From an uncultured Clostridia bacterium (GTDB taxonomy: Bacteria; Bacillota; Clostridia; Christensenellales; UBA1242), in NCBI GenBank assembly GCA_947589655.1, contig CANQCE010000002.1:1-32269 (forward strand): 32,269 bases of DNA, written 5' to 3'. Within the stretch, counting starts at the first letter, position 1. Each line of letters opens with the position of its first letter. The position numbers were made by a program, and so were the translations under genes. Of the stretch, positions 1 through 32,269 are shown one piece after another. The notes below the pieces were generated by a model. That model saw nothing but the letters and a program-made list of their open reading frames with translations. It ran no database searches and was not told the origin of the DNA.

Positions 1-431
1 GCATTTCAACCGTTTTGAACCCTATTCGCGAAAAGGCGCTTACGCGTGCTGCACTTGAAACCTTGGCAATAATAGCATACAAACAGCCAATTACAAAACT
101 TGAAATTGAAGATATAAGGCGTGTTGGGTGCGACTATGCAATACAAATTTTAACTGACCAAAACATGATTGAGGTTGTTGGCCGCAAGGATGCCGTTGGC
201 AAGCCTTTGCTTTTTGGGACCACAGACAACTTTTTAAAAAGGTTCAATTTAACCGATTTGGCTGAACTTCCTGATTATGATGGGTTGCTTGAAAGAATAC
301 GCGTGATTGAAACTGGCGAGGACGAAAAGAGTGACAGCCTTTATAACGAATTTAAATTACCAGACGAAGAAATCCCTGAATTTTTAAAGGAAGAAGAAGG
401 GGTGCAAAAAGTTACAGGCGAGGGAGTGTGA
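1..431 (+). CDS. scpB: Segregation and condensation protein B (ScpB), C-terminal part; 5' end is outside the window
   Basis: Frame is open to the left edge. ScpB winged-helix signature LETLAIIAYKQPITKLEIEDIRRV...GRKDAVGKPLLFGTTDNFLKRFNL, acidic C-tail, stop TGA at 429-431. Confidence 0.85.
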   Translation, partial: ISTVLNPIREKALTRAALETLAIIAYKQPITKLEIEDIRRVGCDYAIQILTDQNMIEVVGRKDAVGKPLLFGTTDNFLKRFNLTDLAELPDYDGLLERIRVIETGEDEKSDSLYNEFKLPDEEIPEFLKEEEGVQKVTGEGV

Positions 432-446
432 AAAACTGCTCAAATA

Positions 447-476
447 AAAGGCCGTTTAGCGGTCTTTTTATTTTTG
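447..476 (+). terminator. Rho-independent terminator after scpB
   Basis: Stem AGGCCG (449-454) / CGGTCT (460-465, one G-U pair), 5-nt loop, followed by TTTTTATTTTT. Confidence 0.6.
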
Positions 477-657
477 TGAAAAGTGTTATCCACTTTGCTG
501 GCAACATAAAATAGTTTGTGGACAAGCAAAAATCTTATGGAAAAAACTATCAACAAAGAAAGTTGAAACACAGACTTTCTTTGCGTCTTTTTATATCCGT
601 TTTGGTTGCCTGTCTGGTTGCCGTTATGGCAATTTTTCTTTTTGTTAAGGAGTGAAT

Positions 658-1491
658 TTGAGCAAAATTTTTAAAGTGCATCCCATCAGTTTGCTTATAT
701 GGGTTTGGCTTTTTGTGGTGATTGGCGTTTGGGTTGCAACGGCATATTTGCTTGCAATTTTTATTCATGAACTGGGGCACTTTATTGTGGCAAAGCGGTT
801 GGGATACAAGTTGTCAAGATTTTCGCTGTCGCCATATGGGGTGGAACTTGCGTTTTTTCAACAAAACATACAAATCTCTGACGAGGTGAAAATTGCACTG
901 GCTGGGCCGCTGGCAAATTTAATCTCTGCATTTGCCGTGGTTGGGGTGTGGTGGCTGCAACCATCCATTTATGCTTTTTCAGCGGACTTTGTTATGGTGA
1001 GTGTGGTCATTGCGCTGTTCAATTTATTGCCTTGTTATCCATTGGATGGTGGCAGGGTTTTTATAGCCGCATCTTCTCAGTTTTGCAGCAGGCGGATGGC
1101 ACAAAAATTAACAAAAGTTTTAAATGTTGCATTTGCAATTTTCTTTTTAATTTTGTTTGTTGTCTTTTTGTTTGTAAATTTTAATCCAACTTTTTTTCTG
1201 TTCTCTTTCTTTTTAATATCTGGACTTTTGGACCTTAACTTTTCCACCAAATTTGAAAAGATAAACATATTCACAAAAGAAGTAAAAAACTTTGAAAAGC
1301 CGTCTTTTAAGTTGATAAACAAAGATGTAACTTTAAGCGAACTGCTTTTGAAAATGGAAACATCCAAAACCCAAATTTTTGTTTTGCAACTTGACAATGG
1401 CAAACTTGTCAATTTGAGCGAAAAAACAATTCAAAAATTAATGTTAAATTATCCATTAAATACAAAATTAAAAGAAATTATAAAAAATTAA
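658..1491 (+). CDS. M50 family site-2 metalloprotease (SpoIVFB-like)
   Basis: HELGH zinc motif (FIHELGHFIVAKRLGY) and second motif NLLPCYPLDGGRVF, with several TM helices. TTG at 658 lies 5 nt after AAGGAG (647-652). The ORF-track GTG at 652 overlaps that SD, so 658 is preferred. Confidence 0.85.
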   Translation: MSKIFKVHPISLLIWVWLFVVIGVWVATAYLLAIFIHELGHFIVAKRLGYKLSRFSLSPYGVELAFFQQNIQISDEVKIALAGPLANLISAFAVVGVWWLQPSIYAFSADFVMVSVVIALFNLLPCYPLDGGRVFIAASSQFCSRRMAQKLTKVLNVAFAIFFLILFVVFLFVNFNPTFFLFSFFLISGLLDLNFSTKFEKINIFTKEVKNFEKPSFKLINKDVTLSELLLKMETSKTQIFVLQLDNGKLVNLSEKTIQKLMLNYPLNTKLKEIIKN

Positions 1492-1528
1492 AAAAATGCC
1501 AAAATAATTGTTTTTTTCGGCATTTTTT
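1491..1528. terminator. Bidirectional terminator between convergent genes
   Basis: AAAAAATGCC (1491-1500) pairs with GGCATTTTTT (1519-1528). A/T runs on both sides allow it to work on either strand. Confidence 0.6.
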
Positions 1529-1606
1529 GGCATTTATTTTTTTGTTCGATAATCATGAACTGAAAAATATTTTTTATTATTTTTTCTTCTTTATTTTTAT
1601 TTAAAT

Positions 1607-2053
1607 TTATTTTGTTGTAAGAAAAGGCAAAAGTCGGTCAATATTTTTTCGTTCAAATTCATACAATCTTTCTGCAATTTCATCAAGTTCTGCAGAGGTG
1701 TTTTTGTGGTCATCTTTGTCTTTTATAAGGGTGATTATTCCCATAAATGTTCCCATAAGCATCATCTCGGCTATATTGCGTGTGGATTTGTCCATCATGG
1801 TGCCCATATTTATGGCACTCCAAAGTTTTGCTTTTTCCATCCAGTTGTTGTCTTTAATGCCTTCTATCTTTTCTGCTTTGGCAAAGTTTTCGCACTCTTT
1901 TGAAAGGCAGTTGTATTCATCTTCTTCTCTTGCCAATTCTTCAATAAGTTCATCATCGGAGACCTTTGGCATGATGTCATCTATAGATTGCAGTGCCGTG
2001 CGAGTGTTCTGGTAAAGGGCGTTTAAATATTTTATAATTTTTTCGTTTTCCAT
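1607..2053 (-). CDS. Hypothetical protein, predicted all-alpha (four-helix-bundle-like); family not recognised
   Basis: 148-aa ORF. AAGGAGA SD (reverse complement of 2059-2065) lies 5 nt upstream of the ATG. Composition looks like charged amphipathic helices. Divergent from the cyclase gene. Confidence 0.6.
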   Translation of the reverse strand: MENEKIIKYLNALYQNTRTALQSIDDIMPKVSDDELIEELAREEDEYNCLSKECENFAKAEKIEGIKDNNWMEKAKLWSAINMGTMMDKSTRNIAEMMLMGTFMGIITLIKDKDDHKNTSAELDEIAERLYEFERKNIDRLLPFLTTK

Positions 2054-2137
2054 TTGTTTCTCCTTCGGTTTTATTTTGTTTCATATTCGACAAAATATTC
2101 CAATATTTGCGCACAAAAATTTTTTAACAATTTTTTT

Positions 2138-3586
2138 ATGCATGAAAATGTCAATCTTTCTCACACTACAACCATGAGAACTTCAACTAAAATTTTACTT
2201 GTTCTGGCAGTTGCCACTTTGGTGCCAAGCGTATTCTTGACCAAATTTTTGATTGCAGCCATTGTGCCAACAGGCAAGGGGTTTACTTTTAACTTCACTC
2301 CACTTGCGTGGGTTGGGCTTGCTTTTATGATTGTTTCTAATATTTTTGTGGGCATTTTGTTTTTTAGATTTTTAAAAACCCAACGCCTTTCTAATATGCT
2401 GTTTTTTTCGCTGGCGCCGCTTACGCTTTTTTATGCCGTGGCAATGGTTTATATTGTCAGCGTTAAAGACATGTCTGGCACCACTGCACAATCTGTAAGG
2501 GCAACGCTAAACATAGCAAAAACGGAAGCCTCACATAATGAACTGCTTTGGGCAGGCATTGTTACGCTTGTTTATTTGGTGGCACTGTTTGTGATTATCT
2601 TATTTGGCTGTAGGCCTTTGTCAAAAGTGGAAAAAGCCACAGAAAAATTAGGTGACGGACGCATTAAGAATGACAAATTTAAGGTGGGCGGCGGAAAGCA
2701 ATTTCAAGAGATTGAAAATTCGTTAAACAAAATAAATTACAACATTAAAGAGAAGGAGAATAAGATAAGGCAAACCAATTTGGAGGCGCAAAAATTTATT
2801 CCTAAACAATTTTTTAAATTTTTGGGGAAAAGCAGCATAGAGGAGTTGGAACTTGGCAATCAGGTAAAGAAGACTGCCACCACACTCTTTTGCGATTTAA
2901 AAAGCACAAAAAACAGCAGAAGTTTAAGTTTGGAGGAGAATTTTAATTATATAAACTCTTATCTTAAAACCGTGGCACCGCTTGTGAGGAAATATGATGG
3001 GTTCATAGACAAATATTTGGGGGATGGCGTTCTTTCAGTTTTTGGAAAACCGCAAGACGCCATTGAGTGTGCACACGCCATTTTGCGTGCCATTGATGTG
3101 AAAAATAAAAGCCAAAAGGAACTGCCGGCAATTGATGCAAGAATTGCCATCAACACAGGCGAGGTTATATTTGGAATTGTTGGAGACCAAGAACACAAAA
3201 GTCCAACCATTATAAGCGATGTTGTAAATTTGGCTAGCAAAATGGAGGAGATAAACTTATACATTGGCACAAAACTTTTAATAGCAAAAACATCACTGAA
3301 CGAACTTCCGCAAAACTTTGAATTTGATTATCGCTACACTGGCGAACTTTCGTTGGACAAGTTTAAAATTCCACTGTTTGAAAGTTTGAATTATTATTCT
3401 AAAACAAAGAAAGAGAAATTAAAGAAATTGAGGAACAAATTCGAGGCTGGGGTGAGAGCGTATAACGAGAAAAAATATGACGAGGCAAAAGCGTTGTTCG
3501 AGGTTATGCTACACTATGTTCCAGACGACCAGCCTTCTTTTGTGTATTTTAACCGTGCTGATGAAAAATTGAAGGAAACGGCGTAA
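2138..3586 (+). CDS. Membrane-bound class III adenylate/guanylate cyclase with HAMP linker and C-terminal TPR-like segment
   Basis: N-terminal TM helices, then a HAMP-like segment (RPLSKVEKATEKLGDGRI...). Cyclase core motifs are TLFCDLKS, KYLGDGVLSVFG, INTGEVIFGIVG and SDVVNLASKMEE (compare GDTVNTASRME). C-terminal KYDEAKALFEVML looks TPR-like. Start is uncertain: ATG 2138 or ATG 2174, neither with a clear SD. The ORF-track start at 2054 abuts the divergent gene and is rejected. Confidence 0.8.
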   Translation: MHENVNLSHTTTMRTSTKILLVLAVATLVPSVFLTKFLIAAIVPTGKGFTFNFTPLAWVGLAFMIVSNIFVGILFFRFLKTQRLSNMLFFSLAPLTLFYAVAMVYIVSVKDMSGTTAQSVRATLNIAKTEASHNELLWAGIVTLVYLVALFVIILFGCRPLSKVEKATEKLGDGRIKNDKFKVGGGKQFQEIENSLNKINYNIKEKENKIRQTNLEAQKFIPKQFFKFLGKSSIEELELGNQVKKTATTLFCDLKSTKNSRSLSLEENFNYINSYLKTVAPLVRKYDGFIDKYLGDGVLSVFGKPQDAIECAHAILRAIDVKNKSQKELPAIDARIAINTGEVIFGIVGDQEHKSPTIISDVVNLASKMEEINLYIGTKLLIAKTSLNELPQNFEFDYRYTGELSLDKFKIPLFESLNYYSKTKKEKLKKLRNKFEAGVRAYNEKKYDEAKALFEVMLHYVPDDQPSFVYFNRADEKLKETA

Positions 3587-3611
3587 AGCCTTTGGGCTTG
3601 CTTGCTAAAGA

Positions 3612-3637
3612 AAAAACAACCTAAAAAGGTTGCTTTT
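3612..3637. terminator. Bidirectional terminator between the cyclase and LRR genes
   Basis: AAAAACAACC / GGTTGCTTTT hairpin with a TAAAAA loop and flanking A/T runs. Confidence 0.55.
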
Positions 3638-3638
3638 G

Positions 3639-4295
3639 TTATTTTCCATCTCTGCCGTCAATCGCTGTTGTGCGGAAGCTTGACGCTTCTTTCTGTGGCG
3701 CTACTGGCTGAGTGTCTTCTTCTTTTATTCTAACAAATTCTGCACCATATGGGAATTGTGATTTAAATTCTTTTGTCAGTTTTTGCTGTGGCGAAACGAA
3801 CACTGTTTTAATTGGGCAACCCCAAAAAGTGCGTTTGGAAGCAAATTCAGGGTTGGCAGCCTTTAAAGTTACCGAGCTAAGCCTATAACAATCTGCAAAC
3901 GCAAAAGCACCAATTTTGGTTACATTTTCAGGAATTTCTATTGACCTTAAATTAAAGCAGTCTTTAAATGCAGAATCTCCAATTTCTTTTAACGAACTTG
4001 GCAGGTTAACGGATTTTAATGTTGTGCAATGGAAAAATGCTTTTGTGCCGATGCTTTGCAATGTTTCTGGCAAAATTATGCCTTGCATATTAAAGCAATC
4101 ATGAAAAGCAAGTTCCCCAATTGAAGTTACTTTAGGTTTTATAGAAACAGTTCCTTTAAGCTCATAAGCATCACAGAAGGCTCTTTCGTCAATTTGTGTG
4201 ATATTTTCAGGCAGTTCCAGTGAACCGTTACGCACATTTATGTATTTAATCCATGGCGGCGTAATGCGAGGGAAATCATATTTATAAAATGGCAT
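3639..4295 (-). CDS. Leucine-rich repeat protein (BspA-type LRR_5 repeats)
   Basis: Repeats of about 23 aa: I.ERAFCDAYELK, SIGELAFHDCFNMQ, SIGTKAFFHCTTLK, EIGDSAFKDCFNLR, KIGAFAFADCYRLS. AGGAGA SD is the reverse complement of 4302-4307. No signal peptide seen. Confidence 0.8.
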   Translation of the reverse strand: MPFYKYDFPRITPPWIKYINVRNGSLELPENITQIDERAFCDAYELKGTVSIKPKVTSIGELAFHDCFNMQGIILPETLQSIGTKAFFHCTTLKSVNLPSSLKEIGDSAFKDCFNLRSIEIPENVTKIGAFAFADCYRLSSVTLKAANPEFASKRTFWGCPIKTVFVSPQQKLTKEFKSQFPYGAEFVRIKEEDTQPVAPQKEASSFRTTAIDGRDGK

Positions 4296-4377
4296 AGTTT
4301 TTCTCCTTTTTGCTTATTATAACGCAAGGTGCGGGGTTTGTCAATACCAAAAAATAAATTTGCTGTTAAAACTTTTC

Positions 4378-4407
4378 TTGACATATATTTGCAATTTGTA
4401 TTAAAAT
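4378..4407 (+). promoter_or_regulatory. Sigma-70-type promoter ending 6 nt before the ATG of the TM2 gene (possible leaderless mRNA)
   Basis: TTGACA (4378-4383), 18-nt spacer, TAAAAT (4402-4407). ATG is at 4414 and no SD lies in between. Confidence 0.45.
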
Positions 4408-4413
4408 TAAAGC

Positions 4414-6152
<1,739 letters not shown>

Positions 6153-6221
6153 CTGTTGCATAATACAACAATATATGGCGTATTATGCATTGCATATTAC
6201 CACAATATATTGATTTTAAAC

Positions 6222-6259
6222 AAAACAAGTTTTCTTAAAAACCAAAAACTTGTTTTTTT
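6222..6259 (+). terminator. Rho-independent terminator after mnmA
   Basis: ACAAGTTT (6225-6232) pairs with AAACTTGT (6246-6253), followed by a T7 run. Confidence 0.6.
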
Positions 6260-6273
6260 AATACAATGAATAT

Positions 6274-7548
6274 ATGAAAGAAAAAACTGATTGTTTAAGT
6301 GACAAACTGCTCATTTTTGGTGGGAAAAAACTTTCTGGGCATTTGCAGGTTGACGTATCCAAAAATGCATATTTGCCTATTTTGGCTGCAACTGTTTTAT
6401 GTGACGGCGAAGTGTTTTTGGACGATTATATTCCTTTGACTGATTTTGTTTGTATGCGAGAGATACTGGCAAAGTTAGGTGTGAAATCTTATGAAACCAA
6501 TGGCGGACTTTATTTGGACGCGCGAGGGGGCAAAAATGAAAAAATTGGTTTTGAGTGGACACAGAAAATTAGGGCATCCATATTCCTTTTGGGTGCGCTT
6601 TTGGGAAAATATAAAACTGCGTGCATCTCCTATCCGGGCGGTTGCAACATTGGGTCACGGCCTATAGATTTACATATCAAGGGGCTTAAAAGCCTTGGCG
6701 TTAAAGTTTTAGAGCGCCATGGGATGTTATACTGCGATGGCAGCGAAATGAAATGCGGCAAGGTCTGTTTAGATTTTCCAAGTGTGGGGGCAACTGAAAG
6801 TTTGATGATGTGCGCCTCTGTTTTAAAAGGCACAACTGTGCTTAAAAACATTGCAAAAGAGCCAGAGATTGTGGATTTGCAAAACTTTTTAAACGCAATG
6901 GGTGCCAAGATAAGCGGCGCAGGCACCGACCAAATTGTAATTAAAGGCGTGCCCAAGTTGCATGGCGGACAATTTTCGGTTATGCCAGACCGCATTGTGG
7001 CAGGAACATATCTTTTGGCAGCCGCCACTTGTGGTGGAGATATAACGCTTGACAGGTTTGTTCCAGAGCACAATGAAAGTTTATTATCAATTTTAAAGCA
7101 ATCTGCTTGCAAAATTACTTTAAAAAATGATATGATAAGGTTGAAAGCCGACAAGAGATTGAAATGCGTGGAAAATATACAAACTTTTCCGTTTCCGTTT
7201 TTCCCGACAGATTTGCAAACGCCTATCATGGTGCTGGAAAGCGTAAGTAAAGGGCATTGCAAACTGCAAGAGAACATCTTTGAAAATCGCTTTGGGGCGG
7301 TGCCTGAACTTGTGAAGATGGGTGCAAAGATAGTTGTTGAGGGGCGTTGTGCATATGTTGAAGGCGTGGAAAAGTTGTATGGGGCGGACATTTTTGCCAC
7401 GGACCTACGTTGTGGTGCTGGGTTGGTGATTGCGGGTTTGAAGGCGGAAGGCTTTACAACCCTGCACAATGTGCATTACATAGACCGCGGATATGACAAG
7501 ATTGAGCAGAAATTTCAAACTCTTGGCGCTGACATTAGAAGAATTTAA
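6274..7548 (+). CDS. murA: UDP-N-acetylglucosamine 1-carboxyvinyltransferase MurA
   Basis: L.I.GGKKLSGHLQVDVSKNAYLPILAA at the N-terminus, active-site loop YPGGCNIGSRPIDLHIKGL with the Cys retained, and C-terminal IDRGYDKIEQKFQTLGA. Confidence 0.93.
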   Translation: MKEKTDCLSDKLLIFGGKKLSGHLQVDVSKNAYLPILAATVLCDGEVFLDDYIPLTDFVCMREILAKLGVKSYETNGGLYLDARGGKNEKIGFEWTQKIRASIFLLGALLGKYKTACISYPGGCNIGSRPIDLHIKGLKSLGVKVLERHGMLYCDGSEMKCGKVCLDFPSVGATESLMMCASVLKGTTVLKNIAKEPEIVDLQNFLNAMGAKISGAGTDQIVIKGVPKLHGGQFSVMPDRIVAGTYLLAAATCGGDITLDRFVPEHNESLLSILKQSACKITLKNDMIRLKADKRLKCVENIQTFPFPFFPTDLQTPIMVLESVSKGHCKLQENIFENRFGAVPELVKMGAKIVVEGRCAYVEGVEKLYGADIFATDLRCGAGLVIAGLKAEGFTTLHNVHYIDRGYDKIEQKFQTLGADIRRI

Positions 7549-7555
7549 GGGGATT

Positions 7556-8518
7556 ATGAGCAAAAAAGCAATTATATCACTTTCTGTTGTTTTGCTAATT
7601 ATAGCAGTGGTGCTAATTCTTTTTTGGACTTTGTTTGCACTTTCAGCTGTTACAGTTGAATTTTCTTCGTCAGTGATAAACTTAAACCTTACGCAAGAGG
7701 AAATTGTGCAGGCAGCAAAGTTTAGATATGGCGCCAGTGTTTTGTTTGAGGGCAAGAGGCAATACATAAAAAACCTAGAAAATGCAGTGAGCCAAAATGA
7801 AAACTTTGCCTATCTGCGCGTTGTGAATATTGAAACAGTTTTTCCTAATAAATTTGTGGTGCACGTTGCCGAGCGTGAAGAACTTTATGCTTTTGAAAAA
7901 GATGGACAAACCTATTTTTGTGACAGAGATTTTAGGGTTTTAAGAAGTGCTGATGGAAGTTATTCCAGCACAGAAGAAAACGCCATTTTGCTGAAAAATT
8001 TGCAAGTGAGCGGACAGTTTAAAGTGGGCGATTTTTTGTATGTTCAGCCATCTTCGCTGAAAAAACTTCATACTGCTTTTTTGAAAAACAACAGAACTTA
8101 CAGCGAGCAGATTGCCAAATTCAAGGAAATTGAACTTGCCCTTTACAAAGACGAATTTGAACAAGATTTTGTAAGTTTAATGCTGACCACTTTTCAGGGA
8201 CAAACATTTGTTATAAAAAATCCAGACTTTGCACTGGCAAACAAGGTTCAACTTTTGTATGCTGTTGAGGCGGCTTTATATTCGCAAAAAACCGATGAAC
8301 AAGGGAACATTTTAAACGGTGAGGGGCAGCAAATTTTTGTTTATCAAAATGAGTTTGGGCAGTTTTTGCCATATGACGAAGCAAGCGGCAAAGACAAAAT
8401 TCCACTAACATATTCTTTGCTTAACTCTTGCCAAGTTGTCGTTGACAATTTAAGCCTTTCTGAGCATGTGAAACGAACAGAAAAAGATATATATTATTGT
8501 TTGCAGATAAACGAATGA
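7556..8518 (+). CDS. Cell division protein FtsQ/DivIB-like (single TM plus POTRA)
   Basis: ATG 7556 follows AAGGGG (7547-7552). N-terminal TM helix IISLSVVLLIIAVVLILFW. POTRA-like LRVVNIETVFPNKFVVHVAEREELYAF. Located directly after murA. The ORF-track start at 7493 overlaps murA and is rejected. Confidence 0.7.
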   Translation: MSKKAIISLSVVLLIIAVVLILFWTLFALSAVTVEFSSSVINLNLTQEEIVQAAKFRYGASVLFEGKRQYIKNLENAVSQNENFAYLRVVNIETVFPNKFVVHVAEREELYAFEKDGQTYFCDRDFRVLRSADGSYSSTEENAILLKNLQVSGQFKVGDFLYVQPSSLKKLHTAFLKNNRTYSEQIAKFKEIELALYKDEFEQDFVSLMLTTFQGQTFVIKNPDFALANKVQLLYAVEAALYSQKTDEQGNILNGEGQQIFVYQNEFGQFLPYDEASGKDKIPLTYSLLNSCQVVVDNLSLSEHVKRTEKDIYYCLQINE

Positions 8519-8536
8519 CGTGTAAAAACTTTCTTT

Positions 8537-9829
8537 TTGGCAAAAATCGTTTGCATGAGAAGAAAAAAATATGTTGAGGCTGCCAAAACAGCAATTTTGA
8601 ACCGAGTTAGATTTCATGCACCAATTGTGTATGACGACAACATAGACTGGAAAGGTTTAAGTGCGAACGGAATTGACGGCACAATTCCGCTTTTTAAATT
8701 TGATAAAAACCTGTCAAGGCCGCTTTTGCGTGCGTTTACTGCGGCGTTAAAAGAGGAAAGTTTTTCGTTAATTATCTCACATAACAGCCTTGGGAAAATT
8801 GACGAAAAAAGACTAAAAAAATGTGACAAAATTAAGGTGTATAGCCCTGAAAATAGCACAAAAAGTTTTATTGAAACCATAAACAAACTGAATATAAACT
8901 ATTCTTCTGCTTCCAACTATAATCTTGTTTTTAAAGAGCGTTTTTTTAAGGTCAATGGGCAGCCGTTAAATCCGCATTTTGAGGATTATTTTTTAAAGCA
9001 GCAATCGGTTTTTGACGAAATTAAAGTGGATTTTTGCGAGTTTGTGCTTAATGGGAACAACTTTTTTGTTGCCCTAAAAAACGAAGGAGAGCAGGCGAAA
9101 AAAGTGGAACTTGAACTTAACATTCCGCTTGCAAAGGGATATTTTTATTTTAAGCGCCTAAATAAAGCCATTTGTGTGGAAAATCTGCTTACAAAAGAAA
9201 AATTTTACCTGAATTATTTGTGCCGCAATGCCAAATTTTCGTTTTCTAATGTGGATGGTTTGGAAAATTCTGTTTTTTGCTGTGTCAATGTGAAAGTTAA
9301 TGTGTTTTTGCAGGCGCATGAAGAAAATTTTGTATTTTTCAATTTTGGCGATGGCAAATTTGTTCCGAAAAGCAGAAAAGAGATTGAAATGTTAAAAAAC
9401 CTTTCGCATAAAAAGGTTTGTGAAATTTTTAATGTTCAAGTTAAAACCAAAGAACCGAAATTTGACTTTTTGTTTAACAAAACTCTGCCGCAAAAAATTT
9501 GGACAAATTGGATTAACGGCCAGCAAGATTTGCGGGCGGAATATAAATATGTGGCATACAGAAGGTTGTTTTTGAAAGGCTGCTTGCAAAGTTTGGACAA
9601 GACCGATTTCAAACGAAAAAACAAGGGGATTAGCCTTGTTTGTTTTAAAGAAATTGGGTTAAAAGAACTTGGCATTTTTAATGGCAGTTATTACAAAAAA
9701 ATTTGCGTTGTAAGCGGCAACGAAAAGTTTTTCAGGGTGGGGCAAACCATGTTTTATAATTCAAATGGCATAACAGAAATTTCTCTGAAAAGCAAAGAGC
9801 CTCTATCCGTTTGCTTTGGCGAAACTTAA
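8537..9829 (+). CDS. Hypothetical protein (about 425-430 aa), Lys/Phe/Asn/Cys-rich; family not recognised
   Basis: Long uninterrupted ORF after the ftsQ-like gene. No convincing SD. Possible starts are TTG 8537 or ATG 8555. Confidence 0.5.
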   Translation: MAKIVCMRRKKYVEAAKTAILNRVRFHAPIVYDDNIDWKGLSANGIDGTIPLFKFDKNLSRPLLRAFTAALKEESFSLIISHNSLGKIDEKRLKKCDKIKVYSPENSTKSFIETINKLNINYSSASNYNLVFKERFFKVNGQPLNPHFEDYFLKQQSVFDEIKVDFCEFVLNGNNFFVALKNEGEQAKKVELELNIPLAKGYFYFKRLNKAICVENLLTKEKFYLNYLCRNAKFSFSNVDGLENSVFCCVNVKVNVFLQAHEENFVFFNFGDGKFVPKSRKEIEMLKNLSHKKVCEIFNVQVKTKEPKFDFLFNKTLPQKIWTNWINGQQDLRAEYKYVAYRRLFLKGCLQSLDKTDFKRKNKGISLVCFKEIGLKELGIFNGSYYKKICVVSGNEKFFRVGQTMFYNSNGITEISLKSKEPLSVCFGET

Positions 9830-9853
9830 AGCCTTATTTTTTTGTATATCATT

Positions 9854-9881
9854 TTGCAATTTAGAGGTTTTTTGTTATAAT
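9854..9881 (+). promoter_or_regulatory. Extended -10 sigma-70-type promoter upstream of rarA
   Basis: TTGCAA (9854-9859), 16-nt spacer, TGtTATAAT (9873-9881). Confidence 0.5.
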
Positions 9882-9914
9882 TACTCTAAGCGGACATGGG
9901 AGGCTGGTTAAGCA

Positions 9915-11147
9915 ATGGATAATTTGTTTGAAAATTTACATAATGACAGAAAGCCGTTAGCAGAGAGAATGAGGCCAACTCGGCTGGAAGATTTTGTTGG
10001 GCAAAAACATATTCTGGGGCAGGGCAAATTGCTTCGCAGGCTAATTGAAGCAAAGCGAGTGCCAAGTTGCATTTTTTATGGTCCTCCAGGGACAGGGAAA
10101 ACCACACTTGCCAGAATTATTGCCGATAGCAGCAACGCAAATTTTGTGAAATTGAACGCAATATCAAGCGGCGTGGCAGATGTAAAGGCGGTTATAGAGC
10201 AGGCTAAAAACGACTTTGAACTGTATGGCAAAAGAACATATCTGTTGTTGGATGAATGTCATAGATGGAGTAAAGCCCAAAGTGACTCGCTTTTGGCGGC
10301 ACTTGAAAACGGATACGTCATTTTTGTTGGTTGCACCACCGAGAACCCAGCATACAGCATGACAAGGGCGATTGTGTCAAGGTGCAGCGTTTTTGAATTT
10401 AAGCGACTTGGCGTGGAAGATGTTAAAAGTGTTCTTAAACGAGCAATGGAAGCCGAAGAAGGCTTGAAGATTTACAAATTAAAACCAGATGAAGATGCCT
10501 TAACATATTTTGCCACAGCGTGTGGCGGCGATGTGCGAAGTGCCTTAAATGGGCTGGAATTGGGGGCTATAACCACAAAACCAAATAAAAATGGCGAAAT
10601 TGTTATTACAAAGGAAATAGCGGCAGAATGTTTGCAAAAAAAGAACTTAAGCCTTAATGATGATGTTTATTATCACATCCTCAGTGCCTTCTGCAAGAGC
10701 CTTAGGGGGAGTGACAGCACAGCCGCACTTTATTATGCAAACAGGCTTATAGAGGCAGGGGTAGAACCACAGGTTCTGGCAAGAAGGACAATCGCACACG
10801 CCTCGGAGGATGTGGGACTGTCTGCACCCAACGCTCTTGTGCAGGCTTGCTGCGCATTGTATGCATTGGATAACTTGGGGATGCCAGAGGGAAACTTGGC
10901 TCTTACACAAGCAATAATTTACGTGTGCGAAAGCCCAAAGGATAACCGAGTTGTTATTGCCAAAGACATGGCGGAAGATGATGCCAAAAATCACCCAGAC
11001 GACAATGTTCCAGACTACCTGCAAAACCACACGGCGGCAAGCAAAAAATACAAATATCCGCACGACTATGGCGGATATGTTGAACAACAATATTTGCCAG
11101 ACAGCCTTAAAGACAGGTGCTATTTCAAGCGAAAAGAGAAAAAATGA
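9915..11147 (+). CDS. rarA: Replication-associated recombination protein A (RarA/MgsA AAA+ ATPase)
   Basis: LAERMRPTRLEDFVGQKHILG, Walker A FYGPPGTGKTTLARIIA, Walker B LLLDECHRW, and C-terminal YKYPHDYGGYVEQQYLP. Confidence 0.92.
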   Translation: MDNLFENLHNDRKPLAERMRPTRLEDFVGQKHILGQGKLLRRLIEAKRVPSCIFYGPPGTGKTTLARIIADSSNANFVKLNAISSGVADVKAVIEQAKNDFELYGKRTYLLLDECHRWSKAQSDSLLAALENGYVIFVGCTTENPAYSMTRAIVSRCSVFEFKRLGVEDVKSVLKRAMEAEEGLKIYKLKPDEDALTYFATACGGDVRSALNGLELGAITTKPNKNGEIVITKEIAAECLQKKNLSLNDDVYYHILSAFCKSLRGSDSTAALYYANRLIEAGVEPQVLARRTIAHASEDVGLSAPNALVQACCALYALDNLGMPEGNLALTQAIIYVCESPKDNRVVIAKDMAEDDAKNHPDDNVPDYLQNHTAASKKYKYPHDYGGYVEQQYLPDSLKDRCYFKRKEKK

Positions 11148-11232
11148 GGCAGAAATTAAAGGACACAAATAATGAGCGGAACAAGTGAGAAACTGAACTA
11201 TTTCACTGAATAAAAAATTTTCCCAATAAGTA

Positions 11233-11261
11233 TTTACATCTTTTCCATAATGTGCTATAAT
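11233..11261 (+). promoter_or_regulatory. Near-consensus extended -10 promoter
   Basis: TTTACA (11233-11238), 17-nt spacer, TGcTATAAT (11253-11261). It lies inside the ORF-track extension 11250-11279. Confidence 0.6.
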
Positions 11262-11279
11262 GCCTACAAGGAGAAAAGT

Positions 11280-12503
11280 ATGTCAAAAGTTTATGATAAT
11301 ATTAGAAAAGTTTGTGATTATATTGGAGCGATAGTTTTGCCAAATGGAATGATTGCTTTGCCAAATGGATCGCTAGTTTTGCAAAATGGAGTAATAATTT
11401 TGCCTACAAAAATAAAAACATTTAACTTTTACACTGACACTTACGCTGACACTGAAGATAAAGTGTTTCTCTATTCTGGCTCGGAAATGTGTGACCGACC
11501 CGAAAAAGAAGGATATGGGTATGTGTATGCAACGGATTATGCAGTAATGTGTGGTGCTGGTACCCATGATTATGATGGAGATGGGTACAAAGACAAACCA
11601 AAAAGATGGAAAAAGTGTCGTTCCTGCAATGGTACGGAAAAGAAAAATGTTGAGTATTTTGACTCGTCTCGCTATCCACGTTCTGCCCCCTGGAATACGT
11701 GTTTTGTATCCTATCCCGTTTTGCACCTCGACCTTGAATCTTTTATCTCCGCACACGCACAGAGTGCGGTTCGCATAGGTAGCAAGCATTTAGGTAGCAA
11801 GCATTATTTGGGTGATATTTGTTTTCACACGGCCACAATAGGACTGGAGTTTCCAAAAACGTATGTAGGAGAAATATTAGATAAAAAATTAACATCACTA
11901 AAAAATAATGGACAACTCAGAAAAACAGGCGCAAAATACACAGGATTCATGCGAGATGATAGAAGCTTTGTGCAAAATGAAGAATACGAATATAATGGCG
12001 AGAGATATGTGCTTATCGAAGTCAAAAAAGATGAATGTAATAAATACAATAGACTTGAGAATCATAAAATTTGCCCTGAAACAGGGGAATATGCTTGGGC
12101 GAAAGTGGAACCGATTTTATTTCAAATTCAAAATTGGGATGATTTGCCAAGAAGCATAAACCCAGAAGGAAATGGTTCGGCTAAATTTGTTGAAATGGAA
12201 ACCGAGGAGGGTATAATTTCTGGTTTGCCATTCTACCCAAAGTCTGGCAAAAGCGAGTTTGCAATGTGGCAAAATAGTTTAGACCGTGCTTATTTAAACG
12301 GATATAACTTACATAAAGAAATCGACAAAGGAAATGGTAATAAAAAATACAAAGCCCTAGAAAACTTTGATTTTGAAGGTAAAGGGTTTTTATTTGAAGC
12401 ATCACAGGGGTTGGGGCTTCACATGGAAGCGAAACATGACCCTTTAGAGCCAGAAAAGGAAACGAAACCAAACACATCCAAATCTACCTCAAGAGAAAAG
12501 TAA
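11280..12503 (+). CDS. Hypothetical protein with an N-terminal heptad LPNGxxx repeat and a possible divergent DUF6273-like region
   Basis: ATG 11280 follows AAGGAGA (11268-11274) and lies downstream of the promoter. KVFLYSGSE...YATDYAVMCGAG...VSYPVLHLDL resembles the DUF6273 pattern as I recall it. Own terminator. The family assignment is tentative. Confidence 0.6.
   Translation: MSKVYDNIRKVCDYIGAIVLPNGMIALPNGSLVLQNGVIILPTKIKTFNFYTDTYADTEDKVFLYSGSEMCDRPEKEGYGYVYATDYAVMCGAGTHDYDGDGYKDKPKRWKKCRSCNGTEKKNVEYFDSSRYPRSAPWNTCFVSYPVLHLDLESFISAHAQSAVRIGSKHLGSKHYLGDICFHTATIGLEFPKTYVGEILDKKLTSLKNNGQLRKTGAKYTGFMRDDRSFVQNEEYEYNGERYVLIEVKKDECNKYNRLENHKICPETGEYAWAKVEPILFQIQNWDDLPRSINPEGNGSAKFVEMETEEGIISGLPFYPKSGKSEFAMWQNSLDRAYLNGYNLHKEIDKGNGNKKYKALENFDFEGKGFLFEASQGLGLHMEAKHDPLEPEKETKPNTSKSTSREK
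11337..11402 (+). repeat. 21-bp coding tandem repeat, about 3 copies (LPNGMIA/LPNGSLV/LQNGVII)
   Basis: TTGCCAAATGGA at 11337 and 11358, and TTGCAAAATGGA at 11379, with a 21-bp period. Confidence 0.8.
11776..11805 (+). repeat. Perfect 15-bp tandem duplication inside the CDS
   Basis: TAGGTAGCAAGCATT at 11776-11790 is repeated exactly at 11791-11805. It is in frame (IGSKHLGSKHYLG). Confidence 0.9.
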
Positions 12504-12542
12504 GTTGTTTAACTTTTATTAAAAAATTTTATTCAAGAAACA

Positions 12543-12571
12543 TTCTCACACTCGGTGTGGGAATTTTCTTT
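12543..12571 (+). terminator. Rho-independent terminator
   Basis: TTCTCACAC / GTGTGGGAA 9-bp stem (one G-U pair), TCG loop, then TTTTCTTT. Confidence 0.65.
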
Positions 12572-12658
12572 GTGGGGAATTTTTGGCTTTCTTGCCGTTG
12601 ATAATTTAACCAATTTATAACAATAACAAATTTTTATAAAAAAATTGTAAAATTTATT

Positions 12659-12687
12659 TTGAAAAATTGTTTTATTTCTTTTATAAT
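12659..12687 (+). promoter_or_regulatory. Sigma-70-type promoter for the acyltransferase-like gene
   Basis: TTGAAA (12659-12664), 17-nt spacer, TATAAT (12682-12687). Confidence 0.55.
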
Positions 12688-12717
12688 AGTTTGGTAGGTT
12701 TTTTATTGGGAGAGAGT

Positions 12718-13650
12718 ATGTTTGGAAGACGAGCCGATGGCAAGAGAGTTAAAGATTTACCAGTGATTGACAAGGCAATGCCTTATTTTATGCCAATGCG
12801 CATTGATGGGGTCAACCTTTATGAGCAGGTGATTAATTGCGAAAATTTGGACAAGTTTATTTTGGAAGAAAAGAAAAATGGCGTTCATTACACTTACACC
12901 GAAATTTTGATGGCGGCATGTGTGCGTATGCTTTACCTAAGGCCAAAAACCAACAGGTTTATAACCAACTGCCAAACCTATCAAAGAAAATATATTTCGC
13001 TTTCCATTGCCGTTAAGAAAAAACTTACAGACGACAGCGAAGAAATGACGCTGAAAATGTTCTTTACAGGCCGTGAGAGTTTGCCAGAAATAAAAAAGAT
13101 TATCGATGACGAGATTGCAAAAAATTGTGCCGCCGACAGCGAAACGCACAAAACAACTAAAGTTGCAGGCCTTTTGGGAAAACTTCCACATTGGTGTTTT
13201 AAGTTTGCCATGTGGATTTTAAGAGTGGGCGACAGATATGGACTTTTGCCACGAAAACTTTTGGATGTCAGTCCGTTCCACACCAGCGTGTTTGTTGCAG
13301 ACCTTCGCAGCATACATTTGGACGCAGTTTATCATCATCTTTACAACTTTGGGAACACAACAATCTTTGCAACTATGGGAAAAGTTTTCAATCAGCCAAT
13401 TGTAAACCGCAGCGGTGAGACAAGCGTGCAAAAATCTTTAAGGTTGCGTTTCAGCCTTGATGAACGTGTTTGTGATGGGCTTTATTATTCCAACAGTTTA
13501 AAACTTATTTCATCTTATTTTGAAAATCCAGCACTTTTAAAAGAGGCTTTGCCAGAACCTGAACTTACCGGAAAGGCTTTAAAGAAAAAACAAAAAGCAG
13601 ATAAAAAGGCGGAGAGAAAAGCAGAAAAATTAAAAAATAAAAACAAATAA
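12718..13650 (+). CDS. 2-oxoacid dehydrogenase E2-type acyltransferase catalytic-domain protein (CAT-like fold), no lipoyl domain, Lys-rich tail
   Basis: ATG 12718 follows GGGAGAGAG. C-terminal block LRLRFSLDERVCDGLYYSNSLKLISSYFENPALL aligns to the E2 motif DHRxxDG...P..LL. The ORF-track start at 12667 overlaps the promoter and is rejected. Confidence 0.7.
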   Translation: MFGRRADGKRVKDLPVIDKAMPYFMPMRIDGVNLYEQVINCENLDKFILEEKKNGVHYTYTEILMAACVRMLYLRPKTNRFITNCQTYQRKYISLSIAVKKKLTDDSEEMTLKMFFTGRESLPEIKKIIDDEIAKNCAADSETHKTTKVAGLLGKLPHWCFKFAMWILRVGDRYGLLPRKLLDVSPFHTSVFVADLRSIHLDAVYHHLYNFGNTTIFATMGKVFNQPIVNRSGETSVQKSLRLRFSLDERVCDGLYYSNSLKLISSYFENPALLKEALPEPELTGKALKKKQKADKKAERKAEKLKNKNK

Positions 13651-13667
13651 AATACAAAATTATTATT

Positions 13668-13720
13668 AAAAACACAAAAATTTTAGCAAAAAGTGTGCAG
13701 TTTTTGTGTTTTTTTATTTA
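13668..13720 (+). terminator. Rho-independent terminator (first of two in tandem)
   Basis: AAAAACACAAAAA (13668-13680) pairs with TTTTTGTGTTTTT (13701-13713), followed by a T run. Confidence 0.6.
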
Positions 13721-13728
13721 AATTTGCA

Positions 13729-13756
13729 AGTGCTGCCAAAGTGACGGCACTTTTTT
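13729..13756 (+). terminator. Second tandem hairpin terminator
   Basis: AGTGCTG / CGGCACT stem, followed by TTTTTT. Confidence 0.5.
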
Positions 13757-13806
13757 AATAAATTGTAAAATATTGTAAATTTTTGCAAATTGGTTGGCAT
13801 GAAGGT

Positions 13807-13835
13807 TTGCTAAATAAACATCTTTTTTCTATAAT
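13807..13835 (+). promoter_or_regulatory. Sigma-70-type promoter for the regulator gene
   Basis: TTGCTA (13807-13812), 17-nt spacer, TATAAT (13830-13835). Confidence 0.45.
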
Positions 13836-13885
13836 TTTGGGTGTATTTTTAAGAATAACTAAAGAAAAATTAAGGAGATTAAACC

Positions 13886-14413
13886 ATGAAAAATGATGAA
13901 CTTTGGGCAAAAACATTACTTTCAGTTTACCGCTATTTAGAGCGTATTGCAGGGGCAATTGACAAAATTATTTTGCGCAGTGGGCTTAACAGTGCAAATA
14001 TAGTTGGGCAAAACTATTTTTACAATAATGTGTTTACAATTTCACAAAAACTTATTGATTTATCCGAGCGCAAGGTAACCCTTATAAACCTAAAAGTGCT
14101 AATTGAGCAAACGCTTGCAGAAATGGATGAAAAAGATGCACTAATTTTGATAGACAAATTTGTTGACGGCGTTAAAACCAAAGACCTGGTTGAAAGACAC
14201 AAATTAAGCACCAGAACGGTTTTTAGGAAAATTGACAGTGCTCTTAAAAACTTTGCGTGGCATTTGTGTTTAAAGGGGTATGGGGCTGCTGCTTTGGAAA
14301 AAATGCTGGCAAACGAAAATTGGCTGAACAATGTTCATTTAAGGCTTGTCACCAAAAATGATGACACTTTCACACTTTCTAAAATGGACCTTAAAAATGC
14401 GGTTTCGCTTTAA
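13886..14413 (+). CDS. Sigma-70 region-4-like HTH protein (candidate ArpU/RinA-type phage late-gene regulator)
   Basis: AAGGAGA SD. DALILIDKFVDGVKTKDLVERHKLSTRTVFRKIDSALKNF resembles a sigma region 4 HTH. Located upstream of terL. Confidence 0.55.
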   Translation: MKNDELWAKTLLSVYRYLERIAGAIDKIILRSGLNSANIVGQNYFYNNVFTISQKLIDLSERKVTLINLKVLIEQTLAEMDEKDALILIDKFVDGVKTKDLVERHKLSTRTVFRKIDSALKNFAWHLCLKGYGAAALEKMLANENWLNNVHLRLVTKNDDTFTLSKMDLKNAVSL

Positions 14414-15189
14414 AGTTCATTCTCGTCAAATTCAAAATAGTCGCCATGCGAAACGCGAGTTTTTTGCTTTTTCACTTTTTTCTTGCCCTTTTGTGATTGT
14501 ATAATTTTGCTTGGCTTTATAAGGAAGAACAAAATCATTATACTTGGCACGCTAATTGCAACAATAAGCAAAATTTGGGTGCCTACGGACAGCCCTGAAA
14601 AATTTGTGGCGGAACTTGTGAACACGCTTTCATCAATTGTATCAAAAATTTCCAAATTGGTTTCAATTTTTGGAAGCCTATCAATAAATGTGGAGTAAAC
14701 ATATCCAAACTGCACGCCGTTTTCGGTTTGCAAACTGCAATATGCCCACAATGTGTTTTCGTATTTAAGTTCTTCGCCCTGCATATCGCCATAATAATTC
14801 AAGGTGACGTCATCGCTCACGGCGGTTAAAACCTCCGCTTTTGAAGGCGAGGTGTAAAGATAGTGCGGTTCAAACAACATAAACTGCGCACTTGGATAGG
14901 CGTTTGTTGGAGTGCCACTCATCAAAGCCACATCGCTTTTTTTTACATATCCGCTTTTGTCTTTAAAGGTTGCCTCGTAAAAATTGCCTTCCACACCAAC
15001 AACTTTCACAAAATAAGAATATGGAAGTTGAAAAAGTGCACTTTCCTCGTTGGGCAAGGCATAAAAAAGCACATTTGTTGTTTGGATTTTGGCAAAATAA
15101 TCCTTTTTGGCAGCACCTTCTGCTCTTGAAATTGGAGTGGCGGCAAAAATTGCCAAAAAAATTAAAACGGATAAAAATATTTTTTTCAT
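14410..15189 (-). CDS. Secreted, C-terminally membrane-anchored protein with two SH3b-like domains
   Basis: Start at MKKIFLSVLIFLAIFAATPISRAEG (signal peptide). SH3-like blocks YFAKIQTTNVLFYALP...YFVKVV...ATFKDKSGYVKKSDV and a second copy. TM helix ILLIVAISVPSIMILFFLI, then a basic tail. The upstream TTG extension is rejected. Confidence 0.65.
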   Translation of the reverse strand: MKKIFLSVLIFLAIFAATPISRAEGAAKKDYFAKIQTTNVLFYALPNEESALFQLPYSYFVKVVGVEGNFYEATFKDKSGYVKKSDVALMSGTPTNAYPSAQFMLFEPHYLYTSPSKAEVLTAVSDDVTLNYYGDMQGEELKYENTLWAYCSLQTENGVQFGYVYSTFIDRLPKIETNLEIFDTIDESVFTSSATNFSGLSVGTQILLIVAISVPSIMILFFLIKPSKIIQSQKGKKKVKKQKTRVSHGDYFEFDENEL

Positions 15190-15284
15190 GGCACAAGGAT
15201 AACTCTTTTTAAGGTTAAAACGGCAGCAGATTAATGTCGAATTTTTTTTATTTTTAAATAATTTTATCAAAGGGGGGTGTGGCA

Positions 15285-16715
15285 ATGGATTTAAACTTGG
15301 TTAAAAAAATTTTGAAGGTTGAAAAAGAAATTGATTTGCGTTTTTATGCAAATAAATTGAATTTTTACAATAAAAAAGGAAAAGTTCACAAAAAACAGAT
15401 TAAATTTCATAAATGCAAAAAAAGAAATCGCTGGGTTTTTGGCGGCAATCGTTCAGGCAAAACTGAGTGTGGCGCTGTGGAGGTGGTGTATTTTGCTTGC
15501 GGCGTGCATCCTTACAAGAAAAACAAAGTTACTGAAGGCTGGGTGGTATCCCTTTCCCGTCAGGTGCAAAGGGATGTGGCGCAAAAGAAAATTTTAGAGT
15601 ATTTGCCGACCTCTTACATTCAAGATATTGTTATGGTCAGCGGAGGAAAAGACAGTGCCGAAAACGGTGTGATAGATTTTATTTTGGTGCGCAGTGAGGC
15701 TGGCGGCATTAGCAAAATTGGCTTTCGCAGTTGCGACCAAGGCAGAGAAAAATTTCAGGGGGCGTCACTTGACTATGTTTGGTTTGATGAGGAACCGCCT
15801 TATGACATTTACTTAGAGTGCAAAATGCGTGTTTTGGACAGGCAAGGCGAAATTTTTGGCACTATGACGCCACTTAAAGGGCTAACGTGGGTTTACAACA
15901 CAATTTATCTTAATGACAAGCAAGACAAGGAAGTTTGGTGTGAAACTATGGAGTGGGCGGACAACCCTTTTTTGTCTAAAAAAGAAATTGCCAGCCTAAC
16001 CAAAACTTTGCCAGCCGAAGAACTTGAAAGCAGGCGATATGGCAAGTTTATGCAAAATGGCGGAATGGTTTATAACGAGTTTGATGAAAATGTGCATGTG
16101 ATAGAACCCTTCAATATACCAGAAGATTGGCAAGACAATATTTCAATTGACCCGGGGTTACACAATCCGCTTTCTGCACACTTTTATGCGGTGGATTATG
16201 ATGGCAATGTGTATGTTATTGCCGAGCATTTTGCGGCAGGACTAACTGTTGCACAGCATGCCAAAGCAATTTGGCAAATTGCCCAAAGGCTTAATTGGAA
16301 AACGGACAGTCGCGGTTTTTTGCAGGCGCTGATTGACCCTGCTGCATTGCAGAGAACGCTCTCCGGCCCTCAAAATGTTGTTGACCTTTTTTATGAGCAA
16401 AAAATTTTAACCAACACAAAGGTGAACAAAGATTTATTTGCTGGGATATCGGTGGTGAAATCTTATCTTCGCACCGCAGACGGCAGAGCAAGGCTTTTTA
16501 TCTTTAAAAACTGCGTGAATTTGATAAGAGAAATTAAAAGTTATTGGTGGGGCAGTGATGATGTGCCAATCAAGAAAGATGACCATGCGCTGGATGAACT
16601 GCGCTATTATTTGATGACAAAGCCAATTAAAATGGAAAAAGTTGCAAAAACAGAAATACAAAAAGACAAAGAAAAAATGGCTAGGCGTTTAAAGTTTGAA
16701 AAATTTGGGAGATAA
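15285..16715 (+). CDS. terL: Phage terminase large subunit
   Basis: ATG 15285 lies 7 nt after AAGGGGGG. Walker A FGGNRSGKTECG, Walker B LDYVWFDEEPP, coupling motif GTMTPLKG. C-terminal nuclease motifs ISIDPG and KKDDHALDELRYYLMT. Confidence 0.9.
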   Translation: MDLNLVKKILKVEKEIDLRFYANKLNFYNKKGKVHKKQIKFHKCKKRNRWVFGGNRSGKTECGAVEVVYFACGVHPYKKNKVTEGWVVSLSRQVQRDVAQKKILEYLPTSYIQDIVMVSGGKDSAENGVIDFILVRSEAGGISKIGFRSCDQGREKFQGASLDYVWFDEEPPYDIYLECKMRVLDRQGEIFGTMTPLKGLTWVYNTIYLNDKQDKEVWCETMEWADNPFLSKKEIASLTKTLPAEELESRRYGKFMQNGGMVYNEFDENVHVIEPFNIPEDWQDNISIDPGLHNPLSAHFYAVDYDGNVYVIAEHFAAGLTVAQHAKAIWQIAQRLNWKTDSRGFLQALIDPAALQRTLSGPQNVVDLFYEQKILTNTKVNKDLFAGISVVKSYLRTADGRARLFIFKNCVNLIREIKSYWWGSDDVPIKKDDHALDELRYYLMTKPIKMEKVAKTEIQKDKEKMARRLKFEKFGR

Positions 16716-16747
16716 AATAAAAAAATAAGCAAAAATTAAGAAATAAT

Positions 16748-16776
16748 TTGTCAATATATTTGGAAAAATATATTAA
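16748..16776 (+). promoter_or_regulatory. Candidate promoter for the GLUG surface-protein gene
   Basis: TTGTCA (16748-16753), 17-nt spacer, TATTAA (16771-16776). Confidence 0.4.
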
Positions 16777-16807
16777 AATTTGTTAAAATGTAAAAAAGAG
16801 GGTTAAT

Positions 16808-19147
16808 ATGAAGAAAATTCCATTTTTAATTTCGTTTATCTTCTGTTTGGCGGCTGCCTTTGGCGGCACAATCTTCTTTAACCCAAAAACAACTGCCGCG
16901 GCAGATGGAACTTTTAAACAAATATCAACTGCAAGCGATTTGCAAACGTATCTGTCTTCTTACACTTCCGAGAGCGCAGAACTTACAACCAACATTGACA
17001 TGGAGGGGGCCCAGTTAAGCCCAATTGGAACAGAAACCTCGCCATTTGAAAAAACTTTTGACGGCAAAGGCTTTAAAATTTCAAACTTTACCATTGATGC
17101 CCAGGAAGCAAACAGCCTTGGTTTATTTGGCGTGGCAAAAGGGGCGGTTATAAAAAATTTGGCGCTTGAAAATGTTGCAATAAATGTTGACGATGCCGTT
17201 ATTATTAGCGTTGGCGCTCTTGTTGGCAAGGCGGAAAACTGCACATTTGAAAACATTTCCATTTCAAGCACAGATGTTAAATTTAATTATGATTTTTCTT
17301 TAACAGGCAGCCAAGTAAACTTTGGTGTGCTTGCTGGAACGCTTGACAGTTGCAGCCTTACAAACATTATAAGCAGAGCAAACGCTTTGACCAACGGTTG
17401 GTCTTTGCCTGAAACTGACAACAAAAAAACATACAACTTTGGCGGAGTGGCTGGAAGGTTTTTAAATTCCAACTTTAAATTTGGTGTTGTGGAGGCAAAT
17501 TTTAACGCAGAACTTGCACAAGATTTTGACGGCACAGCAAATTTTGGTGGGGTGGCAGGAGAGGTTTCACAAGGCGAGAGCACACTTGTGAACTTGGCAA
17601 TGCAAAACACCTTTGCTTTAACCAACAATTCAACCGCAGCAAGCCTTCATGTTGGCGAAATTTGCGGAGAAATTAAAGCACCAGTTCCAACGCCGGGGAA
17701 TATTTCGTTTATTCATTATAAGAAAAATGACAATGTTGATGTTTTTGGCGAAAAGGCCAATTTTGCATATGAAAACCCATCTAACCAAGATTTTGTAACC
17801 GAAAGCATGTATGAACTGCATTACCTTGCACCAGATGGAAATTCTTATAACTATTTCAACAATCAATCTTGGCATCCACTTTATGGAATTTGGGATTTTA
17901 ACTCGGTTTGGTATGTTGCAGCATCCAATATTCAGTTGCAAAATTTCTCATCCGATTTTAATGTTAGCGTGGCAAATGTTGATACCAGAGTTATGGAACT
18001 TGCCAGCCTTCCTACAAAGTTTAACTATGGCGACAGGGTTGAAATAATTTTCAACTTTAAAACCAACGATGAAGGCACATCATTGAAGGAATTTTACGAA
18101 CTGACACAGATACGAAGAAACAATGCCAATGTTGCGGCAATAGTTCCAACTTCAAATGGCTACAAAGTTTCTGGCAGCGAGGCATATGATATTGAACAAA
18201 CAGAAAGCGGCTTTAAAATTATCATAAAAAGTTTGGACCGCTCAACAAGCGGCACTTACACTGTCATTGCCAAAGAAAAATACTTTAACGCCAAAGTGAC
18301 ATCTCGCCTTTATGTTGACGGCGAACTTCAATCAGAAATTCCTGCATATGTGTATCATGCGGATAACGGCAGTTTAGGAACACCTACCTCCGAAACTTTG
18401 CAGTGGTCCATGGCTTATGATATGGCTTATCGCATTGAAACAAGGGCAAAGTCCAACACTACAAATTCCACGGATGGCACGCTGTTTTGGTATATGGTTG
18501 GCCATGACGAGCAGGGCAGGGAAACCACAACTCAAATTCCTGCAGACTATATAAGCAATGGGGTGTTGCAGTTCACCTTTGGGCATGGAATTTTTACAGG
18601 CGACATTGAAATTTTTGCACGCTACACAGATGATTCTTGCAAGGTGACTTTCACCTTTAACGAGGGCGTTGCAAGGATTGTGGTTAGCCGAAGCATTACA
18701 GTGGATAAATCGGGAACGGTTGAACCAATTTCCAAAGATGAGACTGCATTGTGGTTAGAAATTTACATTTACAAAGAATACACTTTTGACTATCAACGTT
18801 TTGTGGACGAACTTGCATATAAATCGGAAGACCCAACGCGAGTTTTTTGCACTCCGCAAGAACAAAATGAAAGCGGCGATTTAAAATATTACAGTTTTCT
18901 TGTTGACATGACACTTCTGCAGCGCTCGGATTTTTCTGACGCCTTTCCTATTGAAGTTAAAACAAATTCAAACTTTAAAACCAATCGTGCTTGGATTTGG
19001 TGGCTTGTTGGTGGCATTTGTGGGGCAATTGTAATAACGCTTGTTGTTTTGCTTATCGTTTGGCTTGTCCGTAGAAATCGCTTTGGCGGTGACGGCGGCG
19101 GCAAAGTGAAAATTAAAAAGCAATCTTATAAAGACATGTATTATTAA
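16808..19147 (+). CDS. Large surface protein with GLUG-motif repeats, signal peptide and C-terminal TM anchor
   Basis: Signal peptide MKKIPFLISFIFCLAAAFGG...TAAADG. GLUG-type repeats SLGLFGVAKGAVIKNLALENV, VGALVGKAENCTFENI, NFGGVAGRFLNS and NFGGVAGEVSQG. C-terminal TM WIWWLVGGICGAIVITLVVLLIVWLV followed by RRNR. Confidence 0.75.
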   Translation: MKKIPFLISFIFCLAAAFGGTIFFNPKTTAAADGTFKQISTASDLQTYLSSYTSESAELTTNIDMEGAQLSPIGTETSPFEKTFDGKGFKISNFTIDAQEANSLGLFGVAKGAVIKNLALENVAINVDDAVIISVGALVGKAENCTFENISISSTDVKFNYDFSLTGSQVNFGVLAGTLDSCSLTNIISRANALTNGWSLPETDNKKTYNFGGVAGRFLNSNFKFGVVEANFNAELAQDFDGTANFGGVAGEVSQGESTLVNLAMQNTFALTNNSTAASLHVGEICGEIKAPVPTPGNISFIHYKKNDNVDVFGEKANFAYENPSNQDFVTESMYELHYLAPDGNSYNYFNNQSWHPLYGIWDFNSVWYVAASNIQLQNFSSDFNVSVANVDTRVMELASLPTKFNYGDRVEIIFNFKTNDEGTSLKEFYELTQIRRNNANVAAIVPTSNGYKVSGSEAYDIEQTESGFKIIIKSLDRSTSGTYTVIAKEKYFNAKVTSRLYVDGELQSEIPAYVYHADNGSLGTPTSETLQWSMAYDMAYRIETRAKSNTTNSTDGTLFWYMVGHDEQGRETTTQIPADYISNGVLQFTFGHGIFTGDIEIFARYTDDSCKVTFTFNEGVARIVVSRSITVDKSGTVEPISKDETALWLEIYIYKEYTFDYQRFVDELAYKSEDPTRVFCTPQEQNESGDLKYYSFLVDMTLLQRSDFSDAFPIEVKTNSNFKTNRAWIWWLVGGICGAIVITLVVLLIVWLVRRNRFGGDGGGKVKIKKQSYKDMYY

Positions 19148-19731
19148 TTTAATTTAGATAAATTTTTATATCTATTTGCAAGGGCGACACACTTTTGGTG
19201 TGCATCGTCCTTTTTTCTCGTTCCATCCATGCGTGAGTTTTTAAAATGCAGGCAAAAATGCCCAATAACGCCATTGCTTTGCACGCTATTGTATCCATGT
19301 GGATAAAGGCTTATGCTGGCAGGGATATAAGAATACTCATTAAGTTTCACAAGAACTGGGCGGCGCTGCCACGTAAAGTTAGAATTGCAAATTTCAGTTA
19401 TAAATTTAAAATCGGCATCCGAAATTGGCTCAATATCAAAATGATACAATCCGCCTGTGCGCACAGAGTTAAAATTTACGCCAGTTTGTATATCAAAAAC
19501 TTCAAATTGGCTGCCCACAGGCAAAATGGAATTCACACTTTTAAATTCCAGTGGCAACAATTGAACATTGTTGGCAGTTTTCGGTTGCAGTTCAATTTCG
19601 TGAAAATTATTTTGCTTATACACCACACTTTCTGGCACATTTGTGTAGTTTGAAAGCACAGGATATGGAAAAATTGCCGCAAAAATTGCACAAGACATTA
19701 AGAATGTGAAGATAAAAAAGATTTTTCGCAT
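19144..19731 (-). CDS. Hypothetical secreted protein or lipoprotein
   Basis: N-terminal hydrophobic leader MRKIFFIFTFLMSCAIF (possible lipobox LMSC). No clear SD. Its stop overlaps the stop of the GLUG gene by 4 nt (TTAA). Confidence 0.55.
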   Translation of the reverse strand: MRKIFFIFTFLMSCAIFAAIFPYPVLSNYTNVPESVVYKQNNFHEIELQPKTANNVQLLPLEFKSVNSILPVGSQFEVFDIQTGVNFNSVRTGGLYHFDIEPISDADFKFITEICNSNFTWQRRPVLVKLNEYSYIPASISLYPHGYNSVQSNGVIGHFCLHFKNSRMDGTRKKDDAHQKCVALANRYKNLSKLN

Positions 19732-19823
19732 GAAACTATTTTGTTTTATTAGTTCGTTTTAATTCAAGCCAAAACGCATTTTATTGATGTCATAAAAATT
19801 AGCGTTTTTAAATACTTTTTAAT

Positions 19824-20786
19824 ATGGCAAAAGTTTTTATGCTTGTTTTTTTGATTTTTGGCACGGTGGTGGGCTCGGGATTTTCCAGCGGCAAAGAGAT
19901 TATGGTGTTTTTCAGCCGCTTTGGCGCAATCTCTTATTTTTACATTGCTCTGGCAGGGCTGCTTTTCTTTGCGCTATTTTACTTTTTTCTTTCGCGCGGA
20001 AAAGCCATTTTGAAATGTCTGGAAAAATTTAAGTTCCTAAACATTTTTATCACCTTTAACAGCCTTATTTTTTGCGCATCTATGTTTGCAGGCTTAAAAA
20101 GTTTGTTCTCTTATTTTCCAACTTGGGCGGAGATTTTGCTGATTGCTTTTGTGCTTGTGCTATGTTTTGTTATCACTCTTAAAGGCATTGGGGGCTTGGA
20201 GAAAACAAATTTTTTTCTCATGCCACTTACAAGCGTGTTTTTTCTGGCGGTGCTTATTTTTGGCATGACGCAAAAAAGCGAATTTGTTTTTGAAACATCC
20301 ACTTGGGCAGGCTTTTTGTATAGCCCACTGTATGTTGCCTTGAACACTTGTATGAGCGGCATTGTGATTTGCAAGGTGGGTGACGGCCTAACAAAAAAAC
20401 AGACCTTTTTTGCAAGCCTGTTTTCATGTGCACTCCTTCTTGTTTTTCTTTTTTTAGGGAACTTTGTGCTTTTGTCCAGCGCCCAAATGTTGCACAGCGA
20501 AATGCCGTTTCTTTCCATTGCTTCGGCAAATCCTATATTTTTTTGCCTAGATTATTTTGTTATTTTGTCAGGTTGTTTTACAACATTAATTTCGCTTTGT
20601 TACACTCTTAAAATTTCTTTTGATAAACATATAGCAAAGCCCAAATTGTCCTGCCTTGCTGCCGTTTTAATTCCTTTTCTTTTAAGTGGAATTGGGTTTT
20701 CTGGGATTGTGTCTTTTCTTTATCCTATTTGCAGCGTTCTGGGCATATTTCTTCTTTGTTTTATGCTGTTTTACAGGGCAAATTAA
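19824..20786 (+). CDS. YkvI-family-like polytopic membrane protein (putative transporter)
   Basis: N-terminus FLIFGTVVGSGFSSGKEIMVFFSRFG matches the YkvI-type GAGFASGqEi..FF pattern as I recall it. About 9-10 TM helices. No SD. Confidence 0.6.
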   Translation: MAKVFMLVFLIFGTVVGSGFSSGKEIMVFFSRFGAISYFYIALAGLLFFALFYFFLSRGKAILKCLEKFKFLNIFITFNSLIFCASMFAGLKSLFSYFPTWAEILLIAFVLVLCFVITLKGIGGLEKTNFFLMPLTSVFFLAVLIFGMTQKSEFVFETSTWAGFLYSPLYVALNTCMSGIVICKVGDGLTKKQTFFASLFSCALLLVFLFLGNFVLLSSAQMLHSEMPFLSIASANPIFFCLDYFVILSGCFTTLISLCYTLKISFDKHIAKPKLSCLAAVLIPFLLSGIGFSGIVSFLYPICSVLGIFLLCFMLFYRAN

Positions 20787-21592
20787 CATTTGCTTTTAAC
20801 GCGTTTTTCAAGCAAACTTACAAGCGCATACATCACGAACGCAAGCAGGCAAAGTATGGTTGTGGCGGCCATTACAAGGTCAATTTTAAATATTTGTCCG
20901 CCATAGACAATCAAATAACCAAGTCCAGCCTTGCTGGTTAAATATTCTCCCATAATGCTGCCAACCCAACTCATGCCAACATTTATTTTAAGAACAGAAA
21001 CAAAGTCTGGCATGGCGTGCGGCAAAATTAATTTGGTGAAAATTTGGAATTTGCTGGCGTTCATAGAGCGTAAAAGCAGAATTTTTCCTTCCTCTACAGA
21101 TAAAAACGCTGAAAGCATGCTCATAACGGTTATAACAATGCAAATAAGCACACACATTGCCACAATGGCATTGGTTCCAGCACCTACCCACAAAATTATA
21201 ACAGGTCCAAGGGCGATTTTTGGCAGTGAGTTTAGCACCACAATATATGGTTCAAAAATTTTGCGAACTTTCTCGTTCCACCACAGCAGCACTGCTATTA
21301 TATATCCTGCCACAGTGGCTATTGCAAAGCCTATCAGTGTTTCGTATAAAGTTATCCAACTGTGTGTTAAAAGGGTGCCGTTTTTGGCAAGGGTTATTAT
21401 TTGCGAGACTATTCGTGATGGGCAACTAACAAAAAATGGGTCAATCACTTTTGTTTGTGCGAACAGTTCCCATAAACCAATAAAGGCAACAAGGATAAAA
21501 ATTCTGAAAAATATTATTAAAAACTTATTGCGTTTCAGCCTTTTTACATATTCTTTGTGCGCCTTGGTAAAATTAACTTGTTTTTTCTTCAT
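20783..21592 (-). CDS. ABC transporter permease (NitT/TauT/SsuC-type)
   Basis: BPD-transporter core SLPKIALGPVIILWVGAG, and ILPHAMPDFVSVLKINVGMSWVGSIMGEYL. ATG 21592 follows GGAGG and overlaps the end of the ATPase gene by 20 nt. Confidence 0.85.
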   Translation of the reverse strand: MKKKQVNFTKAHKEYVKRLKRNKFLIIFFRIFILVAFIGLWELFAQTKVIDPFFVSCPSRIVSQIITLAKNGTLLTHSWITLYETLIGFAIATVAGYIIAVLLWWNEKVRKIFEPYIVVLNSLPKIALGPVIILWVGAGTNAIVAMCVLICIVITVMSMLSAFLSVEEGKILLLRSMNASKFQIFTKLILPHAMPDFVSVLKINVGMSWVGSIMGEYLTSKAGLGYLIVYGGQIFKIDLVMAATTILCLLAFVMYALVSLLEKRVKSKC

Positions 21593-22343
21593 TTTTAAGT
21601 TGCCTCCATATATACTCAAAAAGTCCGTTAAAGCGTTCATCCTCTCGTTTTTTAAACGAAGTTTTGCCAACTAGCGAAGGCACAAGGGTGTCTTTCACTG
21701 TGGCAGGGCGACTGGACAGTATTATAATTTTGTCCGACATTGAAAGCGCCTCGGAGATATCGTGCGTTACAAGCATGGCGGTTTTTTTCTCGCTTTTGAT
21801 AATTTGATAAACATCATCACAAACGGACAGACGCGTTTGATAGTCAAGCGCAGAAAATGGCTCGTCAAGCAGCAAAAGTTTTGGCTCTAATGCCAGTGTG
21901 CGTATAAGGGCAACACGCTGGCGCATTCCGCCTGAAAGTGAACGCGGCTTTTGGTCTTTAAAGGCGTAAAGGTCGTATTTTTTTAAAAGTTCCTCTGCCA
22001 AAGCCAGTTTTTCTTCCATATTTTTTGGCTTTTGAATTTCCAACCCCAACTTAATATTTTTCCAAACAGTGCGCCACTCGAATAAAAAATCTTTTTGGAA
22101 CATATATCCAATCTTTTTTCGGTCTATTTGCTCATAACCATCCAAAAGAATTTTTCCAGAAGTTGGCTTTAAAAGCCCTGCGGTTAATGAAAGTATTGTG
22201 GTCTTTCCACATCCGCTGGGTCCAACAATTGATACAAAATGTTCCTTTTCAATGTCAAAACACACATCTTTAAGTGCAAAAATCTCGTCTGTTTTGGTCT
22301 GATAATAAAAATTAACATTGTCAAATTTTAAAATGTTCTCCAT
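21573..22343 (-). CDS. ABC transporter ATP-binding protein (nitrate/sulfonate/taurine-type)
   Basis: Walker A GPSGCGKTT, signature LSGGMRQRVALIRTL, Walker B LLLLDEPFSALD, H-loop VTHD. Confidence 0.9.
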   Translation of the reverse strand: MENILKFDNVNFYYQTKTDEIFALKDVCFDIEKEHFVSIVGPSGCGKTTILSLTAGLLKPTSGKILLDGYEQIDRKKIGYMFQKDFLFEWRTVWKNIKLGLEIQKPKNMEEKLALAEELLKKYDLYAFKDQKPRSLSGGMRQRVALIRTLALEPKLLLLDEPFSALDYQTRLSVCDDVYQIIKSEKKTAMLVTHDISEALSMSDKIIILSSRPATVKDTLVPSLVGKTSFKKREDERFNGLFEYIWRQLKNEEKTS

Positions 22344-22366
22344 AAGTTAAAGTCCTTTACAAATAC

Positions 22367-22395
22367 ATTTTATTTTGGGCGGAAATTTTTGTGAA
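22367..22395 (-). promoter_or_regulatory. Candidate promoter of the ABC operon
   Basis: On the minus strand: TTCACA (reverse complement of 22390-22395), 17-nt spacer, TAAAAT (reverse complement of 22367-22372). Confidence 0.4.
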
Positions 22396-22419
22396 AAGGA
22401 CATTTTTTGGCATATTTTG

Positions 22420-22448
22420 TTGAAAAACTGATTTTTGCGATGTATTAT
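22420..22448 (+). promoter_or_regulatory. Sigma-70-type promoter of the phage-derived operon
   Basis: TTGAAA (22420-22425), 17-nt spacer, TATTAT (22443-22448). GAGGGGG SD and ATG 22472 lie downstream. Confidence 0.5.
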
Positions 22449-22471
22449 GTTCGCAAAGTTGTGAGGGGGTT

Positions 22472-22750
22472 ATGGACGAAGACGAAATTTTGCAGATGCT
22501 TAAGAAAAAGGCTTTGGGCTTTGTTTCTGATGAGATTGTGGAGGAATATTGTCAGGACAAAAACGGAGAGCAAGTGCTTTGCAAGCGCAAGGTTACAAAA
22601 AAGGTCAATCCGCCCGATTTTTCCGCTTTAAAATTTTTGCTGGAACGTGGCGAACTTGATGATGACATTTCCAAAATGACAGATGAGCAACTTTTGCGTG
22701 AAAAAGAGCGGCTTTTACAACTTTTAAAAGAAAAGGAGAACAAAAAATGA
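22472..22750 (+). CDS. Putative phage terminase small subunit-like protein
   Basis: 92 aa. KKKALGFVSDEIVEEY...KKVNPPDFSALKFLLER plus a coiled-coil tail resembles small-terminase proteins of Firmicutes phages as I recall them. It sits at the first position of the packaging operon. Confidence 0.5.
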   Translation: MDEDEILQMLKKKALGFVSDEIVEEYCQDKNGEQVLCKRKVTKKVNPPDFSALKFLLERGELDDDISKMTDEQLLREKERLLQLLKEKENKK

Positions 22751-22962
22751 AAATGACAAAGTGCAGAAGTGACCTTAAATGTGATTTCTATGGCTGCAAA
22801 AACAATGCCAAATATGCTTTTAGCACAAAAGGCTTCATCCGCAAAGAACTGGTTTTTTGCGAGGATTGCATGAAAAGCATGTTCGAGTGTTTTTCCAAAA
22901 ACCTTGTGCCAAAGGGAGTGGAATCGGCATTTAAAGGCAAAAGAAAAAAGGAGAATTTATGA
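22747..22962 (+). CDS. Small Cys-rich (zinc-ribbon-like) protein
   Basis: 71 aa with seven Cys residues (C-x6-C-x4-C...C-x2-C-x6-C). ATG overlaps the upstream TGA, and its stop overlaps the portal ATG. Confidence 0.5.
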   Translation: MKMTKCRSDLKCDFYGCKNNAKYAFSTKGFIRKELVFCEDCMKSMFECFSKNLVPKGVESAFKGKRKKENL

Positions 22963-24866
22963 AAAAAGAAAAAGACATTGTAAAAGAAACCCTTCAAGAT
23001 TTTGAAAACAGAATTTTGCAGCGAAAACCATTTGAAAGCCAGTGGCTGTTAAACATGAATTTTTACATGGGGAATCAGTTTTGTGATATAGGCTATGGCG
23101 GGGCGGTTCGCGAACTTGACAAGCAATATTTTTGGCAGGAGAGAGAGGTTTTCAATCACATAGCACCAATAATTGACATCCGCATGGCAAAACTTTCAAA
23201 ACTTAAACCAAAAATGCATGTTGTGCCAGCAACAGATGATGCGCAAGATGTTTACACGGCAAAGGTTGGCAAAAAAATTCTGCAGGCAACATCCAACAAG
23301 GTGAACCTTATAGCCAAATGCAATCAAGCAACCAAATGGAGTGAAATTTGTGGGACAAGTTTCTTTAAGGTGACATGGAACTCTAACCTTGGGCAAGTGG
23401 TTGCCATTGAAGACGATGGAAGAAAAATAAAAACTGGCGATATTGAGGTTTCTGTTTGCTCACCATTTGAAATTTATCCAGATTCCGCCACGCATGAAAC
23501 TTTGGAGGATTGCCAAAGTTTAATTCATGCAAGGGCATATACCTCCGAGCAGGTTAAGCAAATGTTTGGCGTGGAAGTGGAAGGCAAAGATGTCAATGTG
23601 TTTTCGCTTGACGGAATAAGCAGCTCTTTGGGTGGACTTGGTTATTCTGGACTTGCCACAAGGGTTATTGAAACCATTAAGCACGATAGCGTTATTGTGC
23701 TTGAAAAATATGTTAAGCCAAACGCTGATTACCCTAATGGGCGGCTGATAATCATTGCTGGCGACAAATTGGTTTACGAGGGCGATATGCCTTACATAAA
23801 TGGCGTTGACGGCAAGCGTGAATTTCCTTTTGTGCGTCAAATTTGCAGCGAAGAAGTTGGCAATTTTTGGGGAGTTTCTATGATTTCTCGCCTTATTCCA
23901 GTGCAGCGAGCGTTTAACGCGGTCAAAAACCGAAAACACGAATATATAAATCGTTTGACGATGGGTGTTTTGGCAGTTGAAGATGGCAGCGTTGATATGG
24001 ACAATCTGGAAGAAGAAGGCTTGGCACCGGGGAAGATTTTGGTTTACAGACAGGGGGCAAACCCTCCAAAGTTCTTGGGCGGAGAAAGTGTTCCTACCGA
24101 TTTTGAAAAGGAAGAACAAGAACTTTTGGACGAGTTCTCCAAACTTGGCGGAACCAGCGAGATAGGCACAATGGAGGCGATGTCGCAATCAATTTTTGGT
24201 GTTGCTCTTGAACTTTTGATAGATGAAAACGAAAGCAGGCTCATTTTTACAACCGACAGCATGAAATCCGCCATAAAAACAGTGGCAAAGCATATTTTAA
24301 GGCTTTACAAACAATTTGCAACCTTTCCAAGGCTGTTGAAGGTTGTGGGCGAGAATGGCGATTTTGAAGTGCTTTATTTCCAGAGCAGCGATATTTCAAG
24401 CGATGATGTGCAATTTGATACCGACAACGAAAATAACAACACTTTGTCTCAGCGCCGCGAAATGATTTTTTCGCTTTTGGATAAAGGGCTTTTGCAGGAC
24501 GAAAATGGGAAAATAACGGCATCAATGAAGAACAAAATTCTGCAAAATATTGGCTTTGGCGTCGGCATATTCCGCCATGTCTTTGTGATAATCGAGATGG
24601 TTGGGGGAGAGATTGGTTTTGGCGTTTGGGATAGCAGTGTTGATTTAAGCGAACTTCAAACCAAAAATGCGGACATGGAAAATGTTAGGATGGCAGAGGG
24701 CAAAGATGTGCCAGTTAAAGAGATTGACCAACACGCTTTGCATATAACTCAGCATACTGCATATATGCTTAAAAACATTTATAGCAAAGAAAATGTGAAC
24801 GGCAAAGTTGAACAGAAGTTTTTAGAGCATATAAAGGCGCATAAAGCCGCATTGAAAGAAGAATAA
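22959..24866 (+). CDS. Phage portal protein
   Basis: AAGGAGA SD. N-terminal W.LNMNFYMGNQF portal signature, 635 aa, positioned directly before scaffold and capsid. C-terminal DQHALHITQHTAYM block. Confidence 0.85.
   Translation: MKKEKDIVKETLQDFENRILQRKPFESQWLLNMNFYMGNQFCDIGYGGAVRELDKQYFWQEREVFNHIAPIIDIRMAKLSKLKPKMHVVPATDDAQDVYTAKVGKKILQATSNKVNLIAKCNQATKWSEICGTSFFKVTWNSNLGQVVAIEDDGRKIKTGDIEVSVCSPFEIYPDSATHETLEDCQSLIHARAYTSEQVKQMFGVEVEGKDVNVFSLDGISSSLGGLGYSGLATRVIETIKHDSVIVLEKYVKPNADYPNGRLIIIAGDKLVYEGDMPYINGVDGKREFPFVRQICSEEVGNFWGVSMISRLIPVQRAFNAVKNRKHEYINRLTMGVLAVEDGSVDMDNLEEEGLAPGKILVYRQGANPPKFLGGESVPTDFEKEEQELLDEFSKLGGTSEIGTMEAMSQSIFGVALELLIDENESRLIFTTDSMKSAIKTVAKHILRLYKQFATFPRLLKVVGENGDFEVLYFQSSDISSDDVQFDTDNENNNTLSQRREMIFSLLDKGLLQDENGKITASMKNKILQNIGFGVGIFRHVFVIIEMVGGEIGFGVWDSSVDLSELQTKNADMENVRMAEGKDVPVKEIDQHALHITQHTAYMLKNIYSKENVNGKVEQKFLEHIKAHKAALKEE
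24549..24625 (+). repeat. 14-bp direct repeats (13/14 identical) flanking a 49-nt spacer; a 63-bp in-frame insertion in the portal gene
   Basis: ATTGGCTTTGGCGT at 24549-24562 and ATTGGTTTTGGCGT at 24612-24625. The protein reads NIGFGV-GIFRHVFVIIEMVGGE-IGFGVW. Confidence 0.85.
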
Positions 24867-24877
24867 AGGAGAATTTT

Positions 24878-25492
24878 ATGGAAGAAGAAATAAAAAACGA
24901 GGAACAACCGAACATTGAACCTTCTGTGGAAGAAAATGTTACAGGCTCCTCAAGTGAACAAGCCGAAGTTGCTGACAAGGGAGAAGTTAAAGCAGAAAGG
25001 GGCGTTCCCATTGGTAAATTTAAAAACGCAGAGGAACTTCTTAAAGCCTATAACAACTTGGAGGCCGAGTTCACAAAGAAAAGTCAAAAATTATCCAGTT
25101 TAATGAAAGACAAAATGGAAGAAAAGCCAGATGATGCTTTTAAAACATTCCTTTCAAAAAACCAAGAGGCGGCATGTTATGCTGAAGAACTGCAAAACCG
25201 AATTGGCGAACAAGATAATGTTGACGAGGCGGCTTATCAGCGTGCTTGGGAGGGGCTTTTATACGAAAAACTGACCTCTAATAACAGAGCAAGCGAGCCG
25301 TTTGTTAAAAACTTAGTTAAAGATGACTCTATTCAGCAGATGGTCATCAAAGATTACTTGAAAGCACTTGCAGCCAAACAGGCGCCAGTGGTTATGGCAT
25401 CGCAAAACGGAGAACATATCACAAAAAACGTTCAAGAAAAGCCAGACACCTTTGATGCGGCTAAAAAAGTGGTTATGCAAATGCTTTCTTAA
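24878..25492 (+). CDS. Phage capsid scaffolding protein
   Basis: Acidic N-terminus, then GKFKNAEELLKAYNNLEAEFTKKSQKL, which is typical of Firmicutes phage scaffold proteins. Helical. Located between portal and capsid. Confidence 0.75.
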   Translation: MEEEIKNEEQPNIEPSVEENVTGSSSEQAEVADKGEVKAERGVPIGKFKNAEELLKAYNNLEAEFTKKSQKLSSLMKDKMEEKPDDAFKTFLSKNQEAACYAEELQNRIGEQDNVDEAAYQRAWEGLLYEKLTSNNRASEPFVKNLVKDDSIQQMVIKDYLKALAAKQAPVVMASQNGEHITKNVQEKPDTFDAAKKVVMQMLS

Positions 25493-25512
25493 AAACAAAA
25501 AGGAGAAAAAAC

Positions 25513-26673
25513 ATGATAACTTTATCAAGTGCAGAAAATGTGCTTAAAGATGTTTATTTGGGTGTTATTGCAGACCAAATAAACACAAAAACAAATCCTC
25601 TTTTTGCCAGAATTAGAAAAAGCACAAGAAACATTGTTGGCAAAGAGGTAAGAGTTGTTGCACCTATTGGCATCAACGGCGGAATTATGGCAGGAACAGA
25701 AGACGACACACTCCCAGAAGGGGTTGATACACCATATCTTTCTTTTGTTGCACCACTTAAAAACCTTTATGGAAAATTTGAAATTAGCGACAAAGCCATA
25801 CGTTGCTCGTCAACAGATGTAAACTCTTTTGTAAATCTTTTGCAAGATGGCATGGACAGCCTGCTTAAAGCAAGCATATTTAACCTTTCCAGAATGCTTT
25901 ATGGCGATGGCACAGGCCTGCTTGGAACAATCAAAGAATTCACTTTGCCAACGGCAACTGTTAGCAATGTGGAAAGTTTTGCCCCAGGCATGTATGTTGA
26001 TATTTACACAGGTGAAAGCCTTACTGAAGCAAAAGTGTATGTAAAAGCAGTGGACAAAGCCGCAAAGAAAGTTACTTTTGGCTCTGGGACAACCTTTACC
26101 GCTGACGATAAAATTTATGTTCACAAATCTAAGAACAACGAAATTGTTGGCTTGAAAGGGATTGTTTCAAACACATCTTTGTATGGCGTTAAAAGAGCAG
26201 ACTATCCTGTAATCAATGCAAAAACTTACACTGCTTCCGATGAGGCCTTTGATGAAAACTTTGTTCAAAAGATTATTGATGAACTTGAAATGAACGGAAC
26301 GGCAGTTAACTTTATCAACTGCTCTTACGAACTTAAAAGATTGTATCAACAATACATGACATACTATAACAAAAACATTGAATTTACAACATTAGAAGAT
26401 GGAACAAGGGTTATCACACACCTTGGGACACCAATTGTCCCAACCAACCATGTTGATGCAGGCGAGTGCTATTTCCTGAACACTGACGACTTTGTATTCT
26501 ATGAACTTGGTGATTGGAAATGGCTTGAAGACGAACAAGGCAGAATTTTAAAACAATTTGCTGATAAGCCAGCTTACTCTGCAACACTTGTTAAATATAC
26601 GGAACTTGTTTGCCATAAGCCATCTGGTGTTGGTTTTGTTAGCAATTTAAAAACAACTATGCCAGAGGTATAA
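25513..26673 (+). CDS. Phage major capsid protein (HK97-fold type presumed)
   Basis: AAAGGAGA SD, 386 aa, positioned after the scaffold gene. N-terminal LKDVYLGVIADQINTKTNPLFARI is capsid-like. Confidence 0.8.
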   Translation: MITLSSAENVLKDVYLGVIADQINTKTNPLFARIRKSTRNIVGKEVRVVAPIGINGGIMAGTEDDTLPEGVDTPYLSFVAPLKNLYGKFEISDKAIRCSSTDVNSFVNLLQDGMDSLLKASIFNLSRMLYGDGTGLLGTIKEFTLPTATVSNVESFAPGMYVDIYTGESLTEAKVYVKAVDKAAKKVTFGSGTTFTADDKIYVHKSKNNEIVGLKGIVSNTSLYGVKRADYPVINAKTYTASDEAFDENFVQKIIDELEMNGTAVNFINCSYELKRLYQQYMTYYNKNIEFTTLEDGTRVITHLGTPIVPTNHVDAGECYFLNTDDFVFYELGDWKWLEDEQGRILKQFADKPAYSATLVKYTELVCHKPSGVGFVSNLKTTMPEV

Positions 26674-26676
26674 AAA

Positions 26677-26994
26677 ATGAAAAAGTCATTTGAAATTGAA
26701 AGCGATTGCTTGGACATTGTAAAGCGGCTTAAAAGCATTGATAAAGATTATTTTGTGGTGTATAACTTACAAAAGCAGGCTTTTGAACTGCACAGCCACG
26801 CACAAAGAATAACTTATTGCCTTACTTTTCCGTATGAAACTTTGGACGAGCGTGCAATTGTTTTAACTTTAAAAACGCGTGTTCAAAACAGCGATGCTTT
26901 GTTCGCCGAAATGGAAGCGGACAATGAAAGGCTACGCCAAGCAAAAATTGCCCAAGTTTTTAATGACTTTAAGGAGAAACTTTATGACAGTTAA
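26677..26994 (+). CDS. Hypothetical phage-module protein (105 aa)
   Basis: Tightly coupled ORF following the capsid gene. Confidence 0.5.
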   Translation: MKKSFEIESDCLDIVKRLKSIDKDYFVVYNLQKQAFELHSHAQRITYCLTFPYETLDERAIVLTLKTRVQNSDALFAEMEADNERLRQAKIAQVFNDFKEKLYDS

Positions 26995-27541
26995 AGACAT
27001 TATAAAATTGGTTTGTGATTTTGTGGGAGAGGGTGACATTGCGCAAAAGTTGACCTTAAAGCAGGCGCTTTCCGCCGCTGAGCGGAGGAAGGTGGAACAG
27101 ATGACAAACTGCTTTAACCTTGTAAATCAGGAGATTGCAAGTGACTATTTGCCGCTTTTAAAGAAAGAAACTTTAAAGGAAGAAACTTCCATGATTAATT
27201 TTGCCGATTTAACCGAAACTGTTGTGCATATTTTGGAGATAAAAAACCGCTTTGGAATTAGCCTGAAATTCAGGCTTTTTCCAAATTATGCGGAAATTTC
27301 TGGCCGTGCCAAAACGGTTGTTTACAGTTTTCTGCCAAAAGAGCTTACGCAGGAGAGCGAAATTGAAATGCTCTGCGGATTAAGCCCAAGAATTTATGCA
27401 TATGGCGTTGCCAGTGAATACCTTTTAATTGACGGCTTAACCGATGACGCAGAAATTTGGGAAGAAAGGTTTAAAGAAAGTTTGTTTATGCTTTCAAGAA
27501 AGTCTGGCGAGCACCGCTTGCCACGCAGGAAATGGCTATGA
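26984..27541 (+). CDS. Putative head-completion/adaptor protein (185 aa)
   Basis: ATG 26984 follows AAGGAGA (26971-26977) and overlaps the upstream gene by 11 nt. Size and position match adaptor proteins in P22/T7-like gene order. The function is inferred from position only. Confidence 0.5.
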   Translation: MTVKDIIKLVCDFVGEGDIAQKLTLKQALSAAERRKVEQMTNCFNLVNQEIASDYLPLLKKETLKEETSMINFADLTETVVHILEIKNRFGISLKFRLFPNYAEISGRAKTVVYSFLPKELTQESEIEMLCGLSPRIYAYGVASEYLLIDGLTDDAEIWEERFKESLFMLSRKSGEHRLPRRKWL

Positions 27542-29031
27542 TTTTTTATAAGAACACCAAAAAATTTAAGCCAATTTCTAAAAAAGACCTTGTTTTTTCC
27601 ATTTTTAATCAGGGGATAGTTTCTGGAGAAGATGATTCTGTTACAAAACCTACACAATGCAAATGTTACTTCAATCTTTCTGTTGCAGACGGTGCTTTAA
27701 AAAATGGTTTGGGCTTTGAGGACTTTCAAGTTCCAGCATCTTTGGACAACCTTGAAAACTGTCATGGATACGATTTTGCTTCAAAAATTGATGAAATTGA
27801 TGCCATTTGGTTTGACAGGTGGTTCAGCGTGGAGGATGGGCAGTATTATTATCAGATGATGCTGATGGATTCTGCTTTTAAAATTTTTAGCGTGCCACTT
27901 TTGGACCAATATAATGGCATGGTTTGGAGTAGGAGTAGCAAGGTGCAAAGTAAGCCGTTGTTTGTTTGCCAATATCGCATTGAAAATGACGACTGCACAT
28001 TGTTTTTTACCAAAGAAGGCATGATAAGGCTGGGCACTGAAAGTGAGGGCTTTTATGATAAAGTTCCGCCATTGATTTCTTGTGTTGTGCACTACGACAA
28101 CTTTTTTGGAGTGACAAACACAAACCGAAACACACTTATTTATACAAAAAATCTTAATTTAAAAAACTGGTCGGACGAGGAGAGTTCCACTATTGAATTT
28201 TTGGATAACCGTGGGGCTTTTACAAAACTTGTTGCGTTCAACGATTATGTATATTTATTCAGAGAAAATGGGATAACAAGAATTTCTCTTTATACTAACA
28301 AAAGCGATTTTTCTTTCACTCATCTGTTCACTTCGCCGTCAAAAATCTATGAAAATTCCATTTGCGTTTGTGGCGACAAGGTGCTTTTTGTTACCAGAGA
28401 TGGACTTTATGCGTTTAACGGAAATTCCGTGGCAAAAGTGGCGGAAAATTTAAACTCACTTTTGCAAAATTTGGACAACACAAATTGTTCGGCGGCGTGC
28501 CTTGATGGAAAATATTATTTGGCGACCAAATGCAACTTTTCAGACGGCAGGCAAGTTGGCTGTGAGGAAGGCGAGTTTTTAAATAACGTTTTATTTCAAT
28601 TTGATATTAACACCTTTGATGCCGAAATTTTAAGAGGTGTGGATATTGTTAACGTTTTGGCAATTGATACGCCATATTTAAGCAAACTTTGCGCATGCTT
28701 CCGTGGGGAAAACAAACAACGCGTTGGGCAACTTGTGCACAATGGAAAGGTTTTTGAAAATTCCAATTTAAAAATTTGGAGTTCGTTCAAAACCGATTTG
28801 GAATATGCCAATAGACGCAAAAAAATTAAGGAGATAATCTTGACAACGGCGCATGATGTTTCTGTGGAAATTATCAGTGACGAGGAAGAAAAAACCTATC
28901 AGTTCAAAGGCAGTGAAAAACAGCAAAGATTGCCTATTTCTGTTGAAGGAAAAACCTTTCAATTTATCTTTAAAACCGATGCAGAGGGCATTGACCTTAA
29001 AAAGCCAACAATCATTTTTAATGTGGCGTAA
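27532..29031 (+). CDS. Putative tail-hub/nozzle-like structural protein (499 aa)
   Basis: ATG overlaps the upstream stop. Beta-rich, repeat-like blocks (FFGVTNTNRNTLIYT, YVYLFRENGITRISL, KVLFVTRDGLYAFNG, GKYYLATK). Position is equivalent to P22 gp10. The function is inferred. Confidence 0.45.
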   Translation: MAMIFYKNTKKFKPISKKDLVFSIFNQGIVSGEDDSVTKPTQCKCYFNLSVADGALKNGLGFEDFQVPASLDNLENCHGYDFASKIDEIDAIWFDRWFSVEDGQYYYQMMLMDSAFKIFSVPLLDQYNGMVWSRSSKVQSKPLFVCQYRIENDDCTLFFTKEGMIRLGTESEGFYDKVPPLISCVVHYDNFFGVTNTNRNTLIYTKNLNLKNWSDEESSTIEFLDNRGAFTKLVAFNDYVYLFRENGITRISLYTNKSDFSFTHLFTSPSKIYENSICVCGDKVLFVTRDGLYAFNGNSVAKVAENLNSLLQNLDNTNCSAACLDGKYYLATKCNFSDGRQVGCEEGEFLNNVLFQFDINTFDAEILRGVDIVNVLAIDTPYLSKLCACFRGENKQRVGQLVHNGKVFENSNLKIWSSFKTDLEYANRRKKIKEIILTTAHDVSVEIISDEEEKTYQFKGSEKQQRLPISVEGKTFQFIFKTDAEGIDLKKPTIIFNVA

Positions 29032-29138
29032 ATGAAAGTTTTATTTTTTGATAAAACAAAATTTTTTCGCAAGGCGCATTTTTATAAAAGCGGAGATTTT
29101 TCTGCCATTAGAGCTCTGCTTTTTGAAGGGGAATAAAA

Positions 29139-29369
29139 ATGGATTTTTGGAAAGAGGTTATAAGCATAGTTGTCAGCAATGGTGTGTTTGCTGTGCTTTT
29201 TGTTTTACTATTTTTCTATCAACTGAAAGACAGCCGAAACCGAGAGGAAAAATATCAGCAAACCATAGAGCAACTTACAACTCATCTGCAGATTTTGGAA
29301 GATGTAAAGGAAGATTTAACAGATATAAAGGAAATTTTAAAAATTAACAGCGATGAAAAATTTTTTTAA
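29139..29369 (+). CDS. BhlA/UviB-family holin-like peptide
   Basis: GVFAVLFVLLFFYQLKDSRNREEKYQQTIEQL parallels B. subtilis BhlA GPFAVLFCWLLFYVMKTSKERESKLYNQI as I recall it. Single N-terminal TM plus a coiled coil. GAAGGGG SD. Confidence 0.8.
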   Translation: MDFWKEVISIVVSNGVFAVLFVLLFFYQLKDSRNREEKYQQTIEQLTTHLQILEDVKEDLTDIKEILKINSDEKFF

Positions 29370-29592
29370 CAAATTTAAAACTTACAGTTTTTGGGTGAGT
29401 TTGTCTTCTGCTGTTGTGCTGCTTATAAACAGTATTGGCAGAATTTTTGGGTTTACAATTGAAAACCAACTTGTTGAAGATTTAATCCTTTCTTTTGCAG
29501 GAGTTTTGCTGGTTCTGGGCATTGTGACAATGAACAGCGGCAACAAAGACGATGGCGAAGATGACAATGATGACGAAGGTCAGGATGAATAA
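29353..29592 (+). CDS. Putative two-TM holin (SPP1/XhlB-like) with an acidic tail
   Basis: 79 aa, TM helices FWVSLSSAVVLLINSIG and LILSFAGVLLVLGIVTM. Overlaps the bhlA-like gene by 17 nt. C-terminus is DDGEDDNDDEGQDE. Confidence 0.55.
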   Translation: MKNFFNKFKTYSFWVSLSSAVVLLINSIGRIFGFTIENQLVEDLILSFAGVLLVLGIVTMNSGNKDDGEDDNDDEGQDE

Positions 29593-29630
29593 AAATAAGA
29601 TAAAATGTATAAACATGCATAGAAAAAATA

Positions 29631-29666
29631 AAAGGACCGCAGAGAATTTTCTGCGGTCTTTTTTTA
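29631..29666 (+). terminator. Rho-independent terminator closing the phage-derived operon
   Basis: GACCGCAG (29635-29642) pairs with CTGCGGTC (29651-29658), followed by a T7 run. Confidence 0.75.
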
Positions 29667-29749
29667 TTGGTTTTTGCCCAAAATGAGTTAAATTTTGCCT
29701 AAAAATTATTCTAAAAGCCCTATATTTTTTAAATTTTTATGAAAAACCC

Positions 29750-29778
29750 TTGAAAAGTGTAAAGAATTATGCTATTAT
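29750..29778 (+). promoter_or_regulatory. Extended -10 promoter for the membrane protein-polA unit
   Basis: TTGAAA (29750-29755), 17-nt spacer including TGc, then TATTAT (29773-29778). Confidence 0.55.
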
Positions 29779-29800
29779 ATAAACATAAAGGGAGGAAATT

Positions 29801-30148
29801 ATGAAGAAAACAATTTACACAATTCTTTCGATAGTTTCAATTGCATATATTGTCTTCTTGGTGCTGGATGTGCTAAGAGACCATGGCGGATGGACTCCAA
29901 ATTTGGGCTGGTTTGAAGATTGGTTCGATTTTATTGTTCGCTTTGGTGGCATTGCAATCATTTTCTGCTTTGCACTTGTGAACTTTACAGGCAACCCTCT
30001 TAAAACAGTGTTCTTCATTTTGCTTATTTTGGCAATTGTTTGCTATGTTATCGTGCTTATTGTTCCTGATTTCTTCAGCAACATTTTCAGCAAAAAGGAA
30101 GAAACTGAGGCCGCTATAACACTTATAAGGGCGTTTGTCCTTAAATAA
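29801..30148 (+). CDS. Small polytopic membrane protein (115 aa)
   Basis: AAGGGAGGA SD and three to four hydrophobic helices. Lies immediately upstream of polA. Confidence 0.6.
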   Translation: MKKTIYTILSIVSIAYIVFLVLDVLRDHGGWTPNLGWFEDWFDFIVRFGGIAIIFCFALVNFTGNPLKTVFFILLILAIVCYVIVLIVPDFFSNIFSKKEETEAAITLIRAFVLK

Positions 30149-30162
30149 TTTGGGTGCTTTGG

Positions 30163-32269
30163 GTGGATAAGTTTGTTATAATTGATGGAAATAGTTTGGC
30201 GAATAGGGCATTTTACGCAATGCCCTATTTATCTAATAGAAACAAGCAGCCTTCTGGGGCTGTTTTCGGCTTTGCCAATCTGCTTGTAAAGCTAATTGTT
30301 GAACAACATCCCAAGTTTTTGGCAGTTGCCTTTGACCATGCACGTAGAACCTTTCGTAACGATGTTTTTGATGCTTACAAGGCAAAAAGAAAGGAAACTC
30401 CGCCAGATTTGGTGGCACAATTTCCTGTTATAAAGCAGATGCTTGAAATTATGGGCATAAAAACATTTGAGGTTGAGGGGATTGAGGCAGACGATATCAT
30501 TGGAACGCTGGCAAAAACGTCTGGGGTTCAAAATGTTTTGGTGTCTGGCGATAGGGACTTGCTGCAACTTATAGACAAAAACACCACGGTTTGGCTGACA
30601 AAAAAAGGTGTTACAGATGTTGAAAAATATGATGAGGAAGCCTTGTATGAAAAATTGGGCTTAAAGCCGTGGGGGATTATTGAACTGAAAAGCCTTATGG
30701 GCGATGCTTCCGATAATATCCCCGGAGTTCTGGGCGTTGGAGAAAAAACTGCGCTTACACTTTTGCACGAATATGATTCGCTTGACGGAGTTTATCAGAA
30801 TATAGGCCAAATTGGTGGCAAACTGAAAGAGAAACTTGAAAGCGGCAAAGATAGTGCGTATATGTCCAAAACATTGGCGACAATTAAAACTGATTGTCAG
30901 TTTGAACATGAGCTTTCAAGTTGCACATATACGTTCCCATTTACGCAAAATGTGAGAGACTTTTTTGAGCAGTGGGATTTTAGAAGTTTGGTTGGCAGAA
31001 AAGATATTTTTGATGTGGGCGTGCGCTCTACAAAAGAAGAAGTTAAAAGAATCTGCCTTGAAAATTTGCAGCAAATTGAGGACTTTGCCAAAAAAGTTTC
31101 ACATTATTTCAGTTATGATGTTGATAAGCTTGAATTTTCTATAAATGGCAGCGAAATTTATTATATAAAAAGGGAACAAGACTTTTTTTCAACGCCGATA
31201 TCCTTGCCGCAAGTTCTAGAAATTTTAAAGCCAATTTTTGAGAATCCGCAAGTTTTAAAACTGACAAATTCATCTAAAAATGACACAAAAATTTTAAAAG
31301 CGCAGGGCATTACGCTAAATAACTTTTTTGACGTTGAAATTGCCAGATATGTTCTGTATGCAGGCCTCCCTAAACTGCCGTTTGCAAATGTAAGCGATTT
31401 TATCTCTTTAAAAGCGGATTTAGAGCAAAAAATGAAAGATGCTGGCGTGGAGAACATTTATAATCAAGTGGAAATTCCTCTGGTTAAAGTGCTGGCAGAC
31501 ATGGAAATGCAGGGGTTTAAAATTGACGAGCCAGTTTTAGATGTTTTGGCGGAAAAAGAGCGGCAGGAACTTGAACAGTTGACGAAAGAAATATATGCCC
31601 TTGCAGGCGAGGAATTTAACATTAACTCTCCAAAGCAGGTGGCAAGCATTTTGTTTGATAAACTTGGTCTAAAAGCCTTTAACAACAAAAAACAATCCAC
31701 CAATTTTGCTGTGCTTGACGATATTCGCTGGCAGCATGATATTGTTGAACTTATCATTTCGCATAGGAAAGTTAGCAAAATGATAAGCACATATATAAAT
31801 GTTTATAAGAAAATTTGCGAAACTTCTGGCCCAGTTGTGCACACAATTTTCAACCAAACACTCACTTCAACGGGCAGGCTTTCAAGTAGCGAGCCAAATA
31901 TGCAAAACATTCCAACTCGTGACGAAGAAGGCAGGGCACTGCGAAAGATTTTTATTTCAAAATTCGAGGGCGGAAAAATTATATCTGCCGACTATAATCA
32001 AATTGAGCTGCGTCTGCTTGCCAACTTGGCAAATGAAGAAAGCATGCTGCACGCTTATAAAAATGGGGTGGACATCCACACAAAAACAGCCAGCGAAATT
32101 TTTGGCGTGCCAGTTCAGGAGGTTACCAAAGAGCAGAGGCGAGATGCTAAAGCCGTAAATTTTGGAATTATTTATGGCATAAGCGATTTTGGATTGTCGC
32201 AAAACATAAAAACATCTAAATATAAAGCGAAAACTTATATAGAAAATTATTTTTCGCGTTATCCGCGCA
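30163..32269 (+). CDS. polA: DNA polymerase I (3' end outside the window)
   Basis: Not in the ORF track because no stop falls in the window. My own translation from GTG 30163 (alternative GTG 30154) is open to the window edge. 5'-nuclease motifs FVIIDGNSLANRAFYA and EADDIIGTLAK. Polymerase motifs TSTGRLSSSEPNMQNIP, ISADYNQIELRLLA and RRDAKAVNFGIIYGIS. The central 3'-5' exo region is short and lacks an obvious DxE motif. Confidence 0.92.
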   Translation, partial: MDKFVIIDGNSLANRAFYAMPYLSNRNKQPSGAVFGFANLLVKLIVEQHPKFLAVAFDHARRTFRNDVFDAYKAKRKETPPDLVAQFPVIKQMLEIMGIKTFEVEGIEADDIIGTLAKTSGVQNVLVSGDRDLLQLIDKNTTVWLTKKGVTDVEKYDEEALYEKLGLKPWGIIELKSLMGDASDNIPGVLGVGEKTALTLLHEYDSLDGVYQNIGQIGGKLKEKLESGKDSAYMSKTLATIKTDCQFEHELSSCTYTFPFTQNVRDFFEQWDFRSLVGRKDIFDVGVRSTKEEVKRICLENLQQIEDFAKKVSHYFSYDVDKLEFSINGSEIYYIKREQDFFSTPISLPQVLEILKPIFENPQVLKLTNSSKNDTKILKAQGITLNNFFDVEIARYVLYAGLPKLPFANVSDFISLKADLEQKMKDAGVENIYNQVEIPLVKVLADMEMQGFKIDEPVLDVLAEKERQELEQLTKEIYALAGEEFNINSPKQVASILFDKLGLKAFNNKKQSTNFAVLDDIRWQHDIVELIISHRKVSKMISTYINVYKKICETSGPVVHTIFNQTLTSTGRLSSSEPNMQNIPTRDEEGRALRKIFISKFEGGKIISADYNQIELRLLANLANEESMLHAYKNGVDIHTKTASEIFGVPVQEVTKEQRRDAKAVNFGIIYGISDFGLSQNIKTSKYKAKTYIENYFSRYPR

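Follow-up and report, generated by a model that had tools for sequence, protein, structure and literature searches.

Genes for a terminase large subunit (TerL), a portal, a major capsid protein, a tail nozzle, and a pair of holin-type proteins lie in a 32,269-nt stretch of chromosome from an uncultured Clostridia bacterium of the order Christensenellales (hereafter the window); three more of its products are probably a scaffold, a head-to-tail adaptor, and a small-terminase-like protein (Table 1). We consider it likely that these genes form a podovirus-derived particle system that was domesticated long ago, became fixed in the chromosome, and has been vertically inherited throughout the order as a GTA-like "viriform", and we infer that its particles package and transfer DNA. 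Phage-derived structural and packaging genes reside here in a host chromosome, as single copies inherited vertically across the clade under purifying selection; modules for replication, integration, and lysogeny were found neither in the window nor in long-contig relatives, att repeats are absent, and the element appears not to be excisable.

Table 1. Features of the particle locus and its upstream unit (window coordinates).
Feature	Position	Strand	Evidence or remarks
Sigma-70 region-4-like protein, 175 aa	13886..14413	+	phrog_248 transcriptional activator 1.9e-6; phrog_36 2e-6; TIGR02985 2e-4
Membrane protein, ORF 291 aa	14410..15285	-	Probable ATG start 15189; divergent from TerL
TerL, 478 aa, packaging ATPase-nuclease	15279..16715	+	Terminase_6N 5.6e-16; phrog_2 1.3e-28
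Surface protein, 779 aa	16808..19147	+	Signal peptide, C-terminal TM anchor; possible associate, membership uncertain
Operon promoter region	22404..22471	+	TTTTTGGCA, -35, -10, leader CGCAAAGTTGTG, RBS
Upstream element TTTTTGGCA	22404-22412	+	Part of operon promoter region
Promoter-like site	22420-22448	+	-35 TTGAAA 22420-22425, spacer 17, -10 TATTAT 22443-22448
Conserved leader CGCAAAGTTGTG	22452-22463	+	Followed by RBS and 92-aa gene
Putative small terminase, 92 aa	22472..22750	+	phrog_309 terminase small subunit, E 0.014
Zinc-ribbon-like protein, 71 aa	22747..22962	+	Four invariant Cys
Portal protein, 635 aa	22959..24866	+	PF16510 P22_portal 2.9e-20; phrog_156 3e-35
Probable scaffolding protein, 204 aa, acidic	24878..25492	+	Flanked by the portal and capsid genes
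Major capsid protein, 386 aa	25513..26673	+	NF033394 capsid_maj_Podo 8e-60; phrog_14242 7e-46
Conserved protein, 105 aa (head completion or decoration?)	26677..26994	+	Conserved in 79/80 loci
Probable head-to-tail adaptor, 185 aa	26984..27541	+	PF24175 SU10_adaptor, full-length alignment, E 0.008
Podovirus tail nozzle (tail hub) protein, 499 aa	27532..29031	+	AF2 model and Foldseek
BhlA-family holin-like peptide, 76 aa, 1 TM	29139..29369	+	PF10960 2.1e-17; phrog_2429 3.7e-16
Two-TM holin, 79 aa	29353..29592	+	PF04531 9.6e-5; phrog_297 1e-7
Intrinsic terminator at operon end	29630..29663	+	15-pair stem, then T run

Layout of the Locus

Ten ORFs on one strand span 22472-29592, most of them overlapping or sitting no more than 20 nt apart; the sole wider spacing in the operon is 107 nt, 5′ of the BhlA gene. 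The first-pass annotation had described a ten-gene operon with its own promoter and terminator, bordered by polA and an ABC importer, and this description was borne out. Roughly 70 further species (38 near, 34 far) keep the promoter layout 5′ of their 92-aa gene, the importer lies upstream on the minus strand, and polA begins at 30163, after the gene for a 115-aa membrane protein, and extends past the window end.

The same annotation treated 22420-29666 as the whole unit and overlooked the large terminase, the sigma-like regulator, and the conserved membrane protein. The functional unit is larger, as these three genes, 6-8 kb upstream, belong to it, and the element spans 15.7 kb here (13886-29592). 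In the present lineage the module is split: the TerL unit stands apart from the head operon, separated from it by 5.7 kb of cell genes (surface protein, membrane proteins, ABC importer). In more distant relatives all three genes adjoin the operon, with TerL immediately 5′ of the 92-aa gene; in the "far" genome group TerL was not located, and only indirect evidence suggests a position over 10 kb from the operon.

No other protein of the set is as conserved as TerL, which is 80-84% identical in near relatives and whose Walker A (GGNRSGKT), Walker B (VWFDEEP), and acidic nuclease residues are invariant across the alignment. Just 5′ of it on the opposite strand, in most related loci (29 to 64% GC), is the membrane gene, whose product combines a signal peptide and an extracellular domain with a C-terminal TM segment and a Lys-rich tail, and gave no match in family scans (Pfam, PHROGs, NCBIfam). 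A homologue of the 175-aa protein was found by tblastn two genes 5′ of TerL in lower-GC related loci, and a similar-sized ORF occupies its place in high-GC loci; the 175-aa protein is a candidate for a dedicated activator of the particle genes. The 779-aa surface protein has a weak homologue (23-39%) 3′ of TerL in several lineages, in some of them between TerL and the head genes, and its gene has a separate conserved promoter. The protein is not polA.

Head, Packaging, and Lysis-Type Genes

The portal, capsid, BhlA, and holin calls of the first-pass annotation all held. The portal scores 72.7 bits against PF16510 (cutoff 26.1); it carries an in-frame 21-aa insertion at about 24549-24611 that is peculiar to the window sequence. 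The capsid protein reaches 202 bits against NF033394 (cutoff 80), PF17236 was found in its homologues, and it is an HK97-fold protein of podovirus/SU10 type. Its closest deposited phage relative is only 27.5% identical, in line with the element as a whole, for which the closest deposited phage matches are 27-29% identical and none exceeds 29%. The holin lies just above the PF04531 cutoff (23.3 bits, cutoff 22; dN/dS 0.24); the BhlA gene has a dN/dS of 0.05, and its PHROGs label is bacteriocin production or immunity.

The calls for the 92-aa and 204-aa proteins stand less firmly. The terS-like call for the 92-aa protein is weak: its phrog_309 match, the only one behind the call, spans just profile positions 200-243 of 319, and tblastn of the protein against phages gave no match. 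Its gene comes directly after TerL wherever the module is contiguous, has a dN/dS of 0.05, and retains the motif KKALGY..DE.VEEY....G..VL.KRK.TKK..PPD.SA.K.LLE along with a C-terminal coiled coil; no HTH is seen in the alignment, and the protein appears to lack a DNA-binding domain. The 204-aa protein, without a match in Pfam, PHROGs, or NCBIfam scans, is a probable scaffold from its position only, which is conserved; this is the fastest-evolving structural gene (dN/dS 0.21, identity 26-56%).

Two further small genes of the operon are under strong constraint. In the 71-aa protein (dN/dS 0.04), C12, C17, C38, and C41 are invariant among 24 sequences; tblastn for this gene was negative in many lineages and none is called in Borkfalkia. 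The 105-aa protein (dN/dS 0.08) gave no family match, and Borkfalkia again has no such gene called.

Probable Adaptor and Tail Nozzle

The description of the block as tail-less must be abandoned, since the element encodes a tail nozzle and probably an adaptor as well. The AF2 model of the 499-aa protein (pLDDT 91.4, pTM 0.90) was searched against the PDB with Foldseek, and the best 27 matches were all chains of podophage tail complexes. The match to the Pa223 chain had an E-value of 2.6e-20 and TM scores of 0.72/0.71; further matches included VP1, GP4, SU10, the T7 gp12 nozzle, and P22 and PhiM1 tail-complex chains. The predicted fold, a beta-propeller plus barrel, and the location of the gene 3′ of the probable adaptor gene are those of nozzle-type proteins, and the model identifies the 499-aa product as a tail nozzle or hub of podovirus kind (T7 gp12 and P22 gp10 type). 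The 185-aa protein is probably an SU10-type adaptor: its own match to PF24175 reaches 17 bits, below the Pfam cutoff of 27, and 5 of 28 homologues matched the same family independently, the best at an E-value of 0.0013. The gene lies 3′ of the head genes and 5′ of the nozzle gene and has a dN/dS of 0.10.

Missing Modules and the Question of Mobility

In agreement with the first-pass annotation, Pfam and PHROGs scans of the window's main ORFs detected neither integrase nor replication genes and no gene for a tape measure, tube, sheath, or endolysin, and no att-like repeats were found flanking the element. The search for integrase, att repeats, replication, and repressor genes was equally negative in the long-contig relatives, and receptor-binding protein, fibre, needle/plug, ejection protein, and endolysin genes were found neither in the 32-kb window nor in the flanks of close relatives. 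Nor were the marks of a prophage seen: an integrase with att sites, a presence or position that varies, or relaxed selection.

A set of head and packaging genes without fibres or lysin is also what would be expected of a mobile satellite or capsid-forming island (cf-PICI-like) that uses helper-phage tails, as had been suggested, or of a functional temperate podophage with its remaining modules beyond the window, and IMG/VR labels short contigs with relatives of these genes as viral. Those contigs again have the cell-type regulator and the membrane gene, and lack further phage modules. cf-PICIs are mobile elements with an integrase and att sites, are induced by helpers, encode no tail, and are patchily distributed. 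The present locus resembles them as a chromosomal head and packaging gene set lacking tail fibres, but it is immobile and lacks integrase and att sites, and therefore it is not an island dependent on helper tails; it encodes its own nozzle and a probable adaptor, and it has fixed chromosomal neighbors, a single copy per genome, and a history of co-divergence with host genes. We regard a mobile island or temperate phage as very unlikely.

Distribution, Synteny, and Selection

A relative of the capsid protein is encoded in 546 of 599 candidate stretches from species-representative genomes, with at least 546 such genomes encoding one. For comparison, 80 loci from 80 different assemblies were kept, with one copy per genome. 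Wherever the contig allows, all 80 have the same order: mem320, ABC permease, ABC ATPase, and the ten genes. Near relatives also have TerL upstream and polA, ruvX, rluD, and pheST downstream. On contigs of 29-64% GC and up to 325 kb, the genes for the membrane protein, TerL, the 92-aa protein, portal, scaffold, capsid, adaptor, and nozzle are adjacent. In Candidatus Borkfalkia the module lies between sugar-metabolism genes, without integrase or lysin, and in some other Christensenellales lineages a tail-protein gene directly follows the nozzle gene.

The ORFs are full-length in nearly all loci. Median dN/dS is 0.04-0.10 in eight of the operon genes, the scaffold and holin being the exceptions noted above, and 0.04 in the flanking ABC genes. 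Divergence of the operon is roughly on a par with that of DNA polymerase I: across 33 near-group species, median identities to the window are 68.8% (polA), 69.5% (portal), and 72.3% (capsid protein). Pairwise identities of the element proteins track those of the neighboring ABC ATPase (Pearson 0.73-0.89).

These data bear directly on the null hypothesis of the first-pass annotation, a remnant of a defective podophage that is decaying in situ. Such a remnant would account for the missing integrase, replication, fibre, and endolysin genes and for the cell genes that interrupt the module. It would also predict patchy presence, frameshifts, and relaxed selection, whereas position and order are the same in all 80 loci, the ORFs are intact, dN/dS stays within 0.04-0.24, divergence equals that of polA, and the promoter is conserved across deep lineages; decay in place is thus highly improbable, and the null is rejected. 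Since the module is fixed across the order and conserved like core genes, GTA-like particles are likelier than a dying prophage, and the synteny, fixed-location, and dN/dS checks favor the option of a domesticated, GTA-like DNA-packaging particle that the annotation had also raised.

Comparison With Known Systems

The RcGTA type of gene transfer agent of the Alphaproteobacteria is a product of ancient domestication, with order-level vertical inheritance, purifying selection, and genes spread over several loci; it has a dedicated activator with a sigma-region-4-like domain, GafA, and a TerS without a DNA-binding domain. The present system shares the ancient domestication, order-level inheritance, purifying selection, and dispersed genes, the 175-aa protein is a possible parallel to GafA, and the 92-aa protein, a putative TerS, likewise appears to lack a DNA-binding domain. 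RcGTA differs in its siphovirus-like build (long tail, head spikes, fibres) and in a gene order that is not homologous to that described here. Its regulation by CtrA and quorum sensing, its cargo of about 4 kb, and uptake by competence proteins have all been demonstrated.

The podophages SU10, Pa223, VP1, GP4, T7, and P22 share the nozzle fold, and the portal is of P22/SU10 type, the capsid protein of SU10 type, and the adaptor weakly matched to SU10. Unlike the element, these viruses are autonomous and have fibres or tailspikes, needle or ejection proteins, and replication and lysis modules, and identity to them is only 10-28%.

Similar in design is FpGTA of Faecalibacterium prausnitzii, a ten-gene podovirus-type operon that gives rise to particles of ~40 nm loaded with random host DNA, 8.4-8.9 kb in length (Borodovich et al., 2026, Nat Commun 17:2046, PMC12946183). 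Both systems occur in gut Clostridia as podovirus-type operons of about ten genes, have TerS-like, TerL, portal, capsid, and tail nozzle genes and a gene in the scaffold position, lack integrase and replication genes, are conserved clade-wide, and have further functions at separate loci. FpGTA has been shown experimentally, with particles that have no visible tail (PMC12946183), whereas the present system is known from its genes. The two nevertheless appear to belong to different lineages, set apart by annotation and gene order. The FpGTA capsid protein RCH50849.1 is named as N4-gp56 family, whereas the present one belongs to NF033394/PF17236 and gave no match to N4-gp56 at E-values up to 0.1, the NCBIfam scan returning NF033394 only. 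The FpGTA order is TerS, TerL, portal, Prp-like, capsid, in contrast to membrane gene (minus strand), TerL, 92-aa, (Cys-rich), portal, scaffold, capsid here and in relatives with a contiguous module. The second FpGTA operon encodes fibres, a receptor-binding protein, a holin, and an endolysin, and no such operon was found here. The named matches of one high-GC relative were to Borkfalkia and Clostridia MAGs, never to Faecalibacterium.

Proposed Mechanism and Alternative Functions

In the mechanism that we propose, the sigma-like protein would switch on the TerL unit and the operon promoter (22404-22448) in a subpopulation of cells. Portal, scaffold, and capsid protein would assemble into procapsids, which TerL, aided by the 92-aa TerS-like protein, would fill by a headful mechanism. 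As the 92-aa protein lacks a DNA-binding domain, there would be no pac specificity, and the cargo would be host DNA rather than a dedicated genome. Adaptor and nozzle would then seal the portal to give a stubby, fibre-less, podovirus-like particle. BhlA and the holin may permeabilize the membrane, with release by a host autolysin or an unlinked lysin; factors for adsorption and uptake (fibres, competence genes) would be encoded elsewhere or absent.

Purifying selection indicates that the genes are useful and is silent on what the use is. The conservation data would be identical if the domesticated particle were kept for a role other than transfer, such as PBSX-like killing or defense, programmed lysis releasing DNA or public goods, or decoys, with packaging retained only because capsid maturation needs it. 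PBSX of Bacillus subtilis provides a precedent: it is a phage-derived particle fixed in the chromosome of a Firmicute, a sigma-like factor drives its late operon, and holin-dependent lysis releases it. It packages random host DNA, 13.4 kb in its case (mentioned in PMC12946183). It differs in being myovirus-like with a contractile tail, in killing rather than transferring, in its restriction to a few Bacillus species, and in having its own endolysin. The tight conservation of the two lysis-type membrane proteins, BhlA in particular, and the lack of a fibre or receptor-binding gene at the locus in the present lineage, though relatives have one, also fit a non-transfer role. Against it, a stubby podovirus nozzle without fibres or sheath offers no obvious killing mechanism, conservation within the set is highest for the packaging enzyme TerL, and viromes show GTA-type packaging of Christensenellales DNA. 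A non-transfer role is on balance unlikely, and less readily set aside than a mobile or decaying element.

GTA-type packaging of about 4-7 kb has been described in the genera HGM11616 and QANA01, assigned there to Christensenellaceae, and the genes responsible were not found (PMC12946183). The GTA-like particle system reported here may account for it, and the observation is indirect support for particles whose cargo of host DNA would be too short to hold the whole 15.7-kb element. More tentatively, we suggest an ancient, order-wide Christensenellales GTA: a podovirus would have been domesticated before UBA1242, Borkfalkiaceae, and their relatives diverged. Retained ever since under host regulation as a particle that packages DNA, it would have had its genes gradually dispersed among core genes and, in the present lineage, its fibre gene lost from the locus. 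Such a system would be the basis of the GTA-type packaging of Christensenellales DNA in human gut viromes and a Gram-positive counterpart of RcGTA, independent of FpGTA.

Gene content and borders of the operon

The operon read from sequence in the first-pass annotation, ten genes between a promoter and a terminator, is borne out by the ORF listing and family scans (see the table). Neighboring genes overlap or are separated by at most 20 nt, with the exception of a 107-nt gap 5′ of the BhlA gene. The 92-aa (TerS-like), 204-aa (scaffold) and 185-aa (adaptor) proteins are named from weak matches or from position, and these identities are putative. Deposited phages had no tblastn match to the 92-aa protein, and no PDB match came from profile searches with the 185-aa and 105-aa proteins or from a single-sequence search with the portal. 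Exact look-up of the window's capsid protein in public assemblies returned no record, and scanning the window for Rfam families and tRNAs gave no matches. The borders had been given as polA and an ABC importer; the importer does lie upstream and polA downstream, after a 115-aa membrane protein gene. Small ORFs at 30661-32158 were ruled out as genes, being spurious frames within polA. The reported lack of flanking direct repeats also held, no att-like repeats being found around the block.

The portal of the window carries an in-frame hydrophobic 21-aa insertion (24549-24611, about IGFGVGIFRHVFVIIEMVGGE), bordered by the near-repeat ATTGG(C/T)TTTGGCGT and missing in 11 of 11 aligned relatives; an insertion peculiar to the strain and an assembly artefact are both possible.

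Features of the element and its borders, with supporting matches
Feature	Position	Strand	Match or remark
175-aa sigma-70 region 4-like / phage late activator-like protein	13886-14413		phrog_248 1.9e-6
Membrane protein gene	14410-15285	-	divergent from TerL, upstream of it
Large terminase (TerL)	15279-16715		Terminase_6N 5.6e-16; phrog_2 1.3e-28 (Pfam and PHROGs scans)
ABC permease and ATPase	upstream of operon	-	
Promoter-like site	22420-22448		TTGAAA-17-TATTAT; 5′ border of operon
Ten-gene block	22472-29592	+	all on one strand; ORF listing and family scans
92-aa protein	operon gene 1	+	weak small-terminase match, phrog_309, E 0.014
71-aa Cys-rich protein	operon gene 2	+	
Portal, P22/SU10 type	operon gene 3	+	PF16510 2.9e-20; phrog_156 3e-35
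204-aa acidic protein	operon gene 4	+	putative scaffold, by position
Major capsid protein	operon gene 5	+	phrog_14242 7e-46; NCBIfam NF033394 capsid_maj_Podo 8e-60, 202 bits vs cutoff 80
105-aa protein	operon gene 6	+	
185-aa protein	operon gene 7	+	PF24175 SU10_adaptor, weak match over full length
499-aa protein	operon gene 8	+	
BhlA-family peptide	operon gene 9	+	PF10960 2e-17
Two-TM holin	operon gene 10	+	PF04531 1e-4
15-pair terminator	29630-29663		3′ border of operon
115-aa membrane protein, then polA	downstream of operon		polA starts at 30163, cut by window end

A predicted short tail

The operon had been described as tail-less, which is contradicted by two of its products. The structure model of the 499-aa protein, built from a 64-sequence alignment (pLDDT 91.4, pTM 0.90), had as its best 27 PDB matches only podophage tail-complex chains; Pa223 (E 2.6e-20, TM 0.72/0.71) and VP1 led this list, and GP4, SU10, gp12 (the T7 nozzle) and tail chains of P22, PhiM1 and crAss001 came next. 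A profile search of this protein against PDB sequences gave only a marginal SU10 match (E 0.076). The 185-aa gene lies immediately 5′ of the 499-aa gene, and the SU10 adaptor family was matched independently by 5 of 28 homologues; its single-sequence AF2 model had a pLDDT of 34. The modelled nozzle fold, together with the position and adaptor matches of the 185-aa protein, indicates that the operon encodes a short podovirus tail core.

Fibres or tailspikes, needle or plug, ejection proteins and endolysin are missing from the parts found by Pfam and PHROGs scans of the window. The first-pass inventory was right on fibres and endolysin but overlooked TerL, the sigma-like gene and the membrane protein gene. 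In other lineages, one to three extra genes follow the nozzle. The first of these shares, in six loci, an N-terminal [DN]YGKxAYLK motif with variable C-termini, and the one member scanned (805 aa) matches a PHROG "tail protein" family (1.6e-30); no homologues of the extra genes were found in the available regions of the window lineage.

TerL and other genes of the window

TerL has intact ATPase and nuclease motifs. Single-sequence searches of the sigma-like protein and of a 195-aa protein against the PDB gave no matches. A 779-aa ORF 3′ of TerL was rejected as polA, its sequence being that of a surface-anchored protein. This surface-protein gene has its own promoter, TTTGGAAAAATA ... TGnTAAAAT (16747-16807), which is also present in the TerL-surface protein spacers of seven other loci (L010, L019, L120, L121, L123, L128, L131) and is kept across lineages with TerL identity as low as 62-84%. 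Weak homologues of the surface protein recur immediately 3′ of TerL in several families, and it may belong to the particle system, e.g., as a receptor or immunity factor. The ABC importer was rejected as part of the system because TerL adjoins the 92-aa gene in related families, where the transporter is absent.

Elsewhere in the window, an unannotated 417-aa ORF (11250-12503) contains, near its N-terminus, four tandem 21-nt repeats (11324-11407) encoding the heptapeptides GAIVLPN / GMIALPN / GSLVLQN / GVIILPT; tblastn did not detect this protein in near-group loci L117-L121. In the core region further upstream, positions 2054-3586 encode a protein of 510 aa with an adenylate/guanylate cyclase domain, and positions 3639-4295 a BspA-type leucine-rich-repeat protein that strongly matches phrog_35892 (2e-27), a PHROG with no assigned function; neither seems connected with the element.

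Conservation, fixed location and selection

Deposited phages are distant: the nearest of 50,697 to the capsid protein is 27.5% identical, and TerL reaches at most 29%. Thousands of capsid relatives occur in uncultured Clostridia MAGs, many on contigs hundreds of kilobases long, with identity falling gradually from 76% to about 54% before a step to a large group at 48-50%. A species-level scan, using one genome per species, found capsid relatives in at least 546 of 599 candidate stretches, and 80 loci from 80 different assemblies were kept; named assemblies among them include Candidatus Caccovivens (GTDB genus UBA11517, family UBA1242, order Christensenellales). These were divided into a near group (capsid 65-77% identical to the window) and a far group (47-50%).

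As the first-pass annotation proposed, relatives were compared for synteny and dN/dS, and both favored domestication. Wherever the contig reaches, all 80 loci of both groups have the same order of membrane protein, ABC permease and ABC ATPase (both on the minus strand) and the ten genes. Near-group loci further have in common TerL, the surface protein and the 195-aa gene on the upstream side and, on the downstream side, the 115-aa gene, polA, ruvX, rluD and pheST. The ten ORFs are full-length in essentially all loci, and median dN/dS (Nei-Gojobori, 15 close species pairs) is in the purifying range: eight operon genes lie at 0.04-0.10, the scaffold-position gene at 0.21 and the holin at 0.24; values were 0.04 for the flanking ABC genes and 0.18 for the neighboring membrane protein. 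Median identity to the window in 33 near-group species was 68.8% for polA, 69.5% for the portal, 72.3% for the capsid and 72.4% for the Cys-rich protein (TerL is 80-84% identical in the near group), and pairwise identities of element proteins covary with those of the neighboring ABC ATPase (Pearson 0.73-0.89).

A decaying podophage, the null hypothesis of the first-pass annotation, is contradicted by the intact ORFs, low dN/dS, fixed locus and polA-like divergence, and a decaying prophage is excluded by these data. Of the two readings offered instead, a mobile capsid-forming island borrowing helper tails is likewise excluded, the element having its own predicted tail core, and a domesticated, vertically inherited particle system fits.

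Two near-group loci (L065, L072) have near-group versions of all genes but scaffold and capsid, which are 29-35% and 48% identical to the window, respectively, as in the far group; judged by these scores against the window, the pair may have been replaced by recombination.

The contiguous cassette and its splitting

Scans beyond the 80 loci, of IMG/VR with a capsid alignment and of metagenomes with a TerL alignment, again recovered this module, its genes lying side by side in the order sigma-like, membrane (minus strand), TerL, 92-aa, (Cys-rich), portal, scaffold, capsid, (105-aa), adaptor and nozzle. These contigs span 29% to 64% GC and reach 325 kb, and their TerL is 59-68% identical to the window copy. 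The capsid of a high-GC relative, used as query, matched 6277 clusters, with Candidatus Borkfalkia species among the named matches; Ca. Borkfalkia excrementavium has a compact module of about 11 kb amid sugar-metabolism genes, where no integrase or lysin was found. Adjacency in the IMG/VR, metagenome and Borkfalkia loci points to the contiguous cassette as the ancestral state. In some lineages a surface-protein gene is inserted 3′ of TerL, in the window lineage 5.7 kb of cell genes follow TerL, and elsewhere the 10 kb around some TerL loci contain no head genes, the separation there apparently exceeding this distance.

A SAM methyltransferase and a pseudouridine synthase lie 3′ of the module in some lineages of 53-54% GC (L158, L159, L174, L184) and, in the far group (L039, L042, L050, L080), 5′ of the membrane-protein/ABC/operon block, with identities between lineages of 59-65% and 48-53%, respectively. 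This arrangement suggests that the chromosomal neighborhood is old and was rearranged around the element.

Promoter and a possible shared operator

In both groups, the region 5′ of the 92-aa gene has the layout TTTTTGGCA, N7, TTGAA, N17, TAaAAT and a GGCAAAAGTTGCAAA leader. TerL upstream regions have only a loose TTTTGTC/TTTTGAC motif in common, often in the short membrane gene-TerL spacer, 0-45 nt 5′ of the TerL start codon (L117-L196); the window copy, AATGTCGAA, lies at about 15233-15241 (spacer 15190-15284). This motif loosely resembles TTTTTGGCA of the operon promoter, and an operator shared by the TerL unit and the operon is possible. TTTGDCA-N7-TTGA was rejected as such an operator, its frequency in the window being at chance level (9 matches vs 8.4 expected). 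Since the TerL motif is loose and this pattern is at chance level, a common regulon is not demonstrated.

Proposed function and comparison with known gene transfer agents

On its genes, the element would be a GTA-like domesticated phage particle, apparently undescribed until now; full-text literature on FpGTA, the gene transfer agent of Faecalibacterium, and on gene transfer agents in Christensenellales/Clostridia yielded no paper describing it. Judging from the parts list and known GTAs, the sigma-like protein would activate the particle genes, procapsids would be assembled from portal, scaffold and capsid protein, and TerL would fill them by a headful mechanism with a TerS-like partner without a DNA-binding domain; adaptor and nozzle would seal the portal, and BhlA and holin would drive release. 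Genes for fibres and a lysin may be located in another part of the genome or may be missing altogether; in the latter case, a non-transfer role like that of PBSX, the defective prophage of B. subtilis, becomes more likely.

Uptake of RcGTA, the alphaproteobacterial type, depends on competence proteins. A gene for the ComEC competence channel (18720-20795 of far-group locus L039) lies about 5 kb 3′ of the holin, with two uncharacterized proteins of 672 and 731 aa between them. By analogy with RcGTA, such genomes may have a DNA-import route; the proximity may also be coincidental.

FpGTA is the nearest precedent: its ten-gene podovirus-type operon yields particles, roughly 40 nm and apparently tail-less, that contain random host DNA in lengths of 8.4-8.9 kb, and a second operon supplies fibres and lysis genes (PMC12946183). 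FpGTA particles were shown by experiment, whereas those of the element here are predicted from its genes. FpGTA has an N4-gp56 capsid annotation and a Prp-like gene; the element has an NF033394/PF17236 capsid, a different gene order around TerL and no Prp-like gene, and on annotation and gene order it therefore does not look orthologous. The capsid query from the high-GC relative returned Christensenellales-type MAGs only, and TerL searched against 1.84 billion representatives gave a smooth continuum of identity from 52 to 33%, the names attached to the matches being uninformative. GTA-type packaging was reported in the genera HGM11616 (peaks at 4.1 and 7.1 kb) and QANA01 (6.3 kb), both assigned to Christensenellaceae, where the responsible genes were not identified (PMC12946183); for these genes the present module is an obvious candidate.

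Few GTA families have good support, almost all of them from Alphaproteobacteria, and FpGTA is the only GTA described in a gut commensal (PMC12946183). What distinguishes the present element is that it is conserved across the order Christensenellales and has been dispersed step by step among core genes: a domesticated virus being dismantled and woven into the host chromosome, stage by stage across families. The Christensenellales rank among the gut taxa with the highest heritability and the strongest association with health, and the majority have not been cultured. The element supplies defined marker genes (TerL, portal, capsid, nozzle, sigma-like regulator) and a conserved promoter and, if the proposed function is true, would account for bacterial DNA in virome fractions.

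Follow-up and report, generated by a model that had tools for sequence, protein, structure and literature searches.

A 63-bp in-frame insertion in a chromosomal portal gene of a gut Clostridia bacterium, apparently derived in inverted orientation from murD of another Clostridia lineage

Introduction

In replicative template switching, which includes copy-choice, FoSTeS/MMBIR-type, and bacterial quasipalindrome events, the nascent strand switches at a microhomology to a template elsewhere, copies a short piece of it, in many cases with inverted orientation, and switches back; the product is a templated insertion bordered by microhomology. When double-strand breaks are repaired by end joining, filler DNA can be captured, and such foreign inserts are short and share a few bases with the recipient on either side.

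The closest described class of mutation is SPDIR, which leaves microindels or clustered polymorphisms: ectopic patches of 3 to ~100 bp, possibly from an extragenomic donor, are joined through microhomology, which may be of the “extended” kind that includes mismatches, and the donor is otherwise fully heterologous (10.1101/2023.11.22.568220; 10.1101/2024.07.02.601687). The process involves annealing of single-stranded DNA at the replication fork, and its frequency is under the control of RecA, DprA, and single-strand exonucleases (10.1101/2023.11.22.568220; 10.1101/2024.07.02.601687). SPDIR has been measured in Acinetobacter baylyi only, at ~1e-13 to 1e-10 per locus, and the donors in the published experiments were mostly intragenomic (10.1101/2023.11.22.568220; 10.1101/2024.07.02.601687).

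Here we describe a short insertion in a stretch of 32,269 nucleotides from an uncultured gut Clostridia bacterium (hereafter, the window). The patch resembles SPDIR in its footprint, being short and ectopic, with an extragenomic type of donor and microhomology at both joints. It differs in coming from a contig of uncultured anaerobic gut Clostridia rather than from selection experiments, in having a different species as its donor, and in its net effect, which is insertion only: both joints are anchored at the same point of the recipient, so that none of its bases are replaced. Classical cases of template switching in bacteria copy a nearby template on the same molecule; here the copied gene would belong to another organism, which would require foreign DNA inside the cell.

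Results

The recipient is a portal gene in a conserved chromosomal cluster

The recipient gene was identified by Pfam, PHROG, AlphaFold, and Foldseek analyses.

22959..24866, plus strand: podovirus-type (P22/SU10-like) portal protein, 635 aa

The ORF matches the Pfam family P22_portal with 72.7 bits (cut-off 26.1) and PHROG 156 (portal) with an E-value of 3e-35. An AlphaFold model, computed from an alignment of 86 diverse sequences, reached a pLDDT of 87.5 and a pTM of 0.82, and its top Foldseek matches are the portals of SU10, Pan3, Pa223, N4, PaP3, P22, and T7 (probability 1.0 for SU10, Pan3, N4, PaP3, P22, and T7). No PDB sequence was matched by a profile built from the portal alignment, and these relatives were found by the fold search. 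Both the sequence family and the portal fold therefore place the protein among P22/SU10-like portals.

A first-pass annotation of the window, made from its letters alone, had described the recipient as a phage structural gene. It does encode a portal protein, but its surroundings point to a chromosomal head-gene cluster common to several species rather than to an obvious prophage. The terminase lies apart, at 15279-16715, with 6 kb including an ABC transporter between it and the portal gene; Pfam and PHROG scans of the larger ORFs of the cluster returned no integrase or tail family; and the gene order and housekeeping flanks are retained in other species at 39-85% amino acid identity. On these grounds an intact integrated prophage around the portal gene was rejected.

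The insertion is unique among portal homologs

Within the portal ORF, two near-identical 14-nt sequences, ATTGGCTTTGGCGT at 24549-24562 and ATTGGTTTTGGCGT at 24612-24625, are spaced 63 bp apart and match at 13/14 positions, which is where the first-pass annotation had placed them. The direct repeat was rejected as evidence on its own, since the window holds 8 repeats of 13/14 at spacings of 15-100 nt (2.6 ± 1.5 in Markov simulations); the significance of the insertion comes instead from the alignment of homologs and from the donor match.

24549..24611 (equally 24554-24616, owing to the repeat), plus strand: 63-bp insertion of 21 codons, defined by homolog alignment
24612..24625, plus strand: second repeat copy, ATTGGTTTTGGCGT, native to the portal gene; codes for the conserved IGFGV within the motif [IL]GFG[VI]W

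The second repeat copy aligns with the [IL]GFG[VI]W motif of all homologs, in which G553, F554, G555, and W557 are invariant (alignment A2). The inserted residues 531-551, IGFGVGIFRHVFVIIEMVGGE, correspond to an alignment gap of exactly 21 columns in 119/119 of the nearest homologs (70-74% identity), where an N is joined directly to the motif. The same gap of 21 columns is found in 85/85 diverse homologs (23-76% identity), so that the 21 residues have no counterpart in either set. Comparison by blastp with the portals of two syntenic loci (L081 and L083) likewise yields a single 21-aa insertion, related portal contigs in the gut metagenome runs X1 and X2 do not carry it, and 20 kb of synteny contain no other anomalous indel in conserved proteins. 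The 63-bp insertion in the portal ORF is confirmed as a real observation. In the AlphaFold model it forms a disordered loop within the C-terminal helical region of the portal. The insert breaks up a conserved motif region and is possibly deleterious.

The inserted tract matches murD of a different Clostridia lineage

Similarity to a Mur-ligase gene extends across the insertion and beyond both of its edges, on the strand opposite to the portal gene.

24554..24611, minus strand: minimal donor-derived tract, 58 nt, whose antisense reads murD codons
24542..24617, minus strand: full window-donor similarity, 76 nt, from blastn against L001 and Logan contigs

The antisense of 24540-24638 matches Pfam Mur_ligase_M (PF08245) with an E-value of 3.8e-7 and 30.7 bits (gathering score 24), within profile positions 86-110, and the stretch is a genuine Mur-ligase gene fragment. 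A complete mur ligase gene on this strand was rejected, as only ~25 codons are Mur-like and no antisense ORF of at least 50 aa overlaps 24549-24625. The first-pass annotation had read the motif as MurE-type; the Mur-ligase assignment holds, but the best solved relative is a MurD (3lk7, E-value 2e-5), with MurE entries including E. coli 1e8c close behind, and the donor-type gene is a murD.

This gene is carried at 992-2446 by L001, a species representative MAG of an uncultured rabbit-gut Clostridia bacterium with ~56% GC. It scores 338.3 bits against the murD equivalog model NCBIfam TIGR01087 (cut-off 211.95) and falls far under the cut-offs of the murC, murE, and murF models, and a murE origin of the patch was rejected for these reasons. 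A mur-ligase gene almost identical to the patch in its nucleotides, as the first-pass reading would predict, exists: by blastn, 24542-24617 aligns with L001 1691-1616 at 73/76 positions (E-value 4e-30 against the L001 locus), with 57/58 identical over the 58-nt core. Logan murD contigs of the donor lineage from three independent gut metagenomes (runs X1-X3) are identical at 58/58 positions of the core and at 75/76 over 24542-24617, the sole mismatch being at 24549 (A in the window, G in the donor), while the second-best murD among 80 loci reaches 49/58 over the core. Members of the donor lineage differ from one another at 3/76 positions. Position 24554 has a C, the donor state, and the paralogous position 24617 has a T, the portal state.

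Both flanks of the donor contigs are GC-rich, unlike the window, and these contigs part from the window right after 24617, with the loose end CACCACCGCC. Composition also points to a foreign origin of the tract: the donor locus has 56% GC and the tract a GC3 of 0.60, compared with a GC3 of 0.41 for the portal gene and 38% GC for the whole window. An exact search for 48 nt of the tract in GTDB representative genomes gave no match, L001 differing there by one base. The tract has no match in plasmids, and its matches in phage records are only 76-81% identical, all of them in unannotated faecal contigs. Contigs of the donor and recipient lineages occur together in X1 and X2, at depths of 8-10 and 2-5, respectively, and both lineages are found in rabbit-gut samples. 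The first-pass annotation had implied a donor in the same genome; the sequence matches instead indicate murD of a different ~56% GC Clostridia species or lineage, present in rabbit and other gut samples. The opposite course, a portal fragment passing into murD, was rejected because Mur ligases in general share the motif, which portals lack.

Both joints lie at microhomologies

Portal and donor sequences are similar at both edges of the tract.

24542..24562, no strand assigned: left joint, extended microhomology, portal GCAAAATATTGGtTTTGGCGT against donor GCAAAATgTTGGcTTTGGCGT, 19/21
24612..24617, no strand assigned: right joint, 6-nt microhomology ATTGGT, common to donor and portal

The left crossover falls within TTGG (24550-24553), inside a match of 19-20/21 nt that is longer than the one originally noticed, and a rough estimate puts the corresponding duplex at -20.2 kcal/mol (-25.9 without mismatches). 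At the right joint, the donor codons ACC AAT encode T-N of murD, and the portal codons ATT GGT encode I-G. Exact identity between portal and donor runs to at most 12 nt at the left joint and 6 nt at the right. Collapse of a de Bruijn graph (k ≥ 21) is excluded by the lack of any shared word of at least 20 nt at either junction, and a chimeric molecule must therefore have existed.

The portal ORF remains open, as the first-pass annotation had observed, because each anchor keeps the portal frame in phase with the codons of antisense murD, a register that is nearly stop-free (98% over 21-codon windows). Little luck was needed, and the open frame was rejected as a sign of selection; the in-frame length of the insertion is a 1-in-3 coincidence and is no proof of selection either.

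Searches for the junctions in other data sets

Junction words were absent from every indexed run, junction-specific and tract patterns from JGI metagenome contigs, and the junctions from GTDB representative genomes and the protein database. The best-matching runs contain no more than 8-31% of the words of the window, the region 24200-24900 is not represented in the rabbit-gut runs X6-X9, and a search of the raw-read run X4 for source reads recovered one read. Exact look-ups of four proteins encoded in the window returned no record. A relative of the recipient (L082) was assembled at a coverage of ~3 (k-mer coverage ~3x).

Discussion

The uniqueness of the insertion, the donor match, and the joints support the proposal of an inverted copy of part of a mur-ligase gene, placed in the portal gene by way of microhomology. 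We consider it probable that this happened in vivo, by microhomology-mediated short-patch illegitimate recombination or a template switch on foreign single-stranded DNA, as in SPDIR. The fit to the published description lies in the patch size (a 63-bp insertion, with 58-68 nt donor-derived), in the extragenomic donor (the murD of L001 and of Logan contigs from X1-X3, with flanks unlike the window), and in extended microhomology with mismatches (a left joint of 19/21 that includes TTGG without mismatch, and ATTGGT at the right joint). In such an event, foreign single-stranded murD DNA would enter the cell and anneal to the portal gene through the fortuitous 19-20/21 match, pairing antisense murD (...AKANIL...) with portal (...QNIGFGV...). 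The nascent strand would then quit the portal template at ...ATTGG, copy ~58 nt of the donor, and return once its new 3′ end, ...ATTGGT, rematched the departure point. The expected outcome would be an insertion of 63 bp that costs the recipient no bases and is flanked by the 13/14 “repeat”; the portal would thereby acquire a hydrophobic loop of 21 residues in the C-terminal helical region. Against this reading stand the restriction of SPDIR measurements to A. baylyi, at ~1e-13 to 1e-10 per locus, and the position of the insert in a conserved motif region, where it may be harmful.

The main rival is a chimera of portal DNA and co-resident murD DNA formed in vitro, by template jumping during library amplification or whole-genome amplification, and taken up by a low-coverage assembly; we regard this as unlikely. 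The window is a metagenome contig, the donor lineage is equally or more deep than the recipient in similar samples (X1/X2), and the junctions have no independent sighting in the indexed runs, JGI contigs, GTDB representatives, or protein database. Since relatives such as L082 are assembled at low coverage, a single chimeric read could enter a contig, and a 59-nt dead-end contig in X1, where the same 30-mer of murD has another unusual junction, indicates that chimeric-looking tips do arise on this stretch of murD. Like the portal patch, a metagenome chimera places the sequence of two co-resident genomes in one contig, but usually through one junction at a shared repeat of at least k-mer length, whereas here two junctions lie 58-68 nt apart, with 4-12 and 6 nt of exact identity. 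Two switches would be required within 76 nt, while in vitro chimeras are normally single-junction, and for the second switch no more than the 6 nt ATTGGT would serve as primer, and it would need to land on the exact base of departure. Such a return makes a PCR chimera very unlikely, but it is natural for a tethered nascent strand and so favors an SPDIR-type event. In addition, at the depth implied by a 32-kb contig, assembly would discard a chimeric path of minority abundance as a bulge; the shared words are too short for graph collapse; and the 20 kb of syntenic comparison reveal no further anomalies.

A double-stranded murD fragment captured as filler during double-strand-break repair in vivo, by microhomology-mediated end joining, would leave an identical footprint, namely a short foreign insert with microhomologies of 4-7 nt and 6 nt and no recipient loss, and by sequence alone it is indistinguishable from the replicative route. 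The long, imperfect left match, however, is predicted by strand annealing, and end joining neither needs nor predicts it; we consider this route improbable. Still less probable, in our view, is a donor within the genome, either the organism's own murD or a horizontally acquired copy, even though intragenomic sequences are the commonest donors in the published SPDIR experiments: the tract is identical at 58/58 positions to a lineage whose own members vary within the 76 nt, the best other murD is well short of this, the GC3 of the tract is above that of the portal gene, in a window of 38% GC, and one would not expect a native murD in this AT-rich genome to agree at every synonymous site. That no transfer took place, and that the insert is a native, lineage-specific portal loop with a coincidental likeness to Mur ligases, has the open reading frame in its favor and nothing else; it can practically be dismissed, being refuted by the absence of the segment from every homolog, the Pfam match above the gathering threshold, and the nucleotide identity to murD (75/76 to the murD contigs and 73/76 to L001).

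On balance we lean, if not strongly, toward a natural, heritable, interspecies short-patch event that brought ~60 nt of foreign murD into a conserved chromosomal portal gene. It looks like a further, rare instance of an already known mutation class. If it is an artefact, it serves as a warning that double-junction chimeras can outlast assembly and enter databases as proteins. If it is real, a type of mutation documented almost exclusively by selection experiments in one laboratory species has here a clean example from nature, with the donor and its orientation, the two joints, and the imperfect homology that nucleated the event all legible in the sequence. The combination of a unique in-frame indel with an exact match to a heterologous gene of a co-resident species offers a search image for mining metagenomes. 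A real event would also mean that foreign single-stranded DNA reaches the replication forks of this lineage, via competence or another form of uptake, and that SPDIR-like microindels operate beyond Acinetobacter, moving coding fragments between species without homologous recombination. Fragments far below the length needed for homologous recombination would then cross species boundaries, giving rise to in-frame novelty or damage in conserved genes.

A 63-bp insertion in the portal gene

A direct repeat with copies 63 bp apart, noted in the first-pass annotation, was confirmed in the window sequence and lies within the gene for a phage portal protein:

22959-24866, + strand: portal ORF, 635 aa, containing both repeat copies
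24549-24562, + strand: repeat copy 1, ATTGGCTTTGGCGT
24612-24625, + strand: repeat copy 2, ATTGGTTTTGGCGT

The ORF was identified as a portal by Pfam P22_portal (72.7 bits, cut-off 26.1) and PHROG 156 'portal protein' (E 3e-35). Repeats matching at 13/14 positions with a spacing of 15-100 nt occur eight times in the window, compared with 2.6 +/- 1.5 in first-order Markov simulations; the repeat alone is nothing unusual, and the site is made special by comparison with homologues and with the donor.

More than 5800 portal homologues were found in the protein database, the nearest just 70-74% identical, mostly 613-621 aa in length and located on contigs as long as 673 kb. In a MAFFT alignment all 119 best homologues run from (I/V)(L/M)E-N directly to [IL]GFG[VI]W, with a 21-column gap opposite the window. 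The 21 codons (24549-24611) are likewise missing from a further-reaching set of 85 sequences, including 72 representatives at 23-48% identity, and are thus unique to this protein within both sets. The 63 nt are also missing from two related portal contigs of gut metagenome runs X1 and X2. Compared gene by gene over 20 kb with the syntenic loci L081 and L083, the insertion is the sole large indel among well-conserved proteins.

The insert derives from murD of another organism

The antisense strand of 24540-24638 encodes a 33-residue peptide that by itself matches the Pfam Mur ligase middle domain (30.7 bits, gathering threshold 24; E 3.8e-7), bearing out the Mur-ligase motif proposed for this strand. 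Flanks of Logan contigs, read in the antisense frame, lengthen the peptide to 45 residues (46.2 bits), a textbook Mur-ligase segment whose closest solved structure is MurD 3lk7, with several MurE entries next. These contigs, from gut metagenome runs X1, X2 and X3 (rabbit gut), match 24542-24617 with one mismatch; outside this stretch they are GC-rich and unlike the window on both sides (...GGGGCGCTGATAGC preceding it, CACCACCGCCACC... following it). When one genome per GTDB species was scanned with a degenerate pattern, the exact 45-residue peptide proved to be encoded in L001, contig CANQXN010000066.1 of the rabbit-gut MAG 'uncultured Clostridia bacterium Lapin-032__bin134', which carries:

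L001 992-2446: donor-type murD, MurD equivalog TIGR01087, 338 bits (cut-off 212)

This ORF scores far under the cut-offs of the murC, murE and murF models. By blastn, 24542-24617 agrees at 73/76 positions with the opposite strand of L001 1691-1616, which supports an inverted patch from a mur-ligase gene. The metagenome contigs align to L001 as the same murD lineage and agree with the window at two of the three sites where L001 does not, leaving 24549 (window A, donor G) as the sole difference between window and donor lineage. Over the 58-nt core, 24554-24611, 58/58 positions match in the contigs and 57/58 in L001; none of the other 79 murD loci does better than 49/58. The composition of the tract, with a GC3 of 0.60 in the murD frame (L001 murD 0.69, portal 0.41; overall GC 56% in L001 and 38% in the window), fits a foreign origin. 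Given these identities, the MurD scores and composition, the donor type is murD of another organism; the MurE-type source first envisaged was rejected, and a donor within the bacterium's own genome is very improbable.

The X3 contig differs from L001 by a 12-nt in-frame insertion, GATGCCCGGAAC, at about 1797 and by several SNPs, indicating strain-level variation inside the donor lineage. Three of eight murD tract words occur in X10, an RNA-seq run of 'whole organism metagenome', so transcription of donor-lineage murD is likely in at least one other type of sample. The window has a cell-wall gene of its own at 6274-7548, which encodes a murA-like enolpyruvyl transferase (Pfam EPSP_synthase, E 3e-77) and precedes an FtsQ-type POTRA protein; its sequence is unrelated to the murD patch.

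Joints and reading frame

Oriented as in the window, the donor sequence is ...TAGC GCAAAATgTTGGcTTTGGCGT CGGCAT...GGGGGAGAG ATTGGT CACC..., and the uninserted portal, reconstructed from repeat copy 2 and homologues, ...TTCT GCAAAATATTGGtTTTGGCGT TTGGGAT.... Because the product has the portal A at 24549 and the donor C at 24554, the left crossover falls in TTGG (24550-24553); the right one lies within ATTGGT (24612-24617), and zero recipient bases were lost. The microhomology claimed for the joints is present at both, although on the left it is part of a longer, imperfect portal-donor match (19/21). The apparent direct repeat consists of this homologous stretch in two versions, one from the donor and one native to the portal.

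Both anchors align the portal frame to antisense murD codons (AKANI on one strand, NIGFG on the other), which accounts for the frame having stayed open, as first noted. In L001 this register has a single stop in 484 codons, so 98% of 21-codon windows are open; the open portal frame calls for little explanation, the 1-in-3 coincidence being only in a length divisible by three. Antisense ORFs in codon register are typical of GC-rich genes. Such an ORF, 553 aa long and exactly in register with the donor murD, lies at L001 1016-2677 (- strand) and includes ...GVGIFRHVFVIIEMVRGEIGHH...; it accounts for the lack of stops in the inverted patch, and gene callers might list it as a spurious protein.

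Position of the insert in the portal model

The AlphaFold2 portal model, built from a diverse 86-sequence alignment, is confident (mean pLDDT 87.5, pTM 0.82), with low confidence just at 220-229 and 535-560. Its fold resembles podovirus portals (SU10 7z44, Pan3, Pa223, N4, PaP3, P22, T7).

Residues 531-551: insert, modelled as an unstructured loop; 533-551 wholly donor-coded, FGVGIFRHVFVIIEMVGGE

The loop is predicted to lie between helices 521-531 and 563-579 of the C-terminal helical region, and the insert interrupts the conserved helix-[IL]GFGxW junction. As it follows the Pfam-covered core (residues 60-482), we infer that it would fall in the crown region.

A conserved head-gene cluster

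The portal belongs to a head-gene cluster (window 13886-30148, compared with L081 678-17130 and L083 51-10934), in the order:

Sigma-factor-like gene
15279-16715: terminase large subunit
779-aa protein, then two further genes
ABC permease and ATPase, then two small ORFs
Portal, then a 204-aa protein
25513-26673: major head protein, PHROG 14242
Three more proteins, holin-like ORFs, then polA

The flanks are a 2-oxoacid_dh-like gene upstream and polA and ruvX downstream. Gene order and these housekeeping flanks recur in other species, with proteins 39-85% identical; the portal does not lie in an obvious prophage. Terminase large subunit, portal, major head protein and a virion-structural-like protein are phage-derived, with holin-like ORFs adjoining; terminase and portal are separated by 6 kb containing the ABC transporter. 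Among the larger ORFs of the cluster, Pfam and PHROG scans recovered no integrase or tail family, and many of the portal homologues lie on 100-670 kb contigs. The cluster looks like a vertically inherited, domesticated phage-derived head module (GTA-like or other particle), and its host appears to belong to 'Ca. Caccovivens' and its relatives, a lineage of gut Clostridia with small genomes. A 220-aa GTG ORF at 26879-27541 overlaps the preceding 105-aa gene (26677-26994) by 116 nt; its true start probably lies downstream of the listed one, near 26980, since the orthologues in L081 and L083 are 185-186 aa.

Origin of the insertion

Portal and donor share no exact word longer than 12 nt at the left joint or 6 nt at the right, so no de Bruijn graph at k >= 21 joins them; assembly-graph joining is excluded, and a physically chimeric molecule was sequenced. 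That this molecule arose in vitro from portal and murD DNA seems unlikely to us. The donor lineage does co-occur with the recipient lineage at deeper coverage, and relatives were at times assembled at ~3x; moreover, a 59-nt dead-end Logan contig of X1 (depth 4) fuses a 30-mer of the same murD (window 24564-24593, L001 1640-1669) to unrelated AT-rich sequence, TCATTTATTATTATGTCAAGTATGAATAT, found neither in the window nor in any of the loci compared, a second chimeric-looking junction on this stretch, in another sample. Yet an in vitro origin demands two switches inside 76 nt, the second primed by 6 nt alone and regaining the exact base of departure, along a path kept through assembly of a 32-kb contig. 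Junction words occurred in none of the indexed sequencing runs, and runs with parts of the recipient organism had zero coverage at the site. Junction and tract were not found in JGI metagenome contigs, the exact tract was not found in GTDB representative genomes, and no insertion-bearing protein was found in a 5.8-billion protein database.

From the structure of the joints, an in vivo replicative or annealing route is the probable origin. The Harms laboratory has described short-patch double illegitimate recombination, in which ectopic single-stranded DNA, from inside or outside the genome, pairs at microhomologies or at extended microhomologies containing mismatches and gaps. Incorporation of this DNA into the nascent strand produces microindels of between three and roughly 100 bp (10.1101/2023.11.22.568220; 10.1101/2024.07.02.601687). 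The footprint in the portal gene agrees with this process. The event can equally be described as replicative template switching: the nascent strand would quit the portal template at ...ATTGG, copy ~58 nt of donor and return once its new 3' end, ...ATTGGT, re-matched the departure point; such a return would explain both the lack of a deletion and where the patch ends. End joining that captured a double-stranded murD fragment, which we regard as very improbable, would leave the same footprint and be inseparable by sequence alone from the replicative or annealing route.

The first-pass interpretation is thus supported, with murD as the gene, a foreign donor and a longer left homology as corrections. 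The event is one more instance of a known mutation class and no new kind of system. A single event known from assembled contig sequence, it provides a rare natural interspecies example in which every element is legible.
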